Shown one piece after another: positions 1 through 64,000 of a stretch of 64,000 nt of DNA. This DNA is from Eutreptiella sp. 'Long Island Sound 2002' (Eukaryota > Protista > Euglenida): assembly GCA_964036045.1 (NCBI GenBank), contig OZ038378.1, positions 96,348,001 to 96,412,000 on the forward strand, written 5' to 3'. Position 1 is the first letter of the stretch. Every line of letters begins with the position of its first letter. Under the pieces are notes generated by a model. That model was not told where the DNA came from, did no database searches, and saw nothing but the letters and a program-made list of their open reading frames with translations. Position numbers and translations under genes: made by a program.

Positions 1-3000
1 CTTATGTTATGTTTCTGTACCCTAACCCCGCTGGGTTCCTTTCACTTCTGGCCCCTCCTTGTCCTCGTCTTTTTTCCCTTTGTGCGGACCCCGTTGGCCG
101 TCAGTTGCCCCTCCCCCCGCCCCGTCCGTGTGTCCGTTGCCGTGTCGGGTCTTTCAGTTTCCTTTTTTTGGATGGTCTTCCAGCTTCTTTGCTGTGTTTG
201 CTTTGTGGCTTGGTTTTTTACCAACCTCCCTGCAAGCACGCGGGACACGGCATCACTGGACTTCTGTTGCTGCGGCTCCTCTCCTGTCTCTTCTCTGGTC
301 GTCTCGCCCCCATGGGGCTTTCACCATGGTGTTTCTCGGCCATGTCAAGGGGGCGCTCCTCCCTTGTGTCCCCCCCTCTGCGCTCTCTGCCTCGCCCCGC
401 CCTCCACGGCGCATCTCTCGCCCTTCCCCCAACCTTACTGCTCGTCGCCGGCCTCGTGTGCGCCGTGCTGCTTCTCTCCTCACCACGGGGGTATCTTCCT
501 CGCCCACACGCGCCGCTCCACCGGCGCCAAATCCGCCTCCCGGTAGGCCAACTTAGGCGGTCTTCCCGGGTACCCCTTTGGGGGAATTCATCCGTTGCCC
601 GTGCTGCAGCCCTCGGTTCCATCAGCTCCCTGATGGTGAAGCGGGGTGGCTGGTACAGCTCAATACGGCACTTTGGCATGTTGCTATCCTGCGGGTGATG
701 TGCTGCCCATGCCTGTCCCTCTTCGCCCCCCTTGCCCTACCCTTCGCATGGTCTATCGCACGTACTATTTCTTTGCCTACCCCCTCCCGGTTGCGCCTGG
801 CGTGCCTAATCAGCCGCCGCTCGCGCTCGCCCCGCGTGTTTCCTGCCCCGTGCCAGTGTGTCCCTGCTCTGCTGCTCAAGCCCCTTTCTCTCTCCTTGCC
901 TCTTTCGCTCACCCCCAGTCCCTACCCTCAACTCTTGTCTCTACCCTGGGGGTCACCCCCTTGAAATCACCTGTTGTCTGGCCATATTGCCTGGCGCGAC
1001 AGGATATATAGAGTCCTACTTGACCCCAGGCACAGTTTTCACCCCAATCTCACCTTCCCCTGTGCCCTCAAGCCCACTGATCTTGAGTGGAGCTGTGTGT
1101 CCCCGTGGCAGTGTGACATGTGCCAGCCCGTATGCCAGGTGTCATGGTGCACGAAGAGCGCCCACGTCTGCCCCGCAGGCGCCAGGTGTTGCTGCAGCCG
1201 GGACGCGGCCTTGAGCACGCTCTCAATGAGGACGCTGGGGGTCACTCCGAAAGGCCTGTCCCGCTGCGCCCGCAGGTCCAGCATCTGCAGCCAGTCGCCG
1301 CAGGCGCTCATTGAAATCCTCCAGACTCAGTCCCTCCATTGGGACCCCAAAGCGCTCCAACGTCTCGCGGTACGCCACACGCAGCGAGGTAGCGGAACAG
1401 CCCGTACTGCCCGCTCTCGCAGGACTGGCCTTGAAACACGCATCGGCCGGCAGTCCAGCACCCAGCTGCCTTGGCGGTGGCGGACGTTGATCTGGTGAAC
1501 GCCTTGGCGCCAGGGGGGGCATGTGCTCCACGCCTGCCTCTTTTACATCCTGTTCCTCCTCTGGTCCAGCGGAACGTCCACAAAGAGCATCTTCCCCACC
1601 ACATCCAGGTCCGGCGCGCCCCTGCTGTTGCCCCGCGTCTCCGGGAGCTCCTCTGTCTGTCCCAGCCCAGAGACCAAGGCACTCCGGTGTCAAAACCCTG
1701 AGCCGACACACCTCAATCGCAGGAGGTAGCCTTGCAGCGCCCCCCCTCAATGTCCTCCTGCACCTGCCCTCCTCCCTTCACTCCTCGTGCTCCATGCCTC
1801 ATCATGTCGCCCTGTACGGACCCCCTCACCTACCGGTATGCCGCACGCCTTGCTGTTTCCTTGTCCCCTGCCCCCTTCAGTACCAGCCCTCCCTCTGCAG
1901 CTGCTCCCTCAGCATCTGCACCCTGGAGCGCCTCACCCAGCATCCTCCTCAAACGGTCCTCCGCCATCTCCGGCCTTCTGTCCTGTGGCCCCCCCGCCCT
2001 GTGGACAAGGTCCCCGAACCGGTGGGTCGCGCACCGCTCTCGTCCCCCTCTTGTCTTTCCGGCCCGCTTCACGTAGCGGAGGACCTCCGCCACTTCTTCC
2101 GCCCTCAACCACTGGAGCGTCCCCTGCTCCCTCCTCGCGCCATGTCGCGCAGAATGCCTCAGCAACCAGACCTCAGAACCCCAATCTGTCTCGAGGGCTC
2201 CAGGCTGTGGCTGTCGGGCCACGGTGCCCCCGCTGCGCCACCCGGTCCCGGCTCCTCCACCGGGCGCCGACTTCCCCGTGCATGCACAACCCGTTGTGCC
2301 CTCTTCGCGGACGGTGACCGTCCCTCCCTATCTGTAGGGGGGGGGTGTCCCCCTCGAAGGGCTCGGATGACACGATGCTCATTGCGGGCTGCCGCAGCCT
2401 CCTCCTCCCTCACCCTACTTCCCCCTCTGCCACCTCCCTGTCCCTCTCCTCGAGGCTCGCGACCTTCCCCGTGATCCTCTTCCAGGCCTGCTTCTGCACC
2501 TCCCTCTCCGCCTCCGGCCGGATACCTGGCTGCCTGAACGGTTGCAGCTGGGGGCAACCCTCCGTCCCCTCCACCCCCTGCACCCGTTCCCCTTGCCGCT
2601 TGCCATCCCGCTGTCCCCTCGTCACCCTCTCTGCTCTTCTCCGAACATCCGCCCATATGCGCTGCAGCTCGTCGATGTTCTGTGCATCTCCCCCCTCCAT
2701 GGGTGCCCTGCGCGCTTGCTTGCACCGCTGCCGCCCCTGCGGCCTCACTCATCACCCGTGCCTCTCCCTCTCCCACAGCGTCCTCTCCTCGTCCCCTACC
2801 CTCACCCATGCCCTCTGGAGCTCCTCTGCTTACCCTCCCGGCGCTCCCCACGTCGCCCTGACCGCCTGCTGGTGCTGCTGCATGGGTGCCGGTAGCAGCG
2901 CAACCGGGTACATCATTCAGGGGGGGGGGTACACCGGCAAGACCGCCAGGTACGCTGGCCTGCGAGACCGTTGTATGACACATCCCCACCTGCCGCCTCC

Positions 3001-4200
3001 GCCCTTCTCCTCGTACACCAGTGCCTCCATATACCCTCTTCGACCCACCTTCCCCACCCCCTTGCCTCCTGCTCCTGGCTGTCCTGCCTTCCCCTGTCCT
3101 TTGTGCCCCCCCTCCCACACACCCTGCGCCTCTCTCCTTCCCCTGCCGCCCTCGGTGCCCCTCCCTGGCACCGTGCGCACCTTGCCTACCTTGCCCAGTC
3201 TTTCAGCTCTCCCCTCAGCGCCCTTTACCCCCATCGCTGTCCATCACCCCTTGCTGCCTTCCGCTCCCCTCTCCTCCGTCGAGCACCTACTGGCCGTGGT
3301 GCCCCGCCTATGCACTATCTCCCTCCCCTTGTTGCCCTTCCCCTCCCGCGGTCATCCGCCCTTCCGGGTGTCTGCTGATACCTCCTCTGTGCGTCCCCGG
3401 GGTGCTCTGCCGTGCCTTCGTGTCCTCCCCCTGTGGCCCTGACCTTTGATTACCGACGTGCTGTCCCCCTGTCCCCTGCTTCCTTCCTTCGCACTCTGCC
3501 CCTCTCCTCTCCACCTCCATTCCAAGCTGATAAATGACCTTTGGCTGAGGCAAGGGAGCCTGACGATGAAAGCGCTGGCGCCCAAGGTGCGCCGGCGCCT
3601 CACACCACGCCGTCCACTGCCGGCGCACCTCCCTCTTCTCCTCAGCCCTCACCGCTGCGGTACCTTGTGGCGGGGAGCCTGGGGGCGGCTGCCTAAACGA
3701 CTGCCCTGGCTGTGGCCACTGGTGCCCCTGTCCCCTGCCTTTGGTTCCCTTCCCCGCCAGGTGCCCCGCGGTCCTCCTGGCTCTTGGCGCGCCCGCCTGT
3801 CTTTTTCCTCCGGTGCCTTGCCGCCCCATCCCCCCTGTGCTTTTGCCGGCGCCCGTGTGGCCTGTCTCCCCAGCCCCTGCCCGCCCTCTCCCTCCTTTGC
3901 CCTCCCCTTTCCTCTGTACCTCCGCAGGGCAATATGCAAGTAAAGGACAAAGTCCTCCATGGTAAGAAGGCGCGCCCTGCGGCATTGGATGGTCAGGCGC
4001 TGTCTACAGGACTCTTCGAACTCCATGTGGGCCTTCGTGAGGCATCCATGGTCCCTTCGAAGTCCATCTCCAAGGAATGGACCCTTTTGGAGGACGAGGG
4101 GCTTGATTTGCGCCTTACCGGACGCGCTCGAGATGTCGGGCTGGGCGATTCTTTAATTTGCCGGTCCGGGCCTACCGTTCCAAGGTCGTCCTTCTCCCAG
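1..4200 (-). pseudogene. Decayed GC-rich coding-like remnant, probably retroelement-derived, unclassified
   Basis: Strong C/T skew on + strand. Protein-like fragments on - strand are broken by stops and frameshifts (e.g. ...GAPDLDVVGKMLFVDVPLDQRRNR..., ...YRETLERFGVPMEGLSLEDFNERLRRL...). No diagnostic motif recognised. Confidence 0.25.
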
Positions 4201-4749
4201 CCAATGCGGCCTCCTCTCTTGCATGTAGGCGTAGCAGAGGTAGGCAGGTAGGTCGACTCGGGACTCGGGTTGCCCCGCAGGGGGTCTTACCAAGGGCCTT
4301 TCGCTCACCCACCCTCGGCCCTACTGCACGTGCCCCCACAAAGCGGCTCCCCCCCACGGGGGAAGGGCGCGGTTTCCGCGAGCAGTACCCTACAGCGAGT
4401 TCTGCCCAGATAGGTAACCCATGTTCGACCAAAGTCTCACATTCCTCTCCTTTCAGCGGATGACACGTGGGGGAGGGTCCCATCGCACATCCTCATCAAC
4501 CTCCGGTTTCCGGGGCCCAGGGGCCGGGAGCCAGGCCAAAGGCCCTGTCCTGGAGGCACCCCCACCTTGGTTGGTTTTCAGTAGGCGTGAGGCGACTTGA
4601 AGAAGCACGTGCTTGCATGCCGTGGCGCACACTCACGCCTCCTGACTCGGTCGAGCTTGCGCTCTCCCGGGAGGCCGGGGGTTCGAGGTAGGTCGTCGCG
4701 GTCGGTTGGTTGGTCGTTTGACGGTTCAGTGCAGTTGTTCAATGCTGGT

Positions 4750-5520
4750 TGGCCGGTTGCGTGATGGTAGAGTTACGGTTTTGTTCGCGGATATGGTCGC
4801 TGGCGGGCGTGGCGCATCACGGCGCTGGCACCCCAATGGACGCCGTTCCCGTTTCAACCCGTGCATGCCCGGCTGGTTTGGTGTTGGCCGGCTTGCGTGT
4901 GGTCTGTATACGGTCAAGTGGCGGCTGCAGCTGCGGTGTGGTCGGTGCAAGGTCGTCTTAGCCGCCTCATGGTCGGCTCGGTCTGCGTGGGTTTCGTTGC
5001 GCCGCTGCCGGCGGTCGTATTGCCGAATGTTGTTTGTGCGGCCGACACGTCCGTGTCGGCGCTGGCCAGTTGCGTCTTGGTTGGTCCAAGGGCGGCGTAG
5101 TGCGGTTAGTCAGCGCTGGTTGGCCGCGTCCGTAATGGTAGAGTTGCGGTGTTCTGTCGTGTCTGTGGGCATGGTCCCTGGCGGGCGTGGCGCACCACGG
5201 TGCCGCCTTCTCGTTGGATGCCGTACCCGTTTCGACCCGTGCATGCCTGCAGCTGCGGTGTGGTTGGTGCGCGGTTGTCTTGACCGCCTCATGGTCTGCT
5301 GGATTTGTGTGCATTCTGTCGCGCTGCTGCCGGTGGTCCTATCGTCAAATCCTGCTCATGTAGTCGGCATGTTCGTGCCGGCGGTGGTGAGTTGTTTCTT
5401 GGTTTGTCCAAGTGTAGTGTATGGCAGTTTGTGGACGTTGGTTGGTCCCGTCCGCGGTGGTAGAGTTGCGGTGTTCCGCTGTGTTCGTGGTCATGGTGTC
5501 AGCAGCTCATTGGACGTCGT
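4750..5520. repeat. Three diverged copies of a ~320-370 bp GT-rich repeat
   Basis: Motif (a/g)tggtagagtt(a/g)cggt(g/t)tt recurs near 4763, 5135 and 5456; the first two continue with ggcgggcgtggcgca.cacgg. Confidence 0.6.
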
Positions 5521-6519
5521 TCTCGTGCCAGCCCATGCACGTCCGGCCAGTTTGGTGTTGGCTGGCGTGCGTGCGGTCTGTTGATGGTCACTTCGTGTCC
5601 GCTGTAGCGGTTTTATTGGTGTGCGGTCGTGTTAGTTAACCCCTGGTCGGTGGCGTTGGTTCCTTGTCGTTGCAGCGGGCGTGCGCGCAGTCGGATTTGT
5701 TGCGTGCAGGTGTTCTGTTGGTGGTGGTGTTGGTTGGTGCCAGTTGCGTGGGGTCGGCACGGTACGTTTTCATCCTGCGCCGTCTGTCCACCGCGGAGGA
5801 GAAAGTGATGACAAGCGGTCGGACCGCTGTAAAGAATATTTTTCCCCTTTCGGTGCCCTTGTTGCTGCCCCTCCCTGGCAGTGTTGCATGCGCAACCCAT
5901 CATCCGGTATTTCGCGGTGTCCTGTAGCCGTCCTTCCAGTTTCGCTTGTGCCATTCATATGTACACCTCCGGCTGATGGCAAGGCCCCGTCGGTCCCCCT
6001 TGGCGCGCTCCTGTGCTCCCCATGGGAGCCCCAGGGTGCCGTTTTAGCTCGGTGGTGTGGTGCTCGTGCTCGTGTCTGCCTGCCTGCCGTGCGCTATGTC
6101 TTGCTGTGTCTACCGGGTCATGCGGGCGGCGTGCCTGCGTCGCGGTGCTGAGTTTGGTGGTTAGGATGGTTAGGGCGGTTCGACTTGTGCTGTGGTGCCT
6201 GGACGTTCCGTCAGATGTGGTGGGTTGGGCTCGGCGTAACATATCCGTGCCCGCGGGTAGGGGGTCGGTGTGGCCCCGTGTGGCGAGCCTGTGGCCCCCT
6301 GTGTGCCCCTGGGTGGGGTTTCGGAGGACAGGAATACCGGGCAGCGTTGCAGCCCCCCTCCCGCTTAACGACTTTGTTAACCTTCTGCGGGGAGGGGCGT
6401 ACTCGTACCATTCGCGTAGGTTATATGTGCTGTAACCCCCCCGGCGTCCCAGGCGTGTAACGTTTCGGAGGAGGTGCGCGCCGGTCCTCGCGGTGCACGT
6501 ACCCCTGGACGCTCGCCTT

Positions 6520-7800
6520 GGATGGTAATACTCTGGACAAATGTTTGTTAACATTCTCCTGGTCATCGGCCCGGCCGTGGGCCTCTCTTGTGTGGCCGGG
6601 TCCTTTGACTGGTCCCTTGTGTATCCGGCTCGTGGGACAGGAGGGTGAGGTGGAAGGACGGGTCTGGGCGTGGTGCCGCCCCTTTCGCTGTTGCAGGCGG
6701 GTTGCCGGGCCCGGGAAGCGTGGCCACCGTCCGGGGGATGTAGGAGGAAGTCGTTGGGCTTTCGTTTGTGCTCGATACCACAGGCTGCTAAGGCTAGCCC
6801 CCATTCTTTGGGAATCTGTTGCACCTGTCGGGCAGGTTGATGTCGTTCCCGTCGGTGTGTCCGACCGACAGCGCGCGTCGTTGGGTTGTACAAGGGGGTC
6901 CTTTTGGGCGGGGTTGGCTCGCCCGGGGTCGTCGCGGTTAATTGTCGAGTGCGCAGTTGTTTGTGTGACGTCCATGGGCTGGCCCCCTGGTGGGTGGAGG
7001 CATCCCCGCAGTCGTGTCATCTCCTCCCTTGCGCATGGCCGGCGCGGGATTCCTGTCGCGCGTGTGTGGCTGTGTGCCGCCGCTGCGGGTCCTGTGGCTG
7101 GCTGTGGCTCAGGGTCCTGCGGTTTCCTCAGGCGTCGCACAAGGGCGCTGCGGAGGGTACCGAAGATTTCGTGCACAAGGGTCGTGCGTACCGCCCGGGC
7201 CTCCTTCGCAGTGCGGATGGCGGGCTGCCGCCGTTCGCCCAGCGCCAGCGCCCGGATCTGGTGGATCGCGGTGTTCGACAACACTCCTGCGGTCATTGGC
7301 TTGGCCGTGGGCCCCGCTTGTATGGCTGGCCCCTTTGCTCGGTCCCTCATGGTATCGTTACGCGGGAGAAGAGGGTCAGGCGGGATGCCGGGCCTGTGTG
7401 TGGCGCTGCCCCCTTTTCCTGTTGCAGGCGGGTCGGGGGGCCCGGGAGGTGCGGCCGTCGTAAGGGGGATGTGGGAGGTGGTCGTTGGGGCTTCATTCGT
7501 GTCGGACACCATGAGCTGCTAAGGCTAGCCTCTCCCTCTCGGGCGCCCGTTGTACGTGCCGGGTAGGTTGACGCCTTCCCCTGTTGGTGTGCCTGGTCAA
7601 CGGGCGTTGCTGGAGTGTGTTGCGCGGCCGCGCGTTGTTGGGTTGTACGAGGGGGTCTTTTTGGGTGAGGTCGGCTCGCCCGGGGTCGTTGTTGTTCATG
7701 GCCGACTCCGCAGCCTGTGGCGTGACGTTCATCGCCCGGTCCTCTGGCGGGAGGAGGGGATCCGGCGTCCGCCTTGTCGTCTCTCCCTTTGCGCATGGCC
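6520..7800. repeat. Diverged tandem duplication, period ~730-760 bp
   Basis: ctgctaaggctagcc at 6785 and 7516; ttgggttgtac.agggggtc.tttt at 6881 and 7638. Confidence 0.7.
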
Positions 7801-10800
7801 GGCGTAGCAGAAGTAGAAGAACACTCAGATCGACCTTGAGTTCCTCAAACGCTGTGAGCATCCTTGAGGATTGCGAAATCGAAGCAATCCTTTGAGGTCT
7901 AATCTACAAAGGAAGAAGGGCATGTGCAAATAGTCATAGGAACATTTCAAACATCAGAACCATGTCCTGGTTAGGGTAAGGTGCAATAGTCATCATAAGT
8001 GACGGAGAGAGAGACGTCAGGGCAGGAGAGGGGGAACAAAGAAAGCCCATTCTCCCCCTCAGCAAATCCTGGGTAGCCTGATTCAGCATCCACAAGGGGG
8101 AAGAACAGAACATGCAAAAACAGCAAGACATGGATAAGGCCCATTGGCTGTCAAAGCCTACCCTAGTGGGGGTGCTATCACTCCCCAGTCCTGCCACTAC
8201 AGGACCCCAGAAGCAGGAGTCTGGGGCTTACACTCTCACTCTCCAGATTTATCAAATATCTCAACCTAGCTTGCCTTGGAGCAGGAGATAGCTTCACCAC
8301 ACCACTGTAGGGGGGGGGGGGAGGTCCCCGGTGCCTACAAGACTTAGGCCAAAAAAATATTGTTGAAAAGCGGGGAAAGTGGTATATCACTTATGCGACC
8401 AAAATATACCATATCCCAAAAGGGGACAAGGGTGATTGAGCGTAGCCAAGACCTTCACCCTGACACACGTACATAGAAGGGCAGGACCCAACTCCACACG
8501 GGCTCCGAGAACCTAGCATGGGAAGCAGCACACATAAATGGGCAAAGCCAAAAATCAGAGGTCACCGACTTGAATACACTCTCCTGCGGAGACAAAGGAA
8601 TTTTCGAAGGACCCCATGTGGACATATCGGAAGGGCATCAGTTCAATCCTTGGCCCACTTGATATTGGAGTCTGTCTCCCTGATTCCACGACACTGTAAC
8701 AAGACTGGTGGATTCCACAAAATGGTGACATTCCCAGTGGGGAAAAACAAGGGAGGAAAGAATGCAAATAACTCTGACATACGGTTAGCCTAAAGTCCAG
8801 CGAAAAGCGAGCACCAGGCATACTGCGAGGATGTGATGGTCCCAGAATGGTCCGTCCTACCTCTTTCTCAGGTTGGATCAAGGCAACAAACTCCAATACC
8901 CACGTTTTGACATCAATTTTGAGGACCTCAAAAAGGTCTAATACATGCATTTAGGAGTCAGAAATAAGGTCAAAACCGAATATACGACATATGGGTTTTG
9001 TCTCATTTTGTAAGGGTAGGCCATAGCTCAGACTCCTCAGGTCTGCAGAATAGACACTTATGAGAGACCATGGGTGAAATATTGCGTCAAACCCAGCCGA
9101 TTGCCTAACCTTCCCATGGGTCAGAAGTGACCTCATGAAAATCGGAATTTTCAACCAATCTCCAGAGAAAATTCAGAGCAGTGAGCCTATGTACCAGTAA
9201 CCCTCCAACAAATGCTCAGTACAAAGTAGAGAACACAATTGAAATTTAGGAAAAGCCTCCAAGGTCTAAGTCCTGATAGGTTCTTTACTGCTCACCCGCC
9301 AAGTGACTACATGACAGGCTAATATTCAGGGTCCATAATGTACATCTCTCGACCATGTAAAGCCACTACTTTGGGTACCTTGCAAACTGGTTTCCAATGG
9401 CTTGGTTATGTTACAAAACAAAGCAAAGCAAGTTCAAATAACCAATGTAGAACCATTGGGGAGGTTGTGGGTCAAGCAACAAGAAGATTTGGTCCTAAGA
9501 CCCAGAAGACCCAAGTGGAGTAAGTGAACACACAACATTTGTAATGTCCAAAAGGGTTCCGAGATTGCACTGCTCTGGTGAGGCACATTGAGTTAGAACC
9601 CACTAAAAGCATGTATGTAGAGTGGAAGGCGTGCTCCTTCTGCGAATTCATTGATTTGACTTCAACCCAAAATGTATATGAAAATAAAAGTTCGAATGTT
9701 CAACCCATAACTGAGTAAATCGGGGCAGCGTTCACATGACAGAATTTACTGCAAGCAAAAATTGGCGAAAATGGCACATAACAATCCGGTCGTAGCCGAA
9801 TTATAAAAATCGACAAGAACTTATCGCGACCCTATATGATAAGTAGGGACCATGGAGACCACGAATGGTTGAACGTTCGGCAAGAAGGCCAATGGTAGTG
9901 GATCACCATGGTCATCACAAGTGAATACATGAAGGAAATTCAGGACACAATCACTAAGCTTCATATGTGGCCCTGTGTACAAGGCTTCACGGCTGTATCC
10001 ATTTTATTCCCGCGGCTGTCCTTCGAGGAACCTCGCATGGTGAGCAGTTTGTAATGAAGTTTTCGGCGGGAAACCGCCATGTCTCAAAAGGCTCCACAGC
10101 GGAAAGAAGTGCATTAACAAACGTAAACACAGCCGACAACACGCACACACAGGACTTAGGCTCAAACTGGATGCAAGCTTGGGAATCCAAGTTTAAAAAA
10201 GAGGGTTATCAAAGGCCGAAAATTGGTGATTTTTGGCACAAAATGACTGTGCCAAATTGAGCTGAAAAACATTTGAAATTTCGAATATATAGATGTTGAA
10301 AGCTCTGAGACGCAACCAAAACTCCAACTGTTATTGTTTGTACTGACGAAGTACGAACCACATCCGCTGTTACGTAAGTGCCACTATATCTCGGAGATAT
10401 AGTGTCCAACGTTTACCGCATGAAAACAAAGTGCTCCTAATCTTGACACCGAAATTGACACCAAAAGAATCACCATTGGCTCAAATGAGCTCAGATCAAG
10501 GTGATAATGAAACTACGGACAGGTGGTTATGACACCAAAAACAAATTGCAACGAAAGTCGACGATGACGCAACACATGAACTCGACAAAATGGCCTTGTG
10601 AACATAACAAAAATACACTATCCATGCATCGAAGTGGGTCCGATCACTGATTGTGGTAACCCACCACGACCATAAGTCGTGATTGCAGAGGCGAGCCAAG
10701 GCAAACAAACGTGTGTAGCAATCTTGACTTCATCCTGCAATCATTGAAATCAACTTGACTTTGAGACTCACCATGGTTTCCTTACCACAACCGGAACTCA

Positions 10801-12476
10801 ATTCATCTGCAATACCTCTACTCCTTCATTTGAATTGCAACTCCCACAAACAAATAACCTACCATTGCAGAGAAGAGTCATGCAAATCCAATGCATCTCT
10901 GTTCAAGTGAAATGGATGTAAAATCTCAATTTGCGGTTGCGCAGAAGTGAGCACATGAAATGCATAGCATATGCATGCCAATCTAGCATTGGAGGATAAA
11001 CGAAAAAGAAACCGTAAGGTGCTGACAACGATGCCTGAGCTATCCCTATACTTTAAAAAGCCGGGCATCATGACGTTAAGGGGTTTTTGAAACTAGTCGC
11101 ACCGGAGCCTGAACTTTTCTTTCCCTATTGTAAACTAAGAAATGACTTTTACAAACATGCAGTAAAAATTGGGTTAACTCAATAGGATGGAGTGGCCGTA
11201 AAGGCCAGCTCAGGGTGTCGTGATTTGGATCGTCAGATCCAAACTTGCAGTTCCACCACAAATTTGCGTGACGCCGATGTACCCCAGGCTGCTGCCAATA
11301 TCTAACTTCTGTACGTATGCAAATTTTACGGTAAATTCACATAGGTATCAGAAGGGCAATGAATTCGGTTTTAATTGAAGAAAAGGGGCAGAAGAACAAG
11401 CCGAGTTCCCTGATATCCCTACTGCAGGCTCATGTCAATAGTAAGATGAAAGGAAAGGTAAAGGGGGGATAAAGGATAATGATATGCCGTATCAAATTTT
11501 TAATAGTATGCATCTTTGATAGCCCATACAAAGAGATGACAGGGGTCAGTACAAGGAGGGGTATGTGTCCGCAAAACCAGGGATCAGGCACGACAGGGGG
11601 GAACGGGGGCTGCAAGGCATGATAGAAACCAAACTCATGACCCCTCGGAACAGGTGTCATCCTTCACGTCGTGGATCAACACCCCATTCATTGGGCAAGT
11701 CCGCAGGCAGAAGATCCATCTCCGGGTAATTTGCTTGGAAGCCTCGGGTGACTTCACAGCTCTCCCCGGGATAGGAGGATTGAGTCTCTCAGGCCATCAA
11801 AACATCTGTTGCTTGCTTGCTCCATCCCAGTTCTGGTGCGATGTCGTCTCGTTGGAGTGGTTGAAATACTGGCTTAGTAGAGCAGCCCCCTAGTCGGGTG
11901 GTTTTACACAGCCGTTGCGTGTCGCTCTGACCTCTGCGTAATGCCGACCTCTCAGAGCCGAGTTCGGCGGACCAAATTCTGCCCCCACAATCAGTGTTTT
12001 GTGCACGAGCCGTCATATACCCCCCCCCCCCCTCCCCACGCAGCTGAATCCTGAGGAAACCAGGTGGGCGACTGACCCCTTCACTGATTTGAGCTCTAGT
12101 GGCCTTTGAGCCCGTACGACATTGTGCAATGCGTGTCGCTGCCAGCAACACTGCAAATGTGTGTGGCCTCTGGTCCCATGGCAAATCTTCCCAGATCGTG
12201 TATGGGTGTGTCTGCAGACCCTGTATTGCCTGCCTTAGGGCATTTCTTTCCTCGTACCTCGTGCAAATGCCTTCATCTGACGAGGACTTCGGTTTGTGCT
12301 AAATCTGGAGCTTCCCTATATGCATCTTGACCTATATTTTTGTGTTACTGCCCTGTTTGTCAGGATGCGCGTCGTTCCATGCCATCTCTCCCTGTTTTGC
12401 ACTCAGAGCCACTGCACTGTCCTGTTTTACATCATACTTGAGCAACCTCGGGCGTGTTCTGTCATACGCACCCCTA

Positions 12477-13269
12477 GAAAAGTTTATAGTGGTTTCAACA
12501 CTGTGTTTTTGTCTCTCCTGCTGCTTGCTGCTGGTGTAGGGTTTCCTGCTGCTTGTTTTTGGAGATGAAAACCTTTTGTTTGCTGAAATACAGTAAATTC
12601 AGGATAGCCCAAGCGAGAGGTGTGCAAGGAGAAGAGAATCAGGATCAAAGCATGAAGGGCTGCAGTGTAAACAGTGAAAGATGAAAGGATATTCACAGAA
12701 ACTGCAACTCAGGTCAAATCTGATTGCATATTCACAAAGATAGCTGAAATGCTTTGGAAAAGAGTTGGAAAACTGCCCCATAGTCAATCTATCTCCATGG
12801 TGCCATTTGAGGAGATGTGCACTCCTTGTTTTGGGTCCCATATGTGCTGAGGTGGCAGGGCATGTGGCGATGAGGTCACTGCCATGTCACATGGGATCTT
12901 CCTACTTACCTAGGCTGACCAGAAATTGAACCCAGGACCTCTCAAAAAGAGGTGCCCAGCCCCCTAGGGTGCATACCACTAGGACAGCTAAGAATTCATG
13001 GAAAAACATAGATAAATTCATAGGCTCTGCCCTGGATATGTCAGTACTCAGTCAACTCAGGAAGAGGTGATTTGCCTCACATTGAAAGGGGATTAAGGGG
13101 TCCACTCCATGTCCTGATTGGGTGTTTGGTTCCATAGGTCAAAATGTGTTATCACCACTTTTGGTGGGGCCAATACTAAGATAGAAATGCCTGGATGCTC
13201 AGTGCATCCCTAATACAACTAGAGTATGCCTCAAAGCATTGGAAAAGCAATTTTTCTTACTTCCCCCTG
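12477..13269 (-). repeat. 3' LTR-like direct repeat
   Basis: About 96% identical to 22929-23655 (I counted 16 differences in the first ~435 aligned nt), apart from a ~65 nt indel near 12920-12988. No TG...CA termini and no TSD seen. Confidence 0.65.
12915..12990 (-). other. tRNA-like (Pro-type D- and T-arm) fragment inside the 3' repeat only
   Basis: Minus strand has TGTCCTAGTGGTATG (A-box-like) and GAGAGGTCCTGGGTTCAATTTCTGG (T-arm/B-box-like). The middle does not form a normal anticodon arm, so this is not called a functional tRNA. Confidence 0.35.
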
Positions 13270-15411
13270 TGCTGTGGTGGCCACCACTGTCGCATTTTAG
13301 GAAAAAGGGATTTTTTGTTGGCCTTTCCTTGGTTTCCACATCTACTTTAAAATACCTATAGTTTCCCTCACACAGAAAAATGGGCGCTCACCATGGCTGG
13401 CGCTCTTTTGCTGCTCTGTTTGTATCATTTCCTACAGAAGACTCAGCGCTCATGGCGCTGCCGGGGCTCCTGTGGCTTGGTTGGGTTAGTTTGGGAGCAT
13501 GCCAAAACATGTGCATGTGCATCCCTCCCTCCAAGACGCAGCGCGACACAAACCCAACGCAAGACACAATATACACACTCGCATGGGTTCTCGTAAACCT
13601 GCTGGCAACCTGTGACCTGTCTTGGGGCGAAGGGGGTCGTAAAAAAATTAAATTGCCCCTTGGTGGGGTCTTGGGTTCTGCTCAGTCTCTCCAGGCTGCT
13701 GCGTTTTGGCCCGAACACGGCCTACTCAGCGAGGCTGCGCGTGGGTATCTGCAGAGGCAGGAATAGCAGAACTATGGACGAATCCACGCAAAAGCGAAGC
13801 GACGACACCAAAATCCGTCAAATGACGGCCTAGAAGTTTCCTAAGACAACACACCTGAGCAGAATCCAATGGTGCATCAGAAGAACATTTTTATAAAAAT
13901 TATAGTCATCTCTAGATTTTTTAAATCAAGAAATTCCTACGCATAAAAAGGCAGCGCGCAGGAGCGGCTCCTAGCGGAGCGCCAGAAAATGCAGAAATAA
14001 TGGCATTATAAACGTATGTCTCACGTAGTCGTGAAAATGACGAGACACACATTAATAAATAAACATACAGATTCCACCCAAACTAATAGAAGTATCAAAA
14101 ATCCAAGAATTCGAAAATCAACGAAAAGACTTCAATTAATCAGGTATAAACTACAGGTATGCTCGTCTCGTATGCCGCATACACATTGCTCGTCTCGTGT
14201 CTCGGTGAACGAGTCTTGTAGCAGCGCTAACAACGATAGGACGCGATAGAGGGATTGATCAGAAAGATTGCAGATGATTAGAGGTCAGATCAGGGTGATT
14301 AGACATACACATAAGTGCATAGTGACGTTTTTTGCTTGCGCCCCTCACGTGCTCACTTGCTCTCTCTCTCCAGCGGTAGGTAAGGTGAGTAAGCCCAGGT
14401 GGGGCCACCCCCTGGTCGAGTTCGTGATTGAGGTTGAGATGGGCAGGTTTGCCCAAAATACACGTGCATGCTCGCGCATTCACACACGCATTAAAGGGTA
14501 GGCCACGTGAAGTGCGCACGGTAATCCTTGTTTAGGCTACCCAGGGGCTCCTCGGTACGTTCTTTAAGAGAACCTGAGGAGTCCCTTAACGCTTGCTTGC
14601 TTGACAGGGGAGCTGATCCTTCAGCGCGTTTGCGGACAGTCTATTATAGGTCACGCTGAGAACCGTATAATACGGGGAGTGTGGCTTGGTCCCCCCGCCG
14701 CAAACACCCCTTCATTTGCCTTTGCTTTACAGGTGGGCAGGTAGGGTGATTGGTGCAGCAGCATACCATTTTTTTCATGCCCTGCTAAACAAGGGCGCAG
14801 ATCACACAAACAAATAACTCCGCCTCTACCTGTGGCAGAGCAGGGAGTCCGATTCCTTCGACATCTGCGCCGTGCACGCAAAAAAAGCACCTCTTCCCTC
14901 CAAGCCCTAGCAGGGGAAACGCGTTGTGGCGTCCCCTGCTAGGCCACAGTTGCGTAGCAGCGCTGTGTTCTCTTGTCTTCGTCACAGGAGGGTCGCTAGG
15001 ACCCACGACATGTTGTTCAACAACACCCAGTAGTGTGTGTGTGTAGGAGTGGTAGTCCTGAGTGGGGGCTTGAGCCAGTTGCAGCAGTGCTCGCCCACCA
15101 GGACTTAGCAAAACGGCGTTTTCATGCCTTCATACCTTTTGGCCACCCCTCCCTGTAGTAGACAGATAGGTAGGGAAAACAATACCTGGATTAGTACGCT
15201 GGGTATTCCCCAAAGGCTTTGCGCCAGCACAAAAATTGGGCGCTTAGGGGAGGGGGGACCCGGGGCGTACCCCGTGGCATCAATAAGCCAACCCTCCAGG
15301 TTTAGCAAGCGTGCAGACGTGGGTATAATTAGGACACCACTTCTGCGGCTTGCTCTCAGGACCTTAGGAATAGCACACTCACACATACACTTTGGCAGGT
15401 AAGGGTAAGGT

Positions 15412-17571
15412 TCAGTCCCTAGCTTTAGTCTTGGAGGCAAGCGTCTCAGCGAGCCTCAGCAACTCACCAAGGTTGTTCTGGGACAAGTAGTCCACCAGAA
15501 CTGAGTTTAGGCGTCCCTCAGGTAGAACAAATGCAGAGAAGGGCTCCCAGGTGGCCTCTTCGACTCCAAACCCTTCCCAGAGGGTGAGGAAGCGCCAACC
15601 CTGGCGATAGCGGTGGCGTAGGACAGACTTCACCAGGTAGAAGCCTTCCTTAGCCATCTGCTCGGCGTTCATGTCGGGGAGTTCACCTCCAACTTCCATA
15701 GGGCTGGCAGCCCCTTGTAGGTCCAGAGCGGCGATTTCCTCGTCGTTCAGCTCCCACTCCTCCCTACAGAGGTCTTCAGGAGCATAGTAGCGCTTCAGGT
15801 GTTTAGCAGCGCACACCAGGGTCCCCCCTAGACGGGGAGAACACCGCACGGTGATATGGTGTCCATCCACTGATAGAATCTTGTATGGCCCGAAGTATGG
15901 GTCATCGCTGGTAGAGCGTGGCCAGGCAGGTAGTCGACTGTGGTGCACCAGCACCCAGTCCCCCTCTTGGTAGGTGGCCGGTACTCGGTGCTTGTTCTTC
16001 TTGTTCCACTGACGCTCCCTCACTCTCTGGAGCATAGCCTTGGCCTTGTCCACCTTCGCTTGTTGTTCTTGGACCCATTCACCCACAGAAGAATGGGTGT
16101 CCTCTGGATAGGGGGCATGTAGGAACCATGCCGGGCGCCCTAGGAATAGCTCATGGGGCGAGTAGCCAGTAGCTGAACTCTCTTGGGAGTTCATCATCAA
16201 GGATATGACGGGGAGTAGTCTCACCCAGTCTCTGGTGCGTTCAGTTTTGGACCATATCTGTACATTCTCCTTCAGGACACGGATCTGTCGCTCACATAGG
16301 GCGTCGCTCGTGTGCGAGTAGGGAATCCCCGTAGACACCTGGACATTGAGGGATCTCAGGACCCTCTTGTACCAACCGGTATCTGAGCGTACTCGTACGT
16401 CCTCATCGGAGTTGATCCCCTTGGGCGCCCCATAGACACAAAACCAGTCCTCCAGGAGTATCTTGATAGTCTTCTCCCCGGTAATGTGCTTGGTACATGG
16501 GACCACCCTGGTAAACCTGGTCAACCCACAGGTTACCACGAGGGCGAAGTCATAGCCCCCGAACTTCGGCATCTCTGTGTAGTCCACATATAGAACACTG
16601 TTAGCACAGTGAGGGATGGGTAGGGTCGAGTAGAGACCTCTGTCCCTGATATCCCCTGGTTTACAGGACCTGCACGGGCACTTGTCGACGATAGGCTGGA
16701 GGGTTTTCCGCAGTTGTTCGTCAGTCCACGTAGTGTGGAACCACTGCTTGAACAGCCTCAGGGTACGGTCAGCACCCACATGACCGCTGGACTCATGGGT
16801 CCACTTCAGCAGCGCTGGGACTCTGTCACTAGGCACCACAATGCGGTCCTCGTGCCAGAGGTAGCTCTTGTCCCTCTTCCACTGGTCTTGGTTGACCAGT
16901 AGGGGTTCAAGGCGTTTATCCAGGCGCTTGTAAATATCCCCAAACTCCTTCAGGTACTCCGATTGTTGGAGTCCATCCAAGGGGCGTATCATCGTCATGT
17001 TGAGGTCCAAGTGGACGTCCATACGGCTGAACGCCTCCTTAGCCAGTGCTTCAGACCAGGCACTAATCAGGGCGTCAAAGTTGTTGCGGCTGATGTAGTC
17101 TGCACACTCGTTCTTCACTCCCTGGATATGGTGTACCATGAGCCGTAGTTGCCTGAGGTAGGTCCACCAGCGCCGTAGCTTGGCCTTCTCAGGTGGGGGA
17201 CCCTTCTGGAAACTGCGGACCGGTTCTTGGTTGCACAGCCAGACCACAGGGTTACTCCCCAACAGTTGTGCTTGTGAGGATAGCACCAGCATACCCGCGA
17301 GCAATTCCTGCTCATAGGTGGAGTAGTTCCCCCTGGCCTGGTTCCACTTCCAGTTCCAGTGGCCCAGAGGTACTAGGACCCACTTGTCGTCAGGGTAGCT
17401 GTGCTTGAGGGTTCCATCTCGGTTGAGACCTTCCGTCCCCCATTGGGAAATGGCCGAGTCGAACTCTTCCTTCTCTAGTGCTTGCCATTGGAACAACGTT
17501 CCACCACCGCCCACATTGCTGGCGTCGGTCACCAGGATAATCTTTCCTTGTGCCCTAGGACGCCCAAGCAC
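15412..17571 (-). pseudogene. pol: RNase H, integrase, GPY/F and chromodomain part of pol
   Basis: LVTDAS...YSTYEQELLA...NECADYISR (RNase H); THESSGHVG...CPCRSC (HHCC); VDY / NSDED / CERQI (DDE); YFGPYKI; FYLVKSVLRHR...FLTLWEGFGVEEATWEP (chromodomain). Confidence 0.95.
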
Positions 17572-19043
17572 TTAGCGCTGGCTACCTTGTCTTTGAGCTC
17601 GTCAAACGCTTGTTGCTCTTGTGGGCCCCAGCGCCAAGTAGTACTCTTCTTGATCAAGTCCGTCAGAACGGCGCTGGTGTAGGTGAAGTTTTTGATGTGG
17701 CGGCGATAGAAGATGCACGCCCCAATGAAACTGCGTACATTATGAAGTCCTTTCTTGGGGTCTTCGTGTCGTACCTTGGCATCCATCAGGGGTTTGGCCT
17801 TAGAGGCCGCTGGGGTCCACCACCCATAGCAAACATCGAACCCCAGGTACTGCATGGTCTCCTGCATGAACTCACACTTCTCCTGCTTGAGTCGTCTGTG
17901 GTTCTCCTGGCAGACTGCAAAGAACTCACCGAAGAGGATTAGGTGATCCTCCTGGGTATTGGTCCCGAGGCATACATCGTCGATGTGAGCCTCCATCTGG
18001 GCACCACGGGATATGAGCTCCTGCACCTTAGGTCTCCTTCGTAGGATGGACAAGATCTTGTTCATCAGGTCTTGGAATAGAGCGGGTGCGTTGGCCACAC
18101 CAAACGGCATGACCTTCCACTTGAATACCCTCCCCTGAGGGGTGATGAAGGCCAGTAGTTCCTGTGCGTTGGGCGTCAGGTCCACTTGCCAGAATCCGCT
18201 CCTCTTGTCCATTTTGGTCTTGTAGCGACAGGAGGCTATCTTCTCCAGGGTAGAGTCCATATTGGGAATGGACCCTGAGTGGTTCAGCCTTTTCTTGTTC
18301 AGCTCTCTGTAGTCCACTACCAGCCGTTTGGCTGTAGACCCAGGTTTAGCCACCAGGAAACAGGGGCTGCAGTGTAGGGGGTACTCCTCGTCCTTGTACT
18401 CCAGGACTAGGCCAGCGTCGATACATTCTTGTTTCTGTCGCTCAATCTCGTCGGCCTGCTCTTTAGGAGCTGGATAGGGTCTCCTCCGGATCTTGTGACC
18501 CACGAACTCGGGTTTCAGCTTGAGGTCCATCTGTACCAGCTTGTCACATGAGGCTGGAGGGGGTAGTTCTCCGAACACCCCTAGATAGGTTCTTATAAGC
18601 TTCTGTACCCACGGGTCCAATACCTTGATCTTGTCCTCCATGTCCTCGTCAGAGTGTAAGTTGCTTGCCCCCTGAGTAATAGACGTCGGGAGGTGGTCCT
18701 CCACCGACTCTTCGCCCGTGGCAGTGTCCTTCAGCCCTTGGTAGGCATATAGAAGGTCTTGTTCAACCATCTCCGGTGGACGATGGCAACATAGGCACGC
18801 TCGAGGGGGTTCACATACACATTCCTCCGAGAGGTCGTCCTCCTCTGGGGTCCTCACATGGGCGCCCCACACGCTCTTCATAAGCTTGAGATCTACCTCC
18901 CTTTGCGAGGTGGTGATCTTCTGTTCGAGGTCCTCCTTCAATTGGGATAGGTCTCCCATACGTCCTTGCTTCAGTGGCCATGAGCTGCGGGTAGGCTTCG
19001 CGTAGCATAGCTCTTTCGGCACCAACTTTATCTTGGAATCCAA
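17529..19043 (-). pseudogene. pol: Reverse transcriptase domain of pol
   Basis: IRRRPY, SPCFLVAKPG, RLVVDYRELN, DKRSGFWQV, FKWKVMPFGVANAPALFQ, AHIDD. Preceded by two in-frame TGA (19044-46, 19062-64) and followed by a 1 nt frameshift near 17560. Confidence 0.95.
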
Positions 19044-19449
19044 TCACTCCCTTAGCCTGGATCAAGGGTCCAGCTCCTCGTCCACGAGGTCTTCCACCCT
19101 CATGGAGAGTAGGGGTTTCAGTGGGGCGACGTACTCGGCATTCTCCACCTCCTCCACACAGGTCTGCACGAAGAAGGCGTCGTGCTCAGTTTTGTCATCT
19201 GAGTGGATAGAGCTAGGTAGCTCAAATAGTCCACACTCAGAGACTCCATCAGGAACAGGTACATGACAGGGAGAGTTGGGGGTGTTGGTGTCAGTCACGA
19301 CGTACTCATCTCCTTCGGGTGTAGTCTCAACAGCATCTTGAGGTCGTAGGCGATCCTTCAAGTCACCCAAGGCGAGTCCGTCGGTTTCTCGTTGTATAGC
19401 CTGGAACAGAGTCGGGTCCAGATCCTCCGAGGAGATGGAGGTAAGACCT

Positions 19450-19870
19450 CCGTCCACCACGCTCAGCATACTCCCCCATCCGGTTTTCCCAATAGGCGTC
19501 TTACGACCCAGAGGCACGTAGATGGCCTCATCAGGTAACCGAACAGAGCTGATAGTCAGCCTGTCCAGGAGGTTTTGCCAGTATTTGTTGCCCCCATGGG
19601 CTCCCCAATCGGGGGAACACAGGACCATACGGGAACGTTCCAAGGCCACTTTGGTCAGCACCTTCCCCAGCTCACTGAACCTGGGGTTCCCGTAGGCCAT
19701 CCCGAAAGAGGGCCAGTAAAATTTTCTAGCTGCAGTTCTTCCCCTTGCTGCAGTAAAGGTCCAGTGCATGCTGCTTGTCGCTGGCGAACACCTCCACACT
19801 CAGGTCTTCTCGAGAGTAACCCAACTCCTTCAGACCTTGGTCTAGGACTTCCTTGAATAGTTGATAGTCC
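19450..19870 (-). pseudogene. Dam-like (DIRS-type MT) N6-adenine methyltransferase domain within pol
   Basis: Joined reading VEVFASDKQHALDLYCSKGKNCS/KFYWPSFGMAYGNPRFSELGKVLTKVALERSRMVLCSPDWGAHGGNKYWQNLL follows the DIRS MT/phage Dam pattern DLFAS..N..L..YCS...F.W...Y.NPPFS....VL.K....ILVAP.W...W..L. Broken by a TAG and a +1 shift at 19721-19728. Confidence 0.8.
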
Positions 19871-20325
19871 TCAGTTTTGGAGGCCGCCATCATGTTCCAG
19901 GGCTCCTCCTTCGATAGCCTCAGGTAACTCGAGGTATGTTCTGACTGCTCCAGTGGCACAGACTCTTTGCACTGCCGTGGTCCACGTAGAGGAGGTAGGG
20001 GTTGTATCTGCGAGTGCTGTACGAAGAAGTCAGTCCCCAGTACAAAGTCGAAGGCCTCAGTGTCCATCACATAGAACCGATGGGCGATAGTCCGGGAGCC
20101 CATAGGTACCTCCACTTCACAGTTCCCGCAGCTGTGCACCACATGTCCATCCCCCATGCGTATAGCAGCGGTGGTCATGGTGTTCTTCAGGCTCCCACAA
20201 GGTAACATTTTCTTGGCCACTATAGATATGGTGGCGCCAGTGTCCAATACCCCCAGGTATTCGCGTCCCCCTAGTCGGATACGTACCCAAAACACCAGGT
20301 CTTGGGTGCCACCGGAGCGTCCCCG
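19870..20325 (-). pseudogene. pol: Retropepsin-type aspartic protease domain of pol
   Basis: LGVLDTGATISIV active site and FDFVLGTDF; in frame with gag after a single TGA. Confidence 0.9.
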
Positions 20326-22830
20326 TCAGAACTCCGCGGGACAGGTCACCTCGAACCCCTTGTTCCGCAATTTGCGGGCCATCCTCATGAAACGGCTCCT
20401 CTTCTTAGCGTTGCCGTCATCACCACCTTCATGCTCACGCTTGGCTCCTTGTTGTTGCTGGGCCTGCGTTTGTGACTGTGTGGTAGGACCAGACTGCCCT
20501 CCAGAGGGCTCGGAGTTCCCCCCTGGATTAGGGTTGGGGTTGCCTCCGTTCTTGTCCTTGTTCTTGTTGTCGGGCTGGCGGTTAGCGCCTCCTCCTCGTC
20601 CACCTTGACCCTTGTCTTGCCCTTGACTACGTCCTTTCGACTTGCCCTTGCCGGAGTCGTTGCCTTTGCCTTTGCCTCCACCTTTGCCGGAGCCTTTGCC
20701 AGGATCTTCACCCTTAAGCCTCGCCGATAGGCGTTGCTTATGGTAGCACTCATCCTCGTAGTGCTTCCGCTTCCCGCAGAATGCACACGGGATGGTGCAC
20801 CTGTAATGATCCGGCAGCTTCGCTTTGGCGCCGGTGTTCTTCTCCTGCTGCTTCCCCTGGACTACGAAGCAGTCTCGCTGCTCGCAGTCAGGGGCGTGCT
20901 GCAGGTGGCCTTGCTCGTCTCTGGCATCACACCAGAATAGCTCCTTCACGTTCTCCATGATACGGGCGTGGGCGTGTTTGGGGGTAGTCCCCTGCCCAGG
21001 TCGGGACCCTTGGTACCCTTTGCCATGACCTCCAGAACCTCCTCCTCCAGGACGGTAATTGTTCAAGTGCTGGTCGCTCTCCTTCTCCAGAGCCAGCTCA
21101 AGGAGTAGCACGCATAGATCCTCGTAGCAGAGGGATCTAGCCTTGCGCTCCGCCGTCGAACGGCACTCGTCCCATAGCTCTCGAGGGAGCTTGGCCACCA
21201 ACCAGAACAGCAGGTCGTCGCTGCTGTAGGAACTGGGCGTCAGTCGTCCAGCCCAGTGATCCAGGTCAGCCAACAGCTCAGAGACCCTGCCAGGTTTGGG
21301 GTTGTTGGGCAGCACGGGCAGGTTCTGGATCTCAGCCCTGATGGAGAGGTCAGTTTCGTAGGTCGGGTACTGCCTCTCCAGGGCAACCAACACATCGGCA
21401 AAGGTGGCGGAGTTAGTCACGATCTGCCTGACCTGCTTGTCCAGGTACTTGGTCTTGCAGCACTGCAGGAGCAGATCGCACTTGACTCGCCCACTAGCGT
21501 TGGTTTGGCCGGTCAATCGGAAAAACCGGCCAAAATTCTCAGCGAACTCGCTGAGGTCCTTGCCTGTGAACTCAGGCAGGTTCACCACGATCTTGGAGGT
21601 GGCAATAGCCTTCGCCTCCTGAGACCTGCGTCCCTCAGGGCATCGGGTTTTCTTCTTCTTCTTCTTCTTCTTCTTCCCCCTTGGGTCCTCGGGGTCCTCC
21701 GGGTCATCGTCATCCGAGGGCGAGGCAGAAGTCATCGACGGCGGCTCATCATCGGAGGGGTCTTCGCCTAGATCACTAGAGCCATAGAGCTCGACGTCCA
21801 CCATTGCCCTCAAGGCTGTCAGCCCCAGCCGGTCCAGCTCATCCCTCGTAGAGTTCGTCACGTGGCTGTAGGGCGGCTTGGCCGTTCTCGGTACGAAAGG
21901 ACTTCTCGGTATAGCTGCAGGAGTCGGCATCGGTCGGCTCCTCAGGCTCCCCAGGGTGTTTGTCAACCCTGCCGCCAGGTGGTTGGCCTGTACTCGGTGG
22001 GGTGACATTCCCACCGTGGTAGGTGACGCTTGGGGCGGTATCATCAGGGGCTCCGGTTTCTCTCGGATCTCTTGAGTGAGGTCGCCCACGATTTTTGTAG
22101 TGGCTCCTCGGAGCACCTCGTTGATCTCCGACCGCGTCAGGGACCTGTTGGAGGATCTCCCCGATCCTCCACTCCTGCCTCCCAGAGACTCAGGTCCTCT
22201 CCTCAACCCACTCAACGTTGCATACCCAGGTGCATACCCAGGAACATCCACATAGGTTCGAGTAGCGGGTAGTGGATGGGGATATTCAGCCGCATACCAT
22301 CGCGGCGCAGAGCTGGAAGCCACCAGCTCACTGGCAGTAGTTGCCTCAGGGAGCGCAGTGGTAGGTGGACCCATACCATAGGCGGGGTAGGGAGGCATGC
22401 CAGTAAAGCCTGTGCCCTCTGCCATAGGCGGGTTGGTTATGGGAGTGGATGTTGCAGTGGCTGAATCTCGAATTGGGAGTGTGGTGGTTATAGGAGAGGG
22501 TGATGCGTGGAGGCCAGAAGTGCTTGGTGCGCCTTCGAAGGTAGGGTCATTCGTCAGGTCTTGCCCTTGTTCCTCTCCTTCGTCTGCTTCGTCTCCAGCA
22601 TCCTTCTCGCTCTCTCCCTTCCTCTTCACAGGCTGAGTGACCACCTCCTCGACTGAGAGGGCTCTGAAGGCTGTCTGGAGTCCATCCAACGAGTCCTCAG
22701 CCACTTTCACTGGCCAATGTAAGGGCTCCGAAGGTACAGCGCGAGGTCCAGGTCCAGGTTCACCAGGTACTGGCCTTGCCGGTGCCTCAGGCGCTGTCTT
22801 CACGTCGGCGTCCTCTTTCCTTGGATCCAT
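20326..22830 (-). CDS. gag: Gag-like polyprotein (834 aa) with CCHC zinc knuckle
   Basis: Uninterrupted ORF after the PBS; CAFCGKRKHYEDEC fits C-x2-C-x4-H-x4-C; capsid-like LPEFTGKDLSEFAENFGRF segment. Confidence 0.85.
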   Translation of the reverse strand: MDPRKEDADVKTAPEAPARPVPGEPGPGPRAVPSEPLHWPVKVAEDSLDGLQTAFRALSVEEVVTQPVKRKGESEKDAGDEADEGEEQGQDLTNDPTFEGAPSTSGLHASPSPITTTLPIRDSATATSTPITNPPMAEGTGFTGMPPYPAYGMGPPTTALPEATTASELVASSSAPRWYAAEYPHPLPATRTYVDVPGYAPGYATLSGLRRGPESLGGRSGGSGRSSNRSLTRSEINEVLRGATTKIVGDLTQEIREKPEPLMIPPQASPTTVGMSPHRVQANHLAAGLTNTLGSLRSRPMPTPAAIPRSPFVPRTAKPPYSHVTNSTRDELDRLGLTALRAMVDVELYGSSDLGEDPSDDEPPSMTSASPSDDDDPEDPEDPRGKKKKKKKKKTRCPEGRRSQEAKAIATSKIVVNLPEFTGKDLSEFAENFGRFFRLTGQTNASGRVKCDLLLQCCKTKYLDKQVRQIVTNSATFADVLVALERQYPTYETDLSIRAEIQNLPVLPNNPKPGRVSELLADLDHWAGRLTPSSYSSDDLLFWLVAKLPRELWDECRSTAERKARSLCYEDLCVLLLELALEKESDQHLNNYRPGGGGSGGHGKGYQGSRPGQGTTPKHAHARIMENVKELFWCDARDEQGHLQHAPDCEQRDCFVVQGKQQEKNTGAKAKLPDHYRCTIPCAFCGKRKHYEDECYHKQRLSARLKGEDPGKGSGKGGGKGKGNDSGKGKSKGRSQGQDKGQGGRGGGANRQPDNKNKDKNGGNPNPNPGGNSEPSGGQSGPTTQSQTQAQQQQGAKREHEGGDDGNAKKRSRFMRMARKLRNKGFEVTCPAEF

Positions 22831-22916
22831 CTTCGTTCGCCCTTCTGCTTATTGGTGACTGCTCGGCGCACTGGATGTACGGCGCGGGGTTGCTGCCGGT
22901 GCGCAGAGACAGTCTG

Positions 22917-22928
22917 CCTCTGCTACCA
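22917..22928 (-). promoter_or_regulatory. Primer-binding site complementary to the initiator tRNA-Met 3' end
   Basis: Minus strand reads TGGTAGCAGAGG, the complement of CCUCUGCUACCA at the eukaryotic tRNA-iMet 3' end, immediately 3' of the 5' repeat and ~90 nt upstream of the gag ATG. Confidence 0.85.
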
Positions 22929-23655
22929 GAAAAGTTTATAGTGGTTTCAACACTGTGTTTTTGTCTCTCCTGCTGCTTGCTGCTGGTGTAGGGTTTTTTG
23001 CTGCTTGTTTTTGGAGATGAAAACCTTTTGTTTGCTGAAATACAGTAAATCCAGGTTAGCCCAAGCCAGAGGTGTGCAAGGAGAAAAGAATCAGGGTCAA
23101 AGCATGAAGGGCTGCAGTGTAAACAGTGAAAGATGAAAGGATATTCACAGAAACTGCAACTCAGGTCAAATCGGATTGCATATTCACAAAGATAGCTGAA
23201 ATGTTTTGGAAAAGAGTTGGAAAACTGCCCCATGGTCACTCTATCTCCATAGTGCCATTTCAGGAGATGTGCACTCCTTGTTTTGGGTCCCATAAGTGCT
23301 GAGATGGCAGGGCATGTGGCGATGAGGTCACTGCCATGTCACATGGGATCTTCCTACTTAGCTAGGCTGACGAGGATAAGAATTCATGGAAAAACATAGA
23401 TAAATTCATAGGCTCTGCCCTGGATATGTCAGTACTCAGTAAACTCAGGAAAAGGTGATTTGCCTCACATTGAAAGGGAATTTAGGGGTCCACTCCATAT
23501 CCTGATTGGGTGTTTGGTTCCATAGGTCAAAATGTGTTATCAGCACTTTTGGTGGGGCCAATAGTAAGATAGAAATGCCTGGATGCCCAGTGCATCCCTA
23601 ATACAACTAGAGTATGCCTCAAAGCATTGGAAAAGCACTTTTTCTTACTCCCCTG
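22929..23655 (-). repeat. 5' LTR-like direct repeat
   Basis: Copy of 12477-13269; directly abuts the PBS. Confidence 0.65.
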
Positions 23656-26600
23656 GATGTCACACTATACAGGTTTGTACTTCTGAGGTCCAGTGTGAAC
23701 CAATATTGAAGTACTGATCGTTCCCTAGGGAGAAATGAGAAGCCATACCAAAGCAACCGCAGATTGTTTTACCATACCCAAACCCGCCTGTCTCCATGTA
23801 CATGCGACTATACCTATGGTCCAGCCCCGACCGGTACCTACGTACAGATTGACTATGCAAAGAATTGTGGTGGTCTTGTGAGGGGAATGAGCATGTGACT
23901 GCCATGACTGACACTGTGACTGAGATCTTCGAGGCGCCAGGCTGATTGCCCAGTTTCTCTGAAGTGAACTCCCAGCAATCCGCCACTGTCAGTCCCAGTG
24001 TGAGCCCACTGAGTTGCCTCGGCAGTTTGTTGGCGGGCTGCAGTGTCCTGACTTCGGTCAATCTACCCCGGAAACTGATTGTTTGAGGAGTCAGCGCCTC
24101 CGTCCGAACAGCCTCCGGACTCCTCCATCCATGGTCCTCGTGGTAATAGGCCGAGGGAGATGACAGTCTTGATGGCCGTTGCCTGATTGAGAAGCTCGTG
24201 CGGCTGTACCACTCTGGACTCGCCTCGTGAATATGGACATGGACACCCCTGGGAATGGTCGGCCCATATCTCTGGCTCAGAGGCCGGTCAGGACGAGCCA
24301 TCCAAGGAGCATAGGGAAGGACTGAGAGTTGACCCTGGAAGGCATTGATTCCTGTGAACTCGCCCAAAGGTGATCAGAACGCCCCTCCCCTGGCAGGGTT
24401 CCAGCGTCATTTCCGGACAGATCTGTGGTAATTGTTCCAGCCCCCTTAATCGATGCCACCAGGGAGTTGGAAGCTGGGATTGGGAAATTCTTTGTGACTG
24501 AGTGTCTATTGCCTTGAGGCGCTTTACCCGAGTCAGTGCCCTATCCCGCCTGTCCAGTACATATCCTGATGTGTTGTTGTACATACTTTTGCTTTTTCAG
24601 ATAGTAGGAAGGATCGTAGAACGCTTTGTTCTATGACGACGCCTTTGGGGGCAGTGCTTTCCCTGCCTGCCTGCTTGTGTGTGTGTCCAAGCAACAAGGC
24701 CCCCCATGGTAACGTATCAGTATTAAAGCGTTGGCCGATTACTGACAGTTTCCTGATTCCATGGGACGTTCACATGTGCCCCATGCTTCCTGTAAGAGGA
24801 GAAATGACTCCATTTCTCGCATGTTGTTGAAGACTGGTCTCTAAGCTGACCAAGGGTGTCTTGTTCCCTTCATCCAACTGTGGATATAGAGCTGCAGCCA
24901 TATTCACTTGTTGTCCCCGTGTCCTTCTCAGGAGTGTGGCTCTTATGACCTTTGCCTCTTTTACCCTTGTGCTATTCGGCTTTGAATGAATTCGGTCTGA
25001 AGTTACCTTAATGGCCTGAGTTGACCTGTACATCAAAGAGTCTAAGTTGCAATACACCGAGGATCAGTATACGATTGAGTCTGGATTTCATGCCTTCATC
25101 TTCCCTAAGGGAACGGTGCAAAGGAACTGCAACAGTTCACCTGATAGCAGCCCGTTTTGCCCCCTCTCCACAAGAGCCTAGATAGGTTTTGGAGTGGATA
25201 ATCAAAACCTTGTGAGACTCACGTCAAAGAAAGCGGAAGAAGGTTGTTGGTACACGCTAGTGCAACGGATTTTGTTATAACACTCAAACGGTGTATTCTG
25301 CTTTCGTGCCCGCCCAGTCGCTGCCTTCTCGCTTAACCTGGACGAACTGTTGAATGTCAAGGACAATGCATTTTCTTTCTATTGGAGCCCGGTGCTTAAA
25401 CATCACCAGAAGCAACACCCCGGCTATATGGGATCGTTCGTAGACTACTTGATTGGATTTCAGAGTCTGCAAAGGATTTGAAATTGCCTCTGTTTTGCTT
25501 TGCTTTGCTCATTCGCACTGTCCTTTACCCTGTTTTCTGAGCCTTTGAGGTCACTCAACACCATTTTGAGGCAACCACAGCTTTTTATGTGGCGAGTGCT
25601 TCAGAAAATTCCATTTCTATTTTATCAACACGACATTCTCCTTTGAGCGCAGTTGTGCTATTTTTGATAGCGAATTTCTATTTGGAGAACGTCAGCCTGT
25701 GGCCCCTAATTTGCGACTACGCAAAATCCAAGACCATGCAACAAGTTTGCCTGTCGCAATTCTGAAGTCGGTTGTCCCTCCACATTCCCTCAAGTTAAAG
25801 CTCCCAGTTTTATGGCTTCTGGTAAAAAAGGTAGCAAATTTCTGTGGCCTGCAATGCTGACACGTTGTAAGGTTGGACGAATCCGTGGACACGCGCAGCA
25901 ACACAATGGCAGCGGCCTTTGCTGTCTGCTCTTCCTCCTGTGCTCCTCCAGGCCAAGTTGGCTGCACAGAAAAAGGTTTTGGTTTGAATCCCTCTCGATT
26001 CGAAAAATAGTTTTTTGTGTTTCATTTCATCACGATTGGGTACGTTGTTTTTTGGGTCGCAGAGAAACCAGTGATAGTGCTTCGGGTCAACAAAACGATA
26101 GGATTGATATTTTTGTCCTTTTAGGTGTTATCTTGTTTGCACCTTATAACTAGGTTGGGCATGGTACATGCTCCCAAGGATTAACAAGCAGCGAGCATAC
26201 TGCTTCACGGATTCCTGGACCCGGGATATGATCTAGAGAGGGGGGTCACACATATCCCATGCACTCTCTGTTGGATGGCTTTGTGTCTCACGGGGTCCAA
26301 TGTCATCTCGGAAACGGGTTCCTCGTTTTATGCCGTGTGCCACTCGGAAGCCAATCAGCGGACAAGTTTTGTTCCTGTTGCTTTAATGCAATTTTGGGCA
26401 TAAAATTTAAGGTACTTCAGTATGGAACCGCCTGTGAGTCAACAAGATACGTATTTATCCTGGACGGCTCAAGTTGCAAGGTCAAAATCTGCCAAAACGT
26501 GCCTGTATGCACAACTCAGGAAAAATAGTTTTTTTTGGGGACCCTAAAACAAAGAGACATGAAAACAAGCGAAAAATTGATTACTTCGACCGTTTTGATT

Positions 26601-27771
26601 TATTTTTTAGAAACGGGACTGCCCCTGAAAATAATTTATCTACCTAAAATTGCACTGGTTTTGTTTGGAAAACCATGGCTTTTCCTTTCATTTACCACTT
26701 ATGCTTTCATATGAAAATACCCATTAGGTAGCAATCCCTTCGAAAACCAGTTTTTGAAATCCGAGCTGCACACAGCACAACAAGAAGCATTTTTTAAAAC
26801 ACTTGGTTGCGCGAGGCCTCGCGCAAACATAAGCACAACAGCACAATAAAATGCATCACAGGGAGAAATGTGCCGCACAAAGTGACATCAAAAAGGTCGT
26901 CGAAGGGGAGTGCATAGCGCGAGCCCACGCACATAATATATCAGAACAAGCGAAGAAATTACCTTTTGTTCGGAGCAGCTTGCAGCTTAACACCCATAGA
27001 CTTAGGAACGGACGTCTTACCCTTTGGCGGTGGCTTTGCCGGCTGGACTCTTGGTTGGGACTGACGAGCTGGCTGCTTGACTGAAAGTATAACCCGGCTC
27101 TCCTCAGACCCTGGTCTCACTGCCGCTTTCCTCGCTGTCTTGCCTTGGTAGACCTGCGGTTCTCCTCCTCTTCTTCTTCGCTCTCCTCCCCCTCATCCCC
27201 ATCGCTCTCGTCAGTATCTTCACCGGTACCCGATTTTGCTGCCTGAGGCTTGGAAGCAGTCTTCTTCCTCTTGGGGGCAGGTTCCTCATCAGTTGACTTC
27301 CGCTTGGCTGCCGCGGCCTGTGCTTCTGCAGCTTGACCCTACTGAACAATCTCTTCCTCCTTCAGCTCGCACGCATAGGAACGCAACTTTTGATCCCGAA
27401 CCCAAAGGAGCAATACCACGGTTTGTCCAGTTGGCCTGCTGGTCCGAATCACCAGACTCGTCCAGCTTCCACCCCTGTGTCAAGACGTGGTTCAGCTGAT
27501 TCTGCACTCTGTTGACTTAATCAGAGAGACTCTTGGTGGACACACCAAGAAGGTACATGCAAGAACCCGGCTCCATGGCAGCAATCTTTGACATCAGGTC
27601 TAGTTGATGATCGATGAACGCAAAAGCAGACCTGAATCCCTTAGTCTCCTTCAGGTGATGGAGGTGAGTATCGAAATACCACATAAAATGCCTTATCGGC
27701 AGGGGGCCGCCAAAATCGGTGTCTACAGTCTCCCGTACTTGAGTAGGTCCAAACCATAGATAATTTGGAAT

Positions 27772-27838
27772 CTGCAAAGAGAGAGAAGTTATTGCGCGAG
27801 GCCTTGCGCAAGTAGTGGACGTAACGATGATTTTATAC
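27772..27838 (-). other. 67 nt GT-AG intron containing the 20 bp palindrome (27792-27811)
   Basis: AAA|GTATAA...TTGCGCAAGGCCTCGCGCAA...TTCTCTCTCTTTGCAG|ATT; removal fuses two ORF-track fragments in frame (WSRK-IPNY). Confidence 0.8.
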
Positions 27839-28959
27839 TTTTCTGCTCCAGCTGTCCGGTAACAAAACCAGCAACCAGCGAACGTCGAACAACGTAGGAT
27901 CCCTAGCTGCCTTGGGATTGGTTGGCCAACTGAAGATGGGAATATGCAACATGTTACCAATGCGCGACGCTTTGAGGTCATGGTTGAGGCGCCTCTCCGT
28001 CTCCGTGTCCAGAACGTCGTACATGTTGTCAACAGCAGTTTGAGATCCGCTGATAAGTGTATCAGCAAGCGCCATTTCTTCTTACAGCGAGGCCGGGCAC
28101 ATCGTCTCAGGATCAAGATGTTCAAATATATCACCGTTGCTGACAATCAGGTTCTTGTCAATCTCCAAGAACAGCCTCCGGGATTCGTGCACCAGAGCTG
28201 CAATTCGGGTCGCCTTAGTTGTGATAGTTTGACTTGCCAGCAATGGATCCTGCTTTTCCACTGTCTTGAAGTCACCAGTAAGGCCAGCAGCTGCGGGGAC
28301 CACACGGCGCTTGGTAACCTCTGTTCCCATGAGTCTTTGGACATTTAGGATTTTCGCAGGAACGGGTTTGCCCTTCTCTGCCACCTGCCATAGTGGTGCG
28401 CGCAACATGGATTTCCGCGCCCGCCATGAATCGCTACTTTTGCCTTCAGGTTCCCGCCAATAGGCCTATGTGCCAAGAGTCACCTTCAGGGTTTGCTTTC
28501 GAAGTGCAGCAACCTCTTTGCCGCTGTGCATGTCCTTGGCTACAGAACAGAAAAGGAGAAGGTGTTGTAGAAACACAACCTAGGCCTTATTGACGATATA
28601 TGGCTTTCTTAGGTCGGACGTACTGGCCTGTTCCAGGGTGGTCCAGATGCATTGAGACCCACAATTCAAGGATGATGGCGTTGAACGATTTCTGCAACGA
28701 CTTGAGTTTTTTTTCTTCTTCCTGCATCTTGGCTGCCACTTTCTTGTAGACCACCGGCAAGATGACACCCTCCAGTTTCTTTAGTGCGTTCTTCGACACT
28801 TTCTCCCTTTTGTCATGGAACGTTTGCAGACCTTCCACAGCATCCGGACCAACATAATAGGCAAACGTCATGATATCTTTCCACAATTTATACGTATTAT
28901 ACTGAAAATGCCAAGGTGATGCGCGAGGCCTCGCGCAACGAGCAGAGTCGAAGGAAAAC

Positions 28960-30350
28960 GTTAGGTAGGTAGGTAGGTATCTTCGAGAGCTCGGGATGCC
29001 TCCTTTGACATTGCAGGAAGAAGATCTTACCAAAGGGACATCCTGTCCCTCCCACTGCCCTATGTCAGGTGCCTCTTGAGCCGCTCCCGCATGTGCTTGG
29101 GAAGGCATTGTCGCGGCCACCCGGTCCATGTGTCCCACGTGGGAGGGTGTCCCCACATGTGTCCATGGGTAGGGCCACTTGCCCCCTCCTTTGGGCGGCA
29201 GCTCTGGGGGCTGCCGAGCCGTGTGGAGTATCTCTCACCACAAGGGGTATTGCTCCCGCTAGTCTACGGTACGACCGCCTCACCGTTGTGGCTTGAGTTG
29301 CGGGGCCACTCTGCTTGGCAGGCGACCCCCTCCTGGACTGTGTACCGCCTCGCCTGTCACCGGTTGCTTTTTTTGCACTGAACGGCGCCTTTTGTGGCTG
29401 GCCAGGCCGTTAGCAACCGGTGACAGGCCTGTCACCGGTTGCTTCCATGGCTCCAGGTGATGTTTGCCATGGTCCCCTATGCAGCCTGGCCGGGCTCGGA
29501 CCAGTGGCCTTGGAGTACCGCTCCTGCCACTGGCCCGGTGGGTCGGCTGGGTTGCCCCAGTTCGTCCGACCCATGGGGTGTTGGTTCTTTCCTGTCCCTC
29601 GGCCGCCCTACGTGTGTGCAGTGTCCATGGCCGCTTGGCTCCTGTTCACTGGTGTGCCCGCGTTGTTTGTTGTGTTGCGCCAGCGGTGTCCTGGGCCACT
29701 TGGCTCCCGTTCACTGGTGTGCCTGCTCGGTGTGGTGTGTTGCGTTCGCGGTGTCCCGGGCCACTTGGCTCCTGTTCACCGGTGCGCCCGCTCGGTGTGT
29801 TGCTTTGCGTGTGCGGTGTCCTGGGCCACTTGGCTCCTGTTCACCGGTGTGCCCGCTCGGTGTGTTGTGTTGCGTCTGCGGTGTCCTGGGCCACTTGGCT
29901 CCTGTTCACCGGTGTGCCCGATCGGTGTGTTGTCTTGCGTGTGCGGTGTCCTGGGCCACTTGGCTCCTGTTCACCGGTGTGCTCGCTCGGTGTGTTGTGT
30001 TGCGTGTGCGGTGTCCTGGACCACTTGGCTCCTGTTCTCCGGTGCGCCCGCTGGGTGTGTTGTAGTGTGTGCAGAGTCCTGGGCCACTTGGCTCCTGTTC
30101 ACCGGTGCGCCTGCTCGGTGTGTTGCTTTGCGTGTGCGGTGTCCTGGGCCACTTGGCTTCCTGTTCACTGGTGTGCCCGCTCCGTGGGTTGTGTTGTGCA
30201 TGCGGTGTCCTGGGCCACCTGGCTCCTGTTCACCGGTGTGCCCGCTCAGTGCGTTGTGTTGTGTGTGCGGTGTCCTGGGTCACTTGGCTCCTGTTCACCT
30301 GTGCGCCCGCTCGGTGTGTTGCTTCGCGTGTGCGGCGTCCTGGGCCCCTT
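28960..30350 (-). mobile_element. 1.39 kb non-LTR-type insertion (SINE-like or truncated LINE) with (ACCT)n tail
   Basis: Flanked by GGAAAAC at 28953-59 and 30351-57 (10/11 match if extended to GGAAAAC[G/T]TTA). (TAGG)4 at the left end, minisatellite at the right end. Removing it restores a 73 nt intron. Confidence 0.7.
29623..30347. repeat. 65 bp minisatellite, ~11 copies
   Basis: Unit gtcctgggccacttggctcctgttcaccggtgtgcccgctcggtgtgttgtgttgcgtgtgcggt starts at 29623, 29688, 29753, 29818, 29883, 29948, 30013, 30076, 30141, 30207, 30272 and 30337. Confidence 0.95.
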
Positions 30351-30736
30351 GGAAAACTTTAAATGAACATACAAATTAACCCGATTGCTTCAGTTCAGCA
30401 GTCGGAACAAGAGCACTCATCTGCACAGCATCCACAATAGCGATCTTCAGATTGCTGTACGTGTCAGGTAGGTTCTGCCGCCGCTGATCTTCAACACACC
30501 GAAGGAGGCTATCTGCCGCCTGTTACATTAAAATCGGCTCAACGTCCTGTGCGCTTCCTTGCGCTTGTCCCACCAGTTTTGTACAGAAGGCCCACGGTGA
30601 AATCAGGCTTCAAAATATCGGCCGTGCATGTGGTATGCCACTTGTACAAATCCAGACATGCTGCCCGTGGCTTCTCCCCAATCTTGAAAACTGCCCCCAA
30701 TGCTGTGCTGTTCAGATACACACCAATAACCACCAT

Positions 30737-30807
30737 CTGCAAATAGAAGACAGGTCCATGCGCGAGGGCTCGCGCAGCGAGAAAAACGAACAGTCCGTTG
30801 GAAACAC
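30737..30807 (-). other. 71 nt GT-AG intron containing the palindrome (30758-30777)
   Basis: AGT|GTGTTT...CTGCGCGAGCCCTCGCGCAT...TCTTCTATTTGCAG|ATG; in-frame join WEDNS-MVVIG. Confidence 0.75.
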
Positions 30808-31236
30808 ACTGTTGTCTTCCCAGAGAACGACTGGTATGGGGCCTGTTGGTCGTGCTGCTTCAAGTGACTCGATTCGGTTTTGCAGTAAATTTGCATCTTT
30901 GCGTCTGATCAGTCCTCTTGTCTTCTCTTGGTCGATGCTCACAATGTCCAGCTCAATCTCCACCTGCTTCCCATCCGGCTGCAGGTGGTCCTCGATGTCT
31001 GTACCCATTGTCAGGCCAGATATGGTGTTTCCTACTTCTTCCGCCCCTTCTTTAGCGTTCCAGTCTCCGATTCCAATTCTTCAGGGTCATGGTCGGTATC
31101 CACCAGTTCTTCACCTGTCTTTTTGGCGGGGCCTGCCATTCTGGGATAAGAACAGAGCCTGTTTCGCAAGAAACGAAGAACCGATGTGTGACCCATTTTT
31201 AGCGAAAACGGCTAAGGTATTGCTCAGAATGAAAGA

Positions 31237-31307
31237 CTGAGAGGTACCACAACGGTTTTTGTTAACAACCTTGCGCGAGACCTCGCGCAAGAGGGGGGTG
31301 TAATAAC
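31237..31307 (-). other. 71 nt GT-AG intron containing the palindrome (31271-31290)
   Basis: CAG|GTTATT...TTGCGCGAGGTCTCGCGCAA...CCTCTCAG|TCT; in-frame join GVKQQ-SFILS. Confidence 0.75.
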
Positions 31308-31483
31308 CTGTTGTTTCACGCCATTTGCGCGAGGCCTCTTGCGCCACTGCATGGTCTCCAATCTTCTTCGAACGTTCCGGATCGTGTCACCTTCTCTCTG
31401 CTCCTCCAACACACTGCGTTGGAGAATCAGCTCCGACAATTTTCTCTTAAAACCAGCATTAAGCGGCCCCTGCTGAATCAGCA

Positions 31484-31524
31484 CTAACGACATAGAAACA
31501 AGCACTTGTTTATAATGGTTACAC
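31484..31524 (-). other. 41 nt GT-AG intron without palindrome
   Basis: G|GTGTAA...CTATGTCGTTAG|TG; a phase-1 join leads into VLIQQGPLNAGFKRKL. Confidence 0.45.
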
Positions 31525-33420
31525 CCCTTTGAAATTAGAAGAGACGGTGGAAAGCTGGGTACACCCCTGCGTGGCTATTGTGCCTGGGTTGCACAAGTAG
31601 GCTCCGCGCACCACCAAACCCGAGGCACATACACGCGCTCTGCGTTGAAGTAAACGGTTAACCGCTGACACCCGGAATTGCCACAGGAATTAGGGATTTT
31701 GCAGACCTTCACCCTGTGACCTTCTTTCCGGATAATGATTGGATGGTACACATCTTCAACATCGTCAATGGTCACAGCAGCTCTGTTTTGTGTTTTTTTC
31801 GTTACAGGGCTGGAGAGCAGACTTTCACAACACTCCTCAACATAACCCTGTCCAGGCATAGCTGAGTGCCATGCAGTGTGGAATAATAGGGCAGTTGCAA
31901 CAGTGCGTTCGTAGTTTAAAAGTGTGCCCCCCATGTTCAAACGGTCCAAAGGACACATGACGATCTGCAATCCCCCAGAAGCAAAAACACCCGTGTTAGC
32001 AGTCTCACCGCCCCAATCGCACTGCCTTACGAGGTGTCCCAGGTATAGTAACATAGGACAGTATTGTGTTAACAGAACCTGCATGGCTTTACACACAGTG
32101 TATTGAAGACAACTTCGCCGATTGGCTGGACGTGCCAACCCAAGGGAGTGACATTTCCTGTTGAGGCGCCGTATTAGGGGGCCCATACCCAACAGCAGTG
32201 CACCAACGGTTATCTCCATTGTGATCAGCTTGGGAAAACAAGGGACAGTGTCACCGCTGCGCAACAAACCTTTACGGAAAAAGTCAACAATCAGCCAAAA
32301 TGAGCGAAATGTTTGTGTATCGCAAAATTTGTATGCGTGCCAGAAACCATATAATATACGCTGTGACCGCAAAAAAAGCCAGACAATCCAGCCCGTTTTA
32401 TTTTCACCATACATCATCTTACAAATGTCGTAATGGATGTTCCCGTCACATAAACAGGCACAACTGGAGGAGTGTGTTGCGCCACGTCCCTAGTGATTTG
32501 CAGTAGGTTAAGAAGCGATATGTTGCTGCTTACCTTTTCTTGGCTTAGACAGACGGGCCGCCAATGCCATCTCTTGGCAGGCACTGGGCATATAATGTCA
32601 AGCGGTGCCCAGATGTTTCGCACAACAGGCTGCGTGCTTGCAAATCCCAGATCACGCAGGATACATGCAAAAGTTCCCTCCCTGTTCCCCAGCATGCGCG
32701 CAACAACAGGGACACGCCGTTCAGACTCTTCCAGGATAGGATGACCATGCCAGTAGGGTGGTGCATCCCGTAGTAGCAAGACAGCCAACGCTGTTGCGTT
32801 AAAGCTCTTGTCGTTCTTGTCACGGTTTTTGGTAAATTGTTTGTTGTACCAGTTGTCCATCAACAACACAACCCACCGCTGGTGTATTTTGTTCCATGTA
32901 CTCTGTAACCTGACTGCGGCCCCTTCCTTCACTGAAGGTGCGCTGTATCACGCCAGACCGGACCTTGCTGTAATGCGCCGCTGCGCCCTACTTCCCTCTA
33001 TCGCAATAACACATTTTGGTTTTCCCTGGTACGGAACTGCGCAGTGGCGCATCTGTAAATAAAGGCGCCAGGCCTCTTCCATCAAAACAGCAACCCACCT
33101 CATGCCCTCAGCCACGATTGCCTTTTCAACACTGCAACGCGTCCGTTCAATTTGGCGCAGACGCAGAAAAAACACAAACATCAATTACCTGCCCTCGTCC
33201 CCCTGTTTTAGTCCTTCCTACAATTCTTCTGCCGTGTGATACGGCGGTTCCTCTGAGCAGACATCGCGGAATACTCCAGATGCTGCGGCCACTGTCTTCT
33301 CAAGGTCCGACACTCTTCGCAGGGGCATTGTTACTGTGAAATAGATTGCGTGAATGTATCTTCCTAAAAATTGCTGTTCCAAAAAGTTTCCTGCTTGAAA
33401 CATCAACATGTCACACAGTT
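31500..33420 (-). pseudogene. Putative DDE-type transposase core, frameshifted
   Basis: RWVVLLMDNWY (32846-60); VYV(D)GNIHYDICKMMYG after repairing a 1 nt shift near 32440; LYGFWHAYKF; LLFHTAWHSAMPGQGYVEECCESLLS. The D..D..GxWH..HxxxH..E layout and its position between TIRs suggest an RNase-H-fold transposase; superfamily uncertain. Confidence 0.6.
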
Positions 33421-33973
33421 TTCGCGCGACGAAATGTTCAATGATTTGTTGGTCGCATGCACCATTTTCCTTTTACTGTAACTGCCTGGTGGTCCCAGAT
33501 TTAACTGGTTAGGCCTAACTGTGGTACCCAGCTGCGGCGCGCTACCATCGCTGTTGGGCAGTGAAGTTGGCGGTGACGACAGTATGAAAACTAGAGATGC
33601 CGGCAGGACCCGCACTGGCGCCCAAGCGGCAGCGCCAAATCAAAGGAAAAATACATGCTGTGTAGTTGGTGGATCTGTCCATTATCTGTTTCTATGCGTG
33701 CTCATAACTTCCGAGGCCTCGCGCAAACATCAGTAAAAACTGAATGTTTGTCATGCACCATTCCGTGCGCGAGGCCCCGCGCATGAAACTACAGTTTGTT
33801 TCGGGAGATTTATACATTTCAAGATTCACAGGTGTAGCGATGTCGAGATTTATTCATTAAGACATCCATTTTTATCACTCGATCGTGATAATGTTACAAA
33901 GTTACGTGTATAAATACGATGGGTTTCTCTCTTCCGACGACCTGCCAAATGCGTTTCGCTGTAGTACATGAAT

Positions 33974-34033
33974 CTGACACAAATGAACGGCTTTGAGCAA
34001 GGCCTCGCGCAAGGAATGGACACAAAACAATAC
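33974..34033 (-). other. 60 nt GT-AG intron containing the palindrome (33993-34012)
   Basis: AAG|GTATTG...TTGCGCGAGGCCTTGCTCAA...TTTGTGTCAG|ATT; phase-1 join gives MTRNMGDIWKDSCTTAKRIW. Confidence 0.65.
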
Positions 34034-36169
34034 CTTTCCATATATCACCCATGTTCCGTGTCATTTCTACAACAATATCTATTTCATTGCACTGATTTGC
34101 GACGGTCCAGACATGTCCATCAAAATAATTATTATTTGATGCTCTCGGAAACCTGTCGTTTTGCTACCTTTTTTGTTGTTTTTGACCCTGCAACTTGAGC
34201 CGCCTAAGTTCATGGTCTCAAGCAGTTCTGTGGAGGCCTGTCTTTGCGTGTGTGCTCGTCTGGTGCTCATGTTGCGTGTGCGTGCTCTCTGTTGTTCGTC
34301 CACTCCATTAATACACGCCGAGCAACTGTAATATCTTCTGAACGGGTGTTAATAGTGTTTTAACTCTATAGTGTTGCCAAAAAGGACGCGAATCGGAAGC
34401 AAGGGCGACCCCCAGTTGATGATAGAGGGCCCGGAATGGAGATCTGCTCAAACCCTGGTGCGGTGCCTCCGCCAACACCAGCGAAGGCCGCAAGAAGGAA
34501 TGGTACACGTTCATTGGAGCATTTGTTTAAGTATTCGCCACGCCTACGTGTATGGGAGAGCACGAGTCCCTTGAAACTCGGGAAGTCAGTGTAGAGGAGG
34601 AGTTGAATTGCAGGTGGTTGAGGCAGGCGCAGCAGAGCGGAAGGAAGCACATTGTGCATTGCTCTGCAAGTGAGTTTTTCTTCTTCTGCTCTGGTTATTC
34701 ACTTTGCAAAGTCACTCCCTGGAGTGTTCCCCACCCAACAGATGTATCCTTTGTTGCAACGGGCATCATCTTCTTTGAGTACGCACGAGACTATGAATCA
34801 ACGAACTGTGGTCTTGTACAGTAGCTCAATTGCTGCTTTATTTTCCTTGCAGCAACCTTGGAAAGCATGCTTCGGTGCTACACAATTTTCTCATTGGATG
34901 ATGCAATACATTTAGTTGCACGGTAACACACATTCAATTTCCTCATTCAAGTAACGTTTGCAAGAGTAGTGCTACACAGCTTTTTCATGTTTACTTCAGC
35001 ATGTCATGTTTTGGGTTCATTGCTTATTTCGTTGCTAAGAATGATTGCGTCACGACCGCATACCTCCAGGGTATGCGTGCCTGCTGCCTCTAACGATATT
35101 GCGAAACATTGTTGCGAGAATTAGAACGGCTTAAGTAGGAGACAGGATCTGCCCGTGCAGCTGAGAAATTCTTTACCGGAATGCTTCATTTTGCCCTATT
35201 ATTTTGCGCAATTATTTGGGGACCCTTGTCGCAGCAGGGCTGTGGCGCCGCGCAGCCTGGCAGCTCCCCAAACAGACACGTAATCAGTTGTAAGGAGAGG
35301 CCCTACAGACCTAAAATGAAAGCATTTTTATGCGGGAACCAAATTGCTGAATTACAAATAATACCAACAGGTTTCATTAGTTTGCGTTGCAAACATTGTG
35401 CCGTGCAATCTCCCTCTGGAAACTCTTCTTCGCGTCCACTGTGCGTCCAGGGCAATGTTTTGCATCACGTGCAAGCTAGGACACGGTTTTGCCCCACCTG
35501 CAGGACCCAATGCGGGGACCAAACCACAGCCAGCGAGCGGCACGCCGAAGACAAGGGTGCAGCGTGTGCACTGTCCTAATATGTGCCTGCCCATAGTGCG
35601 AAGACACACGAGGTTGGGGCAGCTGAGAGCTGTCGACTTGAAGCCGCTGCCCAGAGACCAACCGGGGGGGCGGCTGAGAAACCAAGAAAGGGAGCAGGCA
35701 AGAGACCAAGAGATGGTGTTGATGTTCAGGGAGCTGCTAAAGGGAGCATGCACTCAGCTCCCTGTCAAGCCAGCAAGTACTAAGCACCCACTGACTGTTC
35801 CTACAGGGCAGCGCAGCGTCCTGGACTTTCCAGCGACAAAAAGGTATGTTACAACTACCCGCCAGTTGATTCCCATGAGGAAGTACCTATTGGAACCCGC
35901 TCAGAAAACCTACAACTGCGATCGCTACAGCTGGCCAGGTAACAATCATAGTTCTGCCTACTTGCAACATCTTTGAATGAATTTGGTACATGACCAAGAT
36001 GAGCAGAAAAACCCTGGTGTTACAGTGCTGCACCACAGTGTTTCTAATCGTCTTCCACAGCTAATCGTAAACGTAGTTCCGGTGATGCTTGATTTTGTTG
36101 AAGCATAAGTGACATGCTCTTCCGCAGTTTCAACAAGGAAAAAGTCCAAGGGTCAGTCAAAGAGGACGC

Positions 36170-38100
36170 CAGTGGAAATACAAGATTTTGGACCTTCACC
36201 ATGACCGTGTTCAGATGAAGAAGGAAAACAACATCACGAATGCACTAGAGCTGATAGCAGACGTGTTTTCGAATTACCGGCAGTATGGTCTCTCGGGCGC
36301 AGCGACTGACTCACACGAAGACTCCCCGGCACAACTAATGACACCTGAAACGCCCATCAGTCACCCAGCCAAGAGCACAGCCTCGGCACCGGCACGGGCA
36401 CAAGGGCGCAACACCACTCCCCACCCCGCAACATCAGAGCCACAAGAGCCAACACTGGCTCGGACTCTGCGGGGGGCACACCGCCCGGCGGCCACGGCCA
36501 AACCGACTGCCGCGACGACTACGCAGGTAGTCACCAGCACAACAGACAACACGCCACCGGGGCCACATGGCCCGGGGACCCAACCGGAGGCCCAGGCTCC
36601 GGACAACACAGGTGCGCTATCCACACCACCCCCCAGCCCACAACGGGACGACCCCATGGGGAACACTGAGGCCGGACCCCGGGGAGACGCGGGAAGGCGA
36701 CAGCCGCAGAAGACTGGAAGCGCGGCGCGCCAAACTCATGGCCCCCATGTCCTTGGCGGAAATGGATAGGATGGACAGAGATCTGGTACACTACAACACG
36801 GACGAGGAGCTGGATCTGAGGAGATTTGGGATGGGACCGCCGGGGACCATGGGGGTCAGTATTTGCCAACACGACATTGATGCGGGGAGAACTGATGAGG
36901 GGAACCTCAGCAACCAACTTCTGAGACACACGCAGGGGAGCCCACTGGCATCGCCCACCCACCACCATCCACAACGATGGATGCAGACGCCCGCAGCGGC
37001 GCCGCGGCGGACCCAGGCCCCAACACCCAGGCACCACCCGCAACCTCCACGGGAACGGCGGTCACAGCGGAGGAAGCACCCTGTCCGCAGGCCACACACC
37101 CGCCAGAAGAGGAGACGTGCACCGTCTGGGCACCAAGGGGCACCGGACACACTGATGCAGGGGGACAGGGCACCGCGCGCACCTGCAGCGGCCCCCGGCC
37201 GTATTGCACGCGGAGCAGGCCGTGGCAGCCACTGACGGCGCGCACCCACCACAATCTGCAGTTGCTGGATAATGTGTACACCCTGGTACAGCCAGGAGCC
37301 AGGCAATCCACCGCCCGGGGCCCCAGAGACAGAGGACATCCTGCCATCCATCTTCAACGCCGCCGCACCAGCAGCAGATTAAGGACCGCAAGCAGACGAG
37401 CACCACCGGGACGATGAGTCTTTCGCCGTCTTCATGGCATCCTGTCGGTACGGGGCCCCAACCACGGGGCCAACAACCACATCCGCGCTGCGCTGCGTGT
37501 CGCACGACGGGGAGCCCACCAGCACTTCGCGGCATCCTGCCTCCGCATCCCATCAGGCGCATCCTCGCCGCAACTATGCCGCCTTGGGATCGGCGGCAGA
37601 AACCCACGCAACCACCGCGGGGGACGGTCAAGCAGGAACGCAGCCCGAGGGCGTGGCCAGTCAGCGCCCAGGCGCACAGGACGCCGGGATCTCTGGGGTC
37701 CGGGCAACAGCAGAGACCGGCAACGTCAGTGGACCGGTGGAGGGAATACCCTCATGAATGAACCAACCATTCGGACGGGGGAGCCTGGACTATGCACAAT
37801 CAAAAGGGGACGCCCAGCGCCCCACCATGGAGGCGCACCGCGCAGCAGCACTTGACCTGAACCTGTGGATCCCCCGGATCTTTGACGTGGAGCAGCCCAC
37901 CATCGAGATCCTCATGAACGTACACCACATCAGGACGGGCGCCCGCACCATTGCGGACGTCATTTTTGACCTGTGTGAAGGGCAACACTCCCCGCCCCCC
38001 ACCATGGAACATCCCGGCCAGTGGCGGCATGTGGCCACCCGCCTCATGGTCCGCATGGGACCTACATCCCAGATGACCTAAACCGGTTGCATTGACGGTG
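36170..38100 (+). pseudogene. C/A-rich low-complexity coding-like remnant, probably retroelement-derived
   Basis: Overlapping Thr/Pro/Gln-rich ORF pieces with more ordered segments (MSLAEMDRMDRDLVHYNTDEELDLRRFG; LDLNLWIPRIFDVEQPTIEILMNVHH). Composition mirrors the - strand of 4.7-7.8 kb. No diagnostic motif. Confidence 0.25.
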
Positions 38101-38234
38101 GCACCACAGAGCGTTGCTTGAGGCAAGAGCACTCTTCCAAACCTGTGGCGGTATACTTCGGGGAGGGCAATCAATGTTTGGACCATTCTTGGTGTCCCTT
38201 ACCAATCAAACCGCTCTATAAAAAAAAGGACAAC

Positions 38235-38678
38235 ATGGCATCACTATTTTTGGCAGTAGCATGTGTTATCTACTATTGCCTGTATCAAAAGAACAACAAA
38301 CAGACACCATCGACAGACAGAGGACAGCAACCACCGCCTCCTACATTTGAATTCTCACTGGCGACACACACAGGCACCCACAAACCATGTGACTGGCGAA
38401 CCTATGCAGTACGACACAAAGATTTAATGGATCCAGTCCGTCCCAGTGGTATGCCAACACGATACGAAACCCACTATCTCACGCACGGAAAAAATGAGCC
38501 CCACAGCATCTGGGATTGTAGTACATATCTTAATGCCCAGGGTTCCAAGGACCAAAAAAGTGAATTTGGAAGGGATTGTAATGCTGCTGTCAAAGACTAC
38601 ATCCAACATGGCCGGAATGAATCATGGCGTAATTCCCATTGCGGATTGCGGACGATACATATGTTTCATTTCCAGTAA
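38235..38678 (+). CDS. Small N-terminally anchored membrane protein with two D..Y....DL......HY..HG.NE repeats
   Basis: MASLFLAVACVIYYCLYQK hydrophobic anchor; CDWRTYAVRHKDL...ETHYLTHGKNE and WDCSTYLNAQGSKDQKSEFGRDCNAAVKDYIQHGRNE. Confidence 0.6.
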   Translation: MASLFLAVACVIYYCLYQKNNKQTPSTDRGQQPPPPTFEFSLATHTGTHKPCDWRTYAVRHKDLMDPVRPSGMPTRYETHYLTHGKNEPHSIWDCSTYLNAQGSKDQKSEFGRDCNAAVKDYIQHGRNESWRNSHCGLRTIHMFHFQ

Positions 38679-38884
38679 ACCCGGTAACAGACTGTCACGA
38701 TGCGGAAAAGGACCACATGCCAGAGGCATTCCCCCACCATCAAATCCAGCGAGTGTTGCACAGCAAAGAAAGGGAAGTGGGCAAAAAGGAAATGTGCATC
38801 CAGAACCTTCGAAGTCTCCAGAAATAGATTGCACGTAGATACTGAGCCGCGGATTAGTGGATGTAGTTTCACTGCCAAGTCTGG

Positions 38885-39256
38885 TTATTCGAGCAAAGTG
38901 TCCACCAAACCCTTCAAGATGTCCCCTGGGGACATCCGAGTATTTGCTCTGTTGTCACCCTTGTGACGCAAAACTACCGTCGTTGATGCATACAGGATTG
39001 CACCGAGGAACATCAAGACTAAAGCGATTACTAAAAACACACCAAGGCTCCGCCTTCTGAATCTTCTGCCCCTAGAAACAAAATCCTCTCTTTCCATTAC
39101 GAGTACACTCGGTGACCCGTCCTGATCGTGCACGTATTTGTGCCATATGTGAGTCAACCAGACAACGACCCCCGCCAGTAGTATAACGATGGGTAGCACC
39201 ACCAACAGACCGTCGGCGATGGTGTCACTTATCTTAGTCTTGGTAACATTGGGCAT
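38885..39256 (-). CDS. 123 aa two-transmembrane protein (array unit 1)
   Basis: Two hydrophobic segments (GLLVVLPIVILLAGVVVWL; LGVFLVIALVLMFLGAILYA); ORF intact in three units. Confidence 0.6.
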   Translation of the reverse strand: MPNVTKTKISDTIADGLLVVLPIVILLAGVVVWLTHIWHKYVHDQDGSPSVLVMEREDFVSRGRRFRRRSLGVFLVIALVLMFLGAILYASTTVVLRHKGDNRANTRMSPGDILKGLVDTLLE

Positions 39257-40849
39257 ATTGTGTCCGGTCCCTTACGCCAAGAGCTCCTGTGTCAGTGTTT
39301 ACAATACCATGCCAACATCAAAAAAAAATGCGAGGAATCGTCAATCCTCAGATTAGAGCTTGATACGGACTGTGAATGGAGCCACAGATTTTATACCTGT
39401 TGCATGGTCAGGATACAACTTTGCAGTACTCTGACGCATAGGTACCCGCCTTTTTGCTTTTGCACCACGACCTGGCAACAGACAACAAATACAACAAGCA
39501 AGGGTGTCAGATAGATGACACGAGTTGAGTTATAGGACGGACAGCCTTAAGGGCCACGGCCTCGGCACAATTTTTCCCATATCACTTGCCTTGTATGTGA
39601 TTTTGCATTGTGGGCTGGTACGAGAAGGGATATATATATATAGTGTAGGTACCCTTACCCTACAGTAAGTACCCTACAGTACATGCGCGACATGTGTGCT
39701 TCTGTTTAGCGACATCCTTCTTTTTACTCTGCTCAATTTGCTCGCCGAACCCCTTTTTCTTTTGTTATACACGTTGCCTGACTGCTTCGTCCTATGGGCA
39801 AAAGCAGACACCCATCCCGTTGACCCATATAAAAGCGAAGCAAACCACAGAAAAACCGAGTTCACACAACACAGTTCACTGATGTCATAAAATCACAGGA
39901 AAATGGCGGATGAGGCGGACGAAAGGGGCCGGTGGACCCCAACCCTGGCTTCGAGTCTGTGGTTGCTAAATGCACTTGCTCAAGCAACCCTTTTACGACA
40001 AGTGAGTTACCCACATTGCACGTCACTTAGTCTATCCAATCAGGGCTTGCTCTACCATAGTCAAACGTGCGCTAACAGCCCTTTGGTATACAGCGGATTG
40101 CAGTGAATACAACAGCCCCCTTGGTGCGTTCAACTACGAGATTTGGCTGGCTGCTGTGGCTGATAAAGTACCAATGTGGCGTGCGGTTTGAACGAAGCAT
40201 CATATCGTCATATACACCACCCCATGGTCATCGTTGTGTATCACCTCCATGTATCTAAGTCTATGTGAGCGTCGTTAGGCCGTGCGCATCCTGATAAAAG
40301 ACACAACTGGTTCACCGGTTTCATTTTTCGTGTGGCGAATACCCCATTTTCTTTGACACTTTTCATTGTCCCATGTTTCATTAGCGATACCCCGGCGCTC
40401 AAGCGTAGATCTCAGGCGGGTATCACCAGCTAGGACCGGGTCCATGTCTACTCCACAATGACGTGTATCATTTGCACCTGGTGCCATGGTGGTTGTTACT
40501 TCTTTCACTTTCTATTTTCCAACACCTCCTTATTGAAAATCTGTTGTATGGTCCAGCCAGGGCGATTCATGAACTCAGGTATATTTGTCGCTGTTTTGTC
40601 GGCTTGTGGACGCCTCTGTAGCAAATGAAGTTTGAACGCGTAATACAAACATGTTGGTTGGCTTCAAACATGATGTAACAATTGCTATCTTTTTAGGAAG
40701 GCCCTGCTGCAGTCAAATCACGCACAACAACACAGCAATCTGTTTCAGTGAAAGAATCGCAGCAATCAAACCCTGATCGTATTCGACATTTTGCCACTGA
40801 GTGCTAGCTACTACCTGAAAAGCGAAGCGCAAATACTACTAAAACCTCA

Positions 40850-41281
40850 TTGATCGCAGCAATGCATTTGTCACTGGTCAGCTTTGATTGGTCTAAAACT
40901 TTACACCACCCCCCCCCCGTAATACAGGTGTGGGATATACCTTTTTTTCGTGCAATTTGGCATCATGAAAAAAACAACATGCCGGGAAATTCCGTTGTTT
41001 TTCGACGCAAGGAATGTCAGAAACACCGAATAAACCTACTCACGGCGTTGCGTGACTACAAGAAAATCCACAATGGCGCATTTGTGCGCATGCTATCAAG
41101 CACTAGCATCGACACCGATCAGCAGGTCATTCAAATGTTCGAGAGACTTCGCATACCCGAGTGGGTGCCCCAATCCATGGCCATGTGTACAAGTAGGTGC
41201 GAATGGGATCGTGTCACTGAAATCATGAAAAACAAAGCGTTTCATTTCGATGTTGTCCTCGGTCTGCTACGGGACCCATAG
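40850..41281 (+). CDS. Hypothetical ~135 aa protein repeated in each unit (also 46415-46813, 52376-52807, 58432-58830)
   Basis: WDIPFFRAIWHHEKNN...INLLTALRDYKKI...FERLRIPEWVPQSMAMC...FHFDVVLGLLRDP is open in four copies. Confidence 0.45.
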   Translation: MIAAMHLSLVSFDWSKTLHHPPPVIQVWDIPFFRAIWHHEKNNMPGNSVVFRRKECQKHRINLLTALRDYKKIHNGAFVRMLSSTSIDTDQQVIQMFERLRIPEWVPQSMAMCTSRCEWDRVTEIMKNKAFHFDVVLGLLRDP

Positions 41282-43066
41282 ACCCGGACGACTGACCTAT
41301 TGGCGGCCATACAAGAAGAGAAAACAAAATAGCTCTAAGCCATAGGACATACATACAGTGACAACCACTAAGACATGTCGGCATAAGCCGAGGTTTACAA
41401 TGAACTCGTTTCACTACTGTGACAAACACGCCAGATTGGCATAGATACGAAACATTTGTGATGCGTGCCATATGTGGAACTTGTTGGCACTGAAACAGAC
41501 AGGGGCTGACACCGCCCCCTTGCGACACTGTTTCGCATTTGTATATCTCCCTGCGCGATGGTAGGGTTGGTATCGACGGCATAAGGATTGAGCGCTTCTG
41601 TGGGGACCGCTCTAACCACGACAGTGACACACCCATACAACGCACATCCGGGTTGAGGGGGTTACAGTATATGACACGTGATGGTGAACTGCGACGCGTA
41701 CCAGATTATGCCTACGTTCATATCAGTAGTTCGACCGGTTTGGTTACGGGGTTGGTTTGTATGTGGGGGTATTACACAAAGACGGCCGAGTATCACATCG
41801 TCGAGGACGAAGCTGAGTTCTTCGAATCAGTGGATAGAGTGAATGGTTGGCGTAGCATCCGGTCGACCAAAAGCGTGTGTGCTGCTGCTGCAAACGACAA
41901 CAGCAGCAACGACGCTGGTGGATGGTGACGAGCTTACGTAATACTCGGTTTCAATTGGTGTGTTGAAAAAGAAGGCATGTCTACCCGGGTGCTGTATTTA
42001 TGACCCATGACGGGCCACATGACGCCAAAGAACAGTGAAAGTCCCAACCTGCCACACAGGCAATCACAGGCGCAAACAGCTTCCCGTTGCCGCGCCACGA
42101 GAACGACAGAGAGGGTAATTGTAAGGTTCCTTACCATGGGCGGTCAATCAACTCACCTCTATCAACCTGGATACCACGCATCCGAACCGCCTTTCTATTT
42201 TGCAACGCCTTTCTACTGGACATCTGTTTCATGGCCCAGCCCGAGCGCACCATGGACCCGTTTACCGCACATTTGGCACAGTTCAATAACCACCCACGAC
42301 AGACAAACATCAAATCACGTGTCATATTGATTGGCTCGAAACGCATTGTAACAATTGCTATCATGTTTAATGAAGTCCTGCTGATTGCGTAGAATGTCAA
42401 TCACACCACGTGCCACAACACAGAAATCTGTTTCAGCAAATGAATTGCGGTAATCAAACTCTGACCTTTTCTGACATGTTCAACTGGGTGCCAGCTAATC
42501 CCCAAAAGGCGCAACACAAATACTACTAAGACCTCATCGATTGCGGCCATGTATTTGTCAATGGTCAGCCCGGGATGGACAATATAGGTTGCAAAACAAC
42601 ACCAACCTCACTGTCAACACTGCAACCAAAGAACACAGCAACAAGGATGTGGGCGCCGGGTAAGGGGGCTCAATGAGCAGATAAAGGGGCAGAGGCCACA
42701 AGCCATACAAGGAAAAATATACGACTCTGCTTTAGGAACCTTAGTGTCTGTCTGGGCTGTCGCGGGCCTCTGTTGCATCACTATGATGATACGGCACTAT
42801 TAAGGCCCCTCTCTTTCGATTGGCTGTGGATGATTGCACCTTAGATACCCATGGCATTCCTTGATGTTGATATTTGGAAGGTGTAGTCACCAAAAACTCT
42901 ATCTCCAATCTCCTTGGGGGTCGCCCGCCGCTGCACCACCAGTAACACGAATAATCCACGATGGATGATCTGCGATCAAACGAATATCCCATATACAAAC
43001 AATGTCATCGGACAGCATTGGACAGCCTCATTGTATAACGACAGTGAGGGATGGAGGCCACAACCA

Positions 43067-43453
43067 TTACCAAGAGCGCCCTCGGCCCTCTTTGGTTAGT
43101 TGATATTTTTCACGAGACACCGTGACAAATCCCGCAGAAACTGCGTCAATAAGGGCCGTTTGCACTTGCTGCCGCACGTTGCCGGGTGGCCACATGCAGG
43201 CTCCGCCCAGAGCACCCGGTATGGCTGCACCACCGGTACCCCGGCTGTAAAGCAACAGGACCATAAATTCCACCTTTCGTACCTGGGCTGGATCCCGCAT
43301 ATCCAACAGAACTTGTTGCACCCGCACTGAGTAGGGATCGATGCCACCATCCTCATTTTCTGGCTCCACGCCACCATACTCTGGGAAAGTGTCGGCTTCT
43401 GGGAAGCGTACATGGGATTTGTATCTGGGACTTGTCAAATTGGAACAACGCAA
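43067..43453 (-). CDS. Small protein with C-terminal winged-helix-like motif (also ~48600-48972, 54592-54978, ~63200-63594)
   Basis: QVQTALIDAVSAGFVTVSREKYQLTKEGR matches the L..LV..G.V.....Y.LT..G wing pattern of wHTH domains. Confidence 0.45.
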   Translation of the reverse strand: MRCSNLTSPRYKSHVRFPEADTFPEYGGVEPENEDGGIDPYSVRVQQVLLDMRDPAQVRKVEFMVLLLYSRGTGGAAIPGALGGACMWPPGNVRQQVQTALIDAVSAGFVTVSREKYQLTKEGRGRSW

Positions 43454-44104
43454 GCTGCAGAACGAAAGGAAACCAGTGGACAGGTCCTAAAATCAAATAA
43501 GCAGATAAACAAAACTAACAGTCAACCTGCACCTGGCGTTCTGGTGTCCCTTCGCTTTTTTTGGCTGAAACCAGAAATTCAAAGAGTTATTTCTGCTGTG
43601 ACCAATAAAAGCGGTATGCCAATTATACCAGTCAAGATACGAAATAGCAGTGCGGGTGTGGGTAGGTTAGTGGCAGTGGCAGTTGGGACACTGAAACTCG
43701 GGGACATCCGTATCCACAAGAATGCAAATACACTGACCGTGAACAGCGGTGATGGTAGTGTCATCAACAGTGGCGTCCCTCTACAGCAAAACGGCGCAGT
43801 TTGGATGTCAAATATGGATTCTAATGACATGAAGGCCGGGGCCCTGCCCGTTGACCAAACAGACGCTCAAGGTCTGATACAGCAGTTGGATCCAGTCCGT
43901 CCCAGTGGTATGCCAACACGATACGAAACCCACTATCTCACGCACGGAAAAAACGACCCCCGCAGCATCTGGGATTGTAGTACATATCTTAATGCCGAGG
44001 GTTACAAGGACCCAAAAAGGGAATTGGGGAGGGATTGTAATGCTGCCGTCAAAGACTACATCCAACATGGCCGGAATGAAACATGGCGTAAATCCCATTG
44101 CTGA
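43412..44104 (+). pseudogene. Deletion-fusion ORF: S74 N-terminal half joined to HG.NE-repeat segment
   Basis: Matches the fibre gene up to QGLIQQL, then switches at ~43888 to DPVRPSG..., which matches 38429 onward. Confidence 0.7.
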
Positions 44105-44344
44105 TTGCGGACGATACATATGTTTCATTTCCAGTAAACCCGGTAACAGACTGTCACGATGCGGAGAAGGACCACATGCAAGAGGCATTCCCCCACCATC
44201 AAACCGGGAGAGCGTTGCACAGCAAAGAGAGGGAAGTGGGCAAAAAGGAAATGTGCATCCAGAACCTTCGAATTCTCCGGAAATAGATTGCACGTAGATA
44301 CTGAGCCGCGGGTTTAGCGGATGTAGTTTTACTGCCAAGTCTGG

Positions 44345-44716
44345 TTATTCGAGCAATGTGTCCACCAGACCCTTCAAGATGTCCCCTGGGGACATCCGAT
44401 TATTTGCTCTCTTGTCAACCTTGTGACGCAAAACTACCGTTGTTGATGCATACAGGATTGCACCGAGGAACATCGAGACTAAAGCGATTACTAAAAACAC
44501 ACCAAGGCTCCGCCTTCTCAATCTTCTGCCCCTCGAAACAAAATCCTCTCTTTCCATTACGAGTACACTCGGGGACCCGTCCTGATCGTGCATGTATTTG
44601 TGCAATATGTGATTCAACTCGACAATGACCCCCACCAGTAGTATAACGATGGGTAGCACCACCAACAGACCGTCGGCGATGGTGTCACTTATCTTAGTCT
44701 TGGAAACATTGGGCAT
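44345..44716 (-). CDS. 123 aa two-transmembrane protein (unit 2)
   Basis: Paralogue of 38885-39256. Confidence 0.6.
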   Translation of the reverse strand: MPNVSKTKISDTIADGLLVVLPIVILLVGVIVELNHILHKYMHDQDGSPSVLVMEREDFVSRGRRLRRRSLGVFLVIALVSMFLGAILYASTTVVLRHKVDKRANNRMSPGDILKGLVDTLLE

Positions 44717-47003
44717 ATTGTTTCCGGTCCCTTACGCCAAGAGCTCCTGTGTCAGTGTTTACAATACCATGCCAACATCAAAACAAAATGCGAGGAATCG
44801 TCAATCCTCAGATTAGAGCTTGATACGGACTGCGAATGGAGCCACAGATTTTGTACCTGTCGCATGGTGAGGATACCACTTTGCAGTACTGTGACGCATA
44901 GGTACCCGCCTTTTTGCTTTTGCAGCACGACCTGGCAACAGACAACAAATACAACAAGCAAGGGTGTCAGATAGATGACACGAGTTGAGTTATAGGACGA
45001 ACAGCCTTATCGCGCCAACTCCCACAGGTGATGATCAGGATATACATATTATGCGTTAGAAGAAAGAAGAAAATAAGGGCCACGGCCTCGGCACAATTTT
45101 TCCCATATCACTTGCCTTGTATGTGATTTTGCATTGTGGGCTGGTACGAGAAGGGATATATATATATATATAGTGTAGGTACCCTTACCCTACAGTAAGT
45201 ACCCTACAGTACATGCGCGACATGTGTGCTTCTGTTTAGCGACATCCTGCTTTTTACTCTGCTTCTTTTGCTCGGTGAACCCCTTTTTCTTTTGTTATAC
45301 ACGTTGCCTGACTGCTTCGTCCTATGGGCAAAAGCAGACACGTATCCCGTTGACCCATATAAAAGCGAAGCAAACCACAGAAAAACCAAGTTCAGACAAC
45401 ACAGTTCACTGATGTCATAACATCACAGGAAAATGGCAGATGAGGCGGACGAATGGGGCCGGTGGACCCCAACCCTGGCTTCGAGTCTGTGGTTGCTAAA
45501 TGCACTTGCCGTAGCAGACCTTTTACGACAAGTGAGTTACCTACATTGCACGCCACTTAGTCTATCCAATCAGGGCTTGCTCTACCATAGTCCAACGTGA
45601 GCTAACAGCCCTTTGGTATCAAGCGGATTGCAGTGAATACAACAGCCTCCTTGGTGCGTTCAACTACGAGATTCGGCTGGCTGCTGTGGCTGATAAAGTA
45701 CCAATGTGGCGTGCGGTTTGAACGAAGCATCATATCGTCATATACACCGGCCCATGGTCATCGTTGTGTATCACTTTCATGTATCTAAGTCTATGTGGGC
45801 GTCGTTAGGCCGTGCGCATCCTGACGAAAGACACAACTGGTTCACCGGTTTCATTCTTCGTGTGGCGAATACCCCATTTTCTTTGACACTTGACATTGTT
45901 CTATATTTTATTAGCGATACCCCGGCGCTCAAGCCTAGATCTCAGGCGGGTATCACCAGCTAGGACCGGGTCCATGTCTACTCCATGATGACGTGTATCA
46001 TTTGCACCTGGTGCCATGGTGGTTGTTACTTCTTTCACTTTCTATTTTGCAACACCTCCTTATTGGAAATCTGTTTTATGGTCCAGCCGGGGCGATTCAT
46101 GAACTCAGGTATGTTTGTCGCTGTTTTGTCAGCTTGTGGACGCCTCTGTAGCAAATGAAGTTTGAACGCGTAATACAAACATGTTGGTTGGCTTCAAACA
46201 TGATGTATCAATTTCTATCATTTTTAAAAAGGCCCTGCTGCAATCACATCACGCACAACAACACAGAATTCTGTTTCAGTGAAAGAATCGCAGCAATCAA
46301 ACCCTGATCGAATTTGACATTTTGCCACTGAGTGCTAGCTACTACCTAAAAAGCGAAGCGCAAAGACTACTAAAACCTCATTGATCGCAGCAATGCATTT
46401 GTCACTGGTCAGCTTTGATTGGTCTAAAACATTACACCACCCACCCCCCCATAATACAGGGGTGGGATATACCTTTTTTTCGTACCATTTGGCACCATGA
46501 AAAAAACAACATTCCCGGAAACTCCGTCTTCCTTCGACACAAGGAATGTCAGAAACACCAGATAAACCTACTCACGGCGTTGCGTGACTGCAAGAAAATC
46601 GACAATGGCGCATTTGTGCGCATGCTATCAAGCACTAGCATCGACACCGATCAGCATGTCAATCAAATGTTCGAGAGACTTCGCATACCCGAGTGGGTGC
46701 CCCAATCCATGGCAATGTGTACAAGTAGGTGCGAATGGGATCGTGTCACTGGAATCATGGAAAACCAAGCGTTTCATTTCGATGTTGTCCTCGGTCTGCT
46801 ACGGGACCAATAGACCCAGACGACTGACCTATTGGCGGCCATACAAGAAGAGAAAACAAAACATCTCTAAGCCGTAGGACATACGTACAGTTACAACCAC
46901 TATGACATGTCGGCATAAGCCGAGGTTTACAATGAACTCGTTTCACTACTGTGACAAACATGCGGGATTGGCATAGATATGAAACATTTGTGATGCGTGC
47001 CAT

Positions 47004-47459
47004 ATGTGGAACTTGTTGGCACTAAAACAGACAGGGGCGGACACCGCCCCCGTGCGACACTCTGTTTTGCATTTGTATATCTCCCTGCGCGATCGTAGGG
47101 TTGGTATCGACGGCATAAGGATTGAGCGTTTTTCTGGTGACTGCTTTAACCACGACAGTGACACACCCATACAACGCACATCTGGGGTGAGGGGGTTACA
47201 GTATATGACACGTGATGGCGAACTGCGACGCGTACCAGAATACGCCTACGTTCATATCAGTATTTCGACCAGTTTGGTTACGGGGTTGGTTTGTATGTGG
47301 GGGTATTACACAAAGACGGGTGAGTATCACATCGTCGAGGACGAAGCCGAGTTCTTCGAATTGGTGGATAGAGTGAATGATTGGCGTAGCATTCGGTCGA
47401 CCAAAAGCGTGTGTGCCGCTGCTGCAAACGACAACAGCAGCAACGGCGCTGGTGGATAG
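47004..47459 (+). CDS. Hypothetical ~150 aa protein repeated in each unit (also 41539-41928, 52995-53453; interrupted by the TIR insert in the last unit, remainder 60917-61192)
   Basis: GIDGIRIERF...GLQYMTRDGELRRVPEYAYVHIS...YHIVEDEAEFFELVDRV conserved in four copies. Confidence 0.45.
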   Translation: MWNLLALKQTGADTAPVRHSVLHLYISLRDRRVGIDGIRIERFSGDCFNHDSDTPIQRTSGVRGLQYMTRDGELRRVPEYAYVHISISTSLVTGLVCMWGYYTKTGEYHIVEDEAEFFELVDRVNDWRSIRSTKSVCAAAANDNSSNGAGG

Positions 47460-49131
47460 TGACGAGCTTACGTAATAATCGGTTACAATTGGTGTGTTGA
47501 AAAAGAAGGCATATCCACCCGGCTGCTGTATTTATGACCCATGACGGGCCACATGACGCCAAAGAACAGTGAAACTCCCAACCTGCCACACAGGCAATCA
47601 CAGGCGCAAACAGCATCCCGTTGCCGCGCCACGAGAACGACAGAGAGGGTAATTGTAAGGTTCCCTACCATGGGCGGTCAATCAACTTACCTCTATCCAC
47701 CTGGATACCACGCATCCGAACCGCCTTTCTATTTTGCAACGCCTTTCTACTGGACATCTGTTTCATGGCCCAGCCCGAGCGCACCATGAACCCGTTTACC
47801 GCACATTTGGCACAGTTCAATAACCACCCACGACAGACAAACATCAAATCACGTGTCATATTGGTTGGCTCGAAACGCATTGTAACAATTGCTATCATGT
47901 TTCATGAAGTCCTGCTGGTTGCGTAGAATGTCAATCACACCACGTGCCACAACACAGAAATCCGTTTCAGCAAATGAGTTGCGGTAATCAAACTCTGACC
48001 GTATCTGACATGTTCCACTGGGTGCCAGCTAATCCCCAAAAGGCGCAACACAAATACTACTAAGACCTCATCGATTGCGGCCAGGTATTTGTCAATTGTC
48101 AGCCCGGGATGGACAATATATGTTGCAAAACAACACGAAGCTCACTGTCAACACTGCAACCAAAGAACACAGCAACAAGGATGTGAGCGCCGGGTAAGGG
48201 GGCTCAATGAGCAGATAAACGGGCAGAGGCCACAAGCCATACAAGGAAAAATATACGACTCTGCGTTAGTAACCTTAGTGTTGGTCTGGGCTGTCGCGGG
48301 CCTCTGTTGCATCACTGTGGTGATACGGCACTATTAAGGCCCCTCCCTTTCGATTGGCTGTCGATGATTGCACCTTAGATACCCATGGCATTCCTTAATG
48401 TTGATATTTGGAAGGTGTAGTCACCAAAAACGCTATCTTCAATCTCCTTGAGCTTCGCCCGCCGCTGCACCACCAGTAACACGAATAACCCACGATGGAT
48501 GATCTGCGATCAAACGAATATCCCATATACAAACAATGTCATCGGACAGCATTGGACAGCCTCATTGTATAACGACAGTGAGGGATGGAGGCCACAACCA
48601 TTACCAAGAGCGCCCTCGGCCCTCTTTGGTTAGTTGATATTTTCCAGGAGACACCGTGACAAATCCCGCAGAAACTGCGTCAATAAGGGCCGTTTGCACT
48701 TGCTGCCGCACGTTGCCGGGTGGCTACATGCAGGCTCCGCCCAGAGCACCCGGTATGCCTGCACCACCCGTACCCCGGCTGTAAAGCAACCGGACCATAA
48801 ATTCCACCTTTCGTACCTGGGCTGGACCCCGCATATCCAACAGAACTTGTTGCACCCGCACGGAGTAGGGATCGACGCCACCATCCTCATTTTCTGGCTC
48901 CACGCGACCATACTCTGGGAAAGTGTCGGCTTCTGGGAAGCGTAGATGGGATTTGTATCTGGGACTTGTCATAGTGGAACAACGTAAGCCGGAAAACGAA
49001 AGGAAATCAGTGGACAGGTCCTAAAATCAAATGAGCAGATAAACAAAAACAACAGTCAACCTGCACCTGGCGTTCTGGTGTCCCTTCGTTTTTTTTGGCT
49101 GTAACCAGAAATTCAAAGAGTTCTTTCTGCT

Positions 49132-50310
49132 GTGACCAATAAAAGCGGTATGCCAATGATACCAGTCAAGATACGAAATAGCAGTGCAGGTGTGGGTAAG
49201 TTAGTGGCAGTGGCAGTTGGGACACTGAAAGCCGGGGACATCCGTATCCACAAGAATGCAAATACACTGACCGTGAACAGCGGTGATGGTAGTATCATCA
49301 ACAATGGTGTCCCCCTACAGCAAAACGGCGCAATTTGGATGTCAAATACGGAGTCTAATGACATTAGGGCCGGGGCCCTGCCCATTGACCAAACAGACGC
49401 TCAAGGTCTGCTACAGCAGTTGAGGAATCTCAGAATTGTGGGGTACAATTGGAAAACCGATGGGCAAAATGCGACGAAACCCCCGGCTGTGACAGCAGAT
49501 GATATGCGGAGTGCTTTTCCTAATTTGGTAGACGGGGATCATTTTGTATCCGCGTCTGAACCTATACCCATATCCATACTTGCGATGCAAAGTATTCTGA
49601 ATGCAAGCCACAGGGACCTGAGGGACCCAAGTGTGACAATGGTGACAGGGGTGACAGGGGTGCAGATGGGGCACAGGGACCCAAGGGTGACAGGGGTGAC
49701 AAGGGTGACAGGGATGACAGGGGTTCCAGTTGGGGCACAGGGACCCAAGGGTGACAGGGGTGACAGGGCTGACAGGGGTGCAAATGGGGCACAGGGACCC
49801 AAGGGTGACAGGGGTACAGACGGTGCAAATGGGGCACAGAGACCCAAGGGTGACAAGGGTACAGACGGTGCAAATGGGCCACAGGGACCAAGGGGTGACA
49901 GGGGTGCAAATTTGGTACAGGGACCCAAGGGTGACAAAGGTGATAGGGGCGATCTGGGGCCCGGACCCAGTCAGGATCTGGTGTTTGACTCAGTCTCAAC
50001 AGATGAAACCAAGTACCCACAAACAGATATTAATGTGGATTGCTTGATGTTGAAAGCTAGAATCTTCCGACTGAATTCAACCGATGTACAAACAGACGGA
50101 CACGATGGATTTGGTTATTATGTCATGCATGATAAGAGCAACCAGATCACAAAATACGGTCGAAACATAACAGACTGTCACGATGCGGAAGGGGACCACA
50201 TGGAAGAGGCATTCCCCCACCATCAAATCGGGCAAGTGTTGCGCAGCAAAGAAAGGGAAGTGGGCAAAAAGGAAATGTGTATCCAGAACCTTCGAAGTCT
50301 CTGGAAATAG
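49132..50310 (+). pseudogene. Peptidase-S74/ICA-like chaperone domain plus collagen Gly-X-Y fibre protein (unit 3)
   Basis: SNDIRAGALPID...LLQQLRNLRIVGYNWK...TADDMRSAFPNLVD...IPISILAMQSIL resembles the S74 pattern; then GAQGPKGDRG repeats. About 40 codons of the collagen are read out of frame between two compensating frameshifts. Confidence 0.75.
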
Positions 50311-50368
50311 ATTGCACGTAGATACTGCGCCGCAGGTTTAGCGGATGTAGTTTTACTGCCAAGTCTGG

Positions 50369-50740
50369 TTATTCGAGCAATGTGTCCACCAGACCTTTCA
50401 AGATGTCCCCTGGGGACATCCGATTATTTGCTCTCTTGTCACCCTTGTGACGCAAAACTACCGTCGTTGATGCATACAGGATTGCACCGAGGAACATCGA
50501 GACTAAAGCGATTACTAAAAACACACCAGGGCTCCGCCTCCTGAATCTTCTGCCCCTCGCAACAAAATTCGCTCTTTCCATTACGAGTACACTCGGTGAC
50601 CCGTTCTGATCGCGCACGTATTGGTGCCATATGTGATTCAACCCGACAACGACCCCAGCCAGTAGTATAACGATGGGTAGCACCACCAACAGACCGTTGG
50701 CGATGGTGTCACTTATCTTAGTCTTGGTAACATTGGGCAT
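50369..50740 (-). CDS. 123 aa two-transmembrane protein (unit 3)
   Basis: Paralogue of 38885-39256. Confidence 0.6.
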   Translation of the reverse strand: MPNVTKTKISDTIANGLLVVLPIVILLAGVVVGLNHIWHQYVRDQNGSPSVLVMERANFVARGRRFRRRSPGVFLVIALVSMFLGAILYASTTVVLRHKGDKRANNRMSPGDILKGLVDTLLE

Positions 50741-53700
50741 ATTGTTTCTGGTCCCTTACGCCAAGAGCTCCTGTGTCAGTGTTTACAATACCATACCAAC
50801 ATCAAAACCAAAAACGAGGAATCGTCAATCTTCAGATGTGACCTTGATACGGACTGTGAATGGAGCCACAGATTTTATACCTGTTGCATGGTCAGGATAC
50901 AACTTTGCAGTACTGTGACGCATAGGTACCCGCCTTTTTGCTTTTGCAGCACGACCTGGCAACAGACAACGAATACAACAAGCAAGGGTGTCAGATAGAT
51001 GACACGAGTTGAGTTATAGGACGGACAGCCTTATCGCGCCCACGCCCACAAGGGATCATCGGAATATACATATTATGGGTTAGAAGAAAGAAGAAAATAA
51101 GGGCCACGGCCTCGGCACAATTCTTCCCATATCACTTGCCTTGTATGTGATTTTGCATTGTGGGCTGGTACGAGAAGGGATATATATATATATAGTGTAG
51201 GTACCCTTACCCTACAGTCAGTACCCTACAGTACATGCGCGACATGTGTGCTTCTGTTTAGCGACATCCTGCTTTTTACTCTGCTTCTTTTGCTCGGTGA
51301 ACCCCTTCTTCTTTTGTTATACACGTTGCCTGACTGCTTCGTCCTATGGGCAAAAGCAGACACCCATCCCGTTGACCCATATAAAAGCGAGGCAAACCAC
51401 AGAAAAACCGAGTTCACACAACACAGTTGACTGATGTCATAAAATCACAGGAAAAAGGCGGATGAGGCGGACGAATGGGGCCGGTGGACCCCAACCCTGG
51501 CTTGGAGTCCGTGATTGCTAAATGCACTTGCTCGAGCAACCCTTTTACGACAAGTGAGTTACCCACACTGCACGCCACTTGGTCTATCCAATCAGGGCTT
51601 GCTCTACCATAGTCGAACGTGAGCTAACAGCCCTTTGGTATACAGCGGATTGCAGTGAAAAGAACAGCCTCCTTGGTGCGTTCAACTACGAGATTCGGCT
51701 GGCTGCTGTGGCTGATAAAGTACCAATGTGGCGTGCAGTTGGAACGAAGCATCATATTGTCATATACACCGGCCCATGGTCATCGTTGTGTATCACCCCC
51801 ATGTATCCAAGTCTGTGTGGGCGTCGTTAAGCCGTGCGCATCCTGACGAAAGACACAACTGGTTCACCGGTTTCATTTTGCGTGTGGCGAATACCCCATT
51901 TTCTTTGACACTTGACATTGTCCCATATTTCATTAGCGATACCCCGGCGCTCAGGCCTAGATCTCAGGCGGGTATCACCAGCTAGGACCGGGTCCATGTC
52001 TACTCCACAATGACGAGTATCATTTGCACCTGGTGCCACCTGGTACCATTTGCACCTGGAAATCTGTTATATGGTCCAGCCGGGGCGATTCATGAACTCA
52101 GGTATATTTGTCGCTGTTCTGTCGGCTTGTGGACGCCTCTGTAGCAAATGAAGTTTGAACGCGTAATACAAACATGTTGGTTGGCTTCAAACATGATGTA
52201 TCAATTGCTATCATTTTCAGAAAGGCCCTGCTGCAATCACATCACGCACAACAACACAGAATTCTGTTTCAGTGAAAGAATCGCAGCAATCAAACCCTGA
52301 TCCCGTATTTGACATTTTGCCACTGAGTGCAAGCTACTACCTAAAAAGCGAAGCGCAAATACTACTAAAACCTCATTGATCGCAGCAATGCATTTGTCAC
52401 TGGTCAGCTTTGATTGGTCTAAAACATTACACCACCCACCCTCCCATAATACAGGGGTGGGATATACTTTTCTTCGTACCATTTGGCACCATGAAAAAAA
52501 CAACATGCCCGGAAATTCCGTCTTCCTTCGACACAAGGAATGTCAGAAACACCAGATAAACCTACTCACGGCGTTGCGTGACTACAAGAAAATCGACAAT
52601 GGCGCATTTGTGCGCATGCTATCAAGCACTAGCATCGACACTGATCAGCATGTCATTCAAATGTTCGGGAGACTTCGCATACCCGAGTGGGTGCCCCAAT
52701 CCATGGCAATGTGTACAAGTAGGTGCGAATGGGATCGTGTCACCGAAATCATGGAAAACCAAGCGTTTCATTTCGATTTTGTCCTCGGTCTGCTACGGGA
52801 CCCATAGACCCGGACGACTGACCTATTGGCGGCCAAACAAGAAGAGAAAACAAAACATCTCTAAGCCGTAGGACATACAGTTACAACCACTATGACATGT
52901 TCGGCATAAGCCGAGGTTTAAAATGAACTCGTTTCACTACTGTGACAAACATGCAGGATTGGCATAGATATGAAACATTTGTGATGCGTGCCATATGTGG
53001 AACTTGTTGGCACTGAAACAGACAGGGGCTGACACCGCCCCCGTGCGACACTCTGCTTTGCATTTGTATATCTCCCTGCGCGATCGTAGCGTTGGTATCG
53101 ACGGCATAAGGATTGAGCGCTTTTGTGGGGACTGCTTTAACCACGACAGTGACACACCCATACAACGCACATCCGGGGTGATGGAGTTACAGTATATGAC
53201 ACGTGATGGCGAACTGCGACGCGTACCAGAATACGCCTACGTTCATATCAGTATTTCGACCGGTTTGGTTACGGGGTTGGTTTGTATGTGGGGGTATTAC
53301 ACAAAGACGGCCGAGTATCACATCGTTGAGGACGAAGCCGAGTTCTTCGAATTGGTGGATAGAGTGAATGATTGGCATAGCATTGGGTCGACCAAAAGCG
53401 TGTGTGCCGCTGCTGCAAACGACAACAGCAGCAACGGCGCTGGTGGATGGTGACGAGCTTGGGTAAGAATCAGTTACAATTGGAGTGTTGAAAAAGTAGG
53501 CATATCTACCTGGCTGCTGTATTTATGACCCATGACGGGCCACATGACGCCAAAGAACAGTGGAAGTCCCAACCTGCCACACAGGCAATCACAGGCGCAA
53601 ACAGCATCCCGTTGCCGCGCCACGAGAACGACAGAGAGGGTAATTGTAAGGTTCCCTACCATGGGCGGTCAATCAACTCACCTCTTCCCACCTGGATACC

Positions 53701-55123
53701 ACGCATCCGAACCGCCTTTCTATTTTGCAACGCCTTTCTAATGGACATCTGTTTCATGGCCCAGCCCGAGCGCACCATGAACCCGTTTACCGCACATTTG
53801 GCACAGTTCAATAACCACCCACGACAGACAAACATCAAACCACGTGTCATATTGGTTGGCTCGAAACGCATTGTAACAATTGCTATCATGTTTAATGAAG
53901 TCCTGCTGATTGCGTAGAAAGTCAATCACACCACGTGCCACAACACAGAAATCTGTTTCAGCAAATGAATTGCGGTAATCAAACTCTGACCGTATCTGAC
54001 ATGTTCCGCTGGGTGCCAGCTAATCCCCAAAAGGTGCAACACAAATACTACTAAGACCTCATCCATTGCGGCCATGTATTTGTCAATGGTCAGCCCGGGA
54101 TGGACAATATATGTTGCAAAACAACACGAAGCTCACTGTCAACACTGCAACCAAAGAACACAGCAACAAGGATTTGGGCGCCGGGTAAAGGGGCTCAATG
54201 AGCAGATAAACGGGCAGAGGCCACAAGCCATACAAGGAAAAATATACGACTCTGCGTTAGTAACCTTAGTGTTGGTCTGGGCTGTCGCGGGCCTCTGTTG
54301 CATCACTGTGGTGATACGGCACTATTAAGGCCCCTCTCTTTCGATTGGCTGTCGATGATTGCACCTTAGATACCCATGGCATTCCTTGATGTTGATATTT
54401 GGAAGGTGTAGTCACCAAAAACTCTATCACCAATCTCCTTGGGGGTCGCCCGCCGCTGCACCACCAGTAACACGAACAACCAACGATGGATGATCTGCGA
54501 TCAAACGAATATCCCATATAAAAACAATGTCATCGGACAGCATTGGACAGCCTCATTGTATAACGACAGTGAGGGATGGAGGCCACAACCATTACCAAGA
54601 GCGCCCTCGGCCCTCTTTGGTTAGTTGATATTTTCCAGGAGACACCGTGACAAATCCCGCAGAAACTGCGTCAATAAGGGCCGTTTGCACTTGCTGCCGC
54701 ACGTTGCCGGGTGGCCACATGCACGCTCCGCCCAGAGCACCTGGTATGCCTGCACCACCCGTACCCCGGCTGTAAAGCAACAGGACCATAAATTCCACCT
54801 TTTGTACCTGGGCTGGACCCCGCATATCCAACAGAACTTGTTGCACCCGCACGGAGTAGGGATCGACACCACCATCCTCATTTTCTGGCTCCACGCGACC
54901 ATACTCTGGGAAAGTGTCGGCTTCTGGGAAGCGTACATGGGATTTGTATCTTGGACTTGTCATAGTGGCACAACGCAAGCCGCAAAACGAAAGGAAATCA
55001 GTGGACAGGTCCTAAAATCAAATGAGCAGATAAATAAAAACAACAGTCAACCTGCACCTGGCGTTCTGGTGTCCCTTCGTTTTTTTTTGGCTGAAACCAG
55101 AAATTCAAAGAGTTATTTCTGCT

Positions 55124-56072
55124 GTGACCAATAGAAACGGTATGCCAATGATACCAGTCAAGATACGGAATAGCAGTGCAGGTGTGGGTAAGTTAGTGGC
55201 AGTGGCAGTTGGGACACTGAAACCCGGGGACATCCGTATCCACAAGAATGCAAATACACTGACCGTGAACAGCGGTGATGGTAGTATCATCAACAGTGGT
55301 GTCCCCCTACAGCAAAACGGCGCAATTTGGATGTCAAATGTGGAGTCTGACGACATGAGGGCCGGGGCCCTGCCCATTGACCATACAGACGCTCAAGGTC
55401 TGCTACAGCAGTTGAGGGATCTCAGAATTGTGGGGTACAATTGGAAAACGGATGGTCAAAATGCGACGAAACGCCCGGGTGTGACAGCAGATGATATGCA
55501 GAGTGCTTTTCCTAATTTGGTAGACGGGGATGATTTTGTGTCCGCGTCTGAACTTATACCCATATCCATACTTGCGATGCAAAGTATTCTGAATGCAACG
55601 CCACAGGGCCCTGAGGGACCCAAGTGTGACAATGGTGACAGGAATGACAGGGGTGCAGATGGGGCACAGGGACCCAAGGGTGACAGGGGTGACAAGGGTG
55701 ACAGGGATGACAGGGGTTCCAGTTGGGGCACAGGGACCCAAAGGTGACAAGAGTGACAGGGCTGACAGGGGTGCAAATGGGGCACAGGGACCCAAGGTTG
55801 ACAGGGGTACAGACGGTGCAAATGGGGCACAGAGACCCAAGGGTGACAAGGGTACAGACGGTGCAAATGGGCCACAGGGACCCAGGGGTGACAGGGGTGC
55901 AAATTTGGTACATGGACCCAAGGGTGACAAAGGTGATAGGGGCGATCTGGGGCCCGGACCCAGTCAGGATCTGGTGTTTGACTCAGTCACAACAGATGAA
56001 ACCAAGTCCCCACAAACAGTAATTAATGTGGATTGCTTGATGTTGAAAGCTAAAATGTTCCGACTGAATTAA
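55124..56072 (+). pseudogene. S74-like plus collagen fibre protein, frameshifted (unit 4)
   Basis: Same as 49132-50310; collagen in frame to GDRDDRGSS, then shifted at ggttccagttgggg, and a premature TAA near 56070. Confidence 0.75.
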
Positions 56073-56362
56073 ACCGACGTACAAACAGACGGACACGATG
56101 GATTTGGTTATTATGTCATGCATGATAAGAGCAACCAGATCACAAAATACGGTCGAAACATAACAGACTGTCACGATGCGGAAAAGGACCACATGCAAGA
56201 GGCCTTCCCGCACCATCAAATCGGGCGAGTGTTGCGCAGCAAAGAAAGGGAAGTGGGCAAAAAGGAAATGTGTATCCGGAACCTTCGAAGTCTCTGGAAA
56301 TAGATTGCACGTAGATACTGCGCCGCGGGTTTTTGCGGATGTAGTTTTACTGCCAAGTCTGG

Positions 56363-56734
56363 TTATTCGAGCAATGTGTCCACAAGACCTTTCAAGATGT
56401 CCCCTGGGGACATCCGATTATTTGCTCTCTTGTCACCCTTGTGACGCAAAACTACCGTCGTTGATGCATACAGGATTGCACCGAGGAACATCGAGACTAA
56501 AGTGATTACTAAAAACACACCAGGGCTCCGCCTCCTGAATCTTCTGCCCCTCGCAACAAAATTCGCTTTTTCCATTACGAGTACACTCGGTGATCTGTTC
56601 TGATCGCGCACGTATTTGTGCCATATGTGATTCAACCCGACAACGACTCCAGCCAGTAGTATAACGATGGGTAGCACCACCAACAGACCGTTGGCGATGG
56701 TGTCACTTATCTTAGTCTTGGTAACATTGGCAAT
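56363..56734 (-). pseudogene. Two-transmembrane protein copy with mutated start (unit 4)
   Basis: Same sequence, but the ATG of MPNV is altered (aatattgccaat). Confidence 0.5.
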
Positions 56735-59042
56735 ATTGTGTCCGGTCCCTTACGCCAAGAGCTCCTGTGTCAGTGTTTACAATACCATACCAACATCAAA
56801 ACAAAATACGGGGAATCGTCAATCTTCAGATGTGAGCTTGATACGGACTGTGAATGGAGCCACAGATTTTATACCTGTTGCATGGTCAGGATACAACTTT
56901 GCAGTACTGTGACGCATAGGTACCCGCCTCTTTGCTTTTGCAGCACAACCCGGCAACAGACAACAAATACAACAAGCAAGGGTGTCAGATAGATGACACG
57001 AGTTGAGTTATAGGACGGACAGCCTTATCGCGCCCACGCCCACAGGTGATGATCGGTTATGGATCGATTATGGGTTAGAAGAAAGGAGAAAATAAGGGCC
57101 ACGGCCTCGGCACAATTTTTCCCATATCACTTGCCCCGTATGTGATTTTGCATTGTGGGCTGGTACGAGAAGGGATATATATATATATAGTGTAGGTACC
57201 CTTACCCTACAGTCAGTACCCTACAGTACATGCGCGACATGTGTGCTTCTGTTTAGCGACATCCTGCACTTTACTCTGCTTCTTTTGCTCGGTGAACCCC
57301 TTCTTCTTTTGTTATACACGTTGCCTGACTGCTTCGTCCTATGGGCAAAAGCAGACACCCATCCCGTTGACCCATATAAAAGCGAAGCAAACCAGGGAAA
57401 ACCCGAGTTCACACAACACAGTTGACTGATGTCATAAAATCACAGGAAAAGGGCGGATGAGGCGGACGAATGGGGCCGGTGGACCCGGACCCTGGCTTGG
57501 AGTCTGTGATTGCTAAATGCACTTGCTCAAGCAACCCTTTCACGAGAAGTGAGTTACCCACATTGCACGCCACTTTGTCTATCCAATCAGGGCTTGCTCT
57601 ACCATAGTCGAACGTGAGCTAACAGCCCTTTGGTATAAAGCGGATTGCAGTGAATACAACAGCCTCCTTGGTGCGTTCAACTACGAGATTCGGCTGGCTG
57701 CTGTGGCTGATAAAGTACCAATGTGGCGTGCAGTTTGAACGAAGCATCATATTGTCATATACACCACCCCATGGTCATCGTTGTGTATCACCTCCATGTA
57801 TCCAAGTCTGTGTGGGCGTCGTTAAGCCGTGCGCATCCTGACGAACGACACAACTGGTTCACCGGTTTCATTTTGCGTGTGGCGAATACCCCATTTTCTT
57901 TGACACTTGACATTGTCCCATATTTCATTAGCGATACCCCGGCGCTCAGGCCTAGATCTCAGGCCGGTATCACCAGCTAGGACCGGGTCCATGTCTACTC
58001 CACGATGACGTGTATCATTTGCACCTGGTGCCATAGTGGTTGTTACTTCTTTCACTTTCTATTTTGCAACACCTTCGTATTGGAAATCTCTTGTATGGTC
58101 CAGCCCAGGCGATTCATGAACTCAGGTATATTTGTCGCTGTTTTGTCGGCTTGTGGACGCCTCTGTAGCAAATGAAGTTTGAACGCGTAAGACAAACATG
58201 TTGGTTGGCTTCAAACATGATGTAACAATTGCTATCATTTTTAGAAAGGCCCTGCTGCAATCACATCACGCACAACAACACAGAATTCTGTTTCAGTGAA
58301 AGAATCGCAGCAATCAAACCCTGATCGTATTTGACATTTTGCCACTGAGTGCTAGCTACTACCTAAAAAGCGCAGCGCAAATACTACTAAAACCTCATTG
58401 ATCGCAGCAATGCATTTGTCACTGGTCAGCTTTGATTGGTCTAAAACATTACACCACCCACCCTCCCATAATACACGTGTGGGATATACCTTTTCTTCGT
58501 ACCATTTGGCACCATGAAAAAAACAACATGCCCGGAAATTCTGTTCTCCTTCGACACAAGGAATGTCAGAAACACCAGATAAACCTACTCACAGCGTTGC
58601 GTGACTACAAGAAAATCGACAATGGCGCATTTGTGCGCATGCTATCAAGCACTAACATCGACACCGATCAGCATGTCATTCAGATGTTCGAGAGACTTCG
58701 CATACCCGAGTGGGTGCTGCAATCCATGGCAATGTGTACAAGTAGGTGCGAATGGGATCGTGTCACCGAAATTATGGAAAACCAAGCGTTCCATTTCGAT
58801 ATTGTCCTCGGTTTCCTACGGGACCCGTAGACCCGGACGACTGACCTATTGGCGGCCATACAAGAAGGGAAACCAAAATATCCTTAAGCCGTAGGAAATA
58901 CGTACAGTTACAACCACTATGACATGTCGGCATAAGCCGAGGTTTAGAATGAACTCGTTTCACTACTGTGACAAACATGCCGGATTGGCATAGATACGAA
59001 ACATACGTGATGCGTGCCATATGTGGAACTTGTTGGCACTGA

Positions 59043-60749
59043 CCTAGGCGGCTCAAGTTGCATGGTCAAAATCACACCAAATGCACCCAATTTGGAAAAT
59101 GCACAAAAATAGTTTTTCAAAGGCTCTGTTTTTTGAAAACAGAATATTAGTCCAAAGAAAGTATCTTTCTTACCATTTGTGCCATTTCGTGCCTTTTTTC
59201 GGACAGCCAAAAACAAAAAGAAACTATAAAAATAATAAATAAATCTTATGATTTCAGTGGAAAATGATGTGCTTTTAGCGAAAATTGGCCAAGAAATACA
59301 TTTTGCGTTTGCCTTGTTTTTTGGATGAACATGGTCTGCAGAAAAAATGATTGCAACATCATTTTCCGTCCTGCATGTTCATTGCATACCTGGAAAAATG
59401 ATTTGTTGATCGAATTCTATGCGCGAGGCCTCGCGCAATCAAGACCAAGGATCATTAAAACAGAAGCATGGCGGATTAAATATCAATGCAAAGCATATGC
59501 AACATGTGGTTCAAGGGCTGCCCCATGCACGAGGCCTCGCGCATAACTTACTAAACCAAAAACCTCACCCGATTGGCTTTCCTTTGGAAAGACGGCTTCA
59601 GGATCGAGTGGTCTTAGTACGCACCCCATGGTTTGATTTTGGATTTGCACTGCCTGAAAAAGAGGTATAGGTTGTGACTTTCAAGTTCTGGAACTGCATT
59701 GCAGTCCTCATTGCGCGAGGCCTTGCGCAAAAAAAGGCCCAGAAAATATATTCTTTGTACCATTGTGATGGGTTCCCATCTGATAGCGCTTGTGCACAAC
59801 CTTCACTGAAGCAACGAGTACCTAAATTGTCGTTGAGTCATTGAAATTTAGCACAAGCTTGCCCCCCCCGGAGGCGAAAAAACTCTTTTTCGGCTTGGTC
59901 AGCCCCTGCGCTTGACAGACTGCTTCCCCCAGGGCACCTTCTTTCTCCAGGTATCGAACATCATCTTGATAATTGGTGTCCTTTGCACTACATTAGATTT
60001 TACTCTCTAAAAAATTAGTTTTTTTGGCCCAAACAAACGCTCAAAAAAGCGCCACGCATGGCAAATTCATATTTTCTTTGCACATTTTAGTTTGATCTAT
60101 AGTCAACAACAGAAGGATCAATTTTCCTTCAGCCAAAGCTACAAGGGGGGTTTCTGTCCAGCTCAGCGTCATCTGTTGAGTGGGAATGCTTCATGTGTTA
60201 CCACTGATACTCTTTTTTTTGCTTGACACTCCCCATAAGTTGTGGCAGGTGTGCATCATGAGCAATGCTAAAGGATGCACCCTGTGCAACACCTCCAACG
60301 TATGTGCTCCTTTTGTTAGGAATGCAACAACATTTGAAATGCTTTTCTGAGTCATCAATTAGTTTTCCAAGGCTTGTTTAGAGCACTGAATGTCTGCCCG
60401 CGTAAACATATTGTACAATGTGATCAAGTCAAGGGTGCCTGTAATGTCACTCCAGTGTAGGTGCCTGCTTGATTCCTCACTTCTACCATCATTACCTGAC
60501 TTCGGAGGGGCAAGGGAGTGCTCCTTGCGCGAGGCCTCGCGCAAGGAACAGTCCATTGCCCCAAAGAAAGCATTTTCTGGACCCATCAGGACCAAGAAAA
60601 GGCCAAATTCCTTACATAAGAGTTCTTCTGGTGTTCCAAAAACGGCTTGATTTTTTGCAAGCCAAAGAATGGTTCTTTTGATGTTTTTTCAGGCTGTGTA
60701 TTTTGGGCACTTTCTGTCGTTTTATACCATGCAACTTGAGCCGCCTAAG
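59043..60749. mobile_element. 1707 bp non-autonomous TIR element of the same family as 26459-34208
   Basis: TIR C[C/T]TAGGCGGCTCAAGTTGCATGGT (23/24). Perfect TSD ACTGA at 59038-42 and 60750-54. Sister units show the empty site ggcactgaaacagac. Palindromes at 59419, 59525, 59711 and 60525. Confidence 0.95.
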
Positions 60750-61865
60750 ACTGAAACAGACAGGGGCTGACACCGCCCCCGTGCGACACTCTGTTTTGGA
60801 ATTGATATATCCTCCTGCGAGATCGTAGGGTTGGCATCGACGGGATAAGGATTGAGCGCTTTTGTGGGGACCGCTTTAACCACGACAGTGACAAACCCAT
60901 ACAACGCACATCCGGGGTGAGGGGGTTACAGTATATGACACGTGATGGCGAACTGCGACGCGTACCAGAATACGCCTACGTTCATATCAGTAGTTTGCCC
61001 GGTTTGGTTACGGGGTTGGTTCGTATGTGGGGGTATTACACAAAGAGGGGTGAGTATCACATCGTCGAGGACGAAGCCGAGTTCTTCGAATTGGTGGATA
61101 GAGTGAAGGATTGGCGTAGCATTGGGTGGATCAAAAGCGTGTGTGCCGCTGCTGCAAACGACAACAGCAGCAACAGCGCTGGTGGATGGTGACGAGCTTA
61201 CGTAATACTCAGTTTCAATTGGAGTGTTGAAAAAGAAGGCATATCTACCCGGGTGCTGTATTTATGACCCATGACGGGCCACATGACGCCAAAAAACAGT
61301 GAAAGTCCCAACCTGCCACACAGGCAATCACAGGCGCAAACAGCATCCCGTTGCCGCGCCACGAGAACGACAGAGAGGGTAATCGTAAGGTTCCCTACCA
61401 TGGGTGCTCAATAAACTCACCTCTATCCAACTGGATACCACGCATTCGAACCGCCTTTCTATTTTGCAACGCCCTTGTGTTGAACATCTGTTTCATGGCC
61501 CAGCCCGCGCGCACCATGAACCCGTTTACCGCACATTTGGCACAGTTCAATAACCACCCACGACAGACAAACATCAAATCACGTGTCATATTGGTTGGCT
61601 CGAACCGCGTTGTAACAATTGCTATCATGTTTAATGAAGCCCTGCTGATTGCGTAGAATGTCAATCCCACCACGTGCCACAACACAGAAATCCGTTTCAG
61701 CAAATGAATTGCAGTAATCAAACTCTGACCGTATCTAACATGTTACACTGGGTGCCAGCTAATCCCCAAAAGGCGCAACACTAATACTACTAAGACCTCA
61801 TCCATTGCTGCCATGTATTTGTCAATGGTCAGCCCGGGATGGACAATGTATGTTGCAAAACAGCA

Positions 61866-62748
61866 TAGCTGCGCGCGTGCTCGCGATTTGTCGCGCTCAA
61901 GACAGGCGATAAGACGCCAGCTGCCCACAAAAAATGAGAAATTGACGGATTTCAACCAAATTTCACCAAGTATGTTACAATGGACGACATTGGGGATGTC
62001 CCTGTGCGTTCCGCGCTATCTCCGAAGCTGGCAGCCGCCGTGGGCGGCGCTCTGTGATCTGCTGCACAGGACGAAAATCTGAGGCATCAGCAATGAAGTA
62101 CACATGGACAGAAGCCCACTGCACCTACTCGTGAAGTCAAAGGCTACATTGACGCATAGAAAAAGCCGACACGAAGTTTTACCATGACGTTCTTAAAATT
62201 AGAACCTTAGAGGTGATTTTCTCTCCTGACACGAACTCAGGTCCCCTGACGCCACACCTTGAAGGTGTTTTTGAAAAACAATGCATTCTAATTTTCCACT
62301 ATCCTTTCGCTGCTGTGGAGTATGGCCGACCCAGGGGCAGGAAACCCGGCTAACCACCAGGGCAGTACACCCCACAGTAGGCCCAGAAACACAAAAGCAA
62401 ACCACAAGTTTTCCTCTGCCCCTCCAGCAGTTGACTGCATGGAAACAAACATGGAAAAACACACAGAAAGAGAAACACAGCCTGCAATCCCCAGTGCACC
62501 TGCATGTTTCTGTGCGAGCTGAACCCAGCCCCCTGCTTACAACAAGCCTCAGTGCAACCAATTCATCACCGAAACCTACCAATCAATCTACACCAAGAAA
62601 CCATCAGTGCCATCATTTTCGCTTTCCTAGGCAAACCGCCTCCGTGATATATTATGTATTCCAAGTAATGTACATATTCTCACGAGGTCTTCCTTTGGGG
62701 GACGTCAGCCCCAGAACAAATCGATGCAGTTAAGAATATTCAAAAAAA
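61866..62748 (+). mobile_element. 883 bp insertion with 17 bp TSD and short A-rich 3' end (retroposon-like)
   Basis: TATGTTGCAAAACAGCA duplicated at 61849-65 and 62749-65; insert ends gaatattcaaaaaaa; absent from the other units. Confidence 0.8.
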
Positions 62749-63552
62749 TATGTTGCAAAACAGCACGAAGCTCACTGTGAACACTGCAAACAAAGGACAC
62801 AGCAACAGGGATGTTGACGCCGGGTAAAGGGGCTCAATGAGCAGATAAACGGGCAGAGGCCACAAGCCATACAAGGAACAAAATACGACTTAGTGTTGGT
62901 CTGGGCTGTCGCGGGCCTCTGTTGCATCATTGTGGTGATACCGCACTATTAAGGCCCCTCTCTTTCGATTGGCTGTGAATGATTGCACCGTAGATACCCA
63001 TGGCATTCTTTAATGTTGATATTTGGAAGGTGTAGTCACCAAAAACTCTATCTCCAATCTCCTTGAGGGTCGCCCGCCGCTGCACCACCAGTAACACGAA
63101 TAACCCCTGATGGATGATCTGCGGTCAACTGAATATCCCATATACAAACAATGTCATCGGGAAGCATTGGACAGCCTCATTGTATAACGACAGTGAGGGA
63201 TGGAGGCCGCAACCATTACCAAGAGCGCCCTCGGCCCTCTTTGGTTAGTTGATATATACACCGTGACAAATCCCGCAGAAACTGCGTCAATAAGGGCCGT
63301 TTGTACTTGCTGTTGCACGTTGCCGGGTGGCCACATGCAGGCTCCGCCCAGAGCACCCGGTATGGCTGCACCACCGGTACCCCGGCTGTAAAGCAACAGG
63401 ACCATAAATTCCACCTTTCGTACCTGGGCTGGACCCCGCATATCCAACAGAACTTGTTGCACCCGCACAGAGTAGGGATTGACGCCACCATCCTCATTTT
63501 CTGGCTCCACGCCACCATACTCTGGGAAAGTGTCGGTTTCTGGGAAGCATAG

Positions 63553-64000
63553 ATGGGATTCGTATCTGGGACTTGTCATAGTGGAACAACGCAAGCTGCA
63601 AAACGAAAGGAAGCCAGTGGACAGGTCCCAAATTCAAATAAGCAAATAAATAAAACTAACAGTCAACCTGCACCCTGCGTTCTGGTGTCACTTCGTTTTT
63701 TTTCGCTGGAACCAGAAAGTCAAAGAGTTATTTCTTCTGTGACCAAAGAAAGCGGTATGCCAATGATACCAGTCAAGAGACGGAATAGCAGTGCGGGTGT
63801 GGGTAAGTTAGTGGCAGTGGCAGTTGGGACACTGGAACCCCGGCAACATCCGTATCCACAAAAATGCAAATACACTGACCGTGAACAGCGGTGATGGTAG
63901 TGTCATCAACAGTGGTGTCCCCCTACAGCAAAACGGCGCATTTTGGATGTCACATATGGATTCTAAAGACATCAGGGCCGTGGCCCTGCCCATTGACCAA
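63553..64000 (+). pseudogene. Start of a further fibre-gene copy, frameshifted and truncated by the window end
   Basis: MGFVSGTC...VGKLVAVAVGTLEP...WMSHMDSKDIRAVALPIDQ. Confidence 0.65.

What the first reader, a model, noticed from the sequence alone, without database searches (positions are those of the whole stretch)
19450..19870. Ty3/Gypsy chromovirus-like element carrying a Dam-type adenine methyltransferase domain inside pol
Seen: between protease and RT, a ~140 aa segment with EVFAS..H.L..YCS, F.W....Y.NPRFS, VL.K and VLCSPDW...W motifs. Established: this MT/Dam domain (PF05869-like) is typical of DIRS1-type tyrosine-recombinase retroelements, where it follows RT/RNase H; it is not a standard part of DDE-integrase Ty3/Gypsy elements. 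Inference: independent capture or transfer from a DIRS element, giving an LTR retrotransposon that pairs a chromodomain (chromatin reader) with a possible 6mA writer, perhaps marking its own cDNA or insertion. The catalytic motif is NPRF instead of NPPF/Y (19677-88), so activity is uncertain. I cannot confirm that this architecture is unreported.
Basis: partly seen in the sequence, partly recalled or inferred. Interest (0 to 1): 0.8.

Follow-up and report, generated by a model that had tools for sequence, protein, structure and literature searches.

The report
Gypsy retrotransposon with altered Dam-like domain
A dead copy of a very abundant Gypsy-type jumping gene carries a domain predicted to fold like an adenine methyltransferase, a design already described in a 2026 preprint; here the family has replaced one catalytic-motif residue (NPPF to NPRF) yet keeps the domain conserved, so it is likely needed but may no longer methylate.

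Summary
Confirmed. Window 19449-19866 (minus strand) encodes a Dam/PCIF1-fold domain between protease and RT of an 11.2-kb LTR element (12476-23649; gag, PR, RT, RNase H, integrase, weak chromodomain hit). This copy is dead. The model of an intact copy (pLDDT 94.6) matches phage Dam (E 4e-6) and PCIF1 (Z about 10). NPRF is the family state, not decay: 106 of 120 homologues and 5 of 5 intact Pol ORFs. Variants shared among copies are 18 silent to 2 replacement, so selection keeps the domain. Sister families in the same RT clade carry NPPF in the same place, so the domain was inherited, not newly captured. Pfam Dam misses this family. The architecture is published: DAM-LTRs, including chromodomain-bearing ones (bioRxiv 10.64898/2026.05.21.726589). 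This scan has noted the class on other DNA (57 notes), none with NPRF. What is left as new is a prolific family with a fixed Pro-to-Arg change in motif IV, beside an equally prolific NPPF sister: a natural pair for testing whether catalysis matters. Activity, substrate and host lineage are not established.

The parts
22928..23649 (-). 5' LTR, 722 nt, ends AG...CT
12476..13261 (-). 3' LTR, 786 nt; 27 mismatches in 722 aligned bases and one 64-nt indel against the 5' LTR
23650..23654 (-). 5-nt target-site duplication (AGGGG), upstream copy
12471..12475 (-). 5-nt target-site duplication (AGGGG), downstream copy
22917..22928 (-). likely primer-binding site TGGTAGCAGAGG, overlapping the LTR's last base; match to initiator tRNA-Met is recalled, not tested
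   Evidence: own knowledge
20326..22848 (-). gag-like ORF, 840 codons, Cys/His-rich part, no Pfam hit; ends at an in-frame TGA followed by CGG
20023..20283 (-). aspartic protease (LDTG at 20247-20236)
19449..19866 (-). Dam/PCIF1-fold amino-methyltransferase-like domain, broken in this copy at about 19722-19728
19780..19794 (-). motif I-like stretch EVFAS (ELFAS in 87 of 120 homologues), inferred SAM-binding
   Evidence: role inferred
19677..19688 (-). motif IV variant NPRF, family-wide
19605..19625 (-). VLCSPDW, conserved strand and P-D-W after motif IV
17835..18350 (-). reverse transcriptase with HIDD in place of YxDD; two stops upstream at about 19044-19064
17152..17544 (-). RNase H; frameshift against RT at about 17559-17571
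16315..16611 (-). DDE integrase core (zinc-binding part just upstream)
15541..15639 (-). chromodomain-like part at the end of Pol (Pfam E 0.008, below cut-off)
13262..15411 (-). 2.1-kb stretch between Pol and the 3' LTR; 7 ORFs of 95 codons or more gave no Pfam hit, no cytosine methyltransferase seen

Best explanation
This is a dead copy of a high-copy DAM-LTR retrotransposon whose Pol carries an inherited domain predicted to have the Dam/PCIF1 fold, with a family-wide NPRF motif; selection keeps the domain, which likely binds the element's own RNA or cDNA with weak or no methyltransferase activity. Shown: anatomy, inheritance within one RT clade, fixation of Arg, an excess of silent variants, intact and nearly identical Pol ORFs elsewhere. 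Predicted: the fold. Inferred: Pol is made by read-through of the stop after gag, so the domain would be packaged in particles and act in cis during reverse transcription or integration, free or still attached after protease cleavage. Identity as a Dam-like domain of a DAM-LTR: about 0.95. Non-catalytic or weakly catalytic role: about 0.5.
For: Fold: pLDDT 94.6, pTM 0.89 from a 62-row alignment; best viral matches are phage N6-adenine methyltransferases (E 4.4e-6, TM 0.70); best solved matches are PCIF1 (Foldseek E 1.8e-4; VIA Z 10.2, rmsd 2.7, 122 aligned). Fixation: NPRF in 106 of 120 listed hits, none NPP; Arg at that place in 37 of 41 cluster members that cover it, picked without regard to the motif; Pro there in 53 of 58 relatives under 60% identity. 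Selection: 18 of 20 segregating sites silent against 0.31 expected (p 5e-8), while 6 of 8 changes private to this copy alter the protein (Fisher p 0.002); net divergence between two subfamilies 0.060 in the domain, 0.061 in the protease, 0.135 and 0.147 in the flanking linkers. For weak catalysis: the lost proline is among the best kept residues in relatives (44 of 48) and Asn-Pro-Pro is near-universal (preprint); Iyer et al. judged DIRS domains inactive (PMC4738411, passage); even canonical domains gave no 6mA in E. coli; other Gypsy Pols here have altered motifs too (P0339, P0381); the family amplified as much as its NPPF sister (clusters of 6186 and 5370 proteins).
Against: NPRF keeps the three contacts named as catalytic in DNA m6A enzymes: the Asn/Asp side chain, the carbonyl of the first proline, and the aromatic residue (PMC3814359, passages). 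39 of 43 well-conserved columns are kept, including F-A of motif I, which fits an active enzyme equally well. The Arg codon itself segregates only silently, which could mean Arg is selected. A farther part of the linker (421-580) is as conserved as the domain (0.061), so low divergence alone shows no enzyme-like role. Nucleic-acid binding was not tested at all.
Confidence: 0.5

Rival explanations
1. The NPRF domain is an active N6-adenine DNA methyltransferase that marks the element's cDNA or RNA:DNA intermediate, so that new insertions would be kept in 6mA-marked, permissive chromatin by host AMT1 (the preprint's model); Arg is a tolerated or specificity-changing variant.
For: Asn, first Pro and Phe kept; purifying selection and high fold confidence; DAM-LTR copies carry more 6mA than other LTR elements in three species (preprint).
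Against: No Dam-like retroelement domain has shown activity in the preprint's assay; the second proline is otherwise near-invariant; three further conserved columns changed with it; no 6mA data and no AMT1 status for this host.
Confidence: 0.3
2. The domain methylates or binds the element's RNA, as PCIF1 does at mRNA caps, aiding translation, packaging or escape from host RNA surveillance.
For: PCIF1 is the closest solved structure; Iyer et al. place DIRS domains in the PCIF1 clade; PCIF1 prefers ssRNA over hybrid, ssDNA and dsDNA (PMC9178792, abstract and passages).
Against: Phage DNA methyltransferases match at least as well; the 150-residue domain covers only the catalytic core of the roughly 480-residue PCIF1 chains (TM by target 0.22); no RNA modification data.
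Confidence: 0.12
3. The domain has no function of its own any more and is kept only as a foldable in-frame spacer between protease and RT.
For: An in-frame position forces an open frame; the motif is altered; part of the downstream linker is equally conserved.
Against: 18 of 20 shared variants silent; divergence equal to the protease and under half that of the adjoining linkers; 39 of 43 conserved columns kept.
Confidence: 0.08

Closest known systems
DAM-LTR retrotransposons (Fernandez-Moreno et al., bioRxiv 10.64898/2026.05.21.726589; whole main text read; figures and supplements not seen)
   Same: Ty3/Gypsy-like Pol with a short Dam-like domain, with a chromodomain in the most abundant class; five independent lineages named (Chlorophyta chromovirus-like, Chloro-Ochrophyta, Ichthyosporea, Pyropia, Euglena).
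   Different: Motif IV is NPRF, not Asn-Pro-Pro; the family does not hit Pfam Dam, so an HMM screen at E 1e-5 with that profile would probably miss it. The text does not give a protease-Dam-RT order for any lineage (the architectures are in Fig. 2B, not seen). Which lineage, if any, this clade belongs to could not be tested.
MT (Dam, PF05869) domain of DIRS tyrosine-recombinase retrotransposons (PMC3783388 and PMC4738411, passages read)
   Same: Same domain family, by the Pfam hits of sister elements and the fold.
   Different: DIRS lack protease and DDE integrase and have a tyrosine recombinase; this element has protease, rve integrase, LTRs and a 5-nt TSD.
EpiLTRs (DAM + DNMT + chromodomain; same preprint)
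   Same: Dam-like domain and chromodomain in one LTR element.
   Different: No cytosine methyltransferase found in intact Pol or in the 3' stretch.
PCIF1/CAPAM cap adenosine methyltransferase (PDB 6IRX, 6IRW, 6IRZ)
   Same: Closest solved fold, Z about 10, rmsd 2.7 over 122-131 residues.
   Different: 13-18% identity, core only; PCIF1 is a host RNA enzyme.

Membership tests
Ty3/Gypsy LTR retrotransposon | Pol order PR-RT-RNase H-DDE integrase | tested here: met
Ty3/Gypsy LTR retrotransposon | Direct LTRs, TSD, primer-binding site | tested here: met
   LTRs 96% alike, 5-nt TSD, PBS-like 12-mer; ends are AG...CT, not TG...CA
Chromovirus clade | C-terminal chromodomain | tested here: inconclusive
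   Pfam Chromo E 0.008-0.013, below cut-off, at the expected place
Chromovirus clade | RT groups with named chromoviruses | tested here: inconclusive
   the RT clade is long-branched with unresolved placement; no named chromovirus references in the tree
DAM-LTR | Dam-like domain encoded in an LTR element's Pol | tested here: met
   fold; sister elements hit PF05869, two above cut-off (P0200, P0345)
DAM-LTR | Direct hit to the Pfam Dam profile at E 1e-5 | tested here: not met
   0 of 6 family proteins at E up to 5; intact Pol none at E up to 0.05
DAM-LTR | Asn-Pro-Pro catalytic triplet | tested here: not met
   NPRF in 106 of 120, NPP in 0 of 120
DAM-LTR | Domain nests among DIRS domains in a tree | not tested
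DAM-LTR | 6mA enrichment of copies; AMT1 in the host | not testable with these tools
   no genome held, no modification data
EpiLTR | Additional C5 cytosine methyltransferase | tested here: not met
DIRS retrotransposon | Tyrosine recombinase; no protease or DDE integrase | tested here: not met
Active N6-adenine methyltransferase | Asn/Asp, first Pro and aromatic residue of motif IV | tested here: met
Active N6-adenine methyltransferase | SAM-dependent methyl transfer | not testable with these tools
   needs an assay

The most novel reading that the evidence does not exclude
The NPRF domain is an active amino-methyltransferase with a motif IV that lacks the second proline, re-tuned by the Arg (and the coupled loss of a conserved Arg 45 residues later) to a new substrate such as the element's RNA:DNA intermediate; families like it escape Pfam, so self-methylating LTR elements are more common than the published screen found.
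Probability: 0.15. Interest if true: 0.65.

Novelty: new variant of a known kind. Interest (0 to 1): 0.32.

Why it matters
Whether retroelement Dam domains methylate anything is open: one review calls them inactive, a 2026 preprint links them to 6mA but could not show activity. Here a family with an altered motif and its canonical sister both reached thousands of database proteins, and the altered domain is still under purifying selection. Comparing 6mA on the two families, and their two natural domains in vitro, would test directly whether catalysis is the point. The family also shows that profile screens undercount the class. The architecture itself is not new.

Tried and rejected
No host genome is held, so copies were studied through database proteins and run contigs. 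Two metagenome scans found no locus (38 and 163 pattern matches, none confirmed). Sequence searches of PDB gave 0 hits at E 10. The protein atlas gave no answer, and the wide structural search was not run. A single-sequence fold of the NPPF sister domain was useless (pLDDT 33), so the two pockets were not compared in 3D. A search for named relatives to place the host gave 2 unnamed hits; the host lineage stays unknown. RT divergence between subfamilies could not be measured (too few pairs). The domain tree is the quick version only. Summed contig depths near one million in two runs fit a very high copy number but are not a count. One estuary RNA-library contig spans the domain with an open frame, but DNA in the library is not excluded, so it is not taken as expression. 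Dinucleotide counts in the element (ApT 0.80, GATC 1.02 observed/expected) say nothing on a target. Rejected: NPRF as decay of this copy; chance similarity; nested DIRS fragment; EpiLTR. Paper searches: five terms on Gypsy/DIRS/adenine methyltransferase gave 16 papers; 'NPRF' with 'methyltransferase' gave 1 listing on a tobacco promoter, not read; Dam + LTR retrotransposon + chromodomain + 6mA + protease as whole words gave 0; no mutagenesis study of the second proline turned up. Subscription journals and the preprint's figures and supplements were not seen and may show this lineage.

Full report
Observation. A stop and one extra base at about 19722-19728 split it in this copy. It lies between a protease and RT, followed by RNase H, integrase and a weak chromodomain hit.

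The element. Self-comparison shows two LTRs, 23649-22928 and 13261-12476, with 27 mismatches in 722 aligned bases, AG...CT ends, a 5-nt TSD and a PBS-like 12-mer whose match to initiator tRNA-Met I recall rather than tested. The copy is dead: besides the break in the domain there are two small deletions near 19969-19996, two stops near 19044-19064 and a frameshift near 17559-17571. No genome is held. Public runs of three coded organisms and of estuary and urban metagenomes hold the sequence; a unicellular eukaryote is likely but is my inference.

Is it a methyltransferase domain? Pfam Dam does not hit the window pieces or 6 of 6 family proteins. A phmmer search with the domain of an unbroken copy found 376 proteins at E up to 0.001, 150 listed. 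Of 20 divergent ones that I picked, 17 hit PF05869, one above its cut-off, and 6 also show a protease. AlphaFold2 on a 62-row alignment gave pLDDT 94.6. The model's best viral matches are phage N6-adenine methyltransferases (E 4.4e-6, TM 0.70), its best solved matches PCIF1 (E 1.8e-4; Z 10.2, rmsd 2.7, 122 aligned), then KsgA/Dim1, T4 Dam and M.TaqI at Z 7-9. The model depends on the alignment, which holds NPPF relatives, so it shows the fold and not the state of the pocket.

Is NPRF decay? No. It is in 106 of 120 listed homologues, with no NPP. Since that search used NPRF in its query, I checked 56 cluster members listed without regard to the motif: 41 cover it, 33 read NPRF and 37 have Arg. 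Five of 15 listed members of a 6186-protein cluster are unbroken 1632-residue Pol ORFs (PR, domain, RT, RNase H, integrase, chromodomain-like end); all five have NPRF and differ by 6-23 residues, a sign of recent activity. Among the 119 of 149 further representatives that cover the motif, Pro is at that place in 0 of 61 at 60% identity or more and in 53 of 58 below.

Is it under selection? Contigs of two runs of one study gave 29 variant rows at 27 sites in 19430-19880. At 20 sites segregating among copies, 18 are silent and 2 conservative replacements, against 0.23-0.31 expected (p 5e-8); I scored one site by hand as silent because both alternative letters give Leu (17 of 20 otherwise). Of 8 changes private to this copy, 6 alter the protein (Fisher p 0.002). 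The Arg codon varies only silently. Net protein divergence between two subfamilies (89 and 18 proteins) is 0.060 in the domain, 0.061 in the protease, 0.135 and 0.147 in the adjoining linkers, but also 0.061 in a farther linker part. Limits: sites are not independent events, and divergent subfamilies are under-laid.

Origin. An RT search gave 59 proteins. In a tree of 37 RT rows, 19 form one clade (100/100), most with His for Tyr in the YxDD motif; 14 show the domain between protease and RT, and the other 5 begin downstream of it and are uninformative. The NPRF family's sister (100/99) is an NPPF family of 5370 proteins, 80% identical in RT. The quick domain tree (29 rows) repeats the main groups. 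So the domain came down vertically and Arg arose once at the base of this family. A DIRS donor was not tested here. One distant Pol (P0381) has a weak hit to the domain with an eroded motif.

How it likely works. The in-frame TGA after gag seems to be the family state: 67 of 182 family proteins start just after it and the 5 that run through have residues one base from TGA; TGA-CGG as a leaky context is recalled. Pol would thus be made by read-through and packaged, which puts the domain next to the element's RNA and cDNA (inference). For catalysis the evidence is split. NPRF keeps the Asn, first Pro and aromatic residue that contact the target adenine (PMC3814359, passages), and 39 of 43 conserved columns. 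But the lost Pro is kept in 44 of 48 distant relatives, three other conserved columns changed with it, Iyer et al. considered DIRS domains inactive (PMC4738411, passage), and canonical domains showed no activity in E. coli. I put binding with weak or no catalysis at 0.5, active DNA 6mA writer at 0.3, an RNA-directed role at 0.12, spacer at 0.08.

Known systems. The preprint 10.64898/2026.05.21.726589 (main text read whole; figures and supplements not seen) describes DAM-LTRs, with chromodomain types at 30.9% of DAM-TEs, at least four transfers from DIRS, 6mA enrichment in three species, and the self-marking model. PMC6338049 (passages) mentions DAM in DIRS polyproteins. This element works like a DAM-LTR but fails two of its markers (Pfam hit, Asn-Pro-Pro), hence 'variant'. 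It is not an EpiLTR nor a DIRS.

Earlier notes of this scan. 57 notes hold the same key words, several with the same protease-Dam-RT order and altered motifs on other DNA; none holds 'NPRF', and none matched by sequence or place. They are unchecked and were not used as support, though notes on motif-less domains in other hosts shaped the non-catalytic reading.

Verdict. Real, correctly identified, already described as a class. The modest addition is a fixed, selected, Pfam-invisible motif variant with a canonical sister family for comparison. Interest 0.32.

Noticed in passing
window 38400-64000: Tandem array of about four to five units of 5.5-6 kb, 92-97% alike; each holds an ORF with collagen-like repeats (Pfam E 4.6e-9) and a weak Peptidase_S74 chaperone hit (E 0.04), as in viral fibre proteins. 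Possibly an amplified piece of an endogenous virus.
   Followed up: partly
window 18000-17980 (RT motif), and P0332-P0345: The RT of this clade has HIDD or HVDD in place of YxDD in nearly all members, intact young copies included.
   Followed up: partly
window 20326-20328: In-frame TGA followed by CGG between gag and pol, apparently the family state, suggesting stop-codon read-through.
   Followed up: partly
window 12476-13261 and 22928-23649: LTRs end in AG...CT instead of TG...CA, and the PBS overlaps the LTR's last base; a similar arrangement in insect gypsy-like elements is recalled, not tested.
   Followed up: partly
window 29575-30417: Tandem array of a 65-nt unit, about 12 copies.
   Followed up: no
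window 13262-15411: 2.1 kb without a recognisable ORF between the end of Pol and the 3' LTR; unknown whether it is part of the family or an insertion.
   Followed up: partly
P0339, P0342, P0153, P0381: Other Gypsy Pols with altered motif IV (DPPK, NPLF, NPYF, HPPS); single proteins, so decay is not excluded.
   Followed up: no
window 1-8000 and 36000-38000: GC-rich (60-67%), strand-skewed stretches with internal repeats and long ORFs without Pfam hits; probably other repeats.
   Followed up: no

Follow-up and report, generated by a model that had tools for sequence, protein, structure and literature searches.

The window analysed here, a 64,000-nucleotide stretch of Eutreptiella DNA, holds two elements with terminal inverted repeats (TIRs): a 7750-bp element with two genes (copy A) and a 1707-bp non-autonomous relative (copy B; Table 1). 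TIRs of about 29 bp, as reported in the preliminary description, pair at 25/29 positions in copy A and at 26/29 positions in copy B. Their core, with an expected count of 0.02 in the window, is found four times, at exactly the four element ends; the element termini are CT..AG. The target-site duplication (TSD) of 5 bp claimed earlier, perfect in the copy at 59 kb, was borne out: copy B is flanked by ACTGA on both sides and copy A by TTTAT and TTCAT, alike at 4/5 bases, while the full copies L002, L003 and L004 of the same assembly have perfect 5-bp TSDs (GCATG, GGCGA and ACATA, respectively). Using as a query the 25-mer formed by the left flank of copy B, one ACTGA and the right flank, we found the unoccupied site still present in three tandem paralogous units of the window, two of the sites intact and one with a single mismatch; because they lie in paralogous tandem units these are true empty sites, and the TSD is exactly 5 bp. 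TIRs, a TSD of fixed length and empty sites together are the hallmark of a cut-and-paste TIR transposon. An RSS-like heptamer/nonamer reading of the TIRs was rejected because neither the spacing nor the sequence fits and the ends differ in their A-rich part.

Table 1 Coordinates of the two elements and their parts, numbered from the first letter of the window
Feature	Positions	Strand	Remarks
TSD, copy A, left (TTTAT)	26454..26458	.	4/5 bases match right copy
Copy A	26459..34208		7750 bp
TIR, copy A, gene-distal end, 29 bp	26459..26487	-	25/29 vs other end
16-bp palindrome, eight in copy A	26809..34010		starts 26809, 27794, 28921, 30760, 31273, 31327, 33767, 33995
ORF2 exon 5	26959..27771	-	acidic run and basic tail
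ORF2 intron 4 (GT..AG)	27772..27838	-	contains palindrome
ORF2 exon 4	27839..28539	-	
ORF2 intron 3	28540..28603	-	donor mutated in copy A
ORF2 exon 3	28604..28901	-	
ORF2 intron 2	28902..30372	-	1471 bp in copy A vs 71 bp in L003
65-bp x 11.4 tandem array	29614..30352	.	inside copy A's private intron 2 insertion
ORF2 exon 2	30373..30736	-	short motif conserved in three lineages
ORF2 intron 1 (GT..AG)	30737..30809	-	contains palindrome
ORF2 exon 1	30810..31139	-	from own ATG
ORF1, predicted DDE transposase gene, single exon	31344..33328	-	intact form is P0280
Candidate catalytic Glu codons (E498, E499 of P0280)	31833..31838	-	helix start after alpha-helical insertion
Candidate second catalytic Asp codon (D295 of P0280)	32445..32447	-	directly after beta-4
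Candidate first catalytic Asp codon (D158 of P0280)	32855..32857	-	on strand beta-1
TIR, copy A, gene-proximal end	34180..34208	-	
TSD, copy A, right (TTCAT)	34209..34213	.	
Copy B empty site, paralogous tandem unit	53002..53026	.	intact; others 41479-41503 (intact) and 47011-47035 (one mismatch)
TSD, copy B, left (ACTGA)	59038..59042	.	
Copy B, non-autonomous	59043..60749	.	shares only TIRs and four palindromes with the autonomous element
Palindromes, four in copy B			starts 59421, 59527, 59713, 60527
TSD, copy B, right (ACTGA)	60750..60754	.	

Copy A is a dead copy, in which ORF1 carries one frameshift and in-frame stops and has lost its stop codon, and intron 2 of ORF2 owes its length to an insertion private to this copy; the autonomous element is normally ~6.3 kb long and comprises the two genes ORF1 and ORF2. 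The peptide motifs listed in the preliminary description are present on the minus strand, but the single multi-exon coding region of ~5.6 kb to which they were assigned is in fact both genes. Nor is the transposase intron-rich, since intact copies of ORF1 (P0280) consist of one intronless exon of 1986 nt encoding 661 aa, and the remaining 'exons', like the acidic tail, are parts of ORF2, which has five exons. The family exceeds 200 copies in one assembly and is intact as well as abundant, with two protein clusters of 146 (the 90% cluster of P0280) and 277 members. Word searches matched copies of the same assembly only, and searches of Rfam, for tRNAs and for the dinoflagellate spliced leader gave no match.

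ORF1 had no match in Pfam, NCBIfam or PDB sequences, the PDB being searched by sequence and by profile, and in Pfam the ORFs of the window, the intact ORFs and the pieces of ORF2 were all without a match. Metagenomes contain 760 relatives of ORF1 with E ≤ 1e-3, many of which are 650–840 aa long and 23–35% identical; of 30 relatives sampled, none is named or has a record in NCBI or UniRef. A profile search for related loci had no matches in collections of viral or prokaryotic genomes and returned five short metagenome contigs from which the element ends were absent; one metagenome contig came from sediment. Literature searches found no description of this transposon family. As judged by sequence, ORF1 lies outside every transposase family tested, and the family is probably new by comparison with Pfam, NCBIfam and the PDB, as distinct from Repbase or Dfam consensus transposases.

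A described superfamily lacking both a Pfam model and a solved structure (Academ, Kolobok, Novosib, Sola, Dada or a recent addition) could escape such searches, and an Academ-like layout had been noted at first reading. We consider this unlikely: besides the nameless relatives, the DUF6589 model gave no match at E up to 10 (and none in 38 family members up to E 1), and none of the five named superfamilies is known to make 5-bp TSDs. Academ, whose TSD is 3–4 bp against 5 bp here, was compared through the DUF6589 model and TSD length only. The likeness to Academ/DUF6589-like and RAG1 proteins suggested in the preliminary description was not supported by profile models, as neither the DUF6589 nor the RAG1 model matched even at E 1–10, and the HxxxH motif listed in that layout is specific to the family in this genome and not conserved among relatives.

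The further suggestion of a DDE-like transposase with an RNase H fold agrees with structure prediction. AlphaFold run with metagenome relatives gave pLDDT 88.5 and pTM 0.88, versus pLDDT 31 with same-genome copies alone. The model has the topology b1-b2-b3-a1-b4-a2-b5, its RNase H-like core is split by an all-alpha insertion domain and, as is the hallmark of DDE transposases, it is predicted to place conserved acidic residues on beta-1 (D71 in L002 numbering), after beta-4 (D208) and on a later helix. The corresponding D158, D295 and E498/E499 of P0280 are likely candidates for the catalytic residues; the acidic columns are 92–100% conserved, D244 and E372 are as conserved as the candidates, and the spacing from first to second Asp is long (136 residues). 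Foldseek ranked the P element transposase best (6p5a, E 6e-4, prob 1.0), followed by Hermes, with chains at ranks 3–9, HzTransib and RAG1. TM-scores against solved transposases were low (0.21–0.43) and the fold match therefore holds at class level only; at that level the model would put ORF1 in the same structural class as the P element, hAT and Transib/RAG1 enzymes.

The best match, the transposase of the Drosophila P element (PDB 6p5a, 6pe2), likewise has a large insertion domain that interrupts its RNase H core and serves a TIR cut-and-paste element. The likeness is structural only: ORF1 matches neither P nor THAP9 Pfam models, the THAP domain that marks the P superfamily was not detected in it with Pfam, and its insertion is all-helical, with no sign of a GTP-binding domain detected. 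P element TSDs are 7–8 bp, compared with 5 bp in this family, which also has a second gene.

Sharing a fold class with Hermes, the element might instead be a very divergent hAT that makes 5-bp TSDs (hAT5), as the ranks of the Hermes chains would allow. This is distinctly improbable, given that the P element outranks Hermes, that 0 of 38 family members match hAT Pfam models at E ≤ 1, leaving the hAT domain hallmark undetected, that the ORF1 family profile finds no Hermes sequence in the PDB at E ≤ 10, and that the present element carries internal palindromes and a second gene. Its termini differ too: hAT ends follow the YARNG pattern, which those of the family do not fit. TSDs of hAT elements are 8 bp, or 5–7 bp in hAT5–7, with 5 bp known in hAT5 (PMC12730594), and the TSD found here fits the hAT5 subgroup only. 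The transposase model of Kyakuja-Dileera-Zisupton (KDZ) elements, which make 7–8-bp TSDs (PMC12730594), gave no Pfam match.

We regard as very improbable a deep branch of the CACTA-Mirage-Chapaev-Transib (CMCT) clade, nearest Transib, which would account for the 5-bp TSD, the fold class and the long spacing of the first two Asp residues. Transib/CMCT termini are 5'-CA..TG-3' 'in most cases' with TSDs of 2–5 bp; the family's TSD is within that range, but its termini are CT..AG. The RAG1 Pfam model gave no match, and the conserved C(2)C and H(3-4)H motifs are absent from ORF1, its alignment having only H244 (97%) and C350 (79%) conserved and no such pairs. HzTransib and RAG1 are both among the Foldseek matches, with scores weaker than those of the P element and Hermes.

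ORF2 is a conserved, putative partner gene of the transposase. It is a separate gene with predicted GT..AG introns, starts from its own ATG in three lineages and is collinear, at 24–33% identity, in L006, which has the same terminal motif and a similar palindrome. Since ORF2 is equally conserved, ORF1 might be a captured or passenger gene, with ORF2 as the real transposase or the enzyme supplied in trans. We think this extremely unlikely: ORF1 is the protein with a predicted RNase H fold and conserved acidic residues at canonical positions, and no piece of ORF2 matches any nuclease or recombinase model. A ParB-like reading of the exon 2 motif had no HMM support and is a lead only.

Each copy has about ten occurrences of a 16-bp palindrome that is absent from the flanks: 38 of 38 matches lie inside elements and 0 in 115 kb of flanking sequence (p = 6e-25). 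The palindromes are GC-rich, 16–20 bp long and found in the non-coding parts of autonomous elements (8/8 outside coding sequence in copy A) and in the otherwise unrelated interior of copy B. They are unlikely to be independent mini-insertions because none occurs outside an element, and most likely represent a putative cis-acting, protein-binding site. CACTA/En-Spm, PIF/Harbinger and MuDR elements also combine a transposase with an accessory gene and have short non-coding repeats that non-autonomous copies keep. The likeness is one of layout only (two genes, repeated internal motifs), as neither protein showed a sequence relationship to theirs, and here the motif is a perfect palindrome that also lies in accessory-gene introns.

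Taken together, copy A is probably a dead copy of an autonomous cut-and-paste transposon, with the palindromes, ORF2 as partner and, as its DDE transposase, ORF1, whose sequence falls outside all families tested. ORF1 would bind the 29-bp TIRs, excise the element and reinsert it by making cuts with a 5-bp stagger. The interpretation put forward at first reading, with its possible new lineage or superfamily, is partly supported: no described protein family claims ORF1, but the transposase is not intron-rich and the layout motif is not conserved among relatives. Because ORF1 has a P element/hAT/Transib-RAG fold without matching any catalogued protein family, it may represent a new superfamily, and we tentatively suggest, at somewhat less than even chances, an undescribed eukaryotic cut-and-paste superfamily beside P, hAT and Transib/RAG that is widespread in environmental metagenomes. 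If so, it would be marked by a CT..GGCGGC..CAA terminus, 5-bp TSDs, a partner protein of its own and a cis-acting palindrome retained even within the partner gene's introns.

New DDE superfamilies are rare, and each contributes a further branch to the tree on which the RAG1, P and hAT enzymes sit. This one would fill an annotation gap, since 760 metagenome protein clusters are nameless, and its intact, abundant copies, clear ends and confident structural model would make the family directly testable at the bench. With element-specific palindromes and a conserved partner gene, it would offer a testable case of a transposon marking its own DNA.

Against an expectation of 0.02, the window contains four occurrences of the 18-nt core of the terminal inverted repeat (TIR), and they mark exactly the ends of two elements: copy A, a full-length transposon of autonomous type, and copy B, a short non-autonomous relative. 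Copy B lies inside one unit of a tandem array, and the 25-mer expected of the site before insertion was found in three other units, perfectly in two of them; these are real empty sites, so the target site duplication (TSD) is exactly 5 bp. Perfect TSDs also flank three complete elements from a single assembly, L002 (GCATG), L003 (GGCGA) and L004 (ACATA), which together with copy B and its empty sites bears out the preliminary description of a TIR element with a 5-bp TSD. In L006, a 6,637-bp metagenome scaffold, the flanking five-base repeat matches at only 4/5 positions and the 5-bp rule is therefore established for the family of the window genome only. The terminal motif CTNNGGCGGCNCAA was confined to element ends in the fetched loci, including both ends of L006. 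With ORF1, an ORF2 in several pieces and a palindrome of its own, L006 appears to be a complete element from a distant lineage.

Positions of element copies and neighbouring features (window coordinates unless another locus is named)
Feature	Position	Strand	Description
Copy A	26459-34208	minus (coding)	TIR ends 25/29 matching; flanks TTTAT and TTCAT
ORF1 of copy A	31344-33328	minus	
ORF2 exon 2 (alignment A5)	30373-30736	minus	
Private insertion of copy A	28902-30372		1.4 kb, inside ORF2 intron 2
Copy B	59043-60749		TIR ends 26/29 matching; ACTGA on either side
L002, L003, L004			complete elements of 6,321, 6,396 and 6,323 bp
L001 repeat	L001 1-8900		~9 kb GC-rich tandem repeat
L006 inverted ends	L006 58-80, 6562-6584		23 bp, core motif as in window family
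L006 palindrome	L006 121, 3174, 5007		own 16-bp GC-rich type
LTR-retrotransposon coding region	15412-22830	minus	aspartyl protease, reverse transcriptase, RNase H, integrase with zinc-binding domain; gag-like ORF without Pfam match
Tandem units	~38000-64000		at least 4 units of 5.5-6.0 kb, 88-98% identical; copy B in last unit
Collagen-repeat ORF	e.g. 49132-50310		one per tandem unit, with a small membrane-like ORF
Skewed GC blocks	1-8000, 36000-38000		61-67% GC, with pronounced GC and AT skew; both strands read as long spurious ORFs

The largest open frame, used as the query of a word search, returned 210 proteins, none of them named; the four that were traced all belong to one ENA assembly, ERZ25074135, a metagenome-style assembly of a eukaryote. 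L002, L003, L004 and copy A share 81–95% pairwise identity. Copy A is longer than the others because of its private insertion, half of which is a 65-bp × 11.4 tandem array with no counterpart in the rest of the window or in L001–L004. At L001, the GC-rich repeat replaces the first third of another copy, whose 3′ TIR is the sole terminus left.

The element has two genes. ORF1, the candidate DDE transposase gene, runs in one uninterrupted frame in intact copies (P0280, 661 amino acids (aa); 146 members in its 90% cluster), while that of copy A is broken by a frameshift and in-frame stops, has lost its stop codon and is altered at conserved residues. ORF2 lies downstream, beyond a spacer of ~235 nt; it starts at its own ATG and comprises five exons and four introns (67–74 nt, GT..AG in L003). 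The transposase had been described as intron-rich with an acidic tail, but the introns belong to ORF2 and the tail sits in its last exon. The first three, N-terminal exons of ORF2 are collinear in L006 (24–33% identity) despite only 29% identity between its ORF1 and that of the window family; judged by this conservation, ORF2 is a conserved partner gene, separate from the transposase. Database searches with ORF2 were done exon by exon. Exon 2 holds a short motif common to three lineages (an aromatic residue, W, two residues, S/G, G, Q and H), which is reminiscent of ParB/DndB-type motifs; HMM and PDB searches gave no support for this reading.

Pfam yielded no matches for ORF1, any ORF2 piece or 38 diverse ORF1 relatives, NCBIfam none for P0280 or any ORF2 piece, and PDB sequences none for ORF1, even using a family profile at E ≤ 10. 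An exhaustive HMMER search with ORF1 recovered 760 cluster representatives (E ≤ 1e-3), many of them 650–840 aa long at 23–35% identity. All 30 relatives checked trace back to environmental data sets (ENA, Logan or JGI) and were unnamed or annotated 'hypothetical protein'; no relatives were found among viral contigs and prokaryotic genomes. Many distant relatives (P0151, P0155, P0158, P0166 and others) almost fill their 2.2–2.6-kb contigs, which would be consistent with transcripts in which ORF1 stands alone.

Seven acidic residues are 92–100% conserved in the family alignment (D71, D157, D208, E285, E411, E412 and E415, L002 numbering). Same-genome copies alone gave no usable fold, and the ORF1 model was built on an alignment of diverse relatives (pLDDT 88.5, pTM 0.88). 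Its strands and helices follow the order of an RNase H core, the fold on which the preliminary DDE reading depended: D71 lies on beta-1, D208 directly after beta-4, and the Glu pair opens a helix preceded by ~150 residues of helices. In P0280 numbering, these positions, the candidate catalytic triad, are D158, D295 and E498/E499. In a Foldseek search of PDB, P element transposase ranked first (E 6e-4, probability 1.0), followed by Hermes, HzTransib and RAG1, although TM-scores were low and the result assigns ORF1 to a structural class, not to a family. Unrelated folds appeared only at E > 0.1, interspersed with further Transib, RAG1, Hermes and ISCth4 transposase chains.

The palindrome GCGCGAGGCCTCGCGC is present in ~10 copies per autonomous element and four in copy B, which has only this and the TIRs in common with the autonomous element. 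All 38 matches within 150 kb fall inside elements (p 6e-25). The palindromes are placed near element ends, in the intergenic spacer and in ORF2 introns 1, 2 and 4, where they lie ~25–30 nt upstream of the acceptor site. L006 has a different palindrome of similar style in corresponding places. This distribution suggests that GCGCGAGGCCTCGCGC is a putative protein-binding site.

Members of the CACTA-Mirage-Chapaev-Transib clade have C(2)C and H(3-4)H motifs in common, along with 2–5-bp duplications and termini that are mostly CA..TG, while 5-bp duplications exist in some hAT families and those of KDZ are 7–8 bp (PMC12730594). The ORF1-bearing element has CT..AG termini, and its family alignment contains no conserved Cys or His pair of these kinds. 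None of the hAT, P, RAG1, KDZ or DUF6589 models matches the ORF1 family. By profile models and published descriptions, the 5-bp length of the duplication is thus the sole feature that the element has in common with Transib or hAT5.

Follow-up and report, generated by a model that had tools for sequence, protein, structure and literature searches.

Single 20-bp palindromes outside the coding frames of a two-gene Eutreptiella DNA transposon: candidate operators for an element-encoded protein

VANC21, encoded by the Arabidopsis transposon VANDAL21, binds a motif located in introns, between genes and in the non-coding termini, according to the available portion of its description (PMC5735166). VANC motifs measure 8-9 bp and, in the same partial sources, accumulate in tandem repeats (PMC5735166, PMC10398659), and the anti-silencing motifs that these accessible texts cover are 8-10 bp long and need clusters or tandem repeats (PMC5735166; bioRxiv 10.64898/2026.08.24.746577). 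Spm TnpA binds clustered, family-specific motifs that differ between families; its binding is terminal and requires at least four clustered motifs of 8-10 bp, as given in the available part of that preprint (bioRxiv 10.64898/2026.08.24.746577). The excerpted text of PMC10045372 groups P, hAT, MuDR, Kolobok and Dada as DDE transposases that carry a helical insertion and a C/DxxH signature, and gives Academ target duplications as 3-4 bp (AcademX) or 9-10 bp (AcademH). CMCT-type transposons (CACTA, Mirage, Chapaev, Transib) have CA..TG ends, and hAT5 denotes hAT elements with a 5-bp target duplication (PMC12730594).

The window analysed here, a 64-kb stretch of Eutreptiella DNA, contains two related elements, TE1 and TE2. 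They bear the characters of TIR DNA transposons, namely terminal inverted repeats, a target duplication documented by an empty site (TE2) and an RNase-H-fold transposase (gene A of TE1).

26454..26458, + strand: left 5-bp target duplication of TE1, TTTAT, taken from the sequence, with its register fixed by the TE2 empty site
26459..34208, - strand: TE1, a 7.75-kb two-gene DNA transposon, decayed copy, delimited by TIR matches at 26459 and 34208
26459..26497, + strand: left TIR of TE1, decayed (TIR match)
34170..34208, - strand: right TIR of TE1, starting CTTAGGCGGCTCAAGTTGCA (TIR match)
31344..33328, - strand: gene A, intronless DDE transposase; homologues are 76-83% identical
28964..30358, unstranded: nested high-copy insertion within the second gene B intron; it contains a 65-bp tandem unit in 11.4 copies and has TTA/TA at its borders
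59043..60749, unstranded: TE2, a 1707-bp element with the TIRs of TE1 and no gene found in a six-frame reading

TE1 comprises the intronless gene A and a five-exon second gene, B. Its right target duplication, TTCAT at 34209-34213, matches the left copy at 4/5 bases, and contigs from other copies of the family continue into unrelated flanks beyond 34208. The nested 1.4-kb insertion is missing from other copies, as seen in the joints 28952>30362 and 28945>30362 (one contig each). TE2 is flanked by ACTGA (5 bp; 59038-59042 and 60750-60754), which occurs once in three sister units of the 6-kb tandem array and twice around TE2. The element ends are CTTAG/CCTAG, reading CTTAG..CTAAG, and the TIRs and the palindrome described below are the only sequence that TE1 and TE2 have in common (blastn, 7-base words). 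Rfam gave no match in the 64-kb window, and no intron-bearing host gene was recognised in the parts of it that were read.

Relatives carry gene A as an intronless ORF of 661 aa, interrupted in the TE1 copy by stops and a frameshift. Its structure model (pLDDT 88.5) best matches the P element transposase (Z 10.3, rmsd 4.8, 280 aligned), followed by the Hermes transposase (Z 8.3, rmsd 6.5, 283 aligned), and the conserved residues include D158, D295, a GxWH motif and E498/E499. By fold and conserved residues, gene A is an RNase-H-fold transposase with conserved D, D and E. Pfam returned no match below E 0.01 for any of 44 aligned family members; with no Pfam family and 424 relatives at E 0.001 in a representative library, many of them about 30% identical, the transposase lineage may be unclassified. 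Neither the TIR nor the transposase was found in viral contigs.

The palindrome that sets these elements apart is 20 bp long, CpG-rich and matched 11 times in the window at up to 3 mismatches, against 0 in 100 shuffles, and all coordinates given in the first-pass annotation do hold the motif. Allowing up to 6 mismatches raises the number to 15, of which 14 lie inside TE1 (n=10) or TE2 (n=4). Every site listed before is real, a further one at 26915 had been overlooked, and the statement that the motif is limited to the two TIR elements stands: the sole outsider, at 7123, has 6 mismatches and is probably a chance match.

33993..34012, unstranded: palindrome 5' of gene A, inside a 60-nt GT-AG stretch (33974-34033); other copies have it in perfect form
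33765..33784, unstranded: palindrome upstream of gene A
33707..33726, unstranded: palindrome upstream of gene A, two bases short relative to other copies (P0064)
31325..31344, unstranded: palindrome overlapping the transposase stop-codon position by one base, its outer base being the final one of that codon
31271..31290, unstranded: palindrome between genes A and B, in a 71-nt GT-AG stretch (31237-31307) joining no ORFs
30758..30777, unstranded: palindrome in gene B intron 1
28919..28938, unstranded: palindrome in gene B intron 2
27792..27811, unstranded: palindrome in gene B intron 4
26915..26934, unstranded: degenerate palindrome (5 mismatches), 24 nt 3' of the gene B stop, nearer to the full motif in other copies, among them P0327
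26807..26826, unstranded: perfect palindrome downstream of gene B
59419..59438, unstranded: palindrome in TE2
59525..59544, unstranded: palindrome in TE2
59711..59730, unstranded: palindrome in TE2
60525..60544, unstranded: perfect palindrome in TE2, around which a longer imperfect inverted repeat is centred

None of the 14 recognisable sites interrupts a coding frame. Three of the ten in TE1 lie in introns that join reading frames, all in gene B; the other seven flank genes, being upstream, intergenic or downstream. The outermost upstream site (33993) is about 670 bp 5' of the transposase start, and two sites follow each stop codon, 0 and 54 nt beyond that of gene A (P0047 reads MQ-S-CARPRT across the stop and the palindrome at 31325) and 24 and 132 nt beyond that of gene B. 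Paired sites are spaced 54, 58, 106 and 108 bp apart, a possible hint of helical phasing from very few values. The outermost base of the palindrome (position 1/20) is free, T or A, and a comparison and alignment of the flanks revealed nothing shared between sites, as expected of a site of fixed width. No tandem array overlaps any site in a tandem-repeat scan. The palindrome is also absent from the other repeats of the window (the gypsy element, the 6-kb array and the nested insertion, about 54 kb), a family restriction established for the 64-kb window.

Beyond the window, collection scans placed the 18-bp core of the palindrome in at least 120 metagenome loci and 3 viral ones (median GC 0.68). 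We read these as chance matches, because none of the 123 contains a second copy or the TIR word, or matches the element proteins in tblastn. The 16-letter core occurred in no paper covered by a literature text search, and searches of openly accessible articles turned up no transposon with single long palindromes in its introns.

The placement of the three intronic sites depends on the predicted structure of gene B.

30808..31139, - strand: predicted exon 1, start codon inferred (six-frame reading)
30737..30807, - strand: predicted intron 1, 71 nt, GT-AG, containing palindrome 30758
30373..30736, - strand: predicted exon 2 (six-frame reading)
28902..30372, - strand: predicted intron 2, 73 nt minus the nested insertion, containing palindrome 28919
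28580..28901, - strand: predicted exon 3 (six-frame reading), covered by P0211
28540..28579, - strand: predicted intron 3, without a palindrome; 40 nt in this copy, 50 nt in relatives
27839..28539, - strand: predicted exon 4, 38 homologous ORFs
27772..27838, - strand: predicted intron 4, 67 nt, containing palindrome 27792
26959..27771, - strand: predicted exon 5, acidic/basic low-complexity tail, 259 homologous ORFs, 120 of them listed

Splicing of gene B is supported by reading-frame logic across homologues, by which the three motif-bearing introns qualify as predicted GT-AG introns joining open frames. Support is best for intron 4, where 22/38 exon-4 ORFs end one codon beyond the donor, and introns 1 and 2 rest mainly on the TE1 copy; intron 1 would make a phase-0 join into a frame that is open in other copies, allowing for a 1-nt indel at 30600. 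Seven sequencing runs of unrecorded kind resembled DNA in their behaviour: the 15 joints listed per comparison, beyond which 991 and 36 more exist, include no splice joint. No run recorded as RNA contained the stretch, and one run presumed to be RNA gave 0 contigs over 30370-34260; these observations say nothing about expression. Small shares of the stretch also occur in two estuary metagenomes, which are left out of the comparisons. The GT-AG stretches previously noted around 30758, 27792, 31271 and 33993 are present (71, 67, 71 and 60 nt), and the 73-nt intron around 28919 exists once the nested insertion is removed, although it is not contiguous in TE1. That five such introns join reading frames was an overstatement: three do (30758, 28919 and 27792), all in gene B. 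Of the other two stretches, 31271 falls in the gap that separates the transposase gene from the predicted gene B start, and 33993 falls 5' of the transposase start, since relatives encode the transposase in one intronless ORF of 661 aa.

The three motif introns are alike only in the palindrome and the splice ends, and the alignment bears out the earlier remark that they share nothing else. The palindrome lies 27-36 nt from the donor and 17-21 nt from the acceptor. Less 20 nt, these introns measure 51, 53 and 47 nt; intron 3, reported before as 41 nt, is 40 nt in TE1, and is 50 nt in four relatives that read across it in register (P0194, P0197, P0199, P0224), with a fifth, P0211, implying 48 nt. 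The relation of about 20 nt between introns with and without the motif therefore holds (50 nt in relatives versus 51, 53 and 47 plus 20).

Copies of the TE1 family elsewhere carry more perfect palindromes at matching places, which indicates that the TE1 copy has decayed. The fuller motif is found in other copies at 33996 and 33999 (in all three runs at 98% of depth or more), at 30777 and 26927 (four runs) and at 33765 and 31271, and the bases absent at 33710-33711 in TE1 occur in other copies (two runs), bearing out the suggestion that palindrome variants represent decay. CpG transitions amount to 45/1864 in neighbouring repeats, against 65/7397 at other C:G pairs, a modest excess of about 2.7-fold that fits a host methylating its repeats. 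Among the listed exon-5 ORFs, 16/120 extend at least 13 codons back into intron 4; all 16 contain the translated motif at no fewer than 4/6 residues, and no intron-4 copy without the palindrome was seen among the read-through ORFs. In 11 decayed copies read through intron 4 in the exon-4 frame, motif codons match the majority at 52/66 positions and the 5' flank at 57/77 (hand count), giving no sign that the palindrome is better kept than its flanks. Palindromes at homologous places may reflect shared ancestry alone.

Taking these results together, we lean slightly towards reading the palindromes as operators to which a DNA-binding protein of the element attaches, arranged in the manner of VANC sites except that each is a single 20-bp palindrome. 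The likely reader would be a two-fold symmetric element protein, most likely the gene B product, whose dimer would recognise the TGCGCGAG half-site twice. By occupying sites throughout the element, such a protein might keep it transcribed and mobile, an anti-silencing action like that of VANC or TnpA; alternatively, it might help the two element ends pair. Sites would be confined to places where they disturb no codon, and for this reason those within gene B would sit in introns, the motif introns being about 20 nt longer than the motif-free one through holding a site. The intronless transposase gene would have no site inside and be bracketed by sites instead, and TE2 would have retained its own sites through dependence on that protein supplied in trans. 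Binding sites for a dimeric element protein outside coding sequence, as had been proposed, fit best; the added claim that they are tolerated only in introns is wrong, since 7/10 TE1 sites lie upstream, downstream or between the genes and the 4 TE2 sites have no gene around them. Known anti-silencing motifs are clustered and 8-10 bp long, whereas the palindromes in gene B are 20 bp long, stand singly and are separated by as much as 1.1 kb, which counts against the operators; so does the failure of the gene B searches to identify a DNA-binding domain.

Recruitment of a host factor (a CG-box transcription factor, an insulator or a methylation-protective protein), with no element protein reading the sites, would explain the non-coding placement equally well and would suit both the CpG-rich palindrome and a gene B in which family and PDB searches and a model of pLDDT 46 identified no DNA-binding domain. 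We nevertheless hold it unlikely: the gypsy element, the 6-kb array and the nested insertion all lack the palindrome, and a near-invariant site of 20 bp exceeds what one host factor would usually recognise.

An RNA hairpin that aids the splicing of short introns, or marks an intron class, would account for the uniform place of the palindrome in gene B introns and for the two further copies in GT-AG stretches, possible introns of untranslated regions, and the expected stem folds in 4/5 motif-bearing stretches. The stretches of the decayed TE1 copy fold no better than shuffles, however (z -0.46 to -1.72). Intron 3 has no palindrome, 7/10 TE1 and 4/4 TE2 sites lie outside frame-joining introns, and the introns are otherwise unrelated, all of which leaves the splicing hairpin or introner-like class proposed earlier weak and, in our judgement, improbable. 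We see a similarly slim chance that structure alone matters, as a DNA cruciform or as an RNA stem serving as a transcription terminator or 3'-end mark. The two sites trailing each stop codon speak for such a role; upstream and intronic sites would truncate transcripts, and pairing could persist under drift, yet the same sequence recurs at 14 sites in unrelated flanks. Very improbable is a functionless mobile or self-copying 20-mer persisting where harmless, as also once suggested: motif introns do resemble the motif-free intron with about 20 bp added, and decayed copies conserve the motif no more than its flanks, but the longest flanking direct repeats are 0-3 nt at the 14 sites, the same as at 2000 random positions, the sites sit at fixed homologous places across the family with no empty intron-4 copy among the read-through ORFs, and the remaining repeats of the window, some 54 kb, lack the palindrome.

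If operators read by an element protein are the correct explanation, transposon self-regulation through motifs in introns and flanks would not be peculiar to plants, and gene B would be the source of a novel DNA-binding or anti-silencing protein, one that looks programmable and whose 20-bp target is known. By what route the same 20-mer entered unrelated minimal introns, one copy in each, is another puzzle.

Among known systems, introners resemble TE1 in that a common sequence word recurs in short introns; copies of an introner are alike along their full length, whereas the gene B motif introns align only in the 20-mer and splice ends, and the 20-mer lies mostly outside introns. The CTTAG/CCTAG termini, rather than CA..TG, argue against CMCT membership. 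The gene A motif after the second D may resemble that of Academ; the target duplication of 5 bp, not 3-4 or 9-10 bp, argues against that group. Gene A is like the P/hAT/MuDR/Kolobok/Dada transposases, as far as the excerpted account of them goes, in its fold matches to the P element and Hermes and its conserved D, D and E, and differs in having GxWH instead of C/DxxH, a 5-bp target duplication and a second gene that matches no known family. The 5-bp target duplication of TE2 recalls hAT5, no hAT Pfam family was matched among the 44 gene A family members, and the likeness to Hermes is not exclusive, being shared with P and Transib.

From the partial text on Spm/CACTA, TE1 shares the proposed use of a second element protein that reads a family-specific motif (TnpA in Spm), and differs in that TnpA motifs cluster at the termini while TE1 sites run through the interior. 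Gene B pieces gave no significant match in Pfam, PHROGs, NCBIfam and PDB sequence searches, where a presumed resemblance to N6/N4 DNA methyltransferases likewise found no support; the gene B model (pLDDT 46) is unusable, yielding no fold match of Z >=5, and is too poor to exclude homology to VANC proteins. As covered by the available VANDAL sources, VANC motifs are not described as palindromes and occur in tandem repeats; TE1 has single, 20-bp perfect palindromes in unrelated flanks, and the sites of TE1 and TE2 overlap no tandem array. A tentative, rather doubtful extension would have an unclassified DDE lineage, with 5-bp duplications and CTTAG ends, evolving VANC-like self-activation outside plants, with gene B as a new anti-silencing protein and single 20-bp CpG-rich operators within about 1.1 kb of any non-transposase stretch. 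The earlier statement that no described transposon has this design is too strong, given the introns, intergenic and terminal regions occupied by the VANC21 motif in the available description (PMC5735166): like VANDAL, TE1 is a multi-gene DNA transposon whose family motif lies in introns, intergenic and terminal non-coding DNA and avoids coding sequence.

The 20-bp perfect palindrome TTGCGCGAGGCCTCGCGCAA is matched 11 times in the window at up to 3 mismatches, against none in 100 shuffles. A tolerance of 6 mismatches gives 15 matches: 26807-34012 holds ten, 59419-60544 holds four, and the last, at 7123 with 6 mismatches, we treated as chance. Among the 14 sites compared, named here by their start positions, there is little variation in the inner 18 bases; the outermost position is occupied by T or A, and the flanking sequence is not conserved. 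The site at 60525 lengthens into a 56-bp imperfect inverted repeat (60507-60562), which the other 13 do not. Inverted copies of CTTAGGCGGCTCAAGTTGCA bound both groups of palindromes, which thus fall within two elements, TE1 and TE2.

Elements, genes and palindrome sites
26459-34208: TE1, decayed two-gene DNA transposon of 7.75 kb; target duplication TTTAT/TTCAT, in the same register as in TE2
59043-60749: TE2, gene-less element of 1707 bp with the same TIRs, lying within a single repeat unit of a 6-kb tandem array
31139-26959, minus strand: gene B, the second gene of TE1, five predicted exons
33993, 33765, 33707: palindromes 5' of gene A, the TE1 transposase gene
31325, 31271: palindromes between gene A and gene B
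30758, 28919, 27792: palindromes in gene B introns
26915, 26807: palindromes 3' of gene B

The empty site in three sister units of the array fixes the target duplication of TE2 at 5 bp (ACTGA), and contigs of other TE1 copies diverge past 34208. By blastn with 7-base words, the two elements have only the TIRs and the palindrome in common, besides two chance words of 12-13 bases, and reading the TE2 sequence revealed no long ORF. The TE1 family is large: its proteins form clusters with 146 and 277 members, and contigs of four sequencing runs span all 30 bins. Its homologous ORFs show many internal-deletion derivatives; in P0009, P0103, P0064 and P0291, transposase sequence is fused to exon 5 or intron 4 of gene B or else to upstream sequence.

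The tandem array that hosts TE2 occupies 38428-64000, in units of 5.5-6 kb that are ~95% identical. In two units there are collagen-like triple-helix repeats (Pfam PF01391, E 4.6e-9 at 49105-50307), together with a weak Peptidase_S74 match (E 0.04), features that might reflect a virus-derived origin. The last unit holds a second insertion of ~880 bp (61866-62744), absent from sister units. At 12476-23653, on the minus strand, lies a gypsy-type LTR retrotransposon of full length, whose integrase has a chromodomain and whose LTRs are ~96% identical.

The first-pass annotation had proposed that the palindrome is tolerated in introns only. The matches it reported are present, but two of its stretches, of 71 nt (31271) and 60 nt (33993), join no ORF kept by relatives; they may be untranslated-region introns. 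Because sites also lie upstream of gene A, between the genes and after gene B, the pattern is one of exclusion from coding sequence, not of confinement to introns. The 31325 site begins at the final base of the transposase stop-codon position; in P0047, a relative that has lost this stop, the reading is MQ-S-CARPRT, followed by another translation of the motif.

Relatives of gene A are intronless 661-aa ORFs with 76-83% identity and a C-terminal MQ, and a wider protein search recovered 424 proteins at E 0.001, many ~30% identical. None of 44 aligned members matched a Pfam family below E 0.01. The confident structure model (pLDDT 88.5) is best matched by the P element transposase (Z 10.3, rmsd 4.8, 280 aligned), followed by the Hermes (Z 8.3), Tn5, ISCth4 and Transib transposases; the top rows of a Foldseek search were identical, yet none reached E 0.001. 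D158, D295, W330-H331 and E498-E499 are conserved, and the protein is a DDE transposase with a helical insertion. Academ was rejected, the 5-bp duplication lying outside the lengths given for that group in the available text of PMC10045372, as was the CA..TG-ended group, from whose ends, as given in the accessible part of PMC12730594, those of TE1 and TE2 differ.

All gene B introns are predicted by reading-frame logic, and intron 4 (67 nt) is the best supported. By hand count, 22 of 38 exon-4 homologues end one residue past its donor; the others read through, in the exon-4 frame (11) or the exon-5 frame (1), or end in a different way (4). The motif translation LREASR is retained at 4 or more of 6 residues in 8/11 exon-4-frame read-throughs and at 3/6 in the other three. 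Among 120 listed of 259 exon-5 homologues, and excluding the deletion fusion P0291, 16 extend at least 13 codons into intron 4; all 16 match CARPRA at no fewer than 4 of its 6 residues, and the acceptor codon seven codons further on is Q in 14, E in 1 and R in 1. Removal of intron 1 (71 nt) connects exon 1, in phase 0, with the continuing frame given a 1-nt indel at 30600, an indel seen in other copies. Intron 2 measures 73 nt after subtraction of a nested 1.4-kb repeat, which two contigs of other copies bypass. The nested insertion (28964-30358) includes 11.4 copies of a 65-bp tandem unit and a TAGG-repeat end; contigs cover it tens to a hundred times as deeply as TE1, so it is a highly abundant repeat in its own right. 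The palindrome-free intron 3 spans 40 nt here, 50 nt in P0194, P0197, P0199 and P0224, and 48 in P0211. Searches of Pfam, PHROGs, NCBIfam and PDB sequences gave nothing significant for the gene B product, which did not fold when modelled (pLDDT 46). Within 26962-26766, the gene B stop codon sits in a perfect donor context (AG/GTAATT) 28 nt before the 26915 site, an arrangement like that of the other motif introns, but with no AG within the next 70 nt; a further intron and exon may follow.

At most positions where this TE1 copy deviates from the motif, other copies match it. The best-supported 40 of 1163 and best-supported 40 of 596 copy differences include 33996 A>C and 33999 A>G (at least 98% of depth, three runs), 33765 G>A, two additional G at 33710-33711 (two runs), and 30777 G>A and 26927 A>T (four runs); at 31271, the perfect 20-mer occurs in loose ends of two runs. 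Among decayed copies, codons were kept at 52/66 in the motif versus 57/77 in the flank (hand count), no measurable excess and the outcome expected from shared ancestry alone. Across the neighbouring tandem units, transitions at CpG affect 45/1864 positions versus 65/7397 for other C:G pairs, with A:T transitions at 102/10097, a modest excess consistent with methylated repeats.

A fixed palindromic word with unrelated flanks, free of codons, present at both ends and in the interior and common to the gene-less TE2 suggests an operator that a dimeric protein, provided in trans, would bind, although the lack of excess preservation counts against this. That protein is, on balance, probably element-encoded, with the gene B product a likelier candidate than the transposase; a host protein in this role is unlikely. 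Since interior introns carry sites, anti-silencing or transcriptional activation is somewhat more likely than end pairing. A hairpin assisting splicing is quite improbable, given the site placement and introns that, in this copy, fold no better than shuffles; we give as little credence to a purely structural signal. A functionless mobile word is very improbable, no site having a flanking duplication. The dimeric binder proposed in the first-pass annotation is thus favoured, while its hairpin and mobile-word readings fit poorly.

Such a layout of motifs is already known from VANDAL21 and Spm. As described in the available portions of PMC5735166 and PMC10398659, VANC21 binds the motif YAGTATTAY, which lies in introns and in intergenic and terminal non-coding regions of VANDAL21, within tandem repeats; Spm TnpA binds clustered, terminal motifs of 8-10 bp, according to the accessible part of bioRxiv 10.64898/2026.08.24.746577. 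The Arabidopsis TnpA(Spm1) motif given there, YCCTCGCAA, is similar to the half-site CCTCGCGCAA, probably by coincidence. None of the literature searched had the form seen here, namely perfect 20-bp palindromes standing singly, minimal introns, a transposase placed in no superfamily and an orphan second gene. The TE1 system resembles a VANC system in layout but is probably not a member of that group.
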